Under the pieces are notes generated by a model that saw only the letters and a program-made list of their open reading frames with translations, made no database searches and had not been told where the DNA came from. 64,000 nucleotides of DNA from Chthoniobacterales bacterium (GTDB taxonomy: Bacteria; Verrucomicrobiota; Verrucomicrobiia; Chthoniobacterales; JACTMZ01). Location: assembly GCA_044371145.1 (NCBI GenBank), contig JBILUI010000001.1, forward strand, positions 3,497-67,496, given 5' to 3'. The translations under genes were made by a program, and so were the position numbers. Of the stretch, positions 1-64,000 are shown in pieces; the stretch's first letter is position 1; each line of letters opens with the position of its first letter.

Positions 1-900
1 GATCAGTTTGTTCAACACAAACCCGTCGACTCCCTGCTCCGATCCACCCTCACATGTGCCGCCCAGCTTGAGAGCCGCAGACTCCCCCTGCGTCGGAAAA
101 TACCAGTCCGCGCCCACAGAGTCCGGCGATGATGGTGTTTGGAGGCCGAAGGACACGGGGATTGGATCAACATTGAGGCGCACCTTGAGCGCGCGCTTTT
201 TGAGCACGGTGCTCGGGTCCTCTAGATGGCTAAGCAGATCGCGGATTTCCTGCTCGGCCTGCTCGAGGAGTTCCGGATCGTCGACCATTGCGCCACTGGG
301 CAAGGGCATGAAGATCGAGGGCGTCCCGGCTCGTGGCCATTCGTGGCAAACAACTTGTCGTGGCCCGATAAAACACTCGGTCTGGCTCTGCTTCTGCTGC
401 TTACTCTCGATGGAAGACGGGCTTGGAGTCGTGGTTTCAGCAAGGCGAACCAACTTAAAACTGACGGATTCACGTGCCAGCGCGAGGCGCAACTCGGCGC
501 CATCATCAAAATTGACAACTACGGATTTGGCACCAAGCCTGTAGTCGGGGCTATCTCCGAGTCTGGCAGTCACTTCGTAGTCCCCCACCTTCGCCGTCAC
601 GATGCTGTCGGCCGTGGGCTCAAAACCCTTCAGGGCAATTTTGCCGCTAAACGAAAGGCGACTCATGATCCTCTCCGAAGCCGGCTGACCTGGCTCGCTG
701 AATTTCTTGAATTCTTGCTGGAGAGAGAAGGTGCTGGGGGCCGTTTTCAAGAGCCTCGGGAGGGGAGCGTCATGCGGAGCGTCGGTTTCTCCATGTTGTT
801 GATCATGAGCACGAACAAGATGCGGCACGAAGGCATTGGCCAAGAAGCAAAGGGCCAGAGGGAGAAGACCGAAGGATTTGCGAAGAGAGGTGGTTTTCAT
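1..900 (-). CDS. Secreted hypothetical protein, first 300 codons (gene continues beyond the left edge of the window)
   Basis: ATG at 900..898 is followed by 300 stop-free codons down to position 1 (hand-translated). It is absent from the ORF track because it has no in-window stop. The start MKTTSLRKSFGLLPLALCFLANAFVPHLVRA has the basic n-region and hydrophobic core of a Sec signal peptide. No family recognised. Confidence 0.55.
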   Translation of the reverse strand, partial: MKTTSLRKSFGLLPLALCFLANAFVPHLVRAHDQQHGETDAPHDAPLPRLLKTAPSTFSLQQEFKKFSEPGQPASERIMSRLSFSGKIALKGFEPTADSIVTAKVGDYEVTARLGDSPDYRLGAKSVVVNFDDGAELRLALARESVSFKLVRLAETTTPSPSSIESKQQKQSQTECFIGPRQVVCHEWPRAGTPSIFMPLPSGAMVDDPELLEQAEQEIRDLLSHLEDPSTVLKKRALKVRLNVDPIPVSFGLQTPSSPDSVGADWYFPTQGESAALKLGGTCEGGSEQGVDGFVLNKLI

Positions 901-934
901 GAAATGGAATAGGGTGGAACCAGAGAAACCGCAC

Positions 935-962
935 AACATAAACCGATCCGGCAATCTGTCAA
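935..962 (-). promoter_or_regulatory. Candidate sigma70-type promoter for the 1..900 gene
   Basis: On the minus strand: TTGACA (962..957), a 16-nt spacer, then TATGTT (940..935), about 35 nt upstream of the ATG at 900. Pattern match only. Confidence 0.3.
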
Positions 963-997
963 ACGGCGTTCCCCTCAAATGACACTCGCCGCGGCGC

Positions 998-1414
998 TCA
1001 ACCGCCGATGATTTTGACCAGAACCCGCTTGCGGCGCAGGCCGTCGAACTCGCCGTAGAAAATTTGCTCCCAAGGGCCGAAATCGAGCCGGCCTTCAGTC
1101 ACGGCGACGACCACCTCGCGCCCCATGATGCTGCGCTTGAGATGGGCGTCGGCATTGTCTTCGGCGCCGTTGTGCTTGTATTGGCTGTGTGGTTTTTCCG
1201 GGGCGAGCTTCTCCAGCCACTTTTCGAAATCGGCGTGCAGACCGCTTTCGTCGTCATTGATGAAGACGCTGGCTGTGATGTGCATGGCATTGACCAAGCA
1301 CAGTCCTTCCTTGATCCCGCTGGTGCGGAGACATTTTTCAATCTGCGGCGTGATGTTGATCAGTCCGCGCCGCGCGGGGACTTCGAACCAGAGTTCTTCG
1401 CGGAAGGATTTCAT
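998..1414 (-). CDS. yjbQ: YjbQ/UPF0047 family protein (secondary thiamine-phosphate synthase-type)
   Basis: 138-aa ORF with the family's typical length and pattern ([24 protein letters not shown]-terminal GEFDG..RKR). Confidence 0.85.
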
Positions 1415-1547
1415 GACGGATGTTTAGACCGTAAAGAACTCGGAGGACACGGATAAATGGTGCAGCCATGTAGCGTCGGTCTGCGATCGACGGCGCCTTT
1501 ACAGGAAATGTTTCCGGCGCTCATAGAGTGCCGCTGCAAGATGGTTA

Positions 1548-2825
1548 CTAAGGGTTCGCTGCGTAGCGCGCGAATTTCGCCTCCAGCGCGGGAGGGACGT
1601 GCGCGGTGAGGACGGCGTCGTCGCCCTCGTAGGCGATGTCGATGACATGGCCGGCGCGGTGCAACTCGGCCAGCGCGGCGCTGTCGGACTGCGGGATGCG
1701 GAATTTTTGGCGCAGACGCCAGGCCGAGAGCTGGTTTTGCAGTTCGTCGACGAACTCCTGCAGATTTTCGCCCGTCTTGACCGAGATGGCCACGCTGTTG
1801 GGATGGCGGGCCATGGCAGCCTGCACCGCCTCGGGATTTTCCAAGCGGTCGATCTTGTTGAAAACGATGAGCGTGTGCTTTCCGTCGGCTTCGAGTTCCC
1901 GGATGACCGCGTCCGTCGAGGCAATATGGTCTTCCCACCGCGGATGGCTCAGATCGACGACATGGACAAGGAGGTCGGCCGACTTCAACTCTTCGAGGGT
2001 GGCCTTGAAGGATTCGATGACGGTCGTGGGCAATTTGCGGATGAAACCGACCGTGTCGGTGAAGAGGACTTTCAATTTGTTGGGCAGGACAAATTGGCGG
2101 GTGGTCGGATCCAGTGTGGCGAAGAGTTTGTCCTCGGCGATGACACCCGCGTTCGTTAACCGGTTGAGCAGCGAAGATTTTCCAGCGTTGGTGTAACCGA
2201 CGATGGCGACAACCGGCCATTGATGGCGCGCGCGTCCTTCGCGCTGGATGGCGCGGTGTTTGCGCACTTCCTCGAGGTCTTTTTGCAAACGCGCGATGCG
2301 TTCCTGCACACGGCGGCGGTCGACCTCGAGCTGGGTTTCACCCGGACCGCGCGTGCCGATACCGCCGGTCTGACGCGACAAGTGCGTCCACATGCGGGTG
2401 AGACGCGGGAGCAAATACTGCAACTGCGCGAGTTCGATTTGCAGGCGTCCTTCCCGGCTGCGCGCCCGCCGCGCGAAGATGTCGAGGATGAGCTGGGTGC
2501 GATCGAGGATTTTTTTGGAAGTCACTTCCTCGAGATTTCGACCCTGCGCGGGAGACAGTTCGTCATCGAAAATGATCGAACCCGCGCCAGTCTCGGTGCA
2601 GAGCGCGGCCACTTCCTCGGCCTTGCCTTTGCCGATGTAATAGGGCGCCGTGGGGTGATCGAGCTTCTGCGTGACCGTATCGACGACCTTGGCGCCGGCT
2701 GTCGCGGCGAGTTCGCGCAGTTCCTCGAGTGAATCCTGCAAATCCCAACGGCTGACCCCGTTGTGCTCGAGTCCGACTAGGACGGTCTTCTCGGTCGCGG
2801 AGGGAGGTGGTGTGGTGAGGAGCAT
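1548..2825 (-). CDS. hflX: GTPase HflX
   Basis: 425-aa ORF with an HflX-type N-terminal domain. G-domain motifs are visible: G1 GYTNAGKSSLLN, G3 DTVGF, G4 NKID. It lies directly downstream of miaA. Confidence 0.93.
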   Translation of the reverse strand: MLLTTPPPSATEKTVLVGLEHNGVSRWDLQDSLEELRELAATAGAKVVDTVTQKLDHPTAPYYIGKGKAEEVAALCTETGAGSIIFDDELSPAQGRNLEEVTSKKILDRTQLILDIFARRARSREGRLQIELAQLQYLLPRLTRMWTHLSRQTGGIGTRGPGETQLEVDRRRVQERIARLQKDLEEVRKHRAIQREGRARHQWPVVAIVGYTNAGKSSLLNRLTNAGVIAEDKLFATLDPTTRQFVLPNKLKVLFTDTVGFIRKLPTTVIESFKATLEELKSADLLVHVVDLSHPRWEDHIASTDAVIRELEADGKHTLIVFNKIDRLENPEAVQAAMARHPNSVAISVKTGENLQEFVDELQNQLSAWRLRQKFRIPQSDSAALAELHRAGHVIDIAYEGDDAVLTAHVPPALEAKFARYAANP

Positions 2826-2919
2826 GCTTAAAAGTCGAGGGTTGAGGGACGAGAGCCGGAGAAAATCGAAGACAGCCGCAGGCCATCGAGAGAAGAGGTA
2901 AACTCCCGGAAAACGCGCT

Positions 2920-3831
2920 TCATGAAAGGCCCGACAAGAGGGCGATGCGATCGAAGGTATCGGGCGTCACTTCGGAAATATTCTCCTCGGGCAATGTGGA
3001 TTTGCCCCGGAACCACGTCAACTGCCTTTTGGCGTATTGGCGGGTGGCGACGGTGAGTTGCTCGCGGCATTCGTCGCAGGAAATCCGCCCGTCGAGCATT
3101 GCCGTGATCTCGCGCCATCCGAGAATCTGGCGGGCTGTTCCTCCGGCGGTTTCACGGACAGATTTCACCTCTTCGACCGCGCCCCGGGCCAATCGCTCCG
3201 CCACTGCATGGGCGATGCGCGCGGACAAATCCTCACGCGATCTCGTGATGAGAACGCCACGCAAGCCCTTTGGTGCCGGGGGCAACACGGTGAGCACTTC
3301 GGATGCAGGTTTGCCGGTCTGCAGGCAAAGTTCCAAGCGCCGCGCGACGCGGCGCGGATTGTTGGCATCGATGGCGAGAAGGCTTGGCGCGTCGAGTTCG
3401 CGCAGCTTGGTCTGCATCTCTTTGAGCGTCATTCCCCTCACCGTTTCGCGCAGCGCAGGATCGATGGCCGGGGCGGCAGGCAGTCCGCTGATCAGCGCTT
3501 GCAAATACAATCCGCTTCCACCGACGACGAACGGCATTTTTCCGCGCGCGACAATGTCTTCAAGCACCGGACAAACCGTCTTTGCGTAGTGCGCGGCATC
3601 GATCTCGTCCGCGCACGGGATGGTTCCATAAAGATGATGCGGCACGAGGTTTTGCTCTCCGGCGGAGGGTTGCGCGCTGAGCACGGGAAATTCACGATAC
3701 AATTGGAATGCGTCGGCGCAGACGATTTCGCCTTCGTGTTTGCGCGTCAAAGCGAGGGCGATTTCCGATTTGCCGACCGAGGTGGGGCCGGCGAGGAAAA
3801 CGCATCGACGGAGAATTTCCGTCGGGATCAT
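2920..3831 (-). CDS. miaA: tRNA dimethylallyltransferase MiaA
   Basis: 303-aa ORF with P-loop GPTSVGKS near the N-terminus and the MiaA pattern (CADAFQLYREFPVLSAQP, HHLYG). Confidence 0.93.
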   Translation of the reverse strand: MIPTEILRRCVFLAGPTSVGKSEIALALTRKHEGEIVCADAFQLYREFPVLSAQPSAGEQNLVPHHLYGTIPCADEIDAAHYAKTVCPVLEDIVARGKMPFVVGGSGLYLQALISGLPAAPAIDPALRETVRGMTLKEMQTKLRELDAPSLLAIDANNPRRVARRLELCLQTGKPASEVLTVLPPAPKGLRGVLITRSREDLSARIAHAVAERLARGAVEEVKSVRETAGGTARQILGWREITAMLDGRISCDECREQLTVATRQYAKRQLTWFRGKSTLPEENISEVTPDTFDRIALLSGLS

Positions 3832-3833
3832 CG

Positions 3834-3878
3834 GACCAAAAGAAAACGTCCGCTCCCCGCGAACGGGAAGCGGACGTT
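3834..3878 (-). terminator. Rho-independent terminator downstream of the RRM gene
   Basis: Perfect 10-bp arms AACGTCCGCT / AGCGGACGTT (3845..3854 and 3869..3878) with an inner CCCG/CGGG extension. On the transcribed (minus) strand they are followed by TTTTCTTTTGG (plus-strand 3834..3844). The element sits 20 nt after the RRM stop and abuts the miaA start. Confidence 0.7.
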
Positions 3879-3897
3879 GTGAAGATCCGACGGCACC

Positions 3898-4521
3898 TCA
3901 GGCCTGCTGCGACACGGTCTGGTCCGCCTCGGACGACGACGAAGATTCTTCGCGGTCGCGGCCGATGGAACGGTCGGCGGGAAGTTTGGCCCCGCTGACC
4001 ACGAGCTTGCGGCCCATGTATTCCTTGTCGTGGAGTTCTTCCACGGCGCGCTTGGCCTCGGAGATGGCGTTCATTTGCACGAAGCCGAATCCCTTGGAGC
4101 GCTGGGTGTGTTTGTTGGTGACAATTTCCACGTTGGCCACCGTGCCCACGCCCGAGAAGAGCTCGAAGAGATCGCTCTCCGCGGCGTCATAGGACAGATT
4201 ACCCACGTAGAGACGCGGGGTTGTCACCTCGATGGACTCGGGTTTGCGCGACTCGCGGGGAGCGCGTGGTTCGCGGGGCGGACGCGACTCGCGCGGGGCA
4301 CGGATCTCATCACGCGTGCGCTCGCGGCGCTCATGACCGTTGCTGGATGGTTTGGCGGCGGGCTGCGGCGCGAGGCCGAAGAACGCTTTGACTTTATCCC
4401 ACAGACCGGCCGGCTTGCGGGGTTCGCGGCGCACATGGAAGGTGTCGCCGGAACGCGGACTCGAGGAACGACGGTCGCGACCGCCGCGGCGGCGACGCTG
4501 ACCGGAATGACGTGAATTCAT
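3898..4521 (-). CDS. RRM-domain RNA-binding protein with Arg-rich N-terminal extension
   Basis: RNP2 LYVGNL and RNP1 KGFGFVQM motifs in the C-terminal half. The N-terminal ~100 aa is Arg-rich with PRE(S/P)R repeats. Start is uncertain: an in-frame GTG at 4227 (just before TTPRLYVGNL) would give a canonical ~100-aa RRM protein. Confidence 0.85.
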   Translation of the reverse strand: MNSRHSGQRRRRGGRDRRSSSPRSGDTFHVRREPRKPAGLWDKVKAFFGLAPQPAAKPSSNGHERRERTRDEIRAPRESRPPREPRAPRESRKPESIEVTTPRLYVGNLSYDAAESDLFELFSGVGTVANVEIVTNKHTQRSKGFGFVQMNAISEAKRAVEELHDKEYMGRKLVVSGAKLPADRSIGRDREESSSSSEADQTVSQQA

Positions 4522-4910
4522 GGAAGTATTCGTTTTGATGCTGTTGATGTTGGAAGAGCGGGGCGCGCCGACCGCGCACGTGGGTGAAGCCGCTCGTTGT
4601 GGTTAATGACGGAGCCGCGGCCGCGAATGGGGCACGGGCGGAGTCCGCCGGGTTTTCGGGGCGGGCCAAGGAGCCGGATTTGCGCCGCGCGAACAAAATC
4701 GCGGCGAAACCGAACAGGAGGGCGAGCCAACCGGATTTGGGGCGACCGGAATCGCAAGCTGCCTGCATCCAAGAGGATACCAGAAACATGGCCATAACCT
4801 CGAACAAGAACAACATATGGGCGGGGCAGGCCTGCGGCAATAAAGAAATCGCCGCCCCGAAGGACGGCGATGCTATTTTACTCTGTAAAGTGGGTTGTTT
4901 TGTCGCGCTT

Positions 4911-5591
4911 TTAAAATCCCGCGTCGTCGGGCGGACCATCCATCTCGGGGGGCGGCGGGCCTTGGGGACCATCTCCCTGCGGCCCACGATCCCGGCCCAT
5001 GATGCCGGGACCGAGTTTCTCGAGCAGCGGAGCGAGACGCGGGTCGGCTTTGAGCATGGCGGCCTTCATCGCTTGGTGCATTTCGCGGCCGGCCTCGCGT
5101 TTGGCCTCCGGTCCCTCCGCGTTGCGCATTTTTTCGCGGGCCGCTTGGACGGTAGGATCGTCTTTGGCCGCACTGAGCGCGGCTTTGAGTTGCTTCTTCT
5201 GCTCGGGTGTCAACGACTCGAACTTGCCGCGCATGTCCTTGGCGCGATCGCGCGCTGCTTTGACTTTGTCGAGGACGGGCCCCAACGAGGAGTCGGCCGA
5301 CAGCATGGCTGCGTGCATGGCGGTTTCGAGTTGCTTCTTCAGCGCGTCATTCGCCTCTTTGAGCGAGCGCACTGTCGGGTCGTCTTTAGCCTTCTCGCGG
5401 GCTGCTTGGAGACGTTCCTGTTCGTCAGGAGTCAGCTTGGCATAGGGAGGCGGCCCGTGCTTTTTGCCGTGCTGTTTCCAAGGGGGACCATCCCTGTCCG
5501 GACCGCCGGGTTGCGGTTGCGTGTCGTCTTGGGCCGAGAGCGGCGCAACCGCCGCGAGAAGACCCAGGGAGAGAAGAGTGAATTTTTTCAT
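4911..5591 (-). CDS. Periplasmic LTXXQ-motif (Spy/CpxP-like) repeat protein
   Basis: Signal peptide MKKFTLLSLGLLAAVAPLSAQ. There are two internally repeated helical units, each starting with an LTXXQ-type motif (KLTPDEQERL, SLTPEQKKQL) and containing KDDPTV. Confidence 0.65.
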   Translation of the reverse strand: MKKFTLLSLGLLAAVAPLSAQDDTQPQPGGPDRDGPPWKQHGKKHGPPPYAKLTPDEQERLQAAREKAKDDPTVRSLKEANDALKKQLETAMHAAMLSADSSLGPVLDKVKAARDRAKDMRGKFESLTPEQKKQLKAALSAAKDDPTVQAAREKMRNAEGPEAKREAGREMHQAMKAAMLKADPRLAPLLEKLGPGIMGRDRGPQGDGPQGPPPPEMDGPPDDAGF

Positions 5592-5632
5592 AACAACGTG
5601 TTCAACCCCGGCGACACGCTGCAGTTGCGGAT

Positions 5633-6733
5633 TTATTTGCGTGCAGCGAGACGAGCATAGAGAGCCTCAACCGTCCGCGCCTGTTGGCGTGCGTCAAATG
5701 ATGCCGTCACCTTCCCGCGCGCAGCGTGTCCTTGGGATGCTCGCAGCTCGGCGGATTGCAGATAGCGCCCGAGGACGGACGAGAAATCGTCCGCAGAACC
5801 GGGCTGCGCAGTCGATCCGCCATCACCGTCGCCAAGCAGTTCGAGGCATCCGTCGACTGCGGAAACGACGCAAGGCAAGCCGGACGCCATGGCTTCGAGC
5901 AGAATCATCGGCGTGCCTTCGTAGTCGGAGGTCAGAAGAAACACATCCGCAGCGGCGAGAACAGTCCGCGTGTCGCGAAATCCGAGCATCGCGACATTGC
6001 CGATTTTGTTTTGCGAAATGATCTCGCGCAGAGCCTGTTCTTCGGGGCCCGTTCCGGCGATGACAAAGCGCACCCCGGGGAAACGCCGTGCGATCTCGAG
6101 GAAAAGCGGCCAGTTCTTTTGAGGATGGAGGCGTCCCAGTCCGGCGACGACGAGAGATTCGGCGGGAATGCCGAGTTCTCGGCGGGCTGACATACGGACC
6201 TCGGCGCCGGCCGGGGCGAAACGTTCCGTGTCCACTCCGTTGGCGAGAAAGGAAATGCGTGCGGGATCGACGTTCTCACGCGCAATAACATCATCCCGCG
6301 TCGACCGCGAGACCGCGTAAATGTGCGAGGAGAGACGATTGGTTGCAGCATCGATCCACGTGGCGACCGCACTCCCGGTTCGCGCGCGATCGTTGCAGTG
6401 GTCGTGGTTGACGAGCGCGCGCTGTCCGCACAGTGCGGCAAGCGGTTTGCCGATCCAGTTCGAGCCGAAGAGGTGAAAATGAACCACATCGTATCGTCCG
6501 CGGCGCAGCAAGCGTGGCAGGGAAAGGAGATAGCCGGGCGGAAATTTTCCACGGGAAAGGAAATGCACGGGCACACCCTCCTTCTCCAGCGCGTCGGCAA
6601 ACACGCCGCGACCGTGCATCGGCGCCACTTCCATTTCGATGGCCGACCGGTCGCGGAAGCGGGAGAGATTGACCACCACAGTCTGCGCGCCCCCGAGATC
6701 GAGGCTGTCAATGACGTGGAGAACGCGGATCAT
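5633..6733 (-). CDS. Glycosyltransferase, GT4-like (GT-B fold)
   Basis: N-terminus MIRVLHVIDSLDLGGAQ. C-terminal donor-binding region LLTSDYEGTPMILLEAMASGLPCVVS. The ATG overlaps the upstream stop (ATGA at 6730..6733). Confidence 0.85.
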   Translation of the reverse strand: MIRVLHVIDSLDLGGAQTVVVNLSRFRDRSAIEMEVAPMHGRGVFADALEKEGVPVHFLSRGKFPPGYLLSLPRLLRRGRYDVVHFHLFGSNWIGKPLAALCGQRALVNHDHCNDRARTGSAVATWIDAATNRLSSHIYAVSRSTRDDVIARENVDPARISFLANGVDTERFAPAGAEVRMSARRELGIPAESLVVAGLGRLHPQKNWPLFLEIARRFPGVRFVIAGTGPEEQALREIISQNKIGNVAMLGFRDTRTVLAAADVFLLTSDYEGTPMILLEAMASGLPCVVSAVDGCLELLGDGDGGSTAQPGSADDFSSVLGRYLQSAELRASQGHAARGKVTASFDARQQARTVEALYARLAARK

Positions 6734-7215
6734 GCGCCGACCGGGCGGGCGGGATTGCCCGCCACCGTGCAGCCTGCGGGCACGTCGTGGAGCACGACAC
6801 TGCCGGCGCCGATTTTCGCATCGTCGCCGATTTCGATGCGTCCGATGATCACGCTGCTACAGCCGATGTCGACGCGGTCTCCGATCACCGGACAATCGTC
6901 GGACTCGCGCCGGTTACCGATCGTCGTACCATGGCGCAGCGTACAGTCGGAGCCGATGACCGCCGACTCGTGGACCACCAAACCGTAGCCGTGGTGCAAA
7001 CGCAGTCGTGGTCCGACTTTCGCTTTGTGGTTGAGTTCAATGCCCAACTCCCACCACACGATTAGTTGGTAGACAAAGAGATAAGGTGCAGCCAGCCAGC
7101 GGATACATTTCGGCCACCGGTGCAACTTTTGCGCGAAGCGGAATGAGCCGAGAATGAATTTCATCCGCAGGTCCTGCGGATTCACGCCCCAATCCTGCCA
7201 GATACCGTCGCTCAT
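6730..7215 (-). CDS. Serine-acetyltransferase-like (CysE/WcaB-type) LbH O-acetyltransferase
   Basis: Hexapeptide-repeat C-terminus (IGSDCTLRHGTTIGN, PVIGDRVDIGCSSVIIGRIEIGDDAKIGAGSVV, AGNPARP). I chose the ATG at 7215 (MSDGIWQDW) because it forms an ATGA overlap with the upstream stop. The ORF-track start is 7302. Confidence 0.8.
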   Translation of the reverse strand: MSDGIWQDWGVNPQDLRMKFILGSFRFAQKLHRWPKCIRWLAAPYLFVYQLIVWWELGIELNHKAKVGPRLRLHHGYGLVVHESAVIGSDCTLRHGTTIGNRRESDDCPVIGDRVDIGCSSVIIGRIEIGDDAKIGAGSVVLHDVPAGCTVAGNPARPVGA

Positions 7216-8312
7216 GCGTGTGCTTCTCCCCCACCCAATCCGCGCAGGAACGCACCGGTTTCTTTGTCGCTGTCGTGCATCTCGTTGACGAAACGCTCGC
7301 ATCCCTCCTGCATGCGCTCAAGACCGGACGTGTCGGCCATCATGGATTTTGCGCCGCCAACCAGTTTCCCGAAATCTTGTTCAGCGTGGAAACCGGGGCG
7401 GTAAAGACCGAAGAGGTCATCGGGATTCACCGCGAGTGAGAGCAGAGCGGCACGGCCGAGCCCGGCCTGGATGAAGCTGTTGGGCCAACCCTCCCACTCC
7501 GAAGTGTTGACGAAAACGCGCGCGCGATCGTAGTGCCGCTGCACCTGACTGTAGGGCACGCTCTCGATGAAACGCACATTGGACAGCGAGGCAGCGCGCA
7601 CCGCCACGCGTTGGTAAAGGTCGCGATCTTGGGCCGGGCAGATCATCTCGAAGGAGTTGTCAGGCAATGCTTCCGCGAGATCGAGGAACAGCTCCGGTCT
7701 TTTCATCGGCACGCAACGCGAGACCCAGAGAAAGTCCGTGTCTTTGGGCGGTCGCTCGCCGTCAGGACGCGGCACGAGAAGATAGCGGTAGAAGGATGCT
7801 TCCATCCCGCGGCGACGGTAATGCGCGAGTTGGTCGCGCGTGATGGCGTGTCGCGCATCACAGCGGCGAAGGGCAAATTCGAAAACGCCGCCCAACAAAG
7901 GATGTGCCCGCCGGTATTCGCCGTTCACCTCGGTATCCAGGGCACAAATGAAATCAATTTTGTAGCCGAGCGAGGGCCGCCAGAGCCAGAGGACGAAGAG
8001 CCAGGCGGTCCAGCCCATGACCACCACCCAATCAGGTTTTTCTTCCCGCAGCACCCGGAAGACGCGCGGCATAGAAGCGATCATCTCGGGCATTCGACCC
8101 GTGTGGAACTTTCCGGCATTGCGCACGCGCACGCCCTGCAAGACAGCTTGATCTGCTTGTCCTGTGTCGCCGGCGGCGATGACCACATCGTGTCCATGCC
8201 GACCAAGCGACCGCGCAAGCAGTGCGACCTGCAACTCGGCACCTCCTGAGGTCAGGGTCGAACCCTCGTCGAGCGCGAGATGTGCGTGGCTGGAAAGAAA
8301 AAGGATCTTCAC
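7212..8312 (-). CDS. Glycosyltransferase, GT4-like
   Basis: GTG start. N-terminus KILFLSSHAHL..GGAELQV and C-terminal VFVNTSEWEGWPNSFIQAG region, as in GT-B retaining transferases. Confidence 0.8.
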   Translation of the reverse strand: MKILFLSSHAHLALDEGSTLTSGGAELQVALLARSLGRHGHDVVIAAGDTGQADQAVLQGVRVRNAGKFHTGRMPEMIASMPRVFRVLREEKPDWVVVMGWTAWLFVLWLWRPSLGYKIDFICALDTEVNGEYRRAHPLLGGVFEFALRRCDARHAITRDQLAHYRRRGMEASFYRYLLVPRPDGERPPKDTDFLWVSRCVPMKRPELFLDLAEALPDNSFEMICPAQDRDLYQRVAVRAASLSNVRFIESVPYSQVQRHYDRARVFVNTSEWEGWPNSFIQAGLGRAALLSLAVNPDDLFGLYRPGFHAEQDFGKLVGGAKSMMADTSGLERMQEGCERFVNEMHDSDKETGAFLRGLGGGEAHA

Positions 8313-8344
8313 GCCGCTAATAAAAGGTTAAATTGCAGGCCGCA

Positions 8345-9319
8345 ATGCCTGTTGCTTTCCATCTTCCCCTTCGTCATCGCCCCGACGCCAGCCGCCAGCA
8401 GGCATGGCAGACGGGCGGGGTTGTCCCGGTCGAAGCGGAAGGCAAAACAGCCACGGCCCAGGCGTGGATTTATCAGACTTGGTTGCATCTTTCCCGCTCG
8501 GGCGCCGAAGTCTCGTTGGTCGAGGAGCTTCCGCGTGAAGGCGTGGCGGTGACGCTCAACGGATGGCTCAGGCCGGATTTCCTCGCGCCGCGCGAACTTT
8601 TCGTCGCGGGAGTGGTAGCCGACGGACTGCCCCATCCCGGTGTCGACCTGCAGATTGTGCAAAACCTTTGGCATGCGCGGCGTCTGACCGGCGCTTTTTT
8701 CATGCCACACTGGCCGCAACCGGGTTTGGTTCCGCGCGATCCCGCGCGCGGAACGAAAATGGAGAGGCTCTGTTTCTTCGGCGACCCGAAAAATCTCGCG
8801 GCCGGTTTGCGCGCCCCGGAGTGGCAACAGAAACTCCTTGAAACAACCGGGGCGCATTTCGAGCAGCGGGGCGCGGAGCGTTGGCACGATTACCATGATG
8901 TGGATGCCGTAGTTGCCGTGCGCGGATTCGGAAACGCAAACCAACCGCACAAACCGGCGACAAAACTTTACAACGCTTGGCTGGCAGGAGTGCCTTTTAT
9001 CGGCGGAAACGACTCGGCTTACCGCGCGGAAGCAGCACCCGACACCGATTACCTGATGGCCGGGTCGCCCGATGAGGTCATCGACTTGGTGCTGAAGATG
9101 CGCAACTCGTCGGAATGGCGTTCGAAAATCACGACACGTGGCCGGAAACGCTCAGAAGAAGTAGGCGGCCGGAAATTGACTCAACGCTGGAGCACATTAC
9201 TCGACTTCATGGCACAGCAACGGGAGAAAAAAATGCGCAAAACCAAGTGGCGCCTTGCCTCGGAGCGCGTGTTCAAAGCGACGTTGTACAAAGCGGACTC
9301 GCTGCGCCGGCGCGACTAG
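8345..9319 (+). CDS. Hypothetical protein, possibly glycosyltransferase-like
   Basis: Long ORF with codon usage like its neighbours. No motif I can assign beyond a GT-B-like C-terminal stretch (KPATKLYNAWLAGVPFIGG). ATG at 8345; the ORF-track TTG is at 8333. Its stop shares the tetranucleotide CTAG with the convergent GT2 at 9316. Confidence 0.5.
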   Translation: MPVAFHLPLRHRPDASRQQAWQTGGVVPVEAEGKTATAQAWIYQTWLHLSRSGAEVSLVEELPREGVAVTLNGWLRPDFLAPRELFVAGVVADGLPHPGVDLQIVQNLWHARRLTGAFFMPHWPQPGLVPRDPARGTKMERLCFFGDPKNLAAGLRAPEWQQKLLETTGAHFEQRGAERWHDYHDVDAVVAVRGFGNANQPHKPATKLYNAWLAGVPFIGGNDSAYRAEAAPDTDYLMAGSPDEVIDLVLKMRNSSEWRSKITTRGRKRSEEVGGRKLTQRWSTLLDFMAQQREKKMRKTKWRLASERVFKATLYKADSLRRRD

Positions 9320-10305
9320 AAGAATCTTTCGCGCAACCAACGAAGCGTGCCGGGCGGATCGCAAGAAAAGGCGCCGAAAATTTCCGGAAGCGCGGCGATT
9401 GGGTTTTCGCTGGTCCCAGCCAAGCGCAAATGCCAGCGGAATTGCGTGGAACGAGGTCCGGAGGAGCACTGCGGATAGCGCGCTGTGAATTCGTTTTCGA
9501 GACGCGCTTGCAATTCGTGAAAGGCCCTTCGACGCGCGGCCGGTAATCCGCGACGGAATTCCGCGCACAACGCGGACTCATCGGGAGAAAGACTTCTTCC
9601 CAAAAGAATAGCTGTTTGCCGGCCGGCAGCACGACTGGCTTCCTCCTCGGCCAAGCTGCGACCGGAGCGAGAGAGAGAATCATCCGAACGGCGGTAACTG
9701 ACCAAGCGCGCAGGCAGATTCGCCGTGGGTGAATTGTTCAGAACGCGCACCCAGAGGTCGTAATCCTGCGCGATGCGATAGCTCTCATCGTAACCGCCGT
9801 ATTTCTCCAGCACGGCAGCGCGACGGAAGACAACGGATGTGTGGAGAAACGGATTGAGCAGCATCGACGTCCAAAGGATTCCTGCCTCGCCGCACGGCAC
9901 ATCGAGCAATCCGACCTTTCGCCCCGCTTCGTCGATAAGAACACCCTGCGTGCCGAGGAGAATCACGTCAGGGTGCTTGTCCAAAAATTTCATCTGCGCG
10001 GCAAGGCGCCGGGGATCGCTAAGGTCGTCCGCGTCCTGGCGCGCCACCCAATCGCCGCGGCATTCGCGCAGCCCCTTATTCAAGGAAGCGGTCTGGCCGA
10101 TATTCGTCCCGTTGGTCACCACGCGGATGCGCGGATCTTTGGCCGCCCAATCCGCGAGCACCTGCGGCGTCGCGTCGTCGGATGCGTCGTCAACCACCAC
10201 CATTTCCCAATCGGCAAATGTTTGCCGGGCGATGCTGGCCATGGAGGCGTCGAGGTAAGAGCCACCGTTGCGCACGGCCATGAGAACGCTGATCGGGGGA
10301 GTCAT
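9316..10305 (-). CDS. Glycosyltransferase family 2
   Basis: ISVLMAVRNGGSYL, VVVDDASDDAT and QDADDLS are GT-A/GT2 hallmarks. The ATG at 10305 gives an ATGA overlap with the upstream stop. The ORF-track start 10506 would overlap that gene by ~200 nt. Confidence 0.88.
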   Translation of the reverse strand: MTPPISVLMAVRNGGSYLDASMASIARQTFADWEMVVVDDASDDATPQVLADWAAKDPRIRVVTNGTNIGQTASLNKGLRECRGDWVARQDADDLSDPRRLAAQMKFLDKHPDVILLGTQGVLIDEAGRKVGLLDVPCGEAGILWTSMLLNPFLHTSVVFRRAAVLEKYGGYDESYRIAQDYDLWVRVLNNSPTANLPARLVSYRRSDDSLSRSGRSLAEEEASRAAGRQTAILLGRSLSPDESALCAEFRRGLPAARRRAFHELQARLENEFTARYPQCSSGPRSTQFRWHLRLAGTSENPIAALPEIFGAFSCDPPGTLRWLRERFF

Positions 10306-11423
10306 CGCGACAAAAGCGACCGAAAGATTTCGCGGTGGGCGCCGGTCCACGCGGCGGCTTCGAACTTTCTCTCCGCGCGGGCCCTTGCCGCGATGGAAGC
10401 GGCTTCGATGTTCCCCCAAAGATCCACGACCGCGGCGGCCAGCTGCCCGACCGGCGGCGTGAGCATGCGATCCCAAACGAGAGGCAACGGCAGCAGACGC
10501 GCGCAAGCTGCATCGGTCATTTCGGGAAGTCCTCCCGTTGCCGAGCCCACCACCGGCAAACCGCAGGCCAGAGCCTCAGCGACCACGGTCGGACAAGGAT
10601 CGAGATACTTCGGATGTACGAGGATATCGTGCGCGCGGTAAAGATGCGGCGCTTCTTCCTGATCGAACGCCGGTTGCAAAAGAACCGCATCGGAGACACC
10701 AAGCTCGCGCAAGTAGTCGAGAGTTTCTTCCTTTCCGCGGCGCCACTGCAGCGATCCGGCCACGGTCAGTGTGGCCGGCATGCCTTCGCGGCGAAGAGCG
10801 TGCAGCGTATCGATCGCCGCAAAGACGCGGTCGCGATAAGCATGCGTCCCCATGGCGAGAAGACGCGGGGCTGCGGGCCGCGATGCGCAGCGAGCCGGAT
10901 GAAATTTGGACAGGTCGACAGGATTGAGCAAAACCCGCGACGGTTTTTCGACCGGACCGAGAAAGCGGTTGGCCGACTTGAGGCAAAAATCGCTCTGGTA
11001 AACGATGAAGTCTGTCAAGGCACGCAGTCGCCGCATCGGCGCGTTGTGCCTCTCCGCCTCTCCGCCGGCCCAGCCCGGATAGCCCACGCCGTTCTGGTTC
11101 CAAACCACGGCGATATTTTTGCGCCGGCACTCGGCGACGAGGTCTTCCGCGAAATGCGGCGGCACACTGCTAACCAAGTAAAGAATGTTGAACTTCTCCT
11201 CGTCACAACGGAAAGCGCGTTGCAGGGAAAGAAGTTTGACCGCACCACCGCGCACCAGACGTCCGTCATCGAGAACTCCGCCGAAGCACAGCACCGGCTC
11301 CGTGCCGTCGGCTCTCCGGACGTCGCGGCGTTGCTTCTGCCACCGACGGCGGTCGGGCAAGTCGAGAACGGCGCGGAGAGCGGACTTCAACCGCCACGGA
11401 ACAATATCGGTAAAATTGCTCAT
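10302..11423 (-). CDS. Glycosyltransferase, GT4/GT1-like
   Basis: C-terminal ILVHPKYLDPCPTVVAEALACGLPVVGSATGGLPE. ATGA overlap with the upstream gene at 11420..11423. Confidence 0.85.
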   Translation of the reverse strand: MSNFTDIVPWRLKSALRAVLDLPDRRRWQKQRRDVRRADGTEPVLCFGGVLDDGRLVRGGAVKLLSLQRAFRCDEEKFNILYLVSSVPPHFAEDLVAECRRKNIAVVWNQNGVGYPGWAGGEAERHNAPMRRLRALTDFIVYQSDFCLKSANRFLGPVEKPSRVLLNPVDLSKFHPARCASRPAAPRLLAMGTHAYRDRVFAAIDTLHALRREGMPATLTVAGSLQWRRGKEETLDYLRELGVSDAVLLQPAFDQEEAPHLYRAHDILVHPKYLDPCPTVVAEALACGLPVVGSATGGLPEMTDAACARLLPLPLVWDRMLTPPVGQLAAAVVDLWGNIEAASIAARARAERKFEAAAWTGAHREIFRSLLSR

Positions 11424-13081
11424 CGTTCGATTTTGTAGAGCAGAATTGATGCCCCGACTTCTTCCACCGGTTGTTCCTTGGATAACCAGGCGAATTGGTC
11501 GTAAGCCGGAACACCGGTGCCGAGGAGCAAATTCTGCCTACTAATCGCCACCCATCCTTCGATGCGGGTGTGGGGCGGCAAGTCGATGGTTTCCGGCAAA
11601 GGAAAACGGGCCAAGCTGATTCCTTTGCTGCCATTGTAGCGGATGTTCAAGCGATCGATGTTGCGCCGCTCGCAGGCCATGGCGAGTCGGCGCAAATCCT
11701 GGCCCCAATCGAGATCGCTGTCTGCCGCGACAGCTTCCGGTTTGCTTCCGGCCAAGACGTTGAAGTAAGCGAGATAATCCGGATGCGCGGCGAACGAGGA
11801 TGCTGCGCACGAGGCGATAATGGTGATTGTGGCGACTCTGCCCAAAAGCGGATGGCGCGCGGTTTGCCAGAGCCACGCGGCACCGGCACCGGCAACCACG
11901 GCGAGCAGAGGGTAGACGGAAAGAATCTGCCGCAAGCCGTTGTGCGGGGTGAAAAAAATCCCCGCGAGAACGATCGCGACGGCAGCGAGCAAGGGAGCGA
12001 ACACCGGCCAGCAGCCGCGGACTTGCCACGACGCTACGCAGCCGGCGGCCACGAGCAGCAGAAAAGAAGCCGGCGTTTTCACAGCCAGCAGCACGGGATA
12101 AAACAACCACCATCCTTCCTTGCCTACCGAGCCGAGGAACCAAGCCAGATGACCTTCGTCGCGGCGAAAATAAACCACGTCGAACAATCCCCAGAAAAAA
12201 TCCAAAGCTGGAAGCGGCAGAGCTTGTGCCACGCTGCGCGCCGCCGGCGAGAGCGGTCCCAAACCAGCAAGGACGGACTCCAGTTCCCCGCCCGCGCCGC
12301 CCTGGAGGATCGTTCCAAAAGAAAAGCGGTAAACCGCCCAGACAGAAACAAGGCAAAAGGTCGCGGCAATCAGCAGTGAGAGCAACGCGCCACGGAGAGA
12401 AAGAACGGCAGCGCCTATTTTCGCTCCACGACGCCCGAGAAACCAAGCGAGGCAAACGGCCGCGCCTCCCGCGGCGAGGAACGCGATGGCGGAAAATTTC
12501 GCTGTGATGGCTAGCCCCGCGGATACTCCCAAGACGGCTGCGTTCATCCAGCCAGGCTGCTCGAGCCACCGGAACAAGGCGTAAAGACTGGCGGCGACCA
12601 AGGCCGCGCACGCCATGTCGAGCGAAGCCAGACCGCCATGAGCCAAGACTGGCGGGAGCAAGGTGAAGAGAAAGGTGGCGACAAGCGCCGGCATCTCGCC
12701 GGCGCAGCAACGTGTCCAAGCCGCCACGACGAGGGAAGCGAGAACGAAAAAGGGGAGGACACCGAAGCGGGCCAGAGCGAGATTGCGTTCGTAGAGACCC
12801 CCTTCGTGCAACAACGCATTCCCATCGGTCCAATGATCCGCCGCTCCGGGGATTCCGCGCAACCCGGCAAAATAAGGCCCAGCCGCCATGGCAATGCGGG
12901 CCAGTGGCGGATGGAGACGTTCATGGGTGATGCGGCCGTGCTCCCACCACTGCAAACCCGCGGCAAGATGTGCAGGCTCGTCCCACGTCTGCCAAAAGGC
13001 ATCGTAAGTGGCGATGATACGCACACACCCCAATCCCACGATCGCGCCGAGAACCAACGCATACCAAGTTTGCTTCATCAT
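11420..13081 (-). CDS. GT-C fold membrane glycosyltransferase (GT39/GT83, PMT/ArnT-like)
   Basis: Many hydrophobic segments. The first-loop acidic motif TWDEPAHL followed by HPPL is typical of polyprenyl-phosphate-sugar-dependent GT-C enzymes. The ATG at 13081 gives an ATGA overlap with the upstream stop; ORF-track start 13102 is also possible. Confidence 0.85.
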   Translation of the reverse strand: MMKQTWYALVLGAIVGLGCVRIIATYDAFWQTWDEPAHLAAGLQWWEHGRITHERLHPPLARIAMAAGPYFAGLRGIPGAADHWTDGNALLHEGGLYERNLALARFGVLPFFVLASLVVAAWTRCCAGEMPALVATFLFTLLPPVLAHGGLASLDMACAALVAASLYALFRWLEQPGWMNAAVLGVSAGLAITAKFSAIAFLAAGGAAVCLAWFLGRRGAKIGAAVLSLRGALLSLLIAATFCLVSVWAVYRFSFGTILQGGAGGELESVLAGLGPLSPAARSVAQALPLPALDFFWGLFDVVYFRRDEGHLAWFLGSVGKEGWWLFYPVLLAVKTPASFLLLVAAGCVASWQVRGCWPVFAPLLAAVAIVLAGIFFTPHNGLRQILSVYPLLAVVAGAGAAWLWQTARHPLLGRVATITIIASCAASSFAAHPDYLAYFNVLAGSKPEAVAADSDLDWGQDLRRLAMACERRNIDRLNIRYNGSKGISLARFPLPETIDLPPHTRIEGWVAISRQNLLLGTGVPAYDQFAWLSKEQPVEEVGASILLYKIER

Positions 13082-14751
13082 GCGGCGAGCAGTCCCCGCC
13101 AAAAAGAGAGAGCCGCCTCCAACGAGGGCGGACGCGACATGGCCAGAAAACTCTCCCGTTCCTCAATGGCAATACGCACCGCTTCGTCGCGGGTGCGGCG
13201 CCGTCCGTGGGAAACCCCGCCGTGAAAGACCTGATAGTAATAAGCCGTGCCTGCGGGATAGACCGGCACTTTACCTTCGAGCATTGCTTGCCAGATGCGT
13301 TGCGAGGCGAAGTTGTCGTTTTCGTCGATGATGCACGGTGTATGGCCGGAATTTGTGCCACCCGTGAAAACCAACGGACAAACCACGACAGGACTGCGCG
13401 GGTGCAACCGGCGGAAGTTCACCGCATCCTGCACAGACGAGGCGATGTGAACCGTTTCATCCGATGCATCGCGCACTTCGCCACCCGGCGGGAGCAGCCG
13501 GAAGGACGCGGCGGCGGGATCAGCGTCCGTCGAAACGACAGGCGCGGACCGGTCGGCACGAATCTCGACGCCGAGTTGGTCGAAGACTGTGCGCAGATTG
13601 CCAACCGCAGCATCAAGCGCGGGAGCGCATCCTTGGTGATGAAACAATTGGACGGCTTGCGGCAGGCGGAGCCGGGAAAATCTTTTCGCCACACGGAAAG
13701 AAAAGTCGCGCAGGCTGTCCGCGAAAGCTCGTTTGTGACAGGACGCTTTTGCCCGGAAGGATTCCATCTTCGGGATATCGTCATAGAGAGCCCGCAAGTG
13801 CCGCGACATGGCCTCGTCCGTGTGGTCCCTCCTCACTTTGTCATGCTGCGCGTCGAGCGAGGCGCCCAGAAAACCATTCTGCATGTCGCGGTGGATTTTT
13901 TCGGCGGCTTCGGATGCCGCATCGAAGAGACACGGCGCAGGGAGAATATCACGAGCCACGCCGAGCGGCGTGCTGAGGAGTTTGGTGCGCGCGGCGGCGG
14001 CCTCCATGGCCGACTGCGGCCCGCCCTCCCAGCGCGAGGGAATCAGGCAAAGGTCGCAAGCGTTGTAAAGTTCGTTGAGTTGCGGACGCGCAAGGATATT
14101 GGTCCCGAAATCGTCCCCGGGGATATCACGTCCGACAAAAGTGAAAGGGATGCTGCAGCGCTCCAGTTCCCGCCGTAGCCAGTGGCGCCGCGGGCCGGCC
14201 AGCAAGACATGAAAATTTCCTCCTTTGGCGCGGAGCCGCCGAAGGATGTCCAGCATCATCTCCGGCGACTTCTGGAGTTTGGGTTTGGCCAGGTCGCTGC
14301 CCTCGGAGTCACGGTGGAAATTGCCGATGATGTAGGTGTTTTTTGGGAGCCCGTATTTCGCCCGGACCGCTTCTTTGTCGGCGATCGGAAAAAACAAACT
14401 TCCGTCGATCGCATAGGGAACAAGGACACAAGGAAGTTGTAGATCGCGAAACTGATCCCTCGCCTCAGTCGACCTCGCCACCCACAAATCGACCAGCTTC
14501 TGACCCCAGGCAAAGGATGGTTGGGTCAGATAAAAGAAAGGCGGGTTGTCCGCCTGTGCGACGACGAAACGGCGGCGAACCACGTCCGCATGGTGAAGGG
14601 CAAGCGGCAACCAGAAAGCCGCGTGGACAACATCGCATGATCCAAGGCCCGATGCCCGTGCCTTGCCGGCCAGCGCTCTGCGGATGAGCCGCAGATCTTC
14701 ATCGATGGCCCAACCATGCTGGTCGCCCGCGGTTGTAAAATAGCGGATCAA
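13078..14751 (-). CDS. GT4-like glycosyltransferase with ~220-aa C-terminal extension
   Basis: The first ~330 aa are GT-B-like (LIPSRWEGGPQSAMEAAAARTKLLSTP). The extra C-terminal domain is of unrecognised family. TTG start forms a TTGA overlap at 14748..14751. Confidence 0.7.
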   Translation of the reverse strand: MIRYFTTAGDQHGWAIDEDLRLIRRALAGKARASGLGSCDVVHAAFWLPLALHHADVVRRRFVVAQADNPPFFYLTQPSFAWGQKLVDLWVARSTEARDQFRDLQLPCVLVPYAIDGSLFFPIADKEAVRAKYGLPKNTYIIGNFHRDSEGSDLAKPKLQKSPEMMLDILRRLRAKGGNFHVLLAGPRRHWLRRELERCSIPFTFVGRDIPGDDFGTNILARPQLNELYNACDLCLIPSRWEGGPQSAMEAAAARTKLLSTPLGVARDILPAPCLFDAASEAAEKIHRDMQNGFLGASLDAQHDKVRRDHTDEAMSRHLRALYDDIPKMESFRAKASCHKRAFADSLRDFSFRVAKRFSRLRLPQAVQLFHHQGCAPALDAAVGNLRTVFDQLGVEIRADRSAPVVSTDADPAAASFRLLPPGGEVRDASDETVHIASSVQDAVNFRRLHPRSPVVVCPLVFTGGTNSGHTPCIIDENDNFASQRIWQAMLEGKVPVYPAGTAYYYQVFHGGVSHGRRRTRDEAVRIAIEERESFLAMSRPPSLEAALSFWRGLLAA

Positions 14752-15737
14752 ACGAAAGTTGTCCCGACCGGCACCGAGAGGATGCTCTGGAGCAGACGAC
14801 GGTAAGAAAGAGCCATGAGGTCGCCGGAGGGAGGATCGAGGAGAACCGCTTGCCGAAGTTCCGCGTAGCGTCGCTTCATCTCACCCACCGATGCGGCGAT
14901 GTCGTCGCCGATCTCAACACCGTATCTCCTGCCTGTTTCCACCGTGCCGCCGGTGTCGCGATGGTAGAGGAGCGGCAAGCCGCACTGGATTCCCTCGACC
15001 GGATGCATTGCACCTGGTTCGAAGCGCGAAGCTGAAACGTAACCATGACATTGCCGCAGCAATGACGCCAACTCGCGGCCGCTCACCGGGGCAAAAGTCC
15101 GTGCCGCACGCCAGCGGATGCCGGCCGGCCAGCGGCCGACAATCCACAATTCAACGTCTGGAAGTCGGCCTTCCGCGATCGCTGTGTCTATTGCTTCGTA
15201 GACATCGAAACCCTTGGCCATGTTGTCCGACCAATGATGGGTCACGAGGCGGAATGGCGTGCCCTCGGTCCATGGGATTTGTCCGATGGGGTGAAAAACG
15301 GATGGATCGGCGCCGGGAGAAATAACGGAATGCGGAAGACGCGGGTCGAACCACCCGGCAGCGTGGTGGTCGCGGAGCCACGCGGACACGAACACCGTGT
15401 GGTCCGCCACCTTGTTGCTTTGCTCGAGCAATGCATCCATTCCATCGCTGTTTTTGCGGATGTCGTTGTCATTGATACGATGAATGCACCGGACCTGAGG
15501 ATGGCGCGCTTTGAGTCCACCCACCTCTTTCCAGCCGAACGAGGTATGCGCCGTCATGCCGGTGTGGGTCATGATCACCGCATCCACAGGACGTCGCAGA
15601 TCGAAACGCACTCTCCAGCCGGTGAAGTTGAGGAATTGAGCCAACTGCGAGGCCCATTGGTTTGCGCCGCCCCAAGATCCGCGCCGCGGACGCAAATTGA
15701 GCGCCACCGTGGCCACACTGGGTTTATCGAAGATCAT
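14748..15737 (-). CDS. Glycosyltransferase, GT4-like
   Basis: YVSASRFEPGAMHPVEGIQCGLPLLYHRDTGG. I chose the ATG at 15737 (MIFDKPSVATVALN); the ORF-track start is 15788. Confidence 0.8.
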   Translation of the reverse strand: MIFDKPSVATVALNLRPRRGSWGGANQWASQLAQFLNFTGWRVRFDLRRPVDAVIMTHTGMTAHTSFGWKEVGGLKARHPQVRCIHRINDNDIRKNSDGMDALLEQSNKVADHTVFVSAWLRDHHAAGWFDPRLPHSVISPGADPSVFHPIGQIPWTEGTPFRLVTHHWSDNMAKGFDVYEAIDTAIAEGRLPDVELWIVGRWPAGIRWRAARTFAPVSGRELASLLRQCHGYVSASRFEPGAMHPVEGIQCGLPLLYHRDTGGTVETGRRYGVEIGDDIAASVGEMKRRYAELRQAVLLDPPSGDLMALSYRRLLQSILSVPVGTTFV

Positions 15738-16563
15738 CTTTCGGGAAAAACGGGGCAGTGGAGACGGAGGCCACAGGACCCCGGGCATAACGCTCCCTTT
15801 TGGATTCGGATGCTTCGGGTTGTCCGGTCAACCTGCGCCAAAAACGGCGCGCCCGTGCGGTCCAACCGCCGTAGAAAGTTTCGATGATGCTTTCGCGGCC
15901 GGAACTCATATCCGAGGGGTCGGAACCGCTCCGCGGAAGAAAACACATGTGGAGACAGCGAAGGGGCGAATCATCCCACGCAAACGCCTTGTGCAACTCG
16001 AGCTTCAACTGCTCGTGGTAGCCCTCCCGAAACACCGGCGCTCCACCGTGCAGACGCTCCGGCGTGTCCCCTCCCCATGAATGGAGAGCGGCGAAGTTGT
16101 AGAGCTTCACCATGCTTCGAGCCGGAGGGGAGGCAAAGCCCTCCGCTGTGCCTGCGGCAAGATCAAGACCGCGGCAGTGAATGACACTCCCCAGGATCAT
16201 CCAATGCCCATTGAACTCTCCGGCAAGCAGACGTTGGCGAAACCTGGCAAGGCGTTCCGCATCATAAAGTTCATCGCCGTCCACCGCGAAAATCCAGCAG
16301 TCTTGACCCACGTAGGGCTGAAGCAAGTCGTGAGATTCACGCGGATGTTCGACCGAAAAGAACCGGAATTTATCCGGGGACCGCGCCGCGATGGAGCGGA
16401 GGATTTCCGGCGTGCGATCATCCGAGCAGCGGTCGACGAGAAGCACTTCGTCGCAGAAAACGGCCATGTTGGCCACGGCGCGCTCGACGAAACGCTCTTC
16501 GTTGCGAACGAAGACCATACCGACGATCCGGGGCGTCCCGGCAGCGGTTCGATGCCCGCTCAC
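15724..16563 (-). CDS. GT-A fold (GT2-like) glycosyltransferase
   Basis: IVGMVFVRNEERF, LLVDRCSDDRT and FAVDGDELY motifs. The GTG at 16563 forms a GTGA overlap with the upstream stop and keeps the first beta-strand intact. The first ATG (16518) would truncate that strand. Confidence 0.7.
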   Translation of the reverse strand: MSGHRTAAGTPRIVGMVFVRNEERFVERAVANMAVFCDEVLLVDRCSDDRTPEILRSIAARSPDKFRFFSVEHPRESHDLLQPYVGQDCWIFAVDGDELYDAERLARFRQRLLAGEFNGHWMILGSVIHCRGLDLAAGTAEGFASPPARSMVKLYNFAALHSWGGDTPERLHGGAPVFREGYHEQLKLELHKAFAWDDSPLRCLHMCFLPRSGSDPSDMSSGRESIIETFYGGWTARARRFWRRLTGQPEASESKRERYARGPVASVSTAPFFPKDDLR

Positions 16564-17366
16564 GATTTCAACTTCTTCCCTACCAGCACCCAAATCCAAC
16601 CCCGCTCGCGCTCCACCCTGATCAATTCGCCAAAGCGTTCCATCAGGCGCCGCACCACATCTTCCTCGTGGTCCCACATGATCGACTCCCAAACGCCTGC
16701 ACCCTCATCATCATTGAAAGCAATGTCATAAAGAAGATAGCCTCCGGGCTTCAGGGCCCGGGCATGTTCGCCGATCATGGCGTCGAGATCGAAAGAGTGA
16801 TCGACGCAGTTGGTGTAAATCAGATCGAGCGAACCATCATGGGCAGCCAGCTTCATCATGTCCCCTTGTTCGACCAGCGGGTTGTCCGGTCCGGGATTGA
16901 GGTCGATGCCGCGCGCGTTGCGGAACCCGAGATCGCGCAGAACGTCAACTTCGGTGCCTTGGCGCGCGCCGCAGCAGAGGATCCGGGCCTCCGGAGGCAA
17001 CAAGGCGGGCAGATGGCGGAAGCGCGTGTAGAACTTGAGCCGATAGTCGAAAATGTCGAAATTACTGAACCCACCTTTGATTTTGACGAGTTCTTCCAGC
17101 TTGAGCTTCTGGTGGGTGAGATATTCATCGTAGTCGGCGTAATCTCTTTTCCGCAGTCCCTCTTCGGCCGACGGCTTCCATCCGCCGCCTCCGTGGTGCT
17201 TGTGGCGGACGGGATGCTTGTCGCGTTCGTGGTCGTAGGACGCGTCGCGGCCCGCGCGCAGTTTGCGGATGTAGCCGTAGCCGCCCGGGGTGAGCAGGTG
17301 GGCGAAAGTTTTCGCCCAGAATTTCGGTTGCGGGCGCCGGAGGACAAGATCGCGGAAGTAGGCCAT
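16560..17366 (-). CDS. Class I SAM-dependent methyltransferase
   Basis: Motif I-like ILCCGARQGTEV and the post-I/II region ARALKPGGYLLYDI. Confidence 0.8.
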   Translation of the reverse strand: MAYFRDLVLRRPQPKFWAKTFAHLLTPGGYGYIRKLRAGRDASYDHERDKHPVRHKHHGGGGWKPSAEEGLRKRDYADYDEYLTHQKLKLEELVKIKGGFSNFDIFDYRLKFYTRFRHLPALLPPEARILCCGARQGTEVDVLRDLGFRNARGIDLNPGPDNPLVEQGDMMKLAAHDGSLDLIYTNCVDHSFDLDAMIGEHARALKPGGYLLYDIAFNDDEGAGVWESIMWDHEEDVVRRLMERFGELIRVERERGWIWVLVGKKLKS

Positions 17367-17385
17367 GGATGAGAGACGATGAGTT

Positions 17386-18285
17386 TCAGCTTAGACCAAG
17401 CAGGCGCGATTTCACCTTTGAAAACAGGGCAAGCGGCGCACCCTCGATGTAGAGCAGGTCGTGCTTGAAAGCACCGACGTAATGGCGGCAGACAGCGCCG
17501 GGGCGACGGAAATAGCCCCAATTGATTTCATAACTCGGCGGAAGGGCTCCTCCCCGGTTCCACACCGAACCCATCAGACCGTATAGCGTCTGCTCGAAGA
17601 ACTGCGGGTGGTGGGCGGAATCCTGGAATGTGGCGATGAAGCGTTCGGCCAGATCCAGCGAAACGGCAGCTTTGGGCAGCAGGATGAGACCGCTGTTGAA
17701 GCGGGGCCACATGGTTATACCCATTCCTTTTTCGATGTATCCCCGCGGGATGCAGAATTTTTCCTTGGTATCCTCGTTGTATCGGCACGCCGGAGAATCG
17801 CTGTCGACCCAATCCAACACCTCCGGGGGTCTCTGGAAAAAGATGACATCCGAATCGAGCACGATAAAGCGTTCACCCGGACAGAATGCGGCGAAATCGG
17901 AAAATTTGAGGAAGAGGTTGTGCCGCGACCGCTCGGCCAGGCAGCGCGGATGCCCGGCAAGAAACTCAACCGCTCTCGCATCGCTCTCCTCGCGCGAAAC
18001 GAGCGTCGCATCCGGAAGCACGTTGAGGATTTTGCGACGCGCCGACTCGCCGACCGTGCCGTCCTCATGGATGAAGAAACGCCACCGGCGGCCCGTGTGG
18101 TGCTCGAAACACACGGCGGCAAGCAAACCTGCATCCCAAGTCCGCGTGGAAACAAGCATGTGAACGGTGGGCGTCTGTATTTTCTCACCGGGCCTTCGGT
18201 GAAGAGCCACCGCGGCGGGCGCAGCCAACCGGCGACCGGCAGACGCGCAGGCGCGGCGGATGGTTTGACGGACCGCGGTCAACAT
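17386..18285 (-). CDS. Hypothetical GT-A-like (GT8-like) nucleotide-sugar transferase
   Basis: FIVLDSDVIFF (DxD) and a later NSGLILLP segment resemble GT8-type enzymes. The ATG at 18285 overlaps the upstream stop by 7 nt; the ORF-track start is 18318. Confidence 0.5.
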   Translation of the reverse strand: MLTAVRQTIRRACASAGRRLAAPAAVALHRRPGEKIQTPTVHMLVSTRTWDAGLLAAVCFEHHTGRRWRFFIHEDGTVGESARRKILNVLPDATLVSREESDARAVEFLAGHPRCLAERSRHNLFLKFSDFAAFCPGERFIVLDSDVIFFQRPPEVLDWVDSDSPACRYNEDTKEKFCIPRGYIEKGMGITMWPRFNSGLILLPKAAVSLDLAERFIATFQDSAHHPQFFEQTLYGLMGSVWNRGGALPPSYEINWGYFRRPGAVCRHYVGAFKHDLLYIEGAPLALFSKVKSRLLGLS

Positions 18286-19151
18286 GCCGGACAAAAATTT
18301 TTCCTCACCGCCCCCCACTCCTGCGCCAGTGCGCGGCGGCCGGAAAAGCGGAGAAAATTTTCAAAATCGCGGCTTGGTTTACCGGCCCGCACGGCGCCGC
18401 TCCACAGGATCGGGTAAGGCCCGCGGTAATAGTGGTAGGGCCAGAGGCTCTCGCGATCGAAAGCATCCCGCGCTTTCTGCCCGCGAACAATACGGAGGAG
18501 AAAGCGATAAACATCGTAGGCGGGCAAAAGCGGTTGTCGCCAGAACTCGTCGCGCAAAAGGGAGGTGTGTGCCAAGGCGCCTCCGTGGACACGGTAACTT
18601 CTACACAGCAACTCCGCGCGGACGGGACCATCCGCCACGTCGCGATGCCTTTCGAAGTTCCAAGGCGTGCGGTCAGCCGGAGCAAACTGCCCGATTCTAG
18701 TTTCGAGCAACTCCTCCAGATGATGCACCGACCACAGTGATGGATGCAGAGAGAACTTCCAGCGGAAGCCGGGATCGCATCGCATCAGCGAGGAGTGTCG
18801 TCGGGACAATTTCCGTCCCTCTTTTTCCCGGCGCTGACCCCAGCCGAGGAGACAGATGTTCACCGCATTGAGTTCGTGCGCCAGCGACGGAAGCACCGTG
18901 TTGAGAGCATGGCCGTGACAGGGACCGACCGGCGGGTGGTCGTCGAGGATGAGATAAATCCAACGGAAACCTTGCTTCCGCATGGTTGAGACCCCGTCAC
19001 GGGTGACGGTCATCCAATCGCGTTGGTCTCCCAAACCCCACCGCACGACCCGCGGATGGTCCTGCCACGCGCGGTTGATCAGCGACTCCGTCCATTCGGC
19101 CACCGGACGGTAGCGGTCGCATGTCGAGAGAAGGATGCCGACTTCGTTCAT
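18279..19151 (-). CDS. Hypothetical protein (locus-specific, no family recognised)
   Basis: I trimmed the 451-aa ORF-track entry to the ATG at 19151 (MNEVGILLSTCDRY), which forms an ATGA overlap with the acyltransferase stop. The upstream 160 codons lie inside that better-supported gene and are Arg/Pro-rich. Confidence 0.5.
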   Translation of the reverse strand: MNEVGILLSTCDRYRPVAEWTESLINRAWQDHPRVVRWGLGDQRDWMTVTRDGVSTMRKQGFRWIYLILDDHPPVGPCHGHALNTVLPSLAHELNAVNICLLGWGQRREKEGRKLSRRHSSLMRCDPGFRWKFSLHPSLWSVHHLEELLETRIGQFAPADRTPWNFERHRDVADGPVRAELLCRSYRVHGGALAHTSLLRDEFWRQPLLPAYDVYRFLLRIVRGQKARDAFDRESLWPYHYYRGPYPILWSGAVRAGKPSRDFENFLRFSGRRALAQEWGAVRKNFCPAC

Positions 19152-20218
19152 GAAGACACATGCACCACGCGATGGCGCCAACGCTCGAAAGGAGCGAGGA
19201 AAAAGATCGTCATGGCCAAGGCCAGAATGAGGGAAACAAGCATGACGACTTCGCCTTGCCATGGAGGCGGCACCAGACCGCCGTATCCGTAGGCCCGGAA
19301 AAATTCCAGAACGAAGAAGTGGTTCAAGTAGACAGGGAAGGACAATTCGCCCACAGCGCGGTCGAAACGGTTTTTCGACGTGGCCGCGAAGACCATGACA
19401 ATAACCGGAAACATCGCCGCATAGAGGCCGTAGATCGGGAACAATTCGCCGCACTTTCGCGGCCATTCGGGCAGGAACCAGGTCCAAGCGGTGAGAAAAA
19501 CGAGCAGTCCGGCAATCACACCGGGGTAGGAAACCGCGGCGAAAGATCCCTCGGCCCACCAGCGGTAAGCGCGGCAAGCCAGCATGCCGGCGATGAAGAA
19601 AGCGATTTCGAAAGGGAAGAAACGATAAAGCCACGGATCACCCGAAAACCCGAGCCAGTGGCATCCGAGAAAACGGGCGAGCAGGCTGGCGACGACCAGC
19701 GCGATGAGCCCGCGTGATGACCAACGCGCCAGAAAGGGAGCAAGCAGGTAGAAGGTCAACTCCAGCGCGATGGTCCACGAAGGCTGGATGACAAGAAAGG
19801 GCCAGAGAGGCGGGATGTTTTGCGTGCCACTGACAAAAAAAAGCGCGTCTTGTCCGAAGACGGTCAGATTGGTCAAGGCTGCGGCGGCGACAGCCGCAGG
19901 ATGGCTGTCGCCCCAAGCGTCCGGCGTGAGGTAAGGCTGCAGAGCAAGCCACTTACCGGCGAGCAGACCGCTCAACGCGCTGCCGGCGACCACGAACAGA
20001 AGGACGGCAAAATACGGGACATAAATGCGCAATGCGCGGCTTTCGTAGAATTGACCAACGCTGGAATATTTTCCGGCGAGAATGAGTTGCATGTAGAAGC
20101 CGGAGATCACGTAGAACAGTTGAACCGCTTCCATGCCGTTGAGCATGCGGTCGGCACAGTTGGCTGAGGCGTGGCTCGCCACCACACAAAGCGCCAGATA
20201 GGTGCGGAGAAATCCCAC
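19148..20218 (-). CDS. Acyltransferase family 3 (OafA/YrhL-type) membrane O-acyltransferase
   Basis: N-terminal pattern FLRTYLALCVVASHA...VQLFYVISGFYM and ~10 hydrophobic segments. GTG start. Confidence 0.85.
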   Translation of the reverse strand: MGFLRTYLALCVVASHASANCADRMLNGMEAVQLFYVISGFYMQLILAGKYSSVGQFYESRALRIYVPYFAVLLFVVAGSALSGLLAGKWLALQPYLTPDAWGDSHPAAVAAAALTNLTVFGQDALFFVSGTQNIPPLWPFLVIQPSWTIALELTFYLLAPFLARWSSRGLIALVVASLLARFLGCHWLGFSGDPWLYRFFPFEIAFFIAGMLACRAYRWWAEGSFAAVSYPGVIAGLLVFLTAWTWFLPEWPRKCGELFPIYGLYAAMFPVIVMVFAATSKNRFDRAVGELSFPVYLNHFFVLEFFRAYGYGGLVPPPWQGEVVMLVSLILALAMTIFFLAPFERWRHRVVHVSS

Positions 20219-20224
20219 GCCGTT

Positions 20225-21094
20225 CTAGATGCAGCGCCGCAGCACGCCGAGCCAATCGCCGCGGAAGATGGCGCCGGGGTCTTCGCGCAACCCGCGCCAA
20301 ACGTCGGCCAGTGCCGCTGCGCGGTTTCCGGCCGCCACCGCGGAAGCGTTCATCAGATACCGGTCCGACAAAGCCCGCGCTTTTTCCCGCAGCAATGCGG
20401 CGCGGTCTCCGCCGTCGATCAATCCGTAGAACGGTGCGAAAATTTTTTCCCTTTCCTCGTAAACCTTGTGCCACGAGCGCACCGTCTTCGATTCGGGTTG
20501 CCGGTGCTGGATGGCCATCACTTCCTGAACATGGTGGAAACGAAATTTTTCCGAGGCGCGCCACCAATACTCGTAGTCCATGGCGTAGTGCAGATCTTCC
20601 CGCAGCAGACCCGTTGCTTCGCAGACTTTGCGGCGGAAGAAGACTGCCGGTTGGTGCAACCGCGCCCGCGATGACCACCAACGCACCAGATCAAGCCGGT
20701 CGTCGAACACGGCCGCCGCCCGCTGCGGAGGACGCCCGTCGTAGGCGACTTGCTCGACGTCGCCAAAGACCACATCGCACCGCGGATCGGCGAACAGTTC
20801 GCGCAAGCGCGCAAAAATTCCCGGCGGATAAGCATCGTCCGCATTGAGCCAGCAGATGATTTCTCCGCGGGCTGCGGCGAGGCCCTTGTTCACCGCATGC
20901 GACTGTCCACGGTCGGCTTCGCGGACAAATCGGGCGCGCGGAAAGCCCGCCGCCACCGTCGCAGTCTCGTCGGTCGAGCAATTGTCGAAAACCAGATGCT
21001 CGTAATCCTCCGAGCCCTGTTGTTGCACGCACTCCAGACAACGGGCCAGAAACTCGCCCTGGTTCCAGGACGGTGTGATGACGGAAAAAAACAA
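20225..21094 (-). CDS. Glycosyltransferase family 2
   Basis: FSVITPSWNQGEFL, VFDNCSTDET, DRGQSHAVNKG and WLNADDAY motifs. TTG start. Confidence 0.88.
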   Translation of the reverse strand: MFFSVITPSWNQGEFLARCLECVQQQGSEDYEHLVFDNCSTDETATVAAGFPRARFVREADRGQSHAVNKGLAAARGEIICWLNADDAYPPGIFARLRELFADPRCDVVFGDVEQVAYDGRPPQRAAAVFDDRLDLVRWWSSRARLHQPAVFFRRKVCEATGLLREDLHYAMDYEYWWRASEKFRFHHVQEVMAIQHRQPESKTVRSWHKVYEEREKIFAPFYGLIDGGDRAALLREKARALSDRYLMNASAVAAGNRAAALADVWRGLREDPGAIFRGDWLGVLRRCI

Positions 21095-21127
21095 TGATAT
21101 GGAGGGGATGAGGGAGCGCGGCGCTCC

Positions 21128-22087
21128 TCAACTTCCCGCAGGCGTCTTGAGGATCGGCACTTTCTTCCAACTATCCGCCTCAGTGAATTCGCGTCCGGCG
21201 AAACACCAGACAATAACTTTTTTGGAGCCCAAATAGTCTTTGTCAGCCCGTGCGCGACGGGCGAGTTGCACGCGCGAACTCGTGGCGCCGGATCCCCGCA
21301 CGCCGAGGACATCGGGCATGGAGCCGAGCGCGGCGGCCACTTGGTCGGGCAATCCGGCACCAGTGGCGTGCATGTCCCCGCCTTGGTGAAAGACGAGCAC
21401 ATGACTGTCCCCCAACAGCAGCACCGGATTTTTCTTCATCGCTTCCGGATCGGCCGGCAGGCGTTGCCCGCGCAGTTCGATCTCCTCGGGGTCGCCGCCG
21501 AGGTCGCCATTGATTGTTTGCTTCGTCCACGCAGTTCCCGCACCGCTCGCTTCGTGGTCAGCCATCCCCGCTCCTTCCAGCAAGGGCAACAGTCGATCGA
21601 CCGCCAACGCAATGCCGTGACCCGACCAATGCGTGTCGCGGCGGCAAAAAGGCTCGTATGTTGCCGAGGAGTAATCCGGAAGCAGATCAACCACGGTGAC
21701 TTTGCGGTCGGTCAGTTCGCGCATGATGGATTCCCAACCGGCGCGCATCTTCTCCTGTTCCTCCGCGGTCACTCCGGCGGCCGCGCCGGCCAGCAAAACC
21801 TTCGGCGGCACCGGCATGACGAGAAGAGTCGCATCCGCCGCCTTCATTTGCTCCGCAAAGTCGGCGATGGCATCGAGAGCGGGTTTGGTCAGATTGGCAA
21901 GGTCCGGGACGGACAGTTTGGCTGCGAACTTCAGCTCGGCTGGCAGGAATCGCCATCCGTCCTCGCCTGCGACGAAGGATTCCTTCCGCGCATCCGCTTC
22001 CCCGGCTTTCTTCTCGAGAACCTCGGCACCGCAGACCGGGAGGACGAAAACCGCCAGAAAGACTAAGGTGAGGCGGGCGAGATCCAT
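21128..22087 (-). CDS. AlgJ/AlgX-like permuted-SGNH polysaccharide O-acetyltransferase, secreted
   Basis: Signal peptide MDLARLTLVFLAVFVLPVCGA. DTHW (Asp-x-His) precedes LLLGDSHV, which is the permuted triad order characteristic of AlgX/AlgJ. Confidence 0.7.
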   Translation of the reverse strand: MDLARLTLVFLAVFVLPVCGAEVLEKKAGEADARKESFVAGEDGWRFLPAELKFAAKLSVPDLANLTKPALDAIADFAEQMKAADATLLVMPVPPKVLLAGAAAGVTAEEQEKMRAGWESIMRELTDRKVTVVDLLPDYSSATYEPFCRRDTHWSGHGIALAVDRLLPLLEGAGMADHEASGAGTAWTKQTINGDLGGDPEEIELRGQRLPADPEAMKKNPVLLLGDSHVLVFHQGGDMHATGAGLPDQVAAALGSMPDVLGVRGSGATSSRVQLARRARADKDYLGSKKVIVWCFAGREFTEADSWKKVPILKTPAGS

Positions 22088-23703
22088 TCGGCAAAATTCG
22101 GTGTTTCCAGCATCAAATCGAGATCATCCAACTCCCCGCGGTTGAGCGGATCGAGTTGCGCGGCTTGTTCGTCATAGTTGACCAAACGCACGCGCGCGCG
22201 GGCACCGGGCTGCAGGTCTGCGGCAGGCAAGAGCTGGTTGTCACGCATGGTGAATACATAAGCCAGCGCGTCGCCGTCGAGATTCTTGCCGTCGGCATCC
22301 TGCAAATCCGACAAGTGCACCGCGGTGAGGTAATCGCGGTAGGGCGTGGTGCCGGGCTTCGGCACGCGACCGAGCGCCGCCACGGTGGCGATCACCTCGC
22401 GCGGTTCGCCGGGCGGGACAATCAGAAAACTTCCGGTTTTGCCGACGTCCGCACCCGCCAACTCCACCGGAGTCCAATCGCCGCGAACCACTTCGCGCAG
22501 GGACAATTGCCAGACGAGAACATCTTTGCCCTCCAGCCAGGCCGGATCTCTGGTTGCCTCTGCCGCGAGCATCCGGCGCGCTTCGAGCGCACCGGCATCG
22601 TTGCGCGAAAGGCGATCCACCGGCGCACCGAGCCGGTGCGAAACCCGCTCGGCCAGCCCGGCCTGCGTGCCCCACCCAAGATCTTCAGACGAGTAGATGT
22701 TCGTGTAGCTGTCGCCCAACAAAAGAATCGGCGAACCCCGGTCGGGAACCCAGTCTTTGACCGGCGCGGTCAGAACGCGCTGTTTTCGCAAAATCGGCGA
22801 CACATCCGGCAACTGCAACATGCGCGCCGTGTCGCCGACCGCATCGATCTCGTCGGTCGCGGCAGGCGCCCCGGAAGTCGCAGCGCTCCCAAGTTCGCCG
22901 GCGATGGCCGCCGCGACCAGTTCCATGCCGGCAGGCGACCAATGACTGTCGCTCGCGAGATACTGCGGTTGTCCGGAAGAGAGAGCCTGCTCCCGCAACG
23001 CCTTGGATGGATCGATGACTACCGGCGCAGGTTGCTCCGGCAAACCACGGGCCAATGCTTCCTCGCTCCATGCCGCCGCAAGCAAAGCCGCGAATTCATC
23101 CCAACCCGCAGGCATCATCGCGTCGGCGTTGGTGCCACGCGCAATTTGCTCGGGATGAATCGAAGCCTTGCCGGGTGTCGGGACAAAGACCAAGCGCACC
23201 CCTTTCATTGCCAGATCCGCGGCAAAAGCGGCCAGACCACGGGCTGCGGTCTCGATCCCGCCCGAGGGCTGCAGCAACGCGTCGATATCCGGTCGGTAGA
23301 AAAGCCATCCATCGCGTCCGACATAGGCTTCTTCGCTTCCGGCACCGCCGAAGCGCAGCAGATAGTCGAGAGTGGCCGGACGCACCGCTTCGACAAGCGC
23401 CGACGAATCTTCCAGCGAAGTCTCGAAGTTCCCCATGCCCTGCAGCGCGGCGCGGTTGGCGGCGATCAATCGCTGCGGCAGCGAGGATTCCCCCTGCCAA
23501 GCACGGACCACGCCCGCAAATCCGGAAACGGCGGATTGCCGGGGATCCCGCCACGCACCGAGCAAGCCGTCGGCCAAAGGAACAATCAATAGCCCGCAAG
23601 CAAAGGCCAGCGAGAGAAAGATGGCAACCGAGCGCGACACTTCGGTGCGGCCCCAGCCTTGGGCGTAGTTGTCGCGGACAGGCGGCATGGAAGGTTGTGT
23701 CAT
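22063..23703 (-). CDS. AlgX/AlgJ-like permuted-SGNH protein with N-terminal TM anchor and C-terminal extra domain
   Basis: TM segment VAIFLSLAFACGLLIVPL. SDSHW precedes LLLGDSYTNIY. A ~130-aa C-terminal beta-rich tail could be carbohydrate-binding, as in AlgX. Confidence 0.7.
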   Translation of the reverse strand: MTQPSMPPVRDNYAQGWGRTEVSRSVAIFLSLAFACGLLIVPLADGLLGAWRDPRQSAVSGFAGVVRAWQGESSLPQRLIAANRAALQGMGNFETSLEDSSALVEAVRPATLDYLLRFGGAGSEEAYVGRDGWLFYRPDIDALLQPSGGIETAARGLAAFAADLAMKGVRLVFVPTPGKASIHPEQIARGTNADAMMPAGWDEFAALLAAAWSEEALARGLPEQPAPVVIDPSKALREQALSSGQPQYLASDSHWSPAGMELVAAAIAGELGSAATSGAPAATDEIDAVGDTARMLQLPDVSPILRKQRVLTAPVKDWVPDRGSPILLLGDSYTNIYSSEDLGWGTQAGLAERVSHRLGAPVDRLSRNDAGALEARRMLAAEATRDPAWLEGKDVLVWQLSLREVVRGDWTPVELAGADVGKTGSFLIVPPGEPREVIATVAALGRVPKPGTTPYRDYLTAVHLSDLQDADGKNLDGDALAYVFTMRDNQLLPAADLQPGARARVRLVNYDEQAAQLDPLNRGELDDLDLMLETPNFAEWISPASP

Positions 23704-23790
23704 GAAGATCGGAACATTTCTGAACCACCTTGTGCGGGGCTTGTCCTTACCTTGACCGCCACCCGCATCGGCCTAATCTTCCCGCGCACG

Positions 23791-25863
23791 ATGAGAGTTC
23801 GCACGGGATGGATCCCGCCATTTTTTCGCGGACGGGGAGCTGTATTTTGGTGGCGCTTCTCCCTGACCATAGCCGCGGCTGCCTTCAGCCTGCTTCTTAT
23901 ACTGCAACCTCCTCCGTGGCAGGTGTTGACCGATGCGGCAGGTGAAGAGTTGTCGGTAGGTCGCATTGTCTTCATCGGCACTTGGTTGGGAGGCGCGGGA
24001 GGCATCGCGATCCTTGCGTTCCTTTTCACGGTGTGCCCGTGGTGGGCCTGCGCCCCCGACCCGGCGAACCGGATTGTGGCCGCACCGCGGGCGCCGGTGT
24101 GGTTCTGGCCGGTTGTTGCGGCGGCGGTCATCGCCGCCGGTTCGATCGCGACTCCTTCACTCGGGCACAGCCTGTGGGACGACGAGCACGAGTCCCTTGT
24201 CTGGTATATTCTCGGGCGCTACGTGCGGCAGGCACCGGAGGGAAATATCAAACTCAAGGAGCACAACTGGCGCCGGACGGTTTTCGCCTACTCAACGCCG
24301 AACAACCATGTCTTCCACAACATCCTCGCGCGTTGGTCCAACGCGACCTGGCGCGCGCTTGCAGCCCCGAAGGAAAGGCAATTCAGCGAAGTGGCCCTTC
24401 GCTTGCCGGCTTTTCTCGCCGGCTTGGCCTGCGTGGCGGCTCTCGCACTTCTGCTCAAAGATTTCGGTTTGCCGGGTTCCGGTGCCTTGGCTGCATGGTT
24501 TCTCGCCCTGCAGCCGTGGTTCACCCAGCACATGGCGCTCGCGCGCGGATATGCCTTGGTCATGTTGCTCACCGTGCTGGTGCTTGTTTTTTGGCGCCGC
24601 GCCCTTGTTTCGGGCGCTTGGCAATGGTGGGCGCTGCTCGCCGCTTGCCAGTTCTTCGCGCTGTGGACTTATCCCGCCGTTGTTTTCCTCCTCGCGCTCC
24701 TCAACCTCTCCTTGGTGGCGCTCATTTTGTTCCGGCCTTCGCCGGTGAACGCGCCGGCGCGGACCTTGCTCTCCCGTTGGTTCAGTTGCTCCTGTCTGGC
24801 CGGCGCAGGCTTGCTGCCGCTGGTGTTTCCGCTCGTTCCGCAGATGAAAGACTACATGGAATCGCTCGGCGGGGGCATGATGGCCCTGCCATGGCTGGCC
24901 AATCTCGGTTCGTTCCTCGTCGGTGGCGCGGCTTGGGATCGCTCGTCCGGCAACGGCACCAGTTACCTCGATATGCAGTTGGTGGCGCGATCCTGCGGAC
25001 CCGCCGTGCTGTATGTCCTCTACGGAGGAGCGGTGCTGGTTTTTGTCATGGGGCTTATCCGCTTTTTCCGGCGCGGCAAACTCGAGGCAACCGTGGCCGC
25101 GTGCGTCGTTCTCGGCCCCGCAATGCACTGGCTTTACGCCGAGACCAAGGGGGTAATCCTTTGGGAATGGTATCTCGTCTATGTCGTCCCGTCGCTTTGC
25201 CTTTTCTGGGGAGTCGGGACAGCCGCCGTGGGACAGAGTGTTGCGCGGTTCACCCGGTCGTCTTGGCCGGGAGTATTGGCCTCCGTGCTGATTGTCGCTT
25301 TCTATGCCTACGCCGCATCGCCGGTCCGCGCCTGGCATTCGGCACACTCGCGTGTGCCTTATCGTGAGTCGACTGTGGCCGCCCGTTCCGGAGTGGACGG
25401 CGCACGGACGATCGTGTTTTCCACGACGGGGGCACCGCTGGCTTACGATCCCGCGTTGTTCTACATCGAAGAGCCGCTCGACGTTGCGATCCTCATGTTC
25501 CAGGCGGATGTCCAGCAGCGGCCCCTCGTGGCCAACATGGGACAAATGCAGAATCTGCGTGACAGTTGTCCGGAGATCTTCGCGCTGCTCGAAAGCAAAA
25601 AGCTCTTTCCCGTGGTGGAACGCTTCCCCGGATTCATGAGCGGCGGCGACCGCTTTGTCTGCCGCTACGCAGCCGGGAGCGCTGCGGCTTTCGACTTCTC
25701 CGGCATCCTCGATACGGACGAAGTGGCCTACGCGAAAAGCAAGGCTGGCATCGCACCGGAAAAGTTTTTCGCCGGACGCGGCAAGAAACATATCGCGCAG
25801 GGAGCGGGCGGTTACGGTCCCAGCCCCGGTTCCGGAAAAGAGCCTCACGGCTTCAGAAAATAA
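23791..25863 (+). CDS. Uncharacterised GT-C-like polytopic membrane protein (paralogue of 62288..>64000)
   Basis: Many TM segments. Acidic loop motif SLWDDEHE after the first helices, then PNNHVFHNIL, and a ~170-aa soluble C-terminus. I chose the ATG at 23791 (MRVRTGWIPPFF) so that it does not overlap the divergent gene ending at 23703. The ORF-track start is 23659. Confidence 0.7.
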   Translation: MRVRTGWIPPFFRGRGAVFWWRFSLTIAAAAFSLLLILQPPPWQVLTDAAGEELSVGRIVFIGTWLGGAGGIAILAFLFTVCPWWACAPDPANRIVAAPRAPVWFWPVVAAAVIAAGSIATPSLGHSLWDDEHESLVWYILGRYVRQAPEGNIKLKEHNWRRTVFAYSTPNNHVFHNILARWSNATWRALAAPKERQFSEVALRLPAFLAGLACVAALALLLKDFGLPGSGALAAWFLALQPWFTQHMALARGYALVMLLTVLVLVFWRRALVSGAWQWWALLAACQFFALWTYPAVVFLLALLNLSLVALILFRPSPVNAPARTLLSRWFSCSCLAGAGLLPLVFPLVPQMKDYMESLGGGMMALPWLANLGSFLVGGAAWDRSSGNGTSYLDMQLVARSCGPAVLYVLYGGAVLVFVMGLIRFFRRGKLEATVAACVVLGPAMHWLYAETKGVILWEWYLVYVVPSLCLFWGVGTAAVGQSVARFTRSSWPGVLASVLIVAFYAYAASPVRAWHSAHSRVPYRESTVAARSGVDGARTIVFSTTGAPLAYDPALFYIEEPLDVAILMFQADVQQRPLVANMGQMQNLRDSCPEIFALLESKKLFPVVERFPGFMSGGDRFVCRYAAGSAAAFDFSGILDTDEVAYAKSKAGIAPEKFFAGRGKKHIAQGAGGYGPSPGSGKEPHGFRK

Positions 25864-27286
25864 AATAGATAAACGGGTTGAATTTCTGCACGCCGAGCAT
25901 GAGCGCGGCGGCCCAGAATATCGCCAGGGACCAAACTGCTTTCGGCGCGGTGAGCCGCTGCGTCAAGACCAAGGTGGTCGGCCCGAACCAAACCAACGCG
26001 GCGGCCGCGGCCATGGCGATGACGAAAAGCGGCTTCCAAACCAAGCCGGCCACGAGCCCGGACAACTCCCCGACCGGCAGCAGACAAAAGAGCCGTCCGT
26101 AGTATTGCAACGCGCCGGGCAAGTCCTCGGCACGGAAGAGAACCCAAAGCAGGGAAACGACGGTGAAAGTGAGCGCCGTCTGCAGAAACGCGGGCATGCC
26201 GGACCATATGCTCCTGCCGGGCAAAGCCCGCTCCGCGGCCAGAAGAAGTCCGTGCACGCTTCCCCAGATGACGAAATTCCACGAGGCGCCGTGCCACAAA
26301 CCGCCGAGGAACATGACGATGAAAAGATTGGCGTAGGTGCGGGGCAATCCGCGCCGGTTTCCGCCGAGCGGAATATAAAGGTAATCGCGCAACCAGGTGG
26401 ACAGCGAGATATGCCAACGCTGCCAGAAATCGGTGATACTTTTTGCGCGATACGGCGAATCGAAGTTGATCGGGAAGCGGAAGCCGAGCATTAGCCCGAG
26501 ACCGATGGCCATGTCAGAATAGCCGCTGAAGTCGAAATAGATTTGGAACGAGTAAGCGAACATCCCCAGCCACGATTCGAGCACACCCGCGTCGGTCGCC
26601 CCGAAAAGTGTGTCGGCAACTTTTCCGCACGGGTTGGCTATGAGGACTTTTTTACCGAGGCCGAGCGAGAAGCAGGCCACGCCGCGGGCAAACGCCTCCC
26701 AGCTGCGATCCGGACGGCGCAGTTGCCGCGCCACGGTCTGGAACCGCACGATCGGTCCCGCAACCAGTTGCGGGAACATGGAGACATAAGCAGCGAAGCC
26801 GGCAAAGTTGCGCAGGGCACGCGCCTCGCCCCGGTAAATGTCGATGGTGTAGCTCGTCGACTGGAACGTGTAGAAGCTGATGCCCAGCGGCAGTGTGACC
26901 TCCAGAAAAAAATCCGGTTGGGCCCAGCCGATGTGCCCGGTCAACGCGCGGTAATTCTCCGCCGCGAAGTTGAAATACTTGAAGAACCCGAGGAGCGAAA
27001 GATTGGCAACGACGGATGTCCACAACGCGGCTTTCTCCGTGAAGGTGCGCTGCTCGATCAGGTTGCGCACGCGCCGGTTGCCCTCGCGCAGGAGGACCAG
27101 ACCGCAGATGTAGTCGATCACCGTCGACACCATCATGAGCAACATGAAGGCCGGATTCGCCCATCCGTAAAAAAGATAACTGAAGACCGCCAGCACCCCG
27201 AGCCACATGCGGCGCGGGGAGAGCAAGCTCACTGCCAGCGCGAGCGGCAGAAAATAAAAAAGAAACAGATGCGAACTGAAGACCAT
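25853..27286 (-). CDS. MBOAT family O-acyltransferase (AlgI/DltB-like), copy 1
   Basis: FSGYSDMAIG, FWQRWHISLSTWLRDYLYIPLGGNR, GLWHGASWNF and C-terminal FIYFIF. Its stop overlaps the convergent GT-C gene by 11 nt. Confidence 0.92.
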   Translation of the reverse strand: MVFSSHLFLFYFLPLALAVSLLSPRRMWLGVLAVFSYLFYGWANPAFMLLMMVSTVIDYICGLVLLREGNRRVRNLIEQRTFTEKAALWTSVVANLSLLGFFKYFNFAAENYRALTGHIGWAQPDFFLEVTLPLGISFYTFQSTSYTIDIYRGEARALRNFAGFAAYVSMFPQLVAGPIVRFQTVARQLRRPDRSWEAFARGVACFSLGLGKKVLIANPCGKVADTLFGATDAGVLESWLGMFAYSFQIYFDFSGYSDMAIGLGLMLGFRFPINFDSPYRAKSITDFWQRWHISLSTWLRDYLYIPLGGNRRGLPRTYANLFIVMFLGGLWHGASWNFVIWGSVHGLLLAAERALPGRSIWSGMPAFLQTALTFTVVSLLWVLFRAEDLPGALQYYGRLFCLLPVGELSGLVAGLVWKPLFVIAMAAAAALVWFGPTTLVLTQRLTAPKAVWSLAIFWAAALMLGVQKFNPFIYFIF

Positions 27287-27363
27287 GGGGTGTCGTCACC
27301 CGGAACGCCGTCGTCACTAACTTTGAAGCTGCTCCAAAAATTCCGGCGGTCTGGCTATCCCGA

Positions 27364-29481
27364 TCAAGAACCCGGAAATGCTTCGATATAGAGATGGTGA
27401 TCGAGATCGAATGGCTCGCCGATCATGCGCTCGGACTCCAGCTCAGGGTGGTTCTCGAAACGTTCGAGGCGCATGGTGCGCCGCGTTCCCGTCCGTAATG
27501 TCTTGTTTGCTTCCGGTTCGCGCCCGTCGAGGAGGATCCATTCCGCCACGCGCACTTCGCCGTTTTCGTCGGCCACGCGTGATTCGCCAATCACGCGATA
27601 AAGATTCAGCACCAGAGCGCGACGATACGGGGCGATGTCCTCCAAAGCGGGCGGTTCGTGGCGACGGACCAGCTCCAACTCCGTCTCGGTGATCTCGGGT
27701 GCACTCCGTGCGGCGAGTTTCGCCGTGTAGAGCCGGGATTTTCTCGCGATTTCCTCGTCCGAGATTTTGCGATCGTAGACGGCCACTCCCTCGAGCAAGC
27801 CGCTCCACTGGCGATCAACCCCTCGCCACTCGTCGCCGAAGAGCAGGCGCGCGGCGTTGTTCCAGCCGGAGAGATTGCCCTCGAATTGCGGCGATTGCTT
27901 CACCATCTTGCCGTCGACGTGGCAGGTCAAAACCCCGCGACCGTAGCTTACCACCACGTGGTAAGGACGCCCCGCTTCGATCCCGCAAAGCTCAATCTCC
28001 TCGCCGCGCGGACCCGTTTCCGTGGTACGCAGGCGAAAAACCAGACGGTCGGAATTCTGACCGAGATAAAAATTGAGATCGCTCCGATCGACGGAAAACG
28101 CAACCACCCGCCGCGGCCCGAACTGTTTTGCGGAGGCAGAGGTCAGGACAAGCTCGATGCTGAAAGCATCGCTTTTCTTGATGGCGTGGTTGATCTCCTC
28201 GTCGAATCCCTCCACACGGACGGACCCGCGATGCAGCCACATTTCGTTGTGCGCCCCGAACCGGGCCTCGCCCGATGCCACGGCCAGCGCAGCGCGCGGA
28301 AAAAGATCCGCGCGCGCGGAGCGGTTTCCTGACTGGTTGTTCTCCCACAAAAAAACAAGCCCCTCATCGGACACCGGCCAGCGATCCGTCAGCGGCGGAA
28401 GCGCCGGAACAAGTGGACTGTCTTCGCCGGGGCGACTGAGGGCCGATTGATACTTGTCACCGCCTTCGATCCAGACATCGGGGTTGAATTCTGCCGCATC
28501 ACTCCGGCTGACATTGACCCACGCTTCGACCGTTGCGAAATCACGGCTGAAACGACCGATGTGTATGTCCACCTGCGGACCGCCGCCGCCGAGACGGTTG
28601 TTTCCTTTGCCTATGCTGTAAGGTCCAGTCATAACCATGAACTGTGCGTGGTTGGACCAGCGCGGATGGTAAACCTCGTAGTTGTCGACCCCCGGCGCCT
28701 TGGAAATGTCGACCTTCCAATTTCGGTTGTTGAAAAGATCGTGCATCAACAGGTTGCGGTGCCGTCCGTCGAAGGTCCACGAAAGGTAGCTGTGGTCCGG
28801 AGCCAACCCGGGCCAGCAGCCATTCGCATTGTTGGCCCACACACCGTCGGGCAGAATAGCCACCCCGGAAACCGGCCACGGCATGTTGGCCGCGATCTTT
28901 TTGCCGTCCGCCGAGACGTGCAGGCTGCCCGGCATCGTGATGTGCGTCGGCGTTTTCGTCCAAAGCGTTTCCTTGGTTTCCGGATCGTCCAACCGGAAAC
29001 GCACGATCGGTGCGGGGACAAAAGCCTCCCCGAATCTTTCCTCTTTGCCGTAGACCCAGGTTTCCCCGGTTTTCGGATCGCGCCACAGGGCGCCGGCCAC
29101 CCCGGAGGCGACATCGCGGCGTCCCGAACCGTCCCAGTTGACCACGCAAATCATGCCGCTGGAGCTGTCGGTGAAGACAACGCGTTCCCCGTCGGGCGTG
29201 ATGAGCGGCCGCATGTAACTGCCTGTCTCGCCGAGAATGGGACGCAAGCCGCGCCCGTCGCGCGAATCGTAACCCATCAGGACAAAACTTTCCCCGTAGC
29301 CATCGAGGCGCCGTCCTCCCATGACATCGCGCTGCCATACAACGCGCGTGTGTGCCCCAGTCAGCTTTTCCACCTCGCGGTCGCGCGTCGCATCGGGAGC
29401 ATCCGAAGATGCGCCCTGCTCCGCACCAAAGCAGAGCAATGCGGCAGCGAGAGCAAAAGAGACGCAGAACCTACCCGCCAT
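27364..29481 (-). CDS. Secreted beta-propeller (TolB/PD40-like) + LamG/ConA-like domain protein
   Basis: Signal peptide MAGRFCVSFALAAALLCFGA. The N-terminal half has PD40-like repeats (PLITPDGERVVFTD, SADGKKIAAN). The C-terminal region LVFRLRT...YHVVVSYGRGVLTCHVDGK...LLFGDEW...GLLEGVAVYDRKIS is LamG-like. ATG at 29481; the ORF-track GTG is at 29496. Confidence 0.65.
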   Translation of the reverse strand: MAGRFCVSFALAAALLCFGAEQGASSDAPDATRDREVEKLTGAHTRVVWQRDVMGGRRLDGYGESFVLMGYDSRDGRGLRPILGETGSYMRPLITPDGERVVFTDSSSGMICVVNWDGSGRRDVASGVAGALWRDPKTGETWVYGKEERFGEAFVPAPIVRFRLDDPETKETLWTKTPTHITMPGSLHVSADGKKIAANMPWPVSGVAILPDGVWANNANGCWPGLAPDHSYLSWTFDGRHRNLLMHDLFNNRNWKVDISKAPGVDNYEVYHPRWSNHAQFMVMTGPYSIGKGNNRLGGGGPQVDIHIGRFSRDFATVEAWVNVSRSDAAEFNPDVWIEGGDKYQSALSRPGEDSPLVPALPPLTDRWPVSDEGLVFLWENNQSGNRSARADLFPRAALAVASGEARFGAHNEMWLHRGSVRVEGFDEEINHAIKKSDAFSIELVLTSASAKQFGPRRVVAFSVDRSDLNFYLGQNSDRLVFRLRTTETGPRGEEIELCGIEAGRPYHVVVSYGRGVLTCHVDGKMVKQSPQFEGNLSGWNNAARLLFGDEWRGVDRQWSGLLEGVAVYDRKISDEEIARKSRLYTAKLAARSAPEITETELELVRRHEPPALEDIAPYRRALVLNLYRVIGESRVADENGEVRVAEWILLDGREPEANKTLRTGTRRTMRLERFENHPELESERMIGEPFDLDHHLYIEAFPGS

Positions 29482-29499
29482 ACAGGAAGCCGTCACGAA

Positions 29500-30432
29500 T
29501 TACGAAAGCGCTGTCAGCCAGTCCGGCGCGGGAAAACGTTTTGCCCCGCCGCGCACGGCCAACCCGACGGCGGCGCGCATAGTCCAGAACGTGCGCACCC
29601 CGCGATGGCGGCAGGCGGAGAGCAGAGGACCGACGATGTCCCAGCAATTGAACCACACCGCTTCGTTGACCGCTTTTTCGAACAATATTCTCTCGTCGCG
29701 CGGCAATTCCGAAGGCCACGGCACGCCGTGCGAAACGCACCATTCCGGCAAGGCGAGGCGCGAGCGCAATCCGTTCCAGATGCGCTTCGCATCCATCTTC
29801 CCCGCGGAGACCGGACGCCATGTTTTGTCGAGGACAATCTCCGGGTGGTAGGCGCAACGCTCGACGAGCCCGGCTTTGATCCAGTAGTCACGATCTTCCA
29901 TTGGCTCGTAACCGGGAACAAAACCGCCGATGCGCACGTGCAACTCGCGTCGGATGACAGCCGAGCCGGGCGTGATGACCGCGCAACGCCAGTAGTTGCG
30001 CAGTGCGGGTAGCGGCGGGTCGCCTTCCGCATAGTTGTAGCCACTGGTGCGCGGCTCGGACGGCGGTTTCTCCCGGACTAGCACCATACCGTAAGCGACA
30101 CCTGCGTTCCCGGCCTCCGCCGCACGCACCAAGGCCGACGGCCCGGCAGGCAGCAAAATGTCGTCCGCATCGAGGAACAAAATCCATTCTCCGGAAGAAT
30201 GCTCCACCCCGATGTTGCGCGCGCGGGATACACCGCCGTTTTCCACCAGGAGATAGCGGATCTTGTCACCGAAGCCAGCGCAGATCTCGGCCGTATTGTC
30301 CGTGCTTCCGTCATCGACCACGACAATCTCGCGGGCTGATTCCTCGAGCCGGAGACAACTGGCAATGGTCGCCGGAAGAAACTCTGCCGCATCGTGGGCG
30401 GGGATGACGATGCTGAGAGAGGGTATTGGCAC
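29500..30432 (-). CDS. Glycosyltransferase family 2
   Basis: LSIVIPAHDAAEFL, VVVDDGSTDNT and FLDADDIL motifs. GTG start. Confidence 0.88.
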   Translation of the reverse strand: MPIPSLSIVIPAHDAAEFLPATIASCLRLEESAREIVVVDDGSTDNTAEICAGFGDKIRYLLVENGGVSRARNIGVEHSSGEWILFLDADDILLPAGPSALVRAAEAGNAGVAYGMVLVREKPPSEPRTSGYNYAEGDPPLPALRNYWRCAVITPGSAVIRRELHVRIGGFVPGYEPMEDRDYWIKAGLVERCAYHPEIVLDKTWRPVSAGKMDAKRIWNGLRSRLALPEWCVSHGVPWPSELPRDERILFEKAVNEAVWFNCWDIVGPLLSACRHRGVRTFWTMRAAVGLAVRGGAKRFPAPDWLTALS

Positions 30433-30460
30433 GGGACGTTCGATCTGCTACATACGCTTA

Positions 30461-31273
30461 ATGAAGGATCTAGTGCCCTTGCCGCTGCGACAATTTTTCG
30501 GCAGTGTATGCACCGATTGGAAGGCGCGGCGGCAGAAAGAACGCCTGCTGGCGGCGCTGCGGGGTGATGCGGTGCAGTGCAATGTGTGCGGGTGGCAGGG
30601 CGCTCGGTTTGCCGATGACCGGTGGCATAGGGAAACAGTCTGTCCGGTGTGCCGCCTGCAGGTGCGCCATCGCATGCTGGCGGCGCTGCTCGACGGCCTG
30701 GCTGATATCGATAAGACCGACGAATCTTCGCTGCTGGGAGGAAAGGACGTGCTGCATTTCGCGCCGGAGAGACAACTGAGTGAGAGATTCAGAAAAACAG
30801 CGCGCAAACATGTCACGGCGGACTTCGACCGCAGCGACTGCGACTTGCGGGTGAACATGAGTTGCATGCCGGAGGTCGCGGACGCTTCTTTCGACACTGT
30901 CATTGCCTGCGACGTGCTCGAGCATGTTCCGGACGACATCGCCGCCATGCGCGAATTGCGCCGTATTCTGCGAAGCGATGGCTTAGCCCTAGTCACGGTT
31001 CCGCAAAAAGACTCGCCGTCCGAGACTGACGAGGATTCTTCCGTCACGGATGAAGCACAGCGGATTGCGCGCTTCGGCCAGAAGGATCATGTGCGTATGT
31101 ATGGCGATGATTTTGCGGAGCGTCTCGAGTCAGCCGGATTCAGGGTGCGGGTGATCTCGGCGTCCACTTTTTCGAGCGCGCAAGTTGAGCGTCATGTGCT
31201 GAAACCGCCTTGGCCCAACCCCCACCCTTTGGCCACCAACCAGCGCCGTATCTATCTCGCGCTGGCCGTTTAG
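30461..31273 (+). CDS. SAM-dependent methyltransferase (type 11-like) with N-terminal CxxC..CxxC zinc ribbon
   Basis: CNVCGW...CPVCR, then VLHFAPE and ACDVLEHVPDDIAAMRELRRILRSDGLALVTVP. I chose the ATG at 30461 (MKDLVPLPL). The ORF-track start 30263 lies inside the divergent GT2. Confidence 0.8.
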   Translation: MKDLVPLPLRQFFGSVCTDWKARRQKERLLAALRGDAVQCNVCGWQGARFADDRWHRETVCPVCRLQVRHRMLAALLDGLADIDKTDESSLLGGKDVLHFAPERQLSERFRKTARKHVTADFDRSDCDLRVNMSCMPEVADASFDTVIACDVLEHVPDDIAAMRELRRILRSDGLALVTVPQKDSPSETDEDSSVTDEAQRIARFGQKDHVRMYGDDFAERLESAGFRVRVISASTFSSAQVERHVLKPPWPNPHPLATNQRRIYLALAV

Positions 31274-32412
31274 TTCTCCGCCGGATGAACATCCCGCAAA
31301 CAACGGGCGAAAATTTCAGTGAATTTGACTGCTCCCGCGGCGGTCGGATGGACAGCGTCGAACCATAGCTCCCCGGACATCAGCCCCTCCATGTCTTCCG
31401 CCGAAGGCACATACCATACCGGGCTTTGCGGATCATTGAGGGCGAGGGCAAAGTCCTCGGCGTAATGCGCGCGTTCCGGCTCGAGCACCGGCAACGCGAA
31501 AAACCCGACTTCATCGGCGTAGGGCAGCATGACTTCGTTGATATCGTCGATGGACCTCGACCACTGCTCGTAAGGCATCGAAGCGTCGGCCACCCGCTCG
31601 CTGCGCGGCGGTGAATTTTTCCACACCTCCACCGTCCGCGCGTAATCAAAGCCGGTCTCGGGTCGCTCCAGCGCGAGAAAAGTGCGATCGATGCGTTTCC
31701 TCTCGCCGGGCCATTTCATGTCGGAGAAAGAACCCACAGCGAACTGGTTGAGCAAGGCGTGATGGGCGAGCAGCGCCGCGACGGACCAACGTGGCAATTG
31801 CGGCTCGGAAGCCAACTGGGCTTCGTATGCTTTCCATCCGCGACAGGCATTGGCCGGATTGAGAAACTGGATGTATCGTTCGGTGAAAGCCTCTTTTTCG
31901 AAGCGGTAGAGCGGATGGCGGTCGTAAGCGTCGAAAATCTCGTGCAGCAGGGTGACTTTGGCGGAGGCGAGTTTCGCCCGCCCCTCTTCCCCGAGCAGCC
32001 GGAGGAAGGTCTCGAGCGCGTAGCGGCGTTCGAGATGTGTCTGGCCAATCATGGCGAACGAAATCACTGTCGCCGGCGTGCCGCGCTCGGCGAGAAGCTT
32101 CTCCAGCATCTCGTGGTCGAGGCCGAAATTCGTCGCACTGCTGCCGAGCAAGATGAAAACCGGACGACTTTCCCATCCGGGGTCCTTGGCCAAATGTCGC
32201 ACCGCCCAGCGGGCGCGCTGCGCCACGGGTGAATTCGGCCAGAACAATTCATCCGGCAAAAAACTGCGCGCGGCGGCGAGGCCGGCGAAGGCGCAAAACA
32301 CGGCCAACCCGAAACCGAGAAGCGACGGGGCGCTTCGCCCCCACGCGACCAGCGAGAGAAGCACGAGGACCGCTACCGGAACAAGGACGGCGCTGCCGGG
32401 ATCCGAAGTCAA
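31270..32412 (-). CDS. TM-anchored SGNH/DltD-like putative acyl-transfer partner of MBOAT copy 2
   Basis: N-terminal TM helices, block-I-like ILLGSSATNFG, and C-terminal WFDAVHPT (DxxH). TTG start forms a TTGA overlap with the MBOAT stop (32409..32412). Confidence 0.6.
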   Translation of the reverse strand: MTSDPGSAVLVPVAVLVLLSLVAWGRSAPSLLGFGLAVFCAFAGLAAARSFLPDELFWPNSPVAQRARWAVRHLAKDPGWESRPVFILLGSSATNFGLDHEMLEKLLAERGTPATVISFAMIGQTHLERRYALETFLRLLGEEGRAKLASAKVTLLHEIFDAYDRHPLYRFEKEAFTERYIQFLNPANACRGWKAYEAQLASEPQLPRWSVAALLAHHALLNQFAVGSFSDMKWPGERKRIDRTFLALERPETGFDYARTVEVWKNSPPRSERVADASMPYEQWSRSIDDINEVMLPYADEVGFFALPVLEPERAHYAEDFALALNDPQSPVWYVPSAEDMEGLMSGELWFDAVHPTAAGAVKFTEIFARCLRDVHPAEN

Positions 32413-33818
32413 AATTGAAAGTAGATGAAAGGCGCGTAGCCGATGTGCATGAAGAGCAGACCGACAACCAACGACAACGCGATCACCGCGTAGACGCCGG
32501 CGGTCGATCGGACGCGGAAGCGTTCAACAAACTTCGTCGATCCGACAAGAAAGGTGTCGGCCACCAGCGGCAGCAAAAGGAGGAGCCAAGGAAACGGCTG
32601 GGAAATTTCCCAAGCTGTGCCCAGCACCGAGGCCAGCTTTTCCCAAACAATCAGGGTGACTTGCCATGAATCCGCGCGGAAGGGAACCCAGCAGAGAAAG
32701 ACAAAGAGCTGCGTGAGCAGGAACGAAGCGGCGAGAAAAATACGGTTGCCCGCCAAGCGTGCGGCGGCATTTCCGGATGCCCAGGCGTGATTGATGCAAA
32801 GTGCCAGTCCGTGCGCCGCGCCCCAAAGGACAAAATTCCAATTAGCTCCGTGCCACAGTCCACCGAGAAACATGGTGACCATGAGATTGCGATACATACT
32901 CAACCGCGGCCCACGGTTTCCGCCCAGCGGGATGTAGACGTAGTCGCGCAACCACGTTGAGAGCGAAATGTGCCAACGGTGCCAGAAACCGATAAGTGAC
33001 GTTGCCCGGTAGGGGTGGTTGAAGTTGTCCGGCAGGTAGTAGCCGAGCATGTTGGCTACCCCGATCGCCATGAGCGAGTAACCCGCGAAATCGAAGTAAA
33101 TCTGCCCGTAAAAACCGAGCGTCGCACCGAAGACGGAGAGCGGAGAATGCGCAGCCGGATCGGCGTAAACCGCATCGACATAACCCGCGATGTTGTCGGC
33201 AAAGACGCTTTTGTAGAGGAAACCAATGGCAAATTTGCGCCAACCGTCGATGAACATGGAGGCGTCGAAGACGCGCGCGCTGGCCAACTGCGGAAGGAAA
33301 GTCTTCGCGTGGATGATCGGACCCGCCACAAGATGCGGGAAGAAACCCAGATAAACACCCAATTTGAGGAAGCTGCGCTCCACCGGAATTGTTCCGCGGT
33401 AGACGCTGACCAGATAGCTGATCGCTTGGAATATGTAGAAACTGACGCCGACCGGCAGGATGATGTTCAGCGTCGTCCAAGTGAGCTCCCCGCCGAAATG
33501 TTCCACCCCGCGCTGCACGCTGCTGATGAAAAAGTTGGCGTATTTGAAATACCCCAGAACGAGCAACTGTACGCCGCAGGCCGTCCAGAGAATGACTTCG
33601 GCACGCCCGCCGGCAGCCGCCGCCAGTGCCCGCCCGCCGGCGAAGGCCACGACGATAACAAACAGCAGCAGCGCGGTGAACCGCCAGTCCCACCATCCGT
33701 AAAAAAAGAAATTCGCCGCAAAAAGAAACGGCAACCTCCAACGATCGCTGCGCAGCAGCCAGTAAAGCGGCAGCACGACCGCCATGAACACGATAAAAAC
33801 CAGTGTGGTAAAAATCAT
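32409..33818 (-). CDS. MBOAT family O-acyltransferase, copy 2
   Basis: FAGYSLMAIG, FWHRWHISLSTWLRDYVYIPLGGNR, GLWHGANWNF and C-terminal FIYFQF. Confidence 0.92.
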   Translation of the reverse strand: MIFTTLVFIVFMAVVLPLYWLLRSDRWRLPFLFAANFFFYGWWDWRFTALLLFVIVVAFAGGRALAAAAGGRAEVILWTACGVQLLVLGYFKYANFFISSVQRGVEHFGGELTWTTLNIILPVGVSFYIFQAISYLVSVYRGTIPVERSFLKLGVYLGFFPHLVAGPIIHAKTFLPQLASARVFDASMFIDGWRKFAIGFLYKSVFADNIAGYVDAVYADPAAHSPLSVFGATLGFYGQIYFDFAGYSLMAIGVANMLGYYLPDNFNHPYRATSLIGFWHRWHISLSTWLRDYVYIPLGGNRGPRLSMYRNLMVTMFLGGLWHGANWNFVLWGAAHGLALCINHAWASGNAAARLAGNRIFLAASFLLTQLFVFLCWVPFRADSWQVTLIVWEKLASVLGTAWEISQPFPWLLLLLPLVADTFLVGSTKFVERFRVRSTAGVYAVIALSLVVGLLFMHIGYAPFIYFQF

Positions 33819-34025
33819 TTTATGCGTGAAACGGTCTTATCGTCGGTTTCCGGCACCGCGCATAATTTTACGCCACCAAACAGCGGCGAATTCCGTTGTT
33901 GAGACTTAGGGTCGCGCGCCCAGCTTCACAGGCGCTGTCGTCCGCGCGATTAGGAGCAGATTTTGCGCTGTGTCCAGATGCGTGCTGATCATTCTGATCA
34001 AAAGGTCAGGTTCCACTCCTGCGTG

Positions 34026-34733
34026 TCAGCCGACCGCGCGACGGATGGCCTCGCAGGTCCAGAGACCCAACGACTTGTCGGCGTAGGCTCCTTCGGCATC
34101 GTGACATTCCTCATTGATCAACTCATCGGGTTTCGGGAGATGAAAAGGAGCAATCTGCAGGTTGAGAGGACGCCACTTGCCCGCCGCGATCTCCTTGTTT
34201 TCCACGCGGGAAGGAAACGATGTGGTCAGCAGCAACTTCGAGCCGCTGCGCGCAATGTTGCGCAGAGCTTTCACCACATCGGCCAGCGGCAGATGAACCA
34301 GGCAGTCGCGGCAAATGACCAAATCAGCGCGAGGCAGCGGATCGTTAATTACGTCGAGATGGATGAACCGCACACCGGGCCGAGCGTGGCGCCTTTCGTT
34401 TTCTACGATCAAAGGCGCGACAATGTCCCCGCCGATGTAGGAAATTCCGCCCAGAGGCACGGAATCCATCCAGTAAAAATCGCCGCACGGTATGTCGAGC
34501 AGCGAAGAGATTGCTTTTTCCCGGAAAAGCCGCGGCAGCACCTCACGGACGATGCGCGTCGACTCGAGCGATGAGCCGCCGCCTGAGGCTGACCCCGCAG
34601 CACCCCAATAGCGCTTCTCGTAGATTCCGGTGAACTGGTCTTCATACTTTCTCCGCAGCAATCCGCACCCAACCAAGGCATTGCGCAGCAGTCGCACGCT
34701 TTTGGAAACGGGAGGCAGTGTGTGAAATTTCAT
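34026..34733 (-). CDS. Class I SAM-dependent methyltransferase
   Basis: LLDIPCGDFYWM (motif I), LVICRDCLVHLP and KLLLTTSFP. I chose the ATG at 34733 (MKFHTLPP). The ORF-track start 34922 overlaps the upstream gene. Confidence 0.8.
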   Translation of the reverse strand: MKFHTLPPVSKSVRLLRNALVGCGLLRRKYEDQFTGIYEKRYWGAAGSASGGGSSLESTRIVREVLPRLFREKAISSLLDIPCGDFYWMDSVPLGGISYIGGDIVAPLIVENERRHARPGVRFIHLDVINDPLPRADLVICRDCLVHLPLADVVKALRNIARSGSKLLLTTSFPSRVENKEIAAGKWRPLNLQIAPFHLPKPDELINEECHDAEGAYADKSLGLWTCEAIRRAVG

Positions 34734-34765
34734 GAGATCAGTTGCGGGACGGCGCTTGAAGTTAT

Positions 34766-35947
34766 TCAGGGCGCTTTCGCGCCGGACGGGGAACCTTCCA
34801 TGCGCGCCAGCACGGAGGCGAGTTCCTGCAGGTTGATAGAACCGTCCGGCTGTGCGGCCAAAGCCACATAGGACGGAACTTGCAAAGCGCGACACATTTT
34901 GAGGTAACAAGGAACCCACCAAGAGACGCTGGCCAATTCGACGACAGCAGAGGGCTGCGCGAACATCAGGTGGGTCATCGCCGCACCGTGCGCGGCCACC
35001 ACGATGTCGGCCGCGCCGACCGCGGCGCGAACGCGGGCATTGTCCATGGTGTGGGGACGCAGGATTTCGAAACCGCGATCATGAAGAAACGACTCCACTT
35101 CTTCCTCATTTTCCAAGCGCCGCGATTGTTTGGTCCCGGCTTGGTGAGCCCACCCGTGACGACTGAGGTAAATTTTTTTCCCGTGCTGCCTCTGGGGAGC
35201 AATGCCGAAATGTCTGCGCACCCGGCCGATGTTGGCAGCCTGGAAATCGTCCCAATGTTGCGAGGGACCCACCACTGTCAGGTGTCCGATGCGGAGCCCG
35301 GGCCAAGGAAGGTCAATCCAAGTGCATTGCTTGGCCGCGAGGTCCTCCGGTGCATGCCGCCGCGCGAAATCGGCGTCGAGGAGATAGGGTCCGGAGAACT
35401 CTCGGGAAATCCACGCAAAAGAGAGGAGAAACTCCATGACGTAGTCGCCGAATGTCCCCTGCTCGTTGGTCGAGCGTGCGACAAGCACTGCTTCGTGGAC
35501 AAAATCAAACTTCCGGCGTTCGGCTATGAGGGCGGCTGCTTCCAAAACGATCGCCGGCGTCAAGCGGCCGAAGAGACTGCTGCAACCGAGAATGCGGCGG
35601 TCCTGACAGACCAGTCCGTTGTGCAGCACGATTACGTTTCGGAGTTGGAGAACGCGCGGTCGCTCCGGGTGGCCTTGGGGCAAAGCCGGGAGTTTCCTTT
35701 TCCACCACGGGGCCAACCGAGGATCCACCTCGTATCCGCTGGGAAGACCCAGATCCTCCGGCGCAGCCTGCGGGAAAAATCCGGAGGCTTGGTTCCCTCC
35801 GTTGCGCCGGAGCGGCCGGTGCATCCATTTATGAACAGACGGCGGGAAACGGCAGGAAAGGGAAGCGACCAACCGGTGCATACTCCTTGCCAGCAAAGGC
35901 GAGAGCAGATTGACGTCCCCGTTCATGGGAAACAAAACGGACAGCAC
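34766..35947 (-). CDS. GT61/DUF563 family glycosyltransferase, copy 1
   Basis: KIYLSRHG...RRLENEEEVESFLHDRGFEILRPHTM...AADIVVAAHGAAMTHLMFAQPSAVVEL matches the DUF563 C-terminal signature. Start is uncertain (GTG 35947 or ATG 35926). Confidence 0.75.
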   Translation of the reverse strand: MLSVLFPMNGDVNLLSPLLARSMHRLVASLSCRFPPSVHKWMHRPLRRNGGNQASGFFPQAAPEDLGLPSGYEVDPRLAPWWKRKLPALPQGHPERPRVLQLRNVIVLHNGLVCQDRRILGCSSLFGRLTPAIVLEAAALIAERRKFDFVHEAVLVARSTNEQGTFGDYVMEFLLSFAWISREFSGPYLLDADFARRHAPEDLAAKQCTWIDLPWPGLRIGHLTVVGPSQHWDDFQAANIGRVRRHFGIAPQRQHGKKIYLSRHGWAHQAGTKQSRRLENEEEVESFLHDRGFEILRPHTMDNARVRAAVGAADIVVAAHGAAMTHLMFAQPSAVVELASVSWWVPCYLKMCRALQVPSYVALAAQPDGSINLQELASVLARMEGSPSGAKAP

Positions 35948-36267
35948 CGCCCGCGCCCGGGTGATCGGATCAGCATCAGCCTGGCAAACACAGTCCTTGC
36001 TCCCGGTTGGAGAATTGTGAGGAAATGCCGACCATGACTTTTTCCAATATCGTCGGCGGTATCCTCAGACCTTTCATCAGCCCGGGTCAGGAGCAGGCTC
36101 TGGTGCAAGTGCAGCAGGAAACCTAGACAGCGTGGCAGCACCGCAAGGGACTGCGCAAAATCCGCAAATGCGATCTGCTGCGTCCGCCGAGAATCAACCT
36201 CGGCAGCGGCGCCACGACCAAGCCGGGTTTTCTCAATATCGATATCTGCCCGGTAACCGATGTCAGT

Positions 36268-36732
36268 TTGGACCTGCGGCGTCCTTTGCCGTTCGAGGAC
36301 AATTGCTGCGATCTTATTTTTTCGGAGCACGCGCTTGAGCATATCGATTACCCTTGGCCGGTCATCGGTCTCCTCAGGGATTGTCTTCGCATTTTGAAGC
36401 CGGGCGGCAGATTAGCTTTCAGTGTCCCCGGGACGGAGTGGCCGCTGCTTGATTACCCGAAGGGACCCGATGCACCCTACTTCGAAGCATGTCGCGAGCA
36501 TCGCTGGCACAAAGGCTGTACCACGCGCATGGAACACATCAATTACCACTTCCGCCAGCGCGGGGAGCATCGCTTCGCTTACGATGAGGAAGCGGCAGCC
36601 AAGCTGCTGCCTGAAGCGGGTTTTGTGGGGCCGAGGAGACGGAAACCAGACCCGTCGCTTGACTCGGAGCATCGCTGCAAGGGCGGAGGCGGACTATTTA
36701 TGGAGGCTTTTAAGCCGGGCAGACAGGTCTGA
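36268..36732 (+). CDS. SAM-dependent methyltransferase, interrupted or start-less (probable pseudogene)
   Basis: The ORF-track TTG start at 36268 lies downstream of the in-frame SAM-binding motif RINLGSGATTKPGFLNIDI (36190..36246). No ATG/GTG/TTG lies between that motif and an in-frame TAG at 36124..36126. An in-frame ATG at 36034 lies upstream of the TAG. See findings. Confidence 0.55.
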   Translation: MDLRRPLPFEDNCCDLIFSEHALEHIDYPWPVIGLLRDCLRILKPGGRLAFSVPGTEWPLLDYPKGPDAPYFEACREHRWHKGCTTRMEHINYHFRQRGEHRFAYDEEAAAKLLPEAGFVGPRRRKPDPSLDSEHRCKGGGGLFMEAFKPGRQV

Positions 36733-37708
36733 TTGCGCGTTCCAAGGAGGCGCGCCAATGCGCCGCGGTCTTCTTCAGGACAAAAGAAAAAGAGTCGCCC
36801 AGTTTCAGTTCGCGGCACTGGCTCGGTTCAAATGCGGCGCGGTCGGCTGGCCGGCAATAGGGAAGAACCCGCTTGAAAATGTGATCAGGCAACCAACTGA
36901 GATTGAGCGTGACCAGCCGAACGGGCGCATCGTTGTCGGCCAGAAAAGCGAAGGCTCCTCCCCGCCGGTCGAGCGCAACTTTTTTGACCGGTATCCTGCC
37001 GGAAACCTTGCCGCGCGCCGGCACAAAGCCCGTGACCATGGCTAGCGCATCATCAAATAACTCCCCGTTACGCGGTTCTCCCAAGGCGCAAGTCCGGGTT
37101 TTGCGCAGATCGCGGAAGTGCTGCCAAGCGTCCATTTCATTGAAGGCCAGCCCGGAATGTCTGGCCAGCCTCTCGCTTTGTGCGGCAAGGAATTTATCGT
37201 CGCTGTAGAGGCGGAGAATATGTGAGGTGAATTCCCCGACAACGGGCATCGAGTTCACAAGACCGTTCAGGCAGCACCCTCTGCACTGCTCCGTTGCCTC
37301 GAAGGACGCCAGCGCCTTTTCTGAGGGCAGCAAGTCGGCCGCCACCATGGTATCGGAATCGAACGTCCAGAACCGCGCGATGCCGGACGCCCGGGCAAAC
37401 TCTTCGAGAAAGAACCATCGTTCGAAGACAAAACCAAGCCAATGTGCCGTTCCGCCGTGCTTTTTGAAGTGATGTCGCTTCCCCTCGATGGGCCGGAAGA
37501 CCTGACGGAAGCGATGCAGCTTCGGCGAAACCTCCAGCGAAGCGAACGGCAGAAAATCCACGCCGTTAGGAACGAATTGTTTGTTCGTGTCGTCCCCCAG
37601 GAAATAAATTTTTTTTCCCGGATTGCTCTGCACAGCCGCCCGCAGGGTCCACCACAGATAGCGGGATGGACCGTAATGGATAAAGACAATCGGCGCGTCG
37701 TTAACCAT
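36710..37708 (-). CDS. Hypothetical protein, possibly GT-A-like
   Basis: 332-aa ORF starting MVNDAPIVFIHYG, with a WTFDSDTMV (DxD-like) segment. No family recognised. It overlaps the convergent methyltransferase by 23 nt. Confidence 0.5.
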   Translation of the reverse strand: MVNDAPIVFIHYGPSRYLWWTLRAAVQSNPGKKIYFLGDDTNKQFVPNGVDFLPFASLEVSPKLHRFRQVFRPIEGKRHHFKKHGGTAHWLGFVFERWFFLEEFARASGIARFWTFDSDTMVAADLLPSEKALASFEATEQCRGCCLNGLVNSMPVVGEFTSHILRLYSDDKFLAAQSERLARHSGLAFNEMDAWQHFRDLRKTRTCALGEPRNGELFDDALAMVTGFVPARGKVSGRIPVKKVALDRRGGAFAFLADNDAPVRLVTLNLSWLPDHIFKRVLPYCRPADRAAFEPSQCRELKLGDSFSFVLKKTAAHWRASLERAIRPVCPA

Positions 37709-38945
37709 CGGAATGCCGCATCAAGCGACGAAAACACCTGGCGAACCACGGCTGCAGGACGGCTTCACGCTCCCTCTTCAAAATTTGTCTGCGCTCTTCG
37801 TGCACGCGGAGCGCGTGGTCGTTGGCGGGCACGAGTAGCGATGAGGATGCGGCCGAAGGGGCTGCTTCCATCAGGAGCGTCTCTTCCGCCGTGGCGGACT
37901 GCAGCAATCTCCACCCTTCTGACAGTCGATCGGACACAATGCCCGTCACGCAAACAGGTTCGGATAGATGGCACCGCCAGTCGCAACCCCGGCAAGGCAC
38001 ACGCGCAGTGAGCACAACCGAACGCGAACCGCGGGGTAAAAATCGCGGCCAGTGTCCCCCGCCGAAAACCGAAAGAACCGGGCGGCCAAGCGCGTTGGCC
38101 AAGTGCATCGGTCCGCAATCTTTTCCGACAAAGGCGTCGGAACCGGCTATGACACCACACAAGGCGGCGATGCGCTGGGTTTTCCCGGTCAAGTCGTGGT
38201 GCCGATGCGGATAGGCCATGCGCGACAGGATTTCGGCATGCGCTCGCTCCTCATCAGCACCGCCCACAAACACGAAAGGCAAACCGGTCAATGCCTCGAT
38301 TCCGCGGAGGGCCTCCGCCCAACTCCCGGTGCCCCAGCCGGCAAAGTAGTCGCCACGCCGGTAGCCTGCGCAGACGACGATATAATCGTCCGGCAAACCA
38401 GCGGGGCGCGGAAAGCCACCCGCCGAAGCAGCAAAGCGGAAAGGCCGAAGTTCTTCCGCCACGATCGGGCCAAGAAAATGTTCCGCCGCGAGACGGTTTC
38501 TCTCGAATTCGTTGTGCCCGGGTTCGACAACTACGGAAAAGTCATGGCAAGCAGCCAATTCGCGCGGATCCATGATACCCTCGCCCGGCCAGAAGCCTTC
38601 GGACAAACGGAAGCCGCCGATGAGACCTCTTTGCCTCTGCGCGACAAATTGTTCCTCGAGAAATGTTGGTTGCGAGGGACCGAAGAAAATCACTTCCGGG
38701 GAGAAACGACGCACCGCTTCGAGTTCGCGGCGGTAAGGGAAACGGCGACTGCGGGCCGTCTTGGAATACGGACTGAGCGACAAACAGACCGCATCGGCTT
38801 CCAAACCGGCCAATTCCGCCAATTCGACGGTCGGTTGTCTGGCCAAAAGCTGCAACTGCCAACCCGCCTTCTTCATGGCCAGAAGCCACGGCAAGCGGAT
38901 CAGGAAGTCGCCGAGTCCGTCGGGACTTGTCAGCGTCCACTTCAC
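37701..38945 (-). CDS. Glycosyltransferase family 9 (heptosyltransferase-like)
   Basis: N-terminal SPDGLGDFLIRLPWL and C-terminal FVGKDCGPMHLANALGRPVLSVFGG. The GTG at 38945 forms a GTGA overlap with the upstream stop. The ORF-track 590-aa version runs through the upstream gene. Confidence 0.8.
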   Translation of the reverse strand: MKWTLTSPDGLGDFLIRLPWLLAMKKAGWQLQLLARQPTVELAELAGLEADAVCLSLSPYSKTARSRRFPYRRELEAVRRFSPEVIFFGPSQPTFLEEQFVAQRQRGLIGGFRLSEGFWPGEGIMDPRELAACHDFSVVVEPGHNEFERNRLAAEHFLGPIVAEELRPFRFAASAGGFPRPAGLPDDYIVVCAGYRRGDYFAGWGTGSWAEALRGIEALTGLPFVFVGGADEERAHAEILSRMAYPHRHHDLTGKTQRIAALCGVIAGSDAFVGKDCGPMHLANALGRPVLSVFGGGHWPRFLPRGSRSVVLTARVPCRGCDWRCHLSEPVCVTGIVSDRLSEGWRLLQSATAEETLLMEAAPSAASSSLLVPANDHALRVHEERRQILKREREAVLQPWFARCFRRLMRHSDG

Positions 38946-40087
38946 AGTCCCGAGCGAACAGCCAGTTCGGAGGCAAAGCGTCCGTAGTTCAACTTGAAGA
39001 GCGCACGGGTATGCGCGGCTCTTGCGTGCTCCCATGCTGCGCGCGCGCGCGCCTCGATCTCGGTCGGGCTGAAAGCGGAAATGGTTGCCGCCGCAGAACG
39101 CACCGCCTCGACAGAACCTTCTTCGATGAGAACGCCAAAAGCACCCAAATCGACCGAAGACTCGTGTGTGCAGGCAGGAAGCAAACCGGCATGGAGGCAA
39201 TGTATCACACTGCCTGCACCTCCTTCGGCACAGGAAGGGTAAATGATGGTGCCGTGTGTCCGTGCTATTTGCCCGAAATCCGGAGAACCCATATCGAGCC
39301 AGCCGTGAAAGTGAATATTCGGAGAATGTCTGAGTTGTTTTTCGTAGAGCTTGTGGAAATCCGCTTCCTTCTCCGGGCGACCGCAAACCGTAAGCTGCAG
39401 GTCCGGGAGCGAGGCAAAGGCGTCGAGCACCAAGTCCAGGCCTTTGTGCACCATCCCGTAGCTGCCAACCCAAAGAAACTTGCGCCGCGCCTGTTCGAAG
39501 TCGCGGTCACGCGGCCATTCGAATTCGTAGGCCGAGGAAATGGGGATACGCATAACCGGCTTGCCGGTGAACAAAAAGCTTCCGGATGTGTAGTCGTTGC
39601 CCAAGACAACGATTCTGTCGACCAGTTCACTGCTCGCGCTGGGAACATTTTGCCTGCGCGGGCGCAAGGCGACGCCTTTTCTGTTGCGGACGCCCGAAAG
39701 GCGCGCCAACTCCGCCGTGTTCCAAGCAAGCCAATGCGATCCGGTGGCATGAAGTATCTTCATGCAGTCCGGGCGCAGCGCCGGCAACCATCTCTCCATG
39801 TCACCATGGAGATCGATAACCACCGCTGCATCGGGAGGAGGAAAGTAGCTCTCGTTGCGGTGGTCGACCACTTCCACACGGAAACCAAGGTCACGCCACG
39901 CTTCGGTCATCGCGACAACCTCGAAAGCGTTGGTATGACCCCTCGCCCGCGGCAAATCCCACCCTTCGCGGAGCGGCCACGAGATATAGGAAATCACCAC
40001 CGCACCCCGTGCCTTCGATGCGGGGGCCACGACAACGGGACGACGATTTTTACGATCTGCGAAAATTTTTCGGATTTGGTTGAGCAT
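38942..40087 (-). CDS. Glycosyltransferase, GT4-like
   Basis: FLWVGSYGMVHKGLDLVL and IIYPSCAEGGAGSVIHCLHAGLLP. I chose the ATG at 40087 (MLNQIRKIF). The ORF-track start 40225 overlaps the upstream gene. Confidence 0.75.
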   Translation of the reverse strand: MLNQIRKIFADRKNRRPVVVAPASKARGAVVISYISWPLREGWDLPRARGHTNAFEVVAMTEAWRDLGFRVEVVDHRNESYFPPPDAAVVIDLHGDMERWLPALRPDCMKILHATGSHWLAWNTAELARLSGVRNRKGVALRPRRQNVPSASSELVDRIVVLGNDYTSGSFLFTGKPVMRIPISSAYEFEWPRDRDFEQARRKFLWVGSYGMVHKGLDLVLDAFASLPDLQLTVCGRPEKEADFHKLYEKQLRHSPNIHFHGWLDMGSPDFGQIARTHGTIIYPSCAEGGAGSVIHCLHAGLLPACTHESSVDLGAFGVLIEEGSVEAVRSAAATISAFSPTEIEARARAAWEHARAAHTRALFKLNYGRFASELAVRSGL

Positions 40088-40154
40088 GGAGAACAGCGGT
40101 TTTTGCGGCTTATCGTGGATGAGGTTGACTGAGCGTACCCGAACTCCGGGCGTC

Positions 40155-41045
40155 TCAGCGCTGCAGCAGCGCCCTGACTTCCCGCATCCATCCGAGAAGG
40201 AATTCGACCGTCGAGATCGACGCACGGTTTAGAATCGATTGCCTCGCCCGCGCGAACTGCGGGCGCCATTGGCCGAGCTCAAGACACCGATTCGGGGCGC
40301 TATTGAGTGGCGGCGCAAATTCGCGCAGAGTTTCCGGGCGAATCTCGCGCAAGTCGGGCAGGAATAGCGCACCTGTGTCATGGAAGTGCGACATGGCCGC
40401 CGAATTCCGGATCACAGGTGTAGCGCCGCAGTAGAGGGATTCCCAGAACCGGTGTGTGTCCTCCCCGTTGCCGGGTGGACAGAGAACAAATTGGTGCGTG
40501 GACAAACTTCGCACATAATTCTCCTTGGCGCCCGGTCCGCCGTGGTCCGCGAAGTTGATCCAAGCTTGGGAGGATTCGCGCAGCCAAGCGGCCAGGGATC
40601 CGCGGGTCGCCTCGTTGCTGTGGGTGCTGAAGTTCGCGTAAAGCAGATTGACTCGCGGGAGACGCAGTTCGGCTGTTTGGCGAATCTGATCATGGGTCAC
40701 AGTCTTTTTGCCTCGCGCATTACCCAAGCCGAGGGGCAGCCCGCGGGCGGCCTGATTGTCCCGCACCTGCATGTTCGTGCCGAACCAGACGGCCACATGC
40801 GGCGGGCGGCGGCGCCAGAGAGCCGCATGCACGGGTTTGTCGCCTTCGCCCGTAACGAGAACGATACGTTTTCTGGTTCGGCGAAGGCTCCGGAAAAGCC
40901 GCCAGACTTCGTCTATCTTGCAAAAGACGATGTCGCCGTGACGGAAAGCCGGATCCTCGAAAGGCCGGAGGTCACTCCAAAAAGTGTGGTCGCAGAGGGA
41001 GCGAAAGGCATCCCCGCTAACCGGCTCGGCAATTTGTGGGCTCAA
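40155..41045 (-). CDS. Exostosin (GT47)-like glycosyltransferase
   Basis: YVRSLSTHQFVLCPPGNGEDTHRFWESLYCGATPVI matches the exostosin-domain C-terminal signature (F.LcP.G...s.R..E.l..G.iPVi). TTG start forms a TTGA overlap at 41042..41045. Confidence 0.7.
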   Translation of the reverse strand: MSPQIAEPVSGDAFRSLCDHTFWSDLRPFEDPAFRHGDIVFCKIDEVWRLFRSLRRTRKRIVLVTGEGDKPVHAALWRRRPPHVAVWFGTNMQVRDNQAARGLPLGLGNARGKKTVTHDQIRQTAELRLPRVNLLYANFSTHSNEATRGSLAAWLRESSQAWINFADHGGPGAKENYVRSLSTHQFVLCPPGNGEDTHRFWESLYCGATPVIRNSAAMSHFHDTGALFLPDLREIRPETLREFAPPLNSAPNRCLELGQWRPQFARARQSILNRASISTVEFLLGWMREVRALLQR

Positions 41046-42196
41046 TATTCTTTTTCCACCAGCAACTCGCGCGGCGAAAGCTCCGGATCGAGCGCCAGGG
41101 CCAGCGTTTTTTCCAACATCGCCGTGTCGATTTCGATGTCGAAATCGCGCGAGGCGTTCTCACCGAAAAGATGGTAGTGGCGCACGCCGCACAATGAAGC
41201 AACGCGATGGGCGGCATGGTCCCAGACCCTGGGGTTGAACGCCTCGATCAGGGCGCAACCCGAAGGGGCAAACAGCACGTTCATCGTCCCTGCGCCATGC
41301 ACACCGAAAATGGCTTCGGCATTCGAGAACAGCGCGACCTGAGCGGCAAAGTCCATCTCCTCGGTGAAGACTTCCTTGAAGCCGAAAGAAGCCAGGATCC
41401 TGTGCACCTCTTCGCTATTGATGATTTTACGCCTCGTGCGCTGCCGCGAGATATAGATTCGGCGCGGGCCTGATGGCGGGCCGGCGGCCTCGCGTAAGCG
41501 ATCGCGCACCCGGAGCAGAGGACGCGGGTCGGGCACGCCGCTCTTGCCGCAGGAGACAAAGCGGAGCTCGCGGAATCGCACAAGTTCCGTTGCGGGCTTG
41601 AGGACATTCGCGAGGCCAAGCAGGGAAACGCATTCCTCTTGGAAACGCGGCGAGGGTTTGTCGAGGACAACGAGCGCGGGGTCTCCGGCGGATAACGCAT
41701 CGGCTTTAGGCAAAGCATCCATGAGCCAGTGCGCGTAATTGTTCCCCCAGACGGTGCTCAACTTGAAGGCCGGTTCCTCGATGACAGGCGCTTCCTCGAG
41801 ACGCGTCGCCGCATGGCCCTCGTAAAGTGAAGGCAACGCATGAGAGGAGAAAGCGAGCACTTCGCGATCGGCGGTGATGACGAATCCCGAGGGAACATGC
41901 AGCCAGGCATCGCGGAGCACGAACTCGAAAGAAGGTGCGACCGGATAGGTCTCTCCCGTGTAAAGCCTCGCGTATTTGACGACGTCCCAAGCCCGTCGTT
42001 TTTTGACGAAAAAAACGGGTGGTTTTTCGAGAACGGCTTCGAGCGTCTGCGGGACGGCGATGGAAGGTTGCCTGCGGAAAGTCACACCTGTTTCGCGCGC
42101 TACTCCTTTGCCTTTACTCGCCAACTCAGCTGCGTCACGGACCACAGGCCAAGAACGTGCCTGCCGGCCAAAGTGCCAACTTTTCCAGGTTTTCAC
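41042..42196 (-). CDS. GT61/DUF563 family glycosyltransferase, copy 2
   Basis: NYAHWLMDALPK and RIYISRQRTRRKIINSEEVHRILASFGFKEVFTEEMDFAAQVALFSNAEAIFGVHGAGTMNVLFAPSGCALIE. The GTG at 42196 forms a GTGA overlap with the sulfotransferase stop; the ORF-track TTG is at 42208. Confidence 0.75.
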   Translation of the reverse strand: MKTWKSWHFGRQARSWPVVRDAAELASKGKGVARETGVTFRRQPSIAVPQTLEAVLEKPPVFFVKKRRAWDVVKYARLYTGETYPVAPSFEFVLRDAWLHVPSGFVITADREVLAFSSHALPSLYEGHAATRLEEAPVIEEPAFKLSTVWGNNYAHWLMDALPKADALSAGDPALVVLDKPSPRFQEECVSLLGLANVLKPATELVRFRELRFVSCGKSGVPDPRPLLRVRDRLREAAGPPSGPRRIYISRQRTRRKIINSEEVHRILASFGFKEVFTEEMDFAAQVALFSNAEAIFGVHGAGTMNVLFAPSGCALIEAFNPRVWDHAAHRVASLCGVRHYHLFGENASRDFDIEIDTAMLEKTLALALDPELSPRELLVEKEY

Positions 42197-42972
42197 GGAA
42201 GGTCCCAATCCTCTTTGCCCAGCCCGTAGCGCTGCGCCTGCTCCTCCAGAAAGATCTCATCTTCCTTGGTGAAATATTTTTTCCACTCCCCGGCGACGCC
42301 TTTTCGCGGCAGCACGGAAATGGCGTCATGTAAGCCCACCGCTTTCTGCCGCCAACGCGGCAGTGCTCCGGTCGATCGGCAGATGTCCCGCACCACGCGG
42401 CGAAAATCGCTCTTTATTTGCTCAAAACGGATCACGCAGATGTCTGGAACGGAAAGCCAACCGGAGACATGCGAGGCCCAACGGGCTGCCACGCTATCGA
42501 AACTTGCTGCGTCGGAAAAACCGTGCTTGAGGTAGTCGGTCAAAGGACGTCGCAAAAATTCCGCGAAGCTTTCGCAGCGCTGACTCTCGAGACCGGGATT
42601 GGTGCGATGGAGTTCGTCGCTGTTGAGGTAGTGGAAGAACGATACCAAGGTGTCTCGAGGATCACGCCAAACGTAAACCACCGGAGCCGCCGGATACCAC
42701 TCGCGGAAGAGATGAGCATCGGCGTGCGTCTTGACCAAACCTCCGCCATTCTTCCATAGGGGCCACTCGCGGCGGAAATCCTCGAGGTGCCGATGGCGAC
42801 TCTCAGGCCGGTCGTAGGGACCGAGCCAATCGCCGACGTAGCGCAAGTGCGGCCGGACGTAGGCGTTGGCAAAAATCGTATTGATCATGAAGTGCGTCCC
42901 GGATCTTTCGTGCGACACGACATAGAACGGTGTCTTCTTGCAGAGGATCCCGAAGATCAGCCGGTCGATCAT
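42193..42972 (-). CDS. PAPS-dependent sulfotransferase (Sulfotransfer_1/3-like)
   Basis: 5-prime-PSB loop YVVSHERSGTHF and 3-prime-PB motif VYVWRDPRDTLVSFFHY. I chose the ATG at 42972 (MIDRLIFGIL). The ORF-track start 43239 runs into the upstream GT2. Confidence 0.85.
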   Translation of the reverse strand: MIDRLIFGILCKKTPFYVVSHERSGTHFMINTIFANAYVRPHLRYVGDWLGPYDRPESRHRHLEDFRREWPLWKNGGGLVKTHADAHLFREWYPAAPVVYVWRDPRDTLVSFFHYLNSDELHRTNPGLESQRCESFAEFLRRPLTDYLKHGFSDAASFDSVAARWASHVSGWLSVPDICVIRFEQIKSDFRRVVRDICRSTGALPRWRQKAVGLHDAISVLPRKGVAGEWKKYFTKEDEIFLEEQAQRYGLGKEDWDLP

Positions 42973-43001
42973 GGATAACGCAGCTTTTTTTCCGCCGGCG
43001 C

Positions 43002-44120
43002 CTACCTCTTGCCGAAAGTGTCCATTCCCTTGCGGTAGAGAAAGACGCGCAAGTCGCGCAGGCCGCGACTCAAAGCGGAATTCAAGCGTTCGACGAAGGA
43101 CATCTGGTGGCGCGCGATCTTCTTTGCCTTGCGGTAAAGTGCCGCGTGGCCCGGCGAAGGGCAGGGAGCCGTGGAGAGTTCCAACTCTAAAAGTTTTCGC
43201 ATGCGCGACGGGGACCGCGGGACGCGATGCAACAGCCAATCTTCGATCGCATAGCGCTCCTTCAAGATTTGGTAGCGCGACGGCGACGTGAACTCTGCCG
43301 CCAAGTGCGCCGCGGCGCTACCCTTGCGGAGTCGATAACTAACCGTGCGTTCGGGGACATAGACCCGGCGACCGCCGCCTAAGGCGGAAGACATCAGCAC
43401 GACCTTGTCGGCGAAAGCCCGCACAAAAGGTCTCGCAGTTCGCGCAAACTCCTCCAGTTCGAGGCGTTTGGCGTGGTGGGCACGCAAAGAAAGAGTGGAG
43501 GTATTGTTGCCCAAGAAAAGATCGGGCAAGAAGTAAACCAAAGCCGTGCAGTATCCCCAATCATACGGTTTTTCCCAATCAATAGGGCCCAAAAGGCCCT
43601 TGAAGTCCATGGCCGATAAACTGCGCTTGAACGCGCCGATCAGATCACTGTCCCCGGTCATGGAGAAGCGGCAATAGATCAAATCAGCTTGGGGAAACTC
43701 ACTCCATCGGCGACGCATGGCCGCCAAATGACCGGGTTGGTAGCTGTCATCGCCATCGAGCAGTGTCACAATCTCCTGCCGCGAGGCCGATACGCCAGAC
43801 CCAATGGCCGCTGTTTGCCCGCGATTTTCGGTGTAGATGGTCTTTATGCAGGAGTGCCGGGCAGCCAATGCCCCGATGATTTCCCTCGAATTGTCGGTGC
43901 TCCCGTCATCGACGACGATGATTTCCTCCGGAGGTTCCGTCTGCGAGAGCACGCTTTCGATGCACTCGGCAATGTAACTTCCATTATTGTGGTTGTTGAT
44001 GAGAACTGCTATTGATGGATTGTGCACAGCGGTAATAGCCTTTCGGAACGGAATTTTGCTTTGGCAGACACGGAAAATAGAAAGAGCAGAGAAAACGCAG
44101 CACTGCTTGCGGTGCGACAT
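43002..44120 (-). CDS. Glycosyltransferase family 2
   Basis: IAVLINNHNNGSYI, IIVVDDGSTDNS and LLDGDDSY motifs. The C-terminal tail RVFLYRKGMDTFGKR is shared with the GT2 at 44304. Confidence 0.85.
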   Translation of the reverse strand: MSHRKQCCVFSALSIFRVCQSKIPFRKAITAVHNPSIAVLINNHNNGSYIAECIESVLSQTEPPEEIIVVDDGSTDNSREIIGALAARHSCIKTIYTENRGQTAAIGSGVSASRQEIVTLLDGDDSYQPGHLAAMRRRWSEFPQADLIYCRFSMTGDSDLIGAFKRSLSAMDFKGLLGPIDWEKPYDWGYCTALVYFLPDLFLGNNTSTLSLRAHHAKRLELEEFARTARPFVRAFADKVVLMSSALGGGRRVYVPERTVSYRLRKGSAAAHLAAEFTSPSRYQILKERYAIEDWLLHRVPRSPSRMRKLLELELSTAPCPSPGHAALYRKAKKIARHQMSFVERLNSALSRGLRDLRVFLYRKGMDTFGKR

Positions 44121-44175
44121 CGTAACAGAGCCCCATTAAAGCACGAGCAAGTCGCCGACATGATGCAGTCGCGGT

Positions 44176-44293
44176 CAAACATAAGTTTGGGAAAATACCT
44201 TGTGCATTTTGAAGTAGGTGCCGCGGCGCTCGTGGGAAACGATGTAAAACGGGGTTTTTCCCAAAGAAATTCGAAAACAATATCGTTGATCAT
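44176..44293 (-). pseudogene. Relic 5-prime end of a second sulfotransferase (frameshifted and truncated)
   Basis: ATG at 44293 reads MINDIVFEFLWEK. After a 1-nt shift in the run GGGAAAAACCCC it reads KTPFYIVSHERRGTYFKMHKVFSQTYV-stop (TGA 44178..44176). This parallels MIDRLIFGILCKKTPFYVVSHERSGTHFMINTIFANAYV of the intact gene at 42972. Confidence 0.6.
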
Positions 44294-44303
44294 CGCCGAC
44301 CGT

Positions 44304-45209
44304 CTACCGCTTGCCAAAAGTATCCAGTCCTTTGCGGTAGAGAAAAACGCGCACGGCGCGGAGAAGCCAATCGAACGCAGCGCGGACGGATAAATACCAA
44401 AAATCGCGACGTAACGGTGAGCCCCAATAACGAATTGCTCGCCGCCGTCTGGCGGCACTGTATTCGGCAAATCCTTTGCCTGTTTTTGCAGCTGGGTGAT
44501 AGTAAGATCCCGCCAATACTTTATCCACATTGACAAACTCAGCCTTACTCGACAAGCGTATCCAGTAGTCGAAATCCATGATCAAGTGCAAGTCTTCGTC
44601 TAGCATACCTACTCGCTCGGTAAGTTCGCGCCTCCAAAAAATTGCTGGCTGATGCATCCGGTAAGGCTTCCAGGTTTCAAGCAGTCTTCGTCGACTTATG
44701 TATTGTCCCTTTAGAACCGTTGAGTCGCGCCCGTCGGTATGGACTCTCAGAACATCACCTACTATAGCCGCAGGTTTCGGCTTTCGACAGAAGGTGCTTC
44801 CAACGAACATTAGCGTGCCGGTAAAGTAGAAGTCATCACTGTTCAACCAGCAAACGATCTCGCCTGTTGCTCGAGCAAGTCCTTTGTTGATGGCATGGCT
44901 CTGACCCCGATCAGGTTTGCTTTCCCACCAATCCAGCCACGGCGAATAGTGTTCTAGAATAAGTGTGCTGTCGTCCTTGCTGCCTCCATCAACAACAAAA
45001 TATTCCAGATTCGGATATCCTTGAAGGAGGACCGACCGAATGGTTGTCTCCAAAAACTCTGCTTGGTTGAAGGAAGGCGTGATAACAGTGATTCTCGGCC
45101 AAGAGTAATTCGTCTCTTCCAGTGGCGCGGCTTCAGATACCCATGGCCAGCATTCGCTGTCATGAACGCCTAGCCTCAGCGGCTCTGGCAAACTACGGTG
45201 CGATGGCAT
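44304..45209 (-). CDS. Glycosyltransferase family 2
   Basis: ITVITPSFNQAEFL, FVVDGGSKDDS, DRGQSHAINKG and WLNSDDFY motifs, the same subtype as 20225..21094. Visibly lower GC than the bulk of the locus. ATG at 45209; the ORF-track TTG is at 45212. Confidence 0.88.
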   Translation of the reverse strand: MPSHRSLPEPLRLGVHDSECWPWVSEAAPLEETNYSWPRITVITPSFNQAEFLETTIRSVLLQGYPNLEYFVVDGGSKDDSTLILEHYSPWLDWWESKPDRGQSHAINKGLARATGEIVCWLNSDDFYFTGTLMFVGSTFCRKPKPAAIVGDVLRVHTDGRDSTVLKGQYISRRRLLETWKPYRMHQPAIFWRRELTERVGMLDEDLHLIMDFDYWIRLSSKAEFVNVDKVLAGSYYHPAAKTGKGFAEYSAARRRRAIRYWGSPLRRDFWYLSVRAAFDWLLRAVRVFLYRKGLDTFGKR

Positions 45210-45500
45210 CAATTCAGACGGTCGGCAATTGAGTAAAATAAGTCATGCTGTTAGAAGTTCGTTTAATGGCACCGCAGGAGAGGGATACAGATTCGGAGCG
45301 AGAAAGCGTCGCCGTCCAACAAAGCCGCCACACTTTTTGATGAAGCTGATATGCAAGAGGCGACGAAGTATTCATAGTTGCTGATGGCCACGCTGATGGA
45401 GGGACGTTTGCTCATCTCAAATACGGAATCGTAGATTTCAAGCTACGATTAATCCGATGCTCCATAAGCCGCCTCGGTTCTTGGACGCATCGATGCGGTT

Positions 45501-46175
45501 TCATCGGCGGTAATAGCCAAAGAGCCTCATGTCGGAATCGTAGAGTCTCTCGATTCTGCCACGCGACAGGTCATCCAGGCCGCTGCGCCCGTCTTCCGGC
45601 AGCGAGGAATTCTGCCTGGGGATAAAATCGACTTTGAGGTCGAGCATGGACAGCATGCGCTCCAAATCCGATTCGAACGACTCCATGCGTCCGAGAAGAT
45701 CGATGTTCCCCAAGTCGACAAGCCGGGCCTGGCGGCGCAGATGGACATCGCAGCGATCGAGATCGAGGCCCTCGGCAAACGCGATGAATTCGCCGAGCTC
45801 TTTCATCCTTGCGTGATCGGAACTGCCGAATCCGAAATGGTTGCGCTCGAGCACGCGATCGCGCCAGCAGGACAAGAAGCGCTCGACGGGATCGCGGACG
45901 AAAGCGAACTTGAAATGATTCCGAACGGCTGCAGGGCGGTAATGCTGGAAGATACCGTTCTCCAGTTCGAAAACCGCACCGGCTTTTCGCAGGACGTCAA
46001 AGATCGTTCTCGTCCCGACTTTGGCCACGCGAAACCAGACGAACTTCGGTTCTCTTCCTATGGTCAGGTTGTAGCGCTGCTGGGAAGGGTAGAAACCCTG
46101 GAGAACCGCTCTCCTTGCGATGGCCTGGAAAGCGTCGTTGCGCCAACCGGGACGCGTTTCAGGAAGGTCGTGCAT
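45501..46175 (-). CDS. Sulfotransferase family 2 (carbohydrate sulfotransferase-like)
   Basis: WFRVAKVGTRTIFDVL (PAPS 5-prime-phosphosulfate loop), FAFVRDPVERFLSCW, DVHLRRQ and LGRMESFESDL, in the order typical of the Sulfotransfer_2 family. Confidence 0.8.
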   Translation of the reverse strand: MHDLPETRPGWRNDAFQAIARRAVLQGFYPSQQRYNLTIGREPKFVWFRVAKVGTRTIFDVLRKAGAVFELENGIFQHYRPAAVRNHFKFAFVRDPVERFLSCWRDRVLERNHFGFGSSDHARMKELGEFIAFAEGLDLDRCDVHLRRQARLVDLGNIDLLGRMESFESDLERMLSMLDLKVDFIPRQNSSLPEDGRSGLDDLSRGRIERLYDSDMRLFGYYRR

Positions 46176-46848
46176 GGTTCAAGCGGGACAGGAACCGCGT
46201 CGTGACTTTGCGCAAGAAATGCCTGAGGCCCCAGACATGCCCGACGCCGCGCACCAGGTAAGGCGGCGCAGGAATGGGATCGAGACCGTTGCGTAAAGCC
46301 CACGCATTGTAGGCACGGAAATTTGCCTGGTAGTAAGGATCCGCGTCTTGCGTTGCCGCAGAGGATTTGGCGTGGGAGCGGTGGTCAATATAGCCGGTGA
46401 GGTTTTCGTAATTGCCCGCTTTTTCCATCGCCCTGGAAATCCACCAGTCTACGTACGAGGCACCAATGTGTAACTTGGGGATATCTTTGGAAAGATAATC
46501 ATCCCATATCCGCAAAGGGATATAATACATATCGATACCGTGTACAAAACGTCCGCTCGGAACCTCCCGGCGGCGGAATCCGTAAACGCGGTCCGGATCG
46601 GGCACATCGAATGGGTCGCGCGTGAGTTCGACATCGGAGTTGCACCACACCAAAGCGCGGGCGGAGGTCTCACGGCGGGCTCGGTCAATGACATCACCCA
46701 AGAGGACGAGCCGACGGCCGGCCGGAAATCGGACAGGCGTTAACCCGAGACCAACAATGCTTTTATCCAGGCGTTCTTGCGCCGAATGGAGTCGCGCGTT
46801 GTCGGAGTCGGTGAGCCAGACAAATGTGACGACTCTGTTCTCCTTCAA
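46159..46848 (-). CDS. Hypothetical protein (no family recognised)
   Basis: 229-aa ORF. TTG start forms a TTGA overlap with the upstream stop (46845..46848). Lower-GC block. Confidence 0.45.
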   Translation of the reverse strand: MKENRVVTFVWLTDSDNARLHSAQERLDKSIVGLGLTPVRFPAGRRLVLLGDVIDRARRETSARALVWCNSDVELTRDPFDVPDPDRVYGFRRREVPSGRFVHGIDMYYIPLRIWDDYLSKDIPKLHIGASYVDWWISRAMEKAGNYENLTGYIDHRSHAKSSAATQDADPYYQANFRAYNAWALRNGLDPIPAPPYLVRGVGHVWGLRHFLRKVTTRFLSRLNHARPS

Positions 46849-47870
46849 GGCTTTGTGTCTTTCGTTGCCGATCCCGCAGCCATTGTTCCCTCGCCCCGCA
46901 ATTCAGGGACGGCTTTCTCGAGGGAATTCAGATAAATCGCCGATGAGCGGCTGTCCATATGCATGCCATCGGTCCAAGTCAGGCTCTCCTGGTCAACAGG
47001 CACTTGCAAGGCTGCGAAGGCTGCGGACGGCAGCCTCTGCCGGACGATTCGGAGAATGGCTTGGACGTAGGGGTGCCCGGCAAGATCCGGTGCAACCGGA
47101 AGAAAAACGAATCGTACCTTGGTGCCACGCTCCTCCAATTTACTCGCCAGACTTAACGCGCGGGAAAAATTGTCTTCGGCCCGCACTAAGACACTTTCGT
47201 CGGCCGCCAGCTTGTCGAAGAGAGCTTGTGTTTTTAGCTTAAGAGTCCCGTTTCGTTCTGCAGTTGCCGGCAGGTCGTCTGCCTCTTGTCGCTCACCGGC
47301 AACACGTTGTGCACGCTTCAGCATAAACTGCGCATCGGGATGGACACCGAAGCTGCTGGCAAACACCGTGCGGATGGGTTTCAGATCGCGAAGGACCATT
47401 CGTAGACGGTCAAAAGTTGGAGGCAATTCGCCATAGGCTCTTACAAGTTCCGTGTTGAGTTCTCTCTCCAGAAGATTGATTTCGGCCAGCACGAGTCGAG
47501 GGCGGCGATTTGACTGCGCCACGATTTCCAGACCGGTGAGAAAACTGCCTCCGGGCAAAGCAAGGTTGGAAACTTCAGACCACCGGAAAAGCTCATCCCT
47601 CATCTTGTTGCTGAGGGAGCTTCCCACGATCACAACATCGACGTGGTCTCGTGACAAAAACCGCTGCACTTTCTGGTGCTGCAAATCCCCCGGCGAAGTC
47701 GCCGGCTTCCGCACCGACCGCCAGCTATCGAAGCTCAGCACATAGAGGGAGAGCAGGATCGCGAATGCGACGACGAAGATTGCCCACCAGCGGGCCGGGC
47801 GCGCCGTCCGCTCCGGACGCACAAGATTGGTTTCATCGAAAAACGAATGAGGCGGCATACGTCGCTGCAA
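46845..47870 (-). CDS. TM-anchored SGNH/DltD-like putative acyl-transfer partner of MBOAT copy 3
   Basis: TM helix WWAIFVVAFAILLSLYVL, block-I-like VVIVGSSLSN, and C-terminal WTDGMHMD (DxxH). It starts 8 nt after the MBOAT stop and has the same layout as 31270..32412. Confidence 0.55.
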   Translation of the reverse strand: MQRRMPPHSFFDETNLVRPERTARPARWWAIFVVAFAILLSLYVLSFDSWRSVRKPATSPGDLQHQKVQRFLSRDHVDVVIVGSSLSNKMRDELFRWSEVSNLALPGGSFLTGLEIVAQSNRRPRLVLAEINLLERELNTELVRAYGELPPTFDRLRMVLRDLKPIRTVFASSFGVHPDAQFMLKRAQRVAGERQEADDLPATAERNGTLKLKTQALFDKLAADESVLVRAEDNFSRALSLASKLEERGTKVRFVFLPVAPDLAGHPYVQAILRIVRQRLPSAAFAALQVPVDQESLTWTDGMHMDSRSSAIYLNSLEKAVPELRGEGTMAAGSATKDTKP

Positions 47871-47878
47871 ACCTGATT

Positions 47879-49273
47879 TTAGAACTGAAAGTAAATAAAG
47901 GCTGTGTCAGGCCCACCTTCGATAAAGGAAAGCAGCAGAAGAACCGCATAGAGAACGGGCTCGTATTTGCGGAAGAGAGCAGTTCTTGCCAACGGTGCGC
48001 AGAGATGCTGAAGCACAACCGGCAACGCATACACAACCGCTAGGACGTAATAGTATGGACCGCGGAAAGCAGCCCAAGGATTCTCCAGCCAGCCCTGTAA
48101 ATAGGCGGTGCTTTCCGCCCATCCGTTGACCTTGAAAAGGAGCCAACCCAAGCTTACGAGGGCAAAAACAGCCGCAATCCGCAGAAAGCGCATGGGGAAG
48201 CTATGAAGCAGGCGTGCCACTCTGGGTATCGGGCCTAATAGGGTGCGAAAGGCTCTCTCGAAGCAAAGCAGGATTCCGTGATAAAGTCCCCAGACGAGAA
48301 AGTTGATGCTGCTCCCGTGCCACAAACCGCCAAGGCCCATCACGACAAGGAGATTGAAGTAGGTTCTCGATGAGCCCCGGCGACTCCCGCCCAGCGGTAT
48401 GTAGAGATAGTTCTTCAGCCAAGTTGACAGCGAAATGTGCCAGCGGTGCCAGAATTGGGCGAAGGATGCCGACAAGTAGGGCAGCCTGAAGTTCACGGGT
48501 AGCCGGTAGCCAAACAAGAGCGCCAACCCGATAGCCATGGCCGAGTAGCCAAAGAAGTCGGCGTAGATCTGGAAGCTAAAAAGACCCAACAAAAACAGAC
48601 GGTCAATGCCACCCAGAGTGCTTATGGAGTCGGCTGTCTCCATGTAAACAGTGAACTCGTTGAGGTTATTGGCACAAAAAGCCTTCATGAAAAAACCGAC
48701 CACAATCCATTTGGCGGCTGCGATGAAATCCACATCATCTATCCGCTTCGGCTCGATCTGCGGAAAGAAGCCGCGGGCGCGCGTGATGGGACCGCAAACC
48801 AGCTGTGGAAAAAAGAGAATATACAGCATGGTTTGTCCCGCGGACGGCGGAGAAACAGCCGTGCGATTCTTGGTGTAGTCGACAAGCAGGCTGATGTTGT
48901 GAAAAACGAAAAAAGAGATACCGATGGGCAATGGCAGCATGACAAAGTAGTCGAAGAAGAAAACTCCTGTTCCCGCGAAATTCAGAGGATCGACGAAAAG
49001 AAATTTGTATTTGAAAAAAGCCAACAGCGATAAGTTGGCGACCACACCGGCAATCATCCACGGAACACCGGACTTCATCGCGCCCCACAGACACGCCTGG
49101 GTGGCCAGCAGCGCGGTCAGCAAAAGAGGCAAAAATCTGGCATCGGCCCAGGCAAAGAAGAACATGCTGGCCATGATCAGCAGCGGCACCTGCATGTTTC
49201 GGAAGACAGGAGCATAATAAAGCGCGAAGACCGCAACCACGAACACGGCGAATTGCCACGAGAGAAAATTCAT
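47879..49273 (-). CDS. MBOAT family O-acyltransferase, copy 3
   Basis: FFGYSAMAIG, FWHRWHISLSTWLKNYLYIPLGGSR, GLWHGSSINF and C-terminal FIYFQF. Lower GC than copies 1 and 2. Confidence 0.92.
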   Translation of the reverse strand: MNFLSWQFAVFVVAVFALYYAPVFRNMQVPLLIMASMFFFAWADARFLPLLLTALLATQACLWGAMKSGVPWMIAGVVANLSLLAFFKYKFLFVDPLNFAGTGVFFFDYFVMLPLPIGISFFVFHNISLLVDYTKNRTAVSPPSAGQTMLYILFFPQLVCGPITRARGFFPQIEPKRIDDVDFIAAAKWIVVGFFMKAFCANNLNEFTVYMETADSISTLGGIDRLFLLGLFSFQIYADFFGYSAMAIGLALLFGYRLPVNFRLPYLSASFAQFWHRWHISLSTWLKNYLYIPLGGSRRGSSRTYFNLLVVMGLGGLWHGSSINFLVWGLYHGILLCFERAFRTLLGPIPRVARLLHSFPMRFLRIAAVFALVSLGWLLFKVNGWAESTAYLQGWLENPWAAFRGPYYYVLAVVYALPVVLQHLCAPLARTALFRKYEPVLYAVLLLLSFIEGGPDTAFIYFQF

Positions 49274-49303
49274 GACCCGACCTTGGGTTCTGGGTGCCGC
49301 AAC

Positions 49304-50287
49304 TCAGCAACACACCCGCTTCTTGGCGATTAGATCGCGCAATTCGAAGCGCACCGGACAGCTGCTACGGAAAAGCCAGCCAACAATATGGCCCCACCCC
49401 CATCGGCGCCCCGCCCGCAGGTTTTTGCGCGTGGCTCGCCACCAACCCCGCCAAGTGCCGTCGAACTGACTCCACCAGACGACGTCCATTTGACGGTAAA
49501 CCATGCCCTGAAGTTCCGGGTAACGCTGCCGCATGACCCGACTTCCAAGCAGAGAGATTAGCCTGTCGATCCTGAGTCGCTTCTTTTCTTCCAAGCCAAG
49601 CGGCGACCAGATTCCAGCAGAGTGCTGCCGGTAGGCGCAGCCATCGAAGTCCTCGAAGCCCAACAGACCGTGTTCGGTCACGAGAAGATCGAACATGAAA
49701 TCATAGGGAGTCCGGAGGTAATAGTCGGGCGTTTCGCCCATAACACACGACTTGCGAAACACAAGCGACGCCGTCGGGTATCCTGATCGCAACTCGCGGA
49801 GACAATCGGCCTGCGTGTATTCGCCCCGGTAAGCAAGTCCGTCCCAGACAAAGGGAATGATATTCCCGCCCTCGTTGACGGCATGACCCCGGTGAAAGAC
49901 AGCGGCCCAAGCCGGTTCGGACTGCAGTCGGCGCACTTGACGCTGCAATTTGGATGGCTCGGTCCAAAAGTCATCTCCTTCGCAGAGGGCTATGAATTTT
50001 CCGCGAGCGGAGCGGAATGTCTCGATCCACATGGAGCCGAGTTCCCCGCGTGAATAGCGGTTCGAAGCCTGACGATTCCACCGGAAGCGATCCGGATGTG
50101 ACTCCGCATAAAAACTCAACAGGCCCGGTGTATTGTCGGTCGAAGCGTCGTCGTTGACTATGATCTCGAACGGAAAATCCGTCCTTTGGGCCAAAAAGGA
50201 GTCGACGGCCTGGCGGATGAAGCGCTCGTGGTTGTAAGCAAAGCACACCACGCTGACAAGCGGAGCGGTCCCGGACCGAGTGATCAT
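49304..50287 (-). CDS. Glycosyltransferase family 2 (paralogue of the C-terminal half of 55385..57493)
   Basis: APLVSVVCFAYNHERF, IIVNDDASTDNT and CEGDDFWT motifs. I chose the ATG at 50287 (MITRSGTAPL). The ORF-track start 50488 overlaps the DegT gene. Confidence 0.85.
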   Translation of the reverse strand: MITRSGTAPLVSVVCFAYNHERFIRQAVDSFLAQRTDFPFEIIVNDDASTDNTPGLLSFYAESHPDRFRWNRQASNRYSRGELGSMWIETFRSARGKFIALCEGDDFWTEPSKLQRQVRRLQSEPAWAAVFHRGHAVNEGGNIIPFVWDGLAYRGEYTQADCLRELRSGYPTASLVFRKSCVMGETPDYYLRTPYDFMFDLLVTEHGLLGFEDFDGCAYRQHSAGIWSPLGLEEKKRLRIDRLISLLGSRVMRQRYPELQGMVYRQMDVVWWSQFDGTWRGWWRATRKNLRAGRRWGWGHIVGWLFRSSCPVRFELRDLIAKKRVCC

Positions 50288-50319
50288 GTCTGGAAATCGG
50301 AGCTTTCCACCGCGGACGC

Positions 50320-51459
50320 TTAACTTAGCAGGCATCTGATGAGCCCGCAGATGCGTTCGACATGAGAGCAATCGACGGATTGCCCGGTGGGCAAAACGAT
50401 CACGCTTTCGGCGACAGCCTCGGAATGCACCAGATTGTTGGACCGCCCGGACAATTCGGTCCGATAAGGCTCCATGCGATGGCAGCACGGCCAGAAATAC
50501 CTTCGCGCGATGACGTTTTCCGCATGCAGCGCGTTGACGATCTCGTCGCGCGATTTCCGACAGACTTTGGGGTCAACTTCCAACACAACGTATTGAAAAT
50601 TGCTCATGTCCTGCGGGTTGTATCGCAGGAGCGAAAGACCCGGAAGATTCCGCAAACCGTCGCGGTAAGCCTCGTAGTTGGCACGGTTGCAGGCGACGAT
50701 CTCTTCCATTGCTTCGAGACTGGTCAGCCCCATGGCTGCGCCAATCTCGCTGAGTTTCCCGTTCACACCCAGACCCACAACATTGTCAAAGCCCGCGAAC
50801 CCGAAATTTCTCATCAAACGCATGCGGGCGGCCAGATCGTCATGGTTGGTCACAATCGCACCGCCCTCGAAACAATTGACGAATTTGGTCGCGTGAAAAC
50901 TGAACACTTCGCATTGCCCGAAGTGGCCGATCATGGTCCCGTCGTGGGAGCAGTGGAAGGCGTGCGAGGCGTCATACATGACTTTAAGTCCATGCCGCTG
51001 CGCCAGGAGATCAATCGCGTTGCTTTCGCAGGCCCTCCCCCACAAATGGACACCGACGATACCCGACGTCCTGTCCGTGATCAGCGGTTCAATGGCACGC
51101 GGATCGATGTTGTGAGTGCGCGGATCGATGTCGGCAAAAACCGGAGTCAGGCCCAGCCAGCGCAAAGCGTGGGCGGTCGCGACGAAGGTGTAGGACGGAA
51201 CAATGACCTCGCCGGTCAAACCGATGGCGCGCGCGGCAATTTCCAAGGCGACCGTTCCGTTGCAGACCGCCACGCAATGCTTGACCCCGATAATCTGCTG
51301 AATTCTGGATTCGAATTCCTGCACCAAAGGCCCGTGATTGGACAAAACACGCCGATCGAGAATTTGATCGATGCGCGCGTGCAAAGTTGCACGGTCCCCT
51401 ATGTTCGGTCGCCCGACATGAAGGGGTTCGGCAAAAATCGGTTTCCTTGGAGTCTTCAA
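50320..51459 (-). CDS. DegT/DnrJ/EryC1/StrS family sugar aminotransferase
   Basis: PLP-lysine context EVFSFHATKF, plus CNGTVALEIA and DASHAF. The TTG at 51459 forms a TTGA overlap with the upstream stop and gives (M)KTPRKPIFAEPLHVGRPNIG. The ORF-track ATG starts (51543/51516) overlap the upstream gene by 60 nt or more. Confidence 0.9.
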   Translation of the reverse strand: MKTPRKPIFAEPLHVGRPNIGDRATLHARIDQILDRRVLSNHGPLVQEFESRIQQIIGVKHCVAVCNGTVALEIAARAIGLTGEVIVPSYTFVATAHALRWLGLTPVFADIDPRTHNIDPRAIEPLITDRTSGIVGVHLWGRACESNAIDLLAQRHGLKVMYDASHAFHCSHDGTMIGHFGQCEVFSFHATKFVNCFEGGAIVTNHDDLAARMRLMRNFGFAGFDNVVGLGVNGKLSEIGAAMGLTSLEAMEEIVACNRANYEAYRDGLRNLPGLSLLRYNPQDMSNFQYVVLEVDPKVCRKSRDEIVNALHAENVIARRYFWPCCHRMEPYRTELSGRSNNLVHSEAVAESVIVLPTGQSVDCSHVERICGLIRCLLS

Positions 51460-52208
51460 TTCCGCTTCCCGCGCTTCGGTGCCACACGCCTGCCGGCGCC
51501 CCAGCAGCACCCGCATTTGCCCGTTGCCGGCGGTCGATACCACGGATCCTCGGCGGACGAAGCTCTCAAAATTCTCGCCGGATTCCCGGCGACCACCTTT
51601 TCGTCACCCACGTCGCGGATCACCACACTGCCGGCACCGACCATCGAACCGCATCCTATCGATACGCCCGGGGCCAAAACAGCGCCGGCGCCGACCCACG
51701 AGAAGCAGCCGACGTGGGCACCACCACAAAGCACGGCACCCGGGGAAACGTGGGCGAAACAGCCGATCGAGCAGTCATGCTCCACGATCGCGCCGGAATT
51801 GATGATGGTCCCGCGTCGCACGACCGCGCGCGCCCCCAACACGGAGCAAGGGCCGGCCACAACGCACTCTCCGGCCTCCGCGCTTGCGGCCACGACTGCC
51901 GAAGGATGGATCGCACGGCTACATCGCAACCCTGCCCGGCGCGCTTTGGCTTCGGAACGGAATCGACCCAATGAATTGCCCATGGCCGGCAGAAAAAGGG
52001 CGTCTGGACCGCCGGCTGCCGCCAGTGCTTTCTTCCAACCGTGGTGAACATGCTCTTCGGAAGCTGGCGCTGTATTCTCATCAACGCCAAAGAAAATACG
52101 CGCCCCGGGAAAGACCAGCCGCGCAATCTCCGCCACGAAACGGGCATGGCCCCCGGCGCCCCAGAGAAGAACCGGGAGCGACTCATGGTGAATTTTGCTC
52201 CGCTTCAT
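51456..52208 (-). CDS. NeuD/PglD-type LbH sugar N-acyltransferase
   Basis: N-terminal Rossmann-like LLWGAGGHARFV followed by hexapeptide repeats (GAIVEHDCSIGCFAHVSPGAVLCGGAHVG..VGAGAVLAPGVSIG..VGAGSVV). The ATG at 52208 forms an ATGA overlap with the upstream stop. Confidence 0.85.
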   Translation of the reverse strand: MKRSKIHHESLPVLLWGAGGHARFVAEIARLVFPGARIFFGVDENTAPASEEHVHHGWKKALAAAGGPDALFLPAMGNSLGRFRSEAKARRAGLRCSRAIHPSAVVAASAEAGECVVAGPCSVLGARAVVRRGTIINSGAIVEHDCSIGCFAHVSPGAVLCGGAHVGCFSWVGAGAVLAPGVSIGCGSMVGAGSVVIRDVGDEKVVAGNPARILRASSAEDPWYRPPATGKCGCCWGAGRRVAPKRGKRN

Positions 52209-53119
52209 GACTCCGCCAGCTTCGGGTTGAGCCATGTCTGGACACCGTCTTGGAAGTCTATCTCCCCGAATGGTGTGGCCTGTCTGGAACGCGTCGCAAA
52301 GTCGTTGATCTTGGTCCAACCGAGCGCGCCGAAGCATCGCCTCAGACCTTCCTCTATGTCACTTCCATGAGTGCCGATGTGGACTCTCTTGACCAGTCTG
52401 TCCAGTGACTCGCGCGAATCCTCGACAACCTCCAGTTCCGCACCCTGGATATCCATGTCCAACAAGTCGACCGGGCCCGTTTTGGCCAAGACGTCCGGAA
52501 GATTGACCACCCTGACTTTCGCGAGGTGCCGCTTTCCGTCGATCCGGTGCCTCCACCTCTTGAGCGCAGCCCGCAGCGCGTGAAAACCGTGGGATCTCAA
52601 GCTGGGAACTGCATCTTCGCGATACATGGCCGCGCCATAAGTCTCGCGCGGCTCGCCGACCTCAAACCAGGCACGACGGCCACGGGTGCGAGCGCCAACC
52701 GCTGCTTCAATGAGCACGTGTGCGGAGGGATCAATTCCGTTGTCGATGAAGTGTTGGGAGATATAGGAAAAGCGGGAGGGCTCCGCCTCGACGGCGACAA
52801 GGAGGGGCTGTACATCGGATGTCTGCCTGAGCGCCGCAGCTGCAGCGACAACCCACGCTCCGTAGCCGGCGCCCAGCTCGATCATGACAAAACGTCCGCG
52901 AGATGAATGGACCGCGCTGAGGATCTCAACCCATTCAAAATACGATTCGTTGAACTCCGGAAGATCACCAGGTTTTATTTTAACGCGCCAGCGTGACATA
53001 TCCATGAAGGATTCGCGTGTCTTCACCCCGAGTCCGTTCACAATGAGCCCTGGCTCCTGCGGGCGGAGCCTGAAGTCAAAGTGTGAAAATACAGGGTGGT
53101 GAGCGGGTGGCTTTTCCAT
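52205..53119 (-). CDS. FkbM family methyltransferase
   Basis: MIELGAGYGAW (motif I) and VDLLDMDIQGAELEVV, typical of FkbM. Confidence 0.8.
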   Translation of the reverse strand: MEKPPAHHPVFSHFDFRLRPQEPGLIVNGLGVKTRESFMDMSRWRVKIKPGDLPEFNESYFEWVEILSAVHSSRGRFVMIELGAGYGAWVVAAAAALRQTSDVQPLLVAVEAEPSRFSYISQHFIDNGIDPSAHVLIEAAVGARTRGRRAWFEVGEPRETYGAAMYREDAVPSLRSHGFHALRAALKRWRHRIDGKRHLAKVRVVNLPDVLAKTGPVDLLDMDIQGAELEVVEDSRESLDRLVKRVHIGTHGSDIEEGLRRCFGALGWTKINDFATRSRQATPFGEIDFQDGVQTWLNPKLAES

Positions 53120-53161
53120 AATAAGCTGATTACTGCGCCATGGTTGTGTGGTGCCGCCTCA

Positions 53162-53884
53162 TTATAAGCGACACGCACGCTGGATATCCACGTGGACGCA
53201 GGAGGCTCCGACGCGAAGCGCCAAATTGTAGCCGCGGTCCTTCATGAAACTTGCTATGCTTGAGTCTTGCGTTCCGAAGTCCTCCACAAGCACTACAGTC
53301 GGGCGGAAACGATCCCAGTTGTTGGAGCGAAGCACTTCGAAATCATGCCCCTCGCAATCGATGTCAAAAAGATCGATGGGGCGTCCGGGCTCCCAGTGCT
53401 CTCCAAGTAAGGCGCCCAGAGTAACGGGACGCATCACATCCCCCTTTTCCGCACCCGCGTGACCGGTGATGCGGTCGGAAGGCCTACCCGCTACGGAAAC
53501 AGCCAACTTTTCGTCACGGTCGGAAACTGCAGCGCAGACAAACTTGTCGCGGGGCCGCAAGAGACTGAAAGAAGCCTCATGCTGCAGATTCATGTCCACA
53601 ACAAGCCCGGACCCCCCGCGCTGATAAAATCTGTAAGTGTTTGAATGCTCGATCGGATGAAAACATCCGACATCGACGTAGGAATACGGCCGCTTGCAAC
53701 CGGCTTCATCAAGCAGCTTTTCCAAGACAAGATCCTCACCGCACTGCGAAAAAGACAGGCGGGCAAAAGGAAGACAGTGTGCAGGCCACTGGCTGTAGCG
53801 GACATGACAGGTCGCAGAAAGCAACCTCTGCGCCAACGATTGCAGCCGTTTTTGCAGAAACTGAGGAAGGTGCATGAGAATCAA
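53162..53884 (-). CDS. FkbM family methyltransferase
   Basis: FSQCGEDLVLEKLL, YVDVGCFHP and IDLFDIDCEGHDFEVL. The TTG at 53884 forms a TTGA overlap with the wzt stop; an ATG at 53875 is also possible. Confidence 0.8.
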   Translation of the reverse strand: MILMHLPQFLQKRLQSLAQRLLSATCHVRYSQWPAHCLPFARLSFSQCGEDLVLEKLLDEAGCKRPYSYVDVGCFHPIEHSNTYRFYQRGGSGLVVDMNLQHEASFSLLRPRDKFVCAAVSDRDEKLAVSVAGRPSDRITGHAGAEKGDVMRPVTLGALLGEHWEPGRPIDLFDIDCEGHDFEVLRSNNWDRFRPTVVLVEDFGTQDSSIASFMKDRGYNLALRVGASCVHVDIQRACRL

Positions 53885-55101
53885 ACCGAAAAATCCGCGG
53901 AAAGAATCGAAAAAGACTTCGGGAGAAAGTCGACAATCGGAGGGCGGGACACCTCATGGTAGCGATCGACTCGGCCGTTCGGCCAGAGGACCCAGCTCTC
54001 ACGTGCCCCGGACTTGATGAGCAGATGCCGTGCCCTGTCGGCATGAAACTGGGACAACTCGGGCGTGATCGCGTGGACGACGATATCGGGAGCAGCGCTC
54101 CAGGAGGGTTCCGTCCGCAGCGTCTGCATGCGCGCGTCCGAAACCCAACCCAAGTCGGCCACCACACAACCCTCGGATGTCTCAACCGGGGCATTGAGCA
54201 CCACCTGGCCTTTTCCCAAGCGGCGCGAAAACAGACCGGCCAATTTTCCCAAAAAAAGCCCGGTCCTGCTATCGGGCAGCCCGGGTTCGCCGGCCTGGGA
54301 GTCCGTCTTGAGGTGCAGCGACTCGAGATAGCGGTCGGTCACTTCGCGAGCGGTTCCTTCGGCGACCAAACGCCCCTCTTCGAGCAGAATTCCCTTTGTG
54401 CAGAGCTTAAGCACGCTTTGGCTCGAATGGCTGACAAACAGGATCGTAACCCCGGAATTTTTGATCTCGTCGATTCGGTTGAGGCACTTCTCCTGAAACT
54501 TGGCATCGCCGACAGCGAGCACTTCGTCGAGTACAAGTATTTCGGGCTCCAAATGAGCCGCCACGGCGAAAGCGAGGCGCACGCGCATACCGCTAGAGTA
54601 TCGTTTCACCGGCGTGTCCATGAAATCGGGTATCTCGGCAAATTCGGCAATTCGCTCGTAGCGCTCCTGAATTTCTTTGTCTCTCATGCCCAAAATGCTG
54701 CCATTGAGAAAAACGTTTTCCTTGCCTGTCATCTCGTGGTTGAAGCCGGTGCCCACTTCGAGAAGGCTGGCCACACGGCCCTTGATTTTCGCCGTTCCGG
54801 TCGTCGGGGAGGTAATACGCGAAAGCAGCTTCAGCAATGTTGATTTGCCGGACCCATTGCGTCCCATGACACCAACGATGTCGCCCTGTTCGATCTTGAA
54901 GCTCACGTCTTTCAGCGCCCAGAAGTCGTAGGGGGTCGGTAGGCGATCTGTCGCATGCTCGAATACGGACGAATGAGGATCCGGCTTGCCAAGCTTGCGA
55001 GCCACCCAGCTTTCGATTTGATCGACGAGCATTCGCCGGTTGATCACACCAAGGCGGTATTTTTTGGAGAGATTTTCGACTTTGATGACGGTGTCGGACA
55101 T
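53881..55101 (-). CDS. wzt: Polysaccharide ABC exporter ATP-binding protein (Wzt/TagH-type) with atypical C-terminal domain
   Basis: Walker A GRNGSGKSTLLK, signature YSSGMRVRLAFA, Walker B ILVLDEVLAVGD. About 150 extra C-terminal residues follow (see finding on Uma2-like resemblance). Confidence 0.92.
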   Translation of the reverse strand: MSDTVIKVENLSKKYRLGVINRRMLVDQIESWVARKLGKPDPHSSVFEHATDRLPTPYDFWALKDVSFKIEQGDIVGVMGRNGSGKSTLLKLLSRITSPTTGTAKIKGRVASLLEVGTGFNHEMTGKENVFLNGSILGMRDKEIQERYERIAEFAEIPDFMDTPVKRYSSGMRVRLAFAVAAHLEPEILVLDEVLAVGDAKFQEKCLNRIDEIKNSGVTILFVSHSSQSVLKLCTKGILLEEGRLVAEGTAREVTDRYLESLHLKTDSQAGEPGLPDSRTGLFLGKLAGLFSRRLGKGQVVLNAPVETSEGCVVADLGWVSDARMQTLRTEPSWSAAPDIVVHAITPELSQFHADRARHLLIKSGARESWVLWPNGRVDRYHEVSRPPIVDFLPKSFSILSADFSV

Positions 55102-55384
55102 GGGAAGGAAAGTTTGCGGTGTTCAGTTGGCGGTTTTCAGTAAAACGAATCGAACGATCAAAGAGATAGCAAGCCGCAGTTGGCAGTATTCGGTGTTCGG
55201 CTTTGACAAGGGGTGCGACGACCTATCTACGATGCGCTGCGGTTCGCAAAGCCTCGGTGCCGCATTGGCGGACGCCTGTGCAGCCCGCTATCGTCAGCAG
55301 TTATCGCACGGGGTTCGGTTGAAAGCATAATGCGATCGATTTAATCGGGGATGAGGGTGTCGTCTTCGCCTTGCCGTCGCGAAA

Positions 55385-57493
55385 TCAGTCATCGCCTGTG
55401 TCGCGGGTGTCGACCAGGCGGCGGAAGCAACGGAGTGGTTTGGTAATCTTCCAAGAGAGGCTTTGCTTCATCGACTGCCATCCTGTGGCCTCTCTTTTGA
55501 TCTTGCGTCTCACCATTTCGAGGTGGCCGCGAATGCACTGCCCGTAAACTCGTCGCAGTTCATCATCCAGCAGCAGTTCGTTGAACATTTCGTAGTTTCG
55601 GAGGTAGCGGCCGACTTTGCTGCCGCCAATCCAGGCACCGGAACCGTGCTGACGATAGACAGACATGTTCGCATCCAAGACACCCAAATCACCGTGTTTG
55701 GTGATAGCTATATCCAGAGTAGTATCGCGCGGTCGGTTCAGAAGGTAGGCAGGCATGTCCTTGAGCGCAGACCGGCGGAAAACGAGAGAAGCTGTCGGGT
55801 AGCCGCTGAGCAACCACTCCACGCAATCTTGCCGGGTGTAGCGTCCGGCTTGCCGGTTTATACAGGAATCCATGAGAACTTTGCCGCTTTCATCAATCAC
55901 CCTAGCGTCATGGATACAGCCGACGCAGTCGGGATTCGTGCGCAAAAAGTCGATCTGCTTCTGAAGTTTGTGCGGGCTGGTCCAGTAATCGTCACCCTCG
56001 CACACGGCAATGAACTCGCCCCGGCAATGCGCCAGACAAGAAAGCATGGGCGATTCTCCACGCTCGCGCGAGTTCGTTGCGTAGAAAACCGGACGGATGA
56101 TTCTCCGGTTAGTTGCAGCGTGTCGCCGGATAATCTCATCCGTTCCATCGGTGGATGCGTCATCTTGCAAGACGATCTCAACGCGGAAATCCGTCTCCTG
56201 CATGAGAAAACCGGCGATGGCGTCGCCGATCATGTGCGCCTGGTTGTAAGTGTAGCAGCAGATGCTGACGAGGGGAGCTGTCCCATCCGACCAGTCGTGA
56301 CTCGTGATCGCAACAGGCGCCCCTAGTTGGGGGGCGGCATCAGGAGGATCGATCCGGGAGCCGACAATCCGCGCGCCGAGCGCTTTGTGAACAGCCTCGC
56401 AAACCCGGCGCACTGCTTCCTCGCTGATGGCTTGACCGGTGGGCAAGACAATCACTTTGGCCGCGACCTGTTCAGTCGCCGGCAAGCTTGTCTCAGAGCC
56501 TACACGGGCCGAGAGATAAGGCTCCATCCGATGGCAGCCCCGCCAAAAATACCGACGGGCGAGAATGCCTTCGGCGTGCAATGCCGCGACTAACTCATCG
56601 CGGCTCATCATGCAGTGCGCAGGGTCGACTTCGAGGACAATATATTGAAAATTCCCCTGCTGTTGCGTGTCATAGTCCAACACACGAATCCCGGGGAGAT
56701 CCGTCAGCAGCTGACGATACAGCTCGTAGTTGCGCCGGTTCTTCTCCACGAACCCGTCCATCGACTCGAGGTTGCACAGTCCCATCGCCGCGCAAACTTC
56801 CGGCATTTTCGCATTGATGCCCGGGCCGACAACCGAGTCATGGCCGTCGAAACCGAAATTTCTCATCAGCCGCATCTTGTCGGCCAGCGCGTCGTCGTTG
56901 GTGGTGATGACACCGCCCTCGAAAGTGTGCACGAATTTCGTTGCGTGGAAACTGAACACCTCGCAGTCGCCGAAGTTGCCAACCATCGTGCCGCCGCGCG
57001 AGCACCCGAAGGCATGCGACGCGTCATAGATAACTTTGAGGTCGTGTTGCCGCGCGATCCCTTCGATCGCCGCCGTGTCGCAAGGAGTTCCCCACGCATG
57101 GACACCGACCACGGCTGACGTGCGGGGCGTGACAGCATGCGCGATCTTCACGGGATCGATGTTGTGCGTCGCCGGACCGATGTCGACAAAGACAGGTTCC
57201 AATCCGATCCATTCGAAGGCATGCGCCGTGGCCACGAAAGTGAAGCTCGGCATGATCACCTCGCCCCGCAGCCCGAGCGCCTTCGCCGCGATCTGCAATC
57301 CAAGCGTTCCGTTGCAAACCGCTACCGCGTGCGGCACACCCAAAGTGTCGCAAATCTTGCGTTCGAATTGCTGAACAAGAGGTCCTCCGTTCGTCACCGG
57401 GCGCGGCGCCAGCAGATCTTGCACCCGCTGAAGATAAGCTCTCTCGTCGGGCATGTTGGGCAAACCGACGTGGAGTTTGGTCGCAGGTCTCAT
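55385..57493 (-). CDS. Fusion protein: DegT-family sugar aminotransferase (N) + GT2 glycosyltransferase (C)
   Basis: The first ~375 aa carry CNGTLGLQIA, DASHAF and EVFSFHATKF. After a linker come APLVSICCYTYNQAHM, IVLQDDASTDGT and CEGDDYWT. Each half aligns with the separate genes at 50320..51459 and 49304..50287. Confidence 0.88.
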   Translation of the reverse strand: MRPATKLHVGLPNMPDERAYLQRVQDLLAPRPVTNGGPLVQQFERKICDTLGVPHAVAVCNGTLGLQIAAKALGLRGEVIMPSFTFVATAHAFEWIGLEPVFVDIGPATHNIDPVKIAHAVTPRTSAVVGVHAWGTPCDTAAIEGIARQHDLKVIYDASHAFGCSRGGTMVGNFGDCEVFSFHATKFVHTFEGGVITTNDDALADKMRLMRNFGFDGHDSVVGPGINAKMPEVCAAMGLCNLESMDGFVEKNRRNYELYRQLLTDLPGIRVLDYDTQQQGNFQYIVLEVDPAHCMMSRDELVAALHAEGILARRYFWRGCHRMEPYLSARVGSETSLPATEQVAAKVIVLPTGQAISEEAVRRVCEAVHKALGARIVGSRIDPPDAAPQLGAPVAITSHDWSDGTAPLVSICCYTYNQAHMIGDAIAGFLMQETDFRVEIVLQDDASTDGTDEIIRRHAATNRRIIRPVFYATNSRERGESPMLSCLAHCRGEFIAVCEGDDYWTSPHKLQKQIDFLRTNPDCVGCIHDARVIDESGKVLMDSCINRQAGRYTRQDCVEWLLSGYPTASLVFRRSALKDMPAYLLNRPRDTTLDIAITKHGDLGVLDANMSVYRQHGSGAWIGGSKVGRYLRNYEMFNELLLDDELRRVYGQCIRGHLEMVRRKIKREATGWQSMKQSLSWKITKPLRCFRRLVDTRDTGDD

Positions 57494-57544
57494 AAACCTC
57501 TTTTTCTTATTGCCGCTGAGATGAGATACCGAAACACGCTACGC

Positions 57545-58210
57545 TCATATGGTCACCGAACGAGCCGGCACGCCGAAGACGGTCGATCCCGCCGGAACAT
57601 CGCGCGCGACCACGGACCCGGCTCCTACCGTTGCCCCGTCGCCGATGCGCGCGCCGGGAAGGATACTCGCATGCGGGTGAATGGTGACCCCGTCTCCAAC
57701 GATGACGCCACCACCGGCGAAAACAAAGGCGCCGACGTGGCAGCATTTGCCGAAACGCACATCGTGGCCGGCGGTCACATGTGCCGTCAGAAAAGTGTCA
57801 GCGCCGATGGAGACATCGCACGAAACAACGCAATACGGGCCGACCACGGCGCCGTCGGCCATTTCGACACCTCCGCCGATTTTGGCCGACGGTTCGCGCA
57901 AGACGGCAAACTTCGCACCGCGGCCACGCAACATGTCCGCGTATTTTCGACGATCGACCGAATTACCGATGGCGCAGACGAAAAGATCGTTCTCGCGCGG
58001 CCGGTAAAGCTGGGGCGTGCCGATGACGGGCGCTCCTACTGGGTCAATTCCGGGCCGGTCATCCAGAAATCCGGCAAGCTGCCAAACACAGCGTTCTCCC
58101 TCCGCCGATTGGATCCCGGCGGCCAAGTCGCGCACCTCGCGACCAAAGGCGCCCGCGCTCACGATGATGAGATTTTTCTTCACCGCAACGGCTGCACGAG
58201 ACCTTTCCAA
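57545..58210 (-). CDS. NeuD/PglD-type LbH sugar N-acyltransferase
   Basis: KKNLIIVSAGAFGREV followed by hexapeptide repeats (GPYCVVSCDVSIGADTFL..VGAFVFAGGGVIVGDGVTI..IGDGATVGAGSVV). TTG at 58210; a GTG at 58183 ((M)KKNLIIV) is an alternative start. Confidence 0.85.
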   Translation of the reverse strand: MERSRAAVAVKKNLIIVSAGAFGREVRDLAAGIQSAEGERCVWQLAGFLDDRPGIDPVGAPVIGTPQLYRPRENDLFVCAIGNSVDRRKYADMLRGRGAKFAVLREPSAKIGGGVEMADGAVVGPYCVVSCDVSIGADTFLTAHVTAGHDVRFGKCCHVGAFVFAGGGVIVGDGVTIHPHASILPGARIGDGATVGAGSVVARDVPAGSTVFGVPARSVTI

Positions 58211-58214
58211 AAAC

Positions 58215-59261
58215 TCAGACCTCGATAATTGGAGGACAAACCACCGGTCCGACTTCGCAAGCCAAGGTTCCCCATGAAAGCCCCACTCCGAACCCGCAGA
58301 GAAGAAGGCGAAGCCCTCCGTTCAGGAGTCGCGCGCCGAGTTGATCGACCATGGTGAGCGGGATCGTTGCCGAACTCGTGTTGCCGAAATCGGCCAGCGT
58401 GCCCGGACATTTTCCAGCATCCAACCTCAGCGATTTAACGATGGTATCGTTGATCAGCCGGCTGGCCTGGTGAAAAACGAAAGCATCGACTGAATCCGCC
58501 GACCATCCCGCGGCCTCCAAGGCAGCGCGCACGGCAGCGGGAACGACACGAACGGAGAAATTGAAAACGTCGGCACCCTTCATCTGATACTGCGTGTCGA
58601 AATATATCCGTCCGAGAACATCTTCCTTTGATGGAAGCGCCATCCCGTCCAAGCCGGGCTTGCCGCCGGAGCGCCTCTCCATGATGTAGTCCCATCCGCT
58701 CCCGTCGGTATGGAGCGAAAAGTGCATGGGCGCGGCCGCAGCGCGGCGCTCCAAGCCGACCGCAACTGCCGCATCGCCGAAGAGAGGCGCCCGAGGCGAC
58801 GCGGGATTCGGCTTTCCTGCTGCATCGCCGACGACAAGCAAAACCTTCGATGCCTCCGACGGGGCCAATAAACTCCCCGCGACGAGCATCCCATAGGGAA
58901 AACCGGAACACCCCAGATTGATGTCGAAAGCGGCACAGTCGGTCGAAAGACCGAGACGATGCTGCAGGATGCAGGCAGTGGACGGGTAGGCCACGTCGCC
59001 TGATTGCGTGACCACGACCAAAGCCTCGACTTCACTCTTATCCCAAACTAAGTCGGCGAGAATGCGCTCTGTGGCAAAGCGGGCGAGGTCGGAAAAGAAC
59101 AAGTCCGGCGGGCAGATACGCCTACGCAGAACACCGGTCGCGGACGAAAACCTCCGCCGCGCCTCCGGAGACTCGTAACCAGACTCCTCCACCGTCTCCA
59201 CGCTGGCAGGAACCGCCGCGCAGAGGCCGGCTAAATGGATGCCATGAAGAATGCTCTGCAC
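58215..59261 (-). CDS. 3-oxoacyl-ACP synthase III (FabH-like KAS III)
   Basis: Catalytic Cys in DINLGCSGF, His in FVFHQAS, Asn in FGNTSSATIP. The GTG start shares one nucleotide with the ACP stop. Confidence 0.88.
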   Translation of the reverse strand: MQSILHGIHLAGLCAAVPASVETVEESGYESPEARRRFSSATGVLRRRICPPDLFFSDLARFATERILADLVWDKSEVEALVVVTQSGDVAYPSTACILQHRLGLSTDCAAFDINLGCSGFPYGMLVAGSLLAPSEASKVLLVVGDAAGKPNPASPRAPLFGDAAVAVGLERRAAAAPMHFSLHTDGSGWDYIMERRSGGKPGLDGMALPSKEDVLGRIYFDTQYQMKGADVFNFSVRVVPAAVRAALEAAGWSADSVDAFVFHQASRLINDTIVKSLRLDAGKCPGTLADFGNTSSATIPLTMVDQLGARLLNGGLRLLLCGFGVGLSWGTLACEVGPVVCPPIIEV

Positions 59262-59497
59262 TAAAGTTTGCGCTGCACGAGCGCGATTAGATCCTTCAGA
59301 GAGCAGCAGGATTCCAACTCTTCACCCGAGACCTGCACGCCATAATCAGCGTAAACCTCCGCAACAAGCATGACAGCAGTTAACGAGTCCCAGCCCTCCA
59401 AGTCGCGCAGAACGCTGGTCAGAGCCAAACCCTGAGGAGCTTGTGCAAAGGCATTGTGCACCGCCGCGAAAAACTTTTCCTGATCGATCTCAGCCAT
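59261..59497 (-). CDS. Acyl carrier protein
   Basis: 78-aa acidic protein with the phosphopantetheine-attachment context LEGWDSLTAVML. Confidence 0.85.
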   Translation of the reverse strand: MAEIDQEKFFAAVHNAFAQAPQGLALTSVLRDLEGWDSLTAVMLVAEVYADYGVQVSGEELESCCSLKDLIALVQRKL

Positions 59498-59625
59498 GAT
59501 ATTCCAGCTCGTTCAATTGACTCGCGGAAAAACGCCTGAGAGGCTTGCAAGCATATCAGAATGCCGAGTCAGTTGGCTCGGAGACGTCTGCACTTGCCAC
59601 GCGCCCGGGGCGCGTCCCCCTGCGC

Positions 59626-59714
59626 TCAAAGGATGTCCACGCAGGTCCGCTGCGTCCGGTTGAACATAACCAAGCCCACCAGCACGACGGCGATGCTGAC
59701 AAAGGAGCTGAAAC
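59626..59714 (-). pseudogene. Orphan duplicate of the wzm 3-prime end
   Basis: The minus strand encodes ...SSFVSIAVVLVGLVMFNRTQRTCVDIL-stop. The last 23 codons are identical in protein to the end of wzm (60456..60524). The DNA differs at 12 of those codons, all synonymously (hand alignment). Confidence 0.75.
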
Positions 59715-59732
59715 GCAAGCAGCAGGAAAACA

Positions 59733-60167
59733 TCAGGGCGTCAGCAGTTCCACGCGCAGACCTTGGGACCGGAACAAATCAAAATCCGCGTCACGCGTAA
59801 CCCAAGTGCAACCGTGCTCGAAGGCAAGCGCTGCATGCTGGGCATCCGCCACCAGTTTGCCTTTGGCCGACACAGACTCGCAAAATGACCTCATTATGGT
59901 CCAATGCCGCTCGTCGGGTCCGAGCACAACACGACCGCGTGCAGCTAAGATCGAATCGATCACCGCAAGGGCCTGGGAAAGTGGAGTGGGCCTTGGCTGA
60001 AAGCCAGGATGTGTTACCACACGGACGAAGGACGCTGCCACCAAGAGCGAAAGCGCGAAAGGTTCGCCACCATTGACCAGACGCTCCATCCACTCCCGGT
60101 AAAAATCATGATCCGGGTCCTCGCGACGATGCGCGTAGACCAGAGTGTTCACGTCGGGCATGAGCAT
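59733..60167 (-). CDS. vapC: PIN-domain toxin VapC (type II toxin-antitoxin)
   Basis: 144 aa. Acidic PIN residues are in the expected contexts (MPDVNTLV, ...DAQHAALA, VTRDADF). It follows a small antitoxin ORF after a 5-nt gap. Confidence 0.88.
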   Translation of the reverse strand: MLMPDVNTLVYAHRREDPDHDFYREWMERLVNGGEPFALSLLVAASFVRVVTHPGFQPRPTPLSQALAVIDSILAARGRVVLGPDERHWTIMRSFCESVSAKGKLVADAQHAALAFEHGCTWVTRDADFDLFRSQGLRVELLTP

Positions 60168-60172
60168 CCTTC

Positions 60173-60391
60173 TCAGCGCCCATCATCGCGCAACGCGGCC
60201 AACTGCGACGGGGTTTGATGGATACCCGCAGGCTCGCCGAAAACAGGCATGGAGAACTGCTCCCTCCCCGTCCCGCTCCGGCGGTCGGAAAACAGGTGCT
60301 GTCGCAGGGCGGTGTTGACCAGATCGCTCAAGGTTTTGCCGGTGTTGGCCGCCTCGCGCTTGGCATGGCGAAAGACTTGATCGTTCAACAC
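60173..60391 (-). CDS. vapB: VapB-type antitoxin (ribbon-helix-helix)
   Basis: LNDQVFRHAKREAANTGKTLSDLVNTALRQHL is an RHH pattern. The GTG at 60391 is the first canonical start, but the stop-free in-frame upstream codons read KRITLV, which would complete the RHH beta-strand. The true start is therefore uncertain. Confidence 0.75.
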   Translation of the reverse strand: MLNDQVFRHAKREAANTGKTLSDLVNTALRQHLFSDRRSGTGREQFSMPVFGEPAGIHQTPSQLAALRDDGR

Positions 60392-60411
60392 GAGGGTTAT
60401 TCTCTTACAAA

Positions 60412-60425
60412 CATACGTACGTATG
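60412..60425. promoter_or_regulatory. Perfect 14-bp palindrome CATACGTACGTATG, candidate VapB operator
   Basis: The palindrome lies 21 nt upstream of the vapB start. A minus-strand TTGACA lies at 60441..60436, just after the wzm stop. RHH antitoxins typically autoregulate through promoter palindromes. Confidence 0.4.
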
Positions 60426-60455
60426 CGGACAGCGTTGTCAAGCGGCCTGGCTTCC

Positions 60456-61313
60456 TCAGAGAATATCGACGCACGTCCTCTGCGTCCGGTTGAACATAAC
60501 GAGGCCGACCAACACTACCGCGATGCTGATAAAAAAGCTGACAACGATTTGCCAAAGATAGACGGTGCCATGGCCCATGAAGGCGAAGCGGAACGCCTCG
60601 ATGATAAAAACCATCGGATTGAGCGCGTAGACCCAGCGCCAGTTTTCCGGGACCATACTCAGCGGGTAAACCACGCAGCTGGCATACATCCAAAGCTGCA
60701 TGAAAAAGCTGAGCATGATTTGCAGGTCGCGAAAACGGGTGGTCACGGCGGAGACCATGCAGCCGACGCCCAAGCCGAGCGCGGCCATTTGCAACAAAAG
60801 CACGGGCAACACGACGATGCGCCAACCCATGGCGATGTCCGCCCCTTGGTGGAAATAATACACGTAAAAAATGAGAAAAAGCACCATTTGCATTCCGAAG
60901 CCGATGAGATTCGCAATAAGTTGAGAGATAGGCACGACCAGTCGTGGGAAGTAGACCTTGTCGAACAATCCGCGGTTGGAACTAAAGGTGGCCGCCGTAT
61001 TGGTGACGCAGTTGTTGAAGTAGCCCCAGCAAACGGTGCCGGCCAAAAAGAAGAGCAGGGGGGGTATTTCTCCGGTGGAAATCTTGGCGATCTTGTTGAA
61101 AACGAGGGTGAACATCAGGCTGGTGAACAGGGGCTGAATCACATACCAAGCCGAGCCAAGGATCGTCTGCTTGTAGCGCGAGACAAAATCGCGATGCACC
61201 AGGCGCATGATAAGTTCCCGGTATTCCCAAATTTCGCGGAAAGGGATATGGAGCAGTTTGTGCTCGGACGTGATGACCGTCGTCCACTGCGGGTTTTGGA
61301 CTGTTGAATTCAT
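60456..61313 (-). CDS. wzm: Polysaccharide ABC exporter permease (ABC-2 type, Wzm)
   Basis: 285 aa. N-terminal REIWEYRELIMRLVHRDFVSRYKQTILGSAWYVIQPL is typical of Wzm/TagG/KpsM permeases. About six hydrophobic segments. Confidence 0.92.
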   Translation of the reverse strand: MNSTVQNPQWTTVITSEHKLLHIPFREIWEYRELIMRLVHRDFVSRYKQTILGSAWYVIQPLFTSLMFTLVFNKIAKISTGEIPPLLFFLAGTVCWGYFNNCVTNTAATFSSNRGLFDKVYFPRLVVPISQLIANLIGFGMQMVLFLIFYVYYFHQGADIAMGWRIVVLPVLLLQMAALGLGVGCMVSAVTTRFRDLQIMLSFFMQLWMYASCVVYPLSMVPENWRWVYALNPMVFIIEAFRFAFMGHGTVYLWQIVVSFFISIAVVLVGLVMFNRTQRTCVDIL

Positions 61314-61568
61314 GGAGAAAATCGAGTCGGTTGTTGGCGGTATCGGTTGACTAAGGTCTGTCTCGTTTCACTTGGCTATCGGGCGGCGGAGCCAGAAGAC
61401 ACGAATCATGAACCGTCGCATGCCGTCGTTGATTGCACAATCAGTCCAAGCTACCGCCCTTGGTCGGCAGCGGTGCGAACCGCGGGACCGGCAACTTCAC
61501 CTTGTTGTTGTGTTCCGACATTCCTTCGATCGCATCCCCGTCGGAGAGGGCTGCGGTCAGCCAACGGC

Positions 61569-62084
61569 TCAGAGCTTCATGAAGCGGATGAGCCAGGGGA
61601 GAATCTTGCGCCCTTTGTCGAGCCAGTGCTTGAGGCGGTCGATGCGGTCGCGGGTGGCGCGGCGTTCTTTGGGCGGCAACTCTGCGAGCGATTCCTCCAT
61701 GCGCCGGATCCTTTCCGCTGCCATATCGATGCGAGGCTGGAGCTCGTCCTTGATGAAGGCCGTCGCGAAACGGCTGAGCTCCAGGTCGGCCACATAGTGG
61801 TCGCGACGATCACCACGCTCGTAAACCACCCGCACCGCCCCGAAAGAACGCAGGAGCTTCAGGCCTTGGCTGGCCGCGCCCAGGCTGATGCCGAGCCGGC
61901 CCATGATCTCGTCCATGGCCATCGGTTTGGGGGCCACAAAAAGCAGCCCGTAGATTTCACCAACCGATTTGGGCAATCCTATGAGGCGCAAGAAGTTGAT
62001 AAACATCTCGATCGCCTCGACCTCCAACTCGGTCAGGCGACTCTTGTCTTCCTCCACAAAAAGCGGCGGCGGCACAGTGCGCAT
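61569..62084 (-). CDS. GbsR/MarR-type winged-helix transcriptional regulator
   Basis: Winged-helix region PMAMDEIMGRLGISLGAASQGLKLLRSFGAVRVV followed by a helical C-terminus. I chose the ATG at 62084 (MRTVPPPLF). The ORF-track start 62141 extends into an A/T-rich promoter-like stretch. Confidence 0.72.
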   Translation of the reverse strand: MRTVPPPLFVEEDKSRLTELEVEAIEMFINFLRLIGLPKSVGEIYGLLFVAPKPMAMDEIMGRLGISLGAASQGLKLLRSFGAVRVVYERGDRRDHYVADLELSRFATAFIKDELQPRIDMAAERIRRMEESLAELPPKERRATRDRIDRLKHWLDKGRKILPWLIRFMKL

Positions 62085-62287
62085 CTTATAGGGCACGATT
62101 TCAGGAGCTTCAAGAAAAAATGAAATAATTGATACGCCCACGCACCGGTTTATCGAAGTGGGAACGAGAATCCTAAAGCTGTTGCCTTTGCCCTTGCCCG
62201 GCCGCGCGGAGAATTGCCTGATGGTCTTGTGCGGCGGTGGAGCCTCAACAGAATCCTACTGGGAGCGGGATTCCCGGAAAAACAACA

Positions 62288-64000
62288 ATGAAAGCAATAA
62301 CTTCCTGGCGGCTGGCTCTCGGAGGAGCTGCCCTGTCGGCCGCCTACTGTGCCGCGTTGCTCCTTCCACAGGCCCGCATGGTCGGCGAGCCAGCGACCCT
62401 TCGCGACTACGCCGTGATCTGGTCGCTCGTGGCTTGCGTGTTCAACACCGGAGTCCTGGCAGTGTTGGCAATTGTCTGCCCCTGGTGGGCTGGAGGAAAG
62501 ATCTCCGAGACCGGCCCACTCAAAACAGAGGAAAGAAGTTCATCATGGTTCTGGGTTGGTGTGACGGCGGCTGCGATTGCACTCTTCGCTATGACATTAC
62601 CGAGACTCGGCCAAAGTCTCTGGGACGATGAGGAGACTTCTCTGCGATTCTCCATCTTGGGGCGCTATCTTCGCGTACAGCCGGATGGCCGGCCGCAGTT
62701 TCACGAGGCTTCGTGGCTTGAGACACTTTTTTACTACAAGCAGCCAAACAACCACGTATTTCACAACATCCTTTCGCGCGTCAGCAACTCAACGTGGAGA
62801 AGCCTGAAGCGCCCGAGCGGGCTGCAGTTCAATGAGGAGGCCGTGCGCTTGCCGGCTTTTGTGGCTGGAATCGCGGGGATTTTCTCCCTCGCACTGTTAC
62901 TCCGGGCGATGGGTTACCCAAAGGCGGGTTTGGCCGCTGCTTGGCTGTTGGCTTTTCACCCTTGGTACCAGCGCTATGTCTGTGAGGCGCGTGGGTACAG
63001 TCTTGTCTTGGCCCTGCTTCCGGTGGCGACCCTTGTCTGGCGGGAAGCCTTGCGCACCGGGCGATGGCAATGGTGGTCGGTATTCGCGCTCGTGCAATTC
63101 GTCCTAGTTTGGACCTACCCGGCTGTTCTCTTTGTGCTGCTTCCTTTGAATCTTGCCACGCCTTGGCTTGCACTCAGAGGACGCGATTTGGCCAAACCGC
63201 CCTATGTCTCGCTGGGAAGATGGTTTTGCTGCCAATCGCTGGCCGCTGTCGCGATGATGCAGGTCGCCGCTCCGCTCCTGCCGCAGGCTCGCGAGTATTT
63301 CCGCCCGCTGGACTTCCCACCGATAGATTCCCGCTGGCTCGCCGACTTCCTCAGTTATTTGGCTGCCGGACTGCCATGGGCAACGGATGAACCCGGGCAA
63401 ATACCATCTCATCCCCAGCTTGGCGAAATGGTAGCCGCGTCGCCCACGACATGGCTTGGTGTGGGCATGGCAGCGTTGTTGCTTGCTGCCTGGGGAATGG
63501 TGACAGTGGCAAAGCACAACGAAACCGCTTGGAAATTGGTTTTCGGCTGCACACTGCTCGGGCCAATGGTCCAAATGGTGTACGCTGCGTGGCATCGGCT
63601 TACGTTCTGGGAGTGGTATATCCTCCACGTGCTTCCGTGGGCGATAGCGCTGACATGTGTCGGCTTGGATCAAATGTCGGCACTCACCCACTCCCGTCTT
63701 CCCGGATTCAGGGCTGCTCCTAGAATGATCGTTCTGCTTGCGGTCTTTTCTTACGCATGGCTAACCGAACCGGTCAGACGATGGCAATCGGCGAGGCCGG
63801 TTACGCCGACACGCGATGCCGTCCTGTGCACACGCCGCAATTTGGATCCCGACGACCCCGAGAACAGGCGCATTATGACCGCTGGCCTGACAAATCCACC
63901 TGCCTGCTACGATGCGCACGTTTTTTTCGTCAAAGATTTGGGTGAACTCGTATTGCTCTGCCGCATGTCCGATCTCACGGGCAGGCCACTGTGGCTCAAC
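62288..64000 (+). CDS. Uncharacterised GT-C-like membrane protein, paralogue of 23791..25863 (3-prime end beyond the window)
   Basis: ATG at 62288 followed by 571 stop-free codons to the window end (hand-translated; not in the ORF track). It shares SLWDDE, PNNHVFHNIL, RLPAF.AG, ARGY.LV, WQWW and WTYPAV.F with the 23791 gene. Confidence 0.7.
   Translation, partial: MKAITSWRLALGGAALSAAYCAALLLPQARMVGEPATLRDYAVIWSLVACVFNTGVLAVLAIVCPWWAGGKISETGPLKTEERSSSWFWVGVTAAAIALFAMTLPRLGQSLWDDEETSLRFSILGRYLRVQPDGRPQFHEASWLETLFYYKQPNNHVFHNILSRVSNSTWRSLKRPSGLQFNEEAVRLPAFVAGIAGIFSLALLLRAMGYPKAGLAAAWLLAFHPWYQRYVCEARGYSLVLALLPVATLVWREALRTGRWQWWSVFALVQFVLVWTYPAVLFVLLPLNLATPWLALRGRDLAKPPYVSLGRWFCCQSLAAVAMMQVAAPLLPQAREYFRPLDFPPIDSRWLADFLSYLAAGLPWATDEPGQIPSHPQLGEMVAASPTTWLGVGMAALLLAAWGMVTVAKHNETAWKLVFGCTLLGPMVQMVYAAWHRLTFWEWYILHVLPWAIALTCVGLDQMSALTHSRLPGFRAAPRMIVLLAVFSYAWLTEPVRRWQSARPVTPTRDAVLCTRRNLDPDDPENRRIMTAGLTNPPACYDAHVFFVKDLGELVLLCRMSDLTGRPLWLN

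Follow-up and report, generated by a model that had tools for sequence, protein, structure and literature searches.

Neisseria minimal mobile elements are small cassettes that are swapped between conserved genes by homologous recombination. The term "minimal mobile elements" occurs in PMC8627216. RM gene complexes are known to insert with long target duplication (Nobusato et al. 2000; Furuta, Abe & Kobayashi 2010, PMC2853133), giving target duplications of 30-420 bp and carrying no mobility genes, and the criteria by which such events are recognized include (i) a complete gene pair, (ii) a size below 20 kb, (iii) absence of mobility genes, (iv) a direct repeat of more than 30 bp, and (v) alignment of both repeats to the empty site (PMC2853133). 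A 2013 review ascribes this mode to RM systems only (PMC3874152), and movement of type II toxin-antitoxin (TA) systems between genomes has been ascribed to known mobile elements, with no TA-specific route given (PMC2654758, PMC3874152). Homology-facilitated illegitimate recombination (HFIR) has been proposed for the orphaned 3' regions of Rhs, CDI, and Vibrio T6SS effector-immunity arrays (PMC5361080), and Campbell-type single crossover of circles at E. coli lacZ leaves an insert between two copies of the anchor, the duplication spanning 109-950 bp (PMC3240628).

Here we describe a vapBC cassette bracketed by two diverged copies of the 3' end of the polysaccharide-export gene wzm, in a 64,000-nt stretch of a Chthoniobacterales contig (hereafter the window; coordinates are positions within it, and all features lie on the minus strand). 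By linking repeat structure, empty sites, and gene-by-gene divergence among related loci, we conclude that the repeat is probably the scar of a vapBC insertion with long target duplication.

The wzm locus and its vapBC cassette

The intact wzm (60456..61313) encodes a 285-aa ABC-2 polysaccharide-export permease (PF01061, E 1.2e-23, 84 bits) with hundreds of full-length homologues that are 74-93% identical; both the ABC2_membrane domain and a partner Wzt in the same locus identify it as Wzm. The ABC ATPase gene wzt (53881-55101, domain search) is the immediate neighbour of wzm in most relatives, as judged by synteny, and the wzm-wzt spacer of these relatives commonly holds small inserts. In the window, domain searches place the host's native wzm-downstream block (55385..59497) ahead of wzt, comprising ACP (59261-59497), KASIII (58215-59261), a PglD-like acetyltransferase (57545-58210), and a DegT::GT2 fusion (55385-57493), an order that is found directly behind intact wzm in the related locus L131. 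An Rfam search of the whole window gave no matches.

The cassette starts 14 nt behind the wzm stop, is co-oriented with wzm, and extends for ~720 bp from its own promoter region to the vapC stop, its content being promoter, vapB, and vapC only. The intervening 14 nt (GGAAGCCAGGCCGC, 60442..60455) are what remains of the original wzm-downstream spacer, as seen by alignment with L121-L125. The left end of the cassette (60392..60441) is conserved in L119, L122, and the unlinked homologue L120, a 70% vapBC relative in an unrelated context with neither wzm nor orphan tail that was used solely to define the cassette ends. Within it lie TTGACA (60436-60441), which resembles a -35 hexamer, and CATACGTACGTATG (60412-60425), a perfect 14-nt palindrome and the probable operator for VapB. 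A simple sigma-70 scan called no minus-strand promoter at this end, and a terminator scan gave terminator-like matches at chance level.

The 144-aa VapC (59733..60167) belongs to the PIN-domain ribonuclease family, scoring 127.5 bits against TIGR00028 (curated cut-off 73.6, residues 1-138 of 144) and 57.6 bits against PF01850 (cut-off 23.6, E 2.5e-15), and its translation holds the PIN-type acidic residues (about D5, E44, D102, and D124), which we take from family knowledge rather than structure to be the catalytic positions. The 72-aa putative VapB (60173..60391, GTG start) is tentatively assigned by position, its stop lying 5 nt ahead of the vapC start, and by sub-threshold family matches (PF09957 VapB_antitoxin, 18.1 bits vs a cut-off of 23.4; DUF6364, likewise below threshold), with no match in NCBIfam. 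Both ATG starts of its relatives (MYVCMRTTLVL...) are mutated in the window, to ACG and AAG. By analogy, the pair presumably forms an ordinary type II TA addiction module in which VapB would neutralise the PIN RNase toxin, and VapB presumably also represses the cassette promoter at the palindrome.

No integrase, recombinase, or transposase gene was found in the 830-bp unit or nearby, and a repeat search revealed no terminal inverted repeats around 59733-60441. A transposon or insertion sequence was considered and rejected, given the absence of terminal inverted repeats and transposase and a duplication of ~90-150 nt, as opposed to 2-14 bp.

A diverged direct repeat of the wzm tail

Self-BLAST of the window aligned 59625-59715 with 60455-60546 as a direct repeat of 92 nt (82.6% identity, E 1.2e-18), and a repeat finder returned 59625-59711 and 60455-60541 (87 nt, 83% identity, spacing 830). 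An earlier note on this DNA had proposed such a repeat, with about four-fifths of nucleotides matching by hand count; the repeat is real and lies where that note placed it. The left copy, delimited by repeat search and self-BLAST, consists of the last ~31 codons and stop of the resident wzm (60456..60549), while the right copy is an orphan wzm tail (59626..59720) that is pristine from codon -24 to the stop and degraded from about codon -31 to -25. In this degraded part the homology runs ~7 codons further upstream, to ~60549, with one 1-nt indel, an F to S change, and I versus V.

In both copies the final 23 codons, in register with their stop codons, encode SIAVVLVGLVMFNRTQRTCVDIL. The peptide identity and exclusively synonymous changes reported earlier thus stand, with the count of 12 differing codons corrected to 12 nucleotide differences over 11 codons. 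When 12 random substitutions were placed in the same 69 nt, the peptide remained unchanged in 0 of 200,000 simulations (mean of 7.9 altered codons). Such synonymous-only divergence is not that of a fresh target-site duplication, as had been held before. The arrangement is no assembly artefact, since six independent metagenome contigs (L001, L002, L004, and L007-L009) reproduce it at no less than 99.98% identity. An apparent exception, L003, in which vapBC seemed to be missing behind an identical wzm, was rejected as a fold-back assembly artefact joining vapB to an inverted vapC.

The junction between the vapC stop and wzm-derived sequence lies, by alignment, within the approximate limits 59721..59732, and is common to the window, L119/L132, and L121-L125. 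At this point L122 keeps TTTCCATGC, which resembles the wzt ribosome-binding site and start and is at most suggestive; a search for a wzt fragment at the window-type joint found nothing beyond this motif. Junction and orphan tail together form a 35-codon ORF (59626..59733), called by gene finders, whose ATG overlaps the vapC stop (TGATG), as the earlier note had described. We consider it very unlikely that this ORF encodes a small membrane protein with a function of its own, such as a third partner linked to vapC by TGATG, selection on which would explain the synonymous-only pattern. It is annotated by gene callers, retains both its frame and the TGATG overlap in the window, L119, and L132, and shows few amino-acid changes over its 23 tail codons between the window and L119 (pN/pS ~0.14), but host-derived tails fully predict this pattern, and the product has no family match. 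Further, L121-L125 lack the ATG and carry two frameshifts and amino-acid changes, the L132 orphan reads RIWVDIL (T to I, C to W), L119 has an N to H change at an otherwise invariant Wzm position, and comparison of the window with L119 gives 19% difference and 4 amino-acid changes over the 12 N-terminal (junction) codons, which is approximately neutral and like cassette sequence. We therefore judge the ORF, on these sequence comparisons, to be a probable by-product or relic and no gene.

Spread of the cassette, empty sites, and independent scars

Three further lineages (L119, L132, and L121-L125) share the cassette and its junction. The genes behind it differ: the ACP block in the window, methyltransferase genes in both L132 and L121-L125, and a converging gene in the case of L119. 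The ACP block is also found without vapBC, and the suggestion that vapBC stabilises an adjacent acquired block was not supported. On the short metagenomic contigs available (comparisons of 23-50 codons), dS between the window and L119 was 1.30 for wzm and 1.00 for its regulator versus 0.17 for vapB and 0.19 for vapC, and pS along wzm was 0.43-0.81 up to its stop. Over 2.15 kb, L132 matches L119 at 98.8% identity without a single mismatch in vapBC; from orphan codon -8 onward the two are unrelated, which places a breakpoint inside the orphan. By these divergences, vapBC is evidently exchanged horizontally and is much younger than the sequence flanking it.

In the orphans of the window and L119, the 23 codons that derive from wzm have diverged like host wzm (pS 0.48, pN 0.07), and the synonymous-only pattern is thereby explained. 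Had a donor tail arrived with the cassette, the two resident tails would be expected to show cassette-like divergence, but they differ at 9/72 nt, all synonymous, which is host-like; this calls for either crossovers very near the stop or a subsequent exchange of wzm alleles. A distance matrix of the 72-nt tails had too few sites to place the exact crossover points. The window and L119 also share weak homology for ~55 nt past the orphan stop, which the simplest model does not predict.

Loci corresponding to empty sites were found for several carriers. In L131, wzm is followed after 47 bp by ACP-KASIII-AcT-DegT-GT2-wzt with neither vapBC nor orphan, and its wzm tail is 88% identical to the window orphan vs 77% to the window resident tail. 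In L118/L117, wzm is followed by a methyltransferase gene, and these loci are collinear at 88% with the L132 orphan and its downstream region, starting from inside the orphan. Both repeats align to a single empty-site target for the window vs L131 (67/87 and 73/87), L132 vs L118 (80/87 and 67/87, with collinear flanks), and L122 vs L117 (78/87 and 65/89), although the empty-site genomes are 12-22% divergent and represent species other than the carriers, on account of which the polarity (insertion vs deletion) rests on parsimony. Neither a circular form nor a same-strain empty site was seen among the contigs compared. Among ~130 related loci, none had the same repeat without vapBC between the copies, an arrangement that the earlier note had named as contrary to its reading.

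The window orphan shares 88-91% identity with the L131, L122, and L117 tails vs 83% with the resident tail, in keeping with the proposal that its source was a functional wzm allele distinct from the resident copy. In a first set of ~90 wzm tails, none surpassed the resident copy in similarity to the orphan, and no near-identical donor was found (best relatives 88-91%). The orphan is contiguous with the native genes ACP-KASIII-acetyltransferase-DegT/GT2-wzt, and we infer that it is the 3' end of the host's former wzm, since displaced. These relationships bear on the possibility that the wzm tail was duplicated in tandem in situ, vapBC was dropped in, and the copies then diverged in place, possibly with gene conversion. 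A duplication would indeed leave direct repeats on both sides of an insert, and in L121-L125 the duplicated unit also takes in ~14 nt of spacer after the stop (recurring behind the orphan stop as GGAAGCCGAGCCGCC; ~108 nt in total). However, a non-functional copy should gain non-synonymous changes and indels, as in L121-L125, and the window orphan has none in 23 codons; it is closer to alleles of other lineages than to its neighbouring copy, and still differs from the latter at 12/72 nt, leaving no room for recent gene conversion. We regard this course of events as highly improbable.

Independent scars of the same type were encountered at other loci. L126/L127 carry a different MazE-like and PIN pair, followed by 58 nt of wzt leader with six wzt codons and then a wzm tail; the duplicated tail is 150 nt long with 92% identity, and the joint shows a 7-nt microhomology (CGTCATC). 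In L038/L084, a third vapBC is followed by a degT tail (PF01041 positions 327-360). A search of ~105 related loci for a second wzm tail (motif CVD[ILMV][ILMV]*, short-query BLAST) found none outside the window's own strain, and the further duplications (L119, L121-L125, L126, and L132) came only from targeted look-ups. Taken together, recurrent scars in related freshwater bacteria suggest a route for cassette movement without transposase or integrase.

The L126 joint is also pertinent to a different polarity, in which the ACP-KASIII-AcT-DegT/GT2 block would be the newcomer, entering a wzm-vapBC-wzt locus through a wzt anchor and an illegitimate left joint with the donor wzm tail as passenger. 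Its wzt leader and six wzt codons ahead of the orphan fit a break in wzt, the closest Wzm relative (P0002, 93%) has no vapBC and is arranged wzm-wzt-FkbM... with no ACP block, and small inserts are, as noted, common in the wzm-wzt spacer. Nevertheless, wzm adjoins ACP in L131, where there is no TA, and in L126, whose TA is a different one, and this adjacency is therefore the host's own arrangement; wzm and the block are alike in their identity between the window and L126 (79.6% and 80.6%, respectively); this cassette, with its junction and orphan, also fronts other, unrelated downstream genes; and the young segment is vapBC, not its flanks. A newly arrived block is thus quite unlikely, and of the two arrivals envisaged earlier, that of vapBC by recombination in the wzm tail is favoured by the empty sites and the younger vapBC, while that of the block to its left is countered by the wzm-ACP adjacency in L131 and L126.

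Variation among the scars likewise weighs on site-specific integration, in which the two tails would be attL and attR of an integrase-mobilised element bringing a surrogate gene end. It is well established that some elements rebuild the 3' end of the gene they target, and the repeat contains a 21-nt identical core, GTTATGTTCAACCGGACGCAG. The similarity extends on both sides of this core as coding-constrained sequence, however, neither the 830-bp unit nor its vicinity has an integrase or mobility gene, repeat extent varies between lineages, and L126 differs in both repeat length and joint and has microhomology. With no recombinase, and with repeat extents and joints that differ among independent cases, a site-specific integrative element was rejected and is extremely unlikely.

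Under insertion of vapBC with long target duplication, the reading that we prefer, the cassette would have entered together with a wzm tail, through recombination of the RecA type within the conserved 3' end of wzm. This may have occurred either by single crossover of a circularised fragment bearing one wzm tail and vapBC, or through a homologous anchor in wzm combined with a microhomology join at the other side; both routes, circular or linear, would keep wzm intact and push the old tail downstream. The tails would differ at synonymous sites only because they stem from two functional alleles, each under purifying selection before the event. Subsequently, the cassette would have been passed among genus-level-diverged Chthoniobacterales lineages via the same homology, with the orphan decaying neutrally after insertion and also offering a crossover point for swapping downstream polysaccharide genes. 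A more far-reaching version, which we consider unlikely, holds that vapBC cassettes are autonomous, recombination-dependent mobile units homing to the conserved wzm tail, which would integrate by host homologous recombination with a long target duplication that leaves wzm intact, loop out as circles through the repeats, re-invade other strains using the carried tail, and bias downstream serotype-gene swaps to the orphan. Were this true, loss of the cassette would free the toxin, so that crossovers for serotype swaps would be biased to the orphan rather than the resident wzm, and a hot spot of polysaccharide switching would both harbour a persistent selfish TA module and be shaped by it.

Comparison with known systems

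The closest parallel is the long target duplication of RM complexes, with which this locus shares an addictive gene pair, lack of transposase and integrase, and direct repeats of tens to hundreds of bp aligning to an empty site. The insert (~720 bp, a complete pair, no mobility genes, no inverted repeats at its ends) and the repeats (87-94 nt in the window) fall within the published limits, the repeat can overlap a gene 3' end, and its length varies by event (~108 nt in L121-L125 and 150 nt in L126, vs 46-423 bp for RM complexes). In contrast to the RM cases, the cargo is a type II TA pair, the repeats are 83% rather than near-identical because they derive from different alleles, and the cassette has spread across lineages (dS 0.17-0.19 vs 1.0-1.3). 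As in HFIR and orphan arrays, a conserved upstream gene serves as anchor and the old 3' part is displaced and left downstream as an orphan, with the expected microhomology joint seen in L126; unlike in those arrays, what was displaced here is a housekeeping exporter's tail with no cargo of its own, and the newcomer restores the same protein sequence with no change of toxin tip. Campbell-type crossover similarly yields an insert flanked by an anchor duplication, both copies being chimeric at the crossover, but here the circle's origin would have to be excision via repeats or end-joining at microhomology.

Like the minimal mobile elements of Neisseria, the fixed wzm/wzt site holds different small cassettes in different strains, swapped through homologous recombination; unlike them, the window's two homology arms derive from the same gene, since the wzm tail is duplicated. 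Compared with described VapBC type II systems (TIGR00028/PF01850), the pair agrees in an above-threshold VapC, a small upstream putative antitoxin gene 5 nt away, and a promoter-region palindrome, and departs from them in a VapB that is sub-threshold to known antitoxin families and is without its relatives' ATG starts.

The locus would thus offer TA systems a recombinase-free route, with the cassette carried along by a copy of the tail of the gene that it targets. Such a route would preserve an essential exporter, leave a diagnostic orphan, and allow host recombination to move the cassette across genus-level distances, and the wzm-wzt junction of Chthoniobacterales would be a hot spot for small selfish genes. 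Further cases can be sought by a simple signature, in which a small addictive gene pair has behind it a copy of the 3' end of the upstream gene that has diverged at synonymous sites, and insertion with long target duplication, described for RM, would be extended to TA systems.

The duplicated wzm tail and its surroundings

The genes around the repeat are all on the minus strand and comprise, in order, a GbsR/CudC-like regulator (61569-62141), the polysaccharide-export permease gene wzm (60456-61313), vapB (60173-60391), vapC (59733-60167), a 35-codon ORF (59626-59733), ACP (59261-59497), KASIII (58215-59261), a PglD-like acetyltransferase (57545-58210), a DegT::GT2 fusion (55385-57493), and the partner ATPase gene wzt (53881-55101), beyond which lie two FkbM methyltransferases and more sugar-modification genes. 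The direct repeat of the wzm 3' end proposed in the earlier note is real: positions 59625-59711 match 60455-60541 over 87 nt with 83% identity and a spacing of 830, and BLAST returns a repeat of 92 nt (82.6% identity, E 1.2e-18). The same arrangement is present in six independent metagenome assemblies with at least 99.98% identity. When the resident tail of wzm and the orphan copy 3' of vapC are aligned on their two stop codons, 23 codons of each encode an identical peptide. All differences are synonymous, as had been claimed, although the count of 12 differing codons is corrected here to 12 nucleotide differences in 11 codons; across 200,000 simulations in which 12 substitutions were placed at random, the peptide never survived unchanged. 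Upstream of codon -24 (counted back from the stop) the orphan has deteriorated, with I/V and F->S differences and 1 nt deleted. The 72 nt of the window orphan consist almost wholly of states present in functional alleles of relatives, which implies that it was displaced or refreshed recently. A locus with identical wzm and apparent absence of vapBC (L003, 11028-11416) was rejected, as vapB is joined there to reverse-complemented vapC in a fold-back that is probably an assembly artefact.

The vapBC genes are a predicted toxin-antitoxin (TA) pair. VapC matches TIGR00028 (127.5 bits; cut-off 73.6) and has retained the acidic residues of the PIN fold, and VapB has sub-threshold antitoxin matches only. 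Both ATG starts of vapB found in the related loci L119, L122, and L120 are missing from the window (ATG->ACG, ATG->AAG, plus T->I; 60389-60425), leaving a GTG/TTG start only and removing the MRTT N-terminus, a loss common to all identical metagenome contigs that could compromise DNA binding of VapB. Upstream of vapB lie a TTGACA hexamer and a perfect 14-nt palindrome; no convincing terminator was found in the cassette, and a search of the window against Rfam gave no match.

Several further features of the region were observed. Two paralogous acetyltransferase-DegT-GT2 sets (49304-52337 and 55385-58210; DegT 57-59% amino acid identity) flank wzt-FkbM-FkbM, and the DegT and GT2 beside the orphan form one fused 702-aa ORF that is represented by separate genes in L130 and L131. 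Three MBOAT-family O-acyltransferase paralogues (26126-27214, 32775-33818, and 47882-49273; ~38% amino acid identity) within 64 kb suggest that this surface-polysaccharide region is very large and multi-modular. The last 15 residues, RVFLYRKG(M/L)DTFGKR*, are common to two neighbouring minus-strand GT2 genes (43002-44120 and 44304-45212) that are unrelated elsewhere; their gene tails (42999-43061 and 44301-44363) have 84% nucleotide identity, with mostly synonymous differences, and are adjoined by a low-GC stretch (~50% GC, 43800-45400).

Empty sites, shared cassettes, and discordant divergence

Among the related metagenomic loci compared with the window, L131 (Wzm 88% identical) carries wzm, 47 bp, and then ACP-KASIII-acetyltransferase-DegT-GT2-wzt-FkbM, without vapBC and without an orphan. 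The window orphan and ACP are collinear with the wzm tail and ACP of L131, whose tail is 88% identical to the window orphan versus 77% to the resident tail. The cassette (vapB, vapC, and promoter region), the vapC-orphan junction, and the orphan tail are common to the window, L119, L132, and L121-L125, with L119 and L132 having 91-92% Wzm and 89% VapC identity to the window. Downstream genes differ among these carriers of the same cassette: L119 has a converging gene 3' of the orphan, and methyltransferase genes occupy that place in L132 and L121-L125. The proposal that vapBC stabilises the adjacent block is therefore not supported. In L118 and L117, an intact wzm is followed directly by the methyltransferase region of the L132/L121-L125 type; the L132 orphan and downstream sequence align with the L118 wzm tail and downstream sequence at 88% over 1.7 kb, beginning inside the orphan. 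The ~55 nt past the orphan stop (59571-59625), which include a GC-rich palindrome (ACGCGCCCCGGGCGCGT), are weakly homologous to L119 5979-6036, and the genes beyond differ.

In L121-L125 the orphan stop is followed by GGAAGCCGAGCCGCC, repeating the 14 nt after the resident stop of the window, GGAAGCCAGGCCGC, so that the duplicated unit comprised ~94 nt of wzm, the stop, and ~14 nt. The orphan has decayed in these loci, with no ATG (TGATT), two frameshifts, and several amino acid changes, and the 35-codon ORF consequently finds no support as a gene.

Between the window and L119, dS was 1.30 for wzm and 1.00 for the regulator versus 0.17 for vapB and 0.19 for vapC, and the young tract extends from just past the wzm stop to a 36-nt junction that is 19% different, as expected of neutral cassette sequence. 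In wzm, pS was 0.43-0.81 in every 30-codon window to the stop. Comparisons with L122 gave wzm dS values of 1.26 (window) and 0.93 (L119), and 0.41-0.62 for vapBC. The 23 wzm-derived codons of the orphans (pS 0.48, pN 0.07, window versus L119) diverge like host wzm. This pattern fits each orphan being largely the displaced tail of its own host, with vapBC exchanged horizontally, and it accounts for the synonymous-only differences, the two tails being two functional alleles. In divergence, the window and L119 resident tails are host-like rather than cassette-like, a difficulty for the entry model that would call for either crossovers very near the stop or later exchange of wzm.

Identity between L132 (1-2155) and L119 (3824-5978) is 98.8% over 2,153 nt. 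The stretch of ~780 nt between the vapB promoter and orphan codon -8 is free of mismatches, and from that codon on their tails, stops, and downstream genes are unrelated. Fourteen of the 18 mismatches lie in the wzm 3' half (L132 positions 878-1250), and three more within 28 nt after the wzm stop. The mismatch cluster, together with the loss of homology in the orphan, argues that both tail copies are active crossover zones. A k-mer chimera at this break is unlikely because an orphan-specific N->H change lies in the shared sequence before it, though both sequences are metagenomic contigs.

Insertions between wzm and wzt in related loci

Spacing between wzm and wzt was surveyed in 63 related loci with recognisable wzt, from freshwater Verrucomicrobiota MAGs (Chthoniobacterales/Terrimicrobiaceae), and was <=50 bp in 21, 51-200 bp in 14, 201-700 bp in 22, and >700 bp in 6. 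Mid-size gaps are occupied by small co-oriented genes; the Chthoniobacterales wzm-wzt junction is thus an insertion hot spot for such genes, each occurring singly. These encode a 23S-rRNA-IVP/four-helix-bundle protein in 17 loci (L012-L014, L039, L042, L043, L045, L046, L056, L077, L079, L080, L082, L083, L094, L102, L116), several with frameshifts, PDDEXK_3 (GxxExxY) in four (L023, L033, L065, L096), and an unknown 81-aa protein in three (L052, L053, L078). Inserts at this site are co-oriented in all cases, and no wzm-tail duplication was found with the IVP, PDDEXK_3, or 81-aa inserts.

The scar type recurs independently in two other sets of loci, where different pairs follow wzm. In L126/L127 (L126 1150-2401), whose KASIII is closest to that of the window (80%), the pair is MazE-like (75 aa) and PIN (131 aa). 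Behind it come 58 nt with homology to the window wzt leader and first six wzt codons (MPETVI), then a 150-nt copy of the wzm end that matches the resident copy at 92% (codons differ synonymously at 10 positions and non-synonymously at 3). Farther 3' lie a sulfotransferase gene and then the ACP block. The wzt/wzm joint lies within a 7-nt microhomology (CGTCATC), an arrangement indicating that the joint arose illegitimately on DNA of a wzm-vapBC-wzt donor. In L038/L084 (L038 2060-2798), a third pair, MazE and PIN (124 aa), directly follows wzm, and the final ~40 codons of a degT gene (PF01041 positions 327-360, above threshold) adjoin it through a TGATG overlap.

Candidate routes of entry and comparison with known systems

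Beside the observed structure, empty sites, discordant divergence, orphan decay, and breakpoints, we infer two candidate routes of cassette entry. The first would be a single crossover of a circular molecule containing the wzm tail and vapBC; single crossover of circles yields anchor duplications of 109-950 bp experimentally (PMC3240628). The second would combine a homologous anchor with a microhomology join (HFIR), a mechanism put forward elsewhere (PMC5361080) to explain how Rhs and T6SS arrays come to hold orphaned 3' regions. Only outcomes with an intact wzm and a co-oriented operon would survive.

Features of the window type agree with published criteria for "insertion with long target duplication" (PMC2853133), and the closest known kind is such insertion of restriction-modification (RM) systems. 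The reviews consulted ascribe it to RM rather than TA systems (PMC3874152), and, of seven papers pairing this phrase with "antitoxin", the two examined describe no TA example. Unlike the RM precedent, the cargo here is a TA pair. Its target is a gene tail, and recurrence is seen at one hot spot, along with evidence of cross-lineage spread and an orphan that appears to act as a recombination junction.
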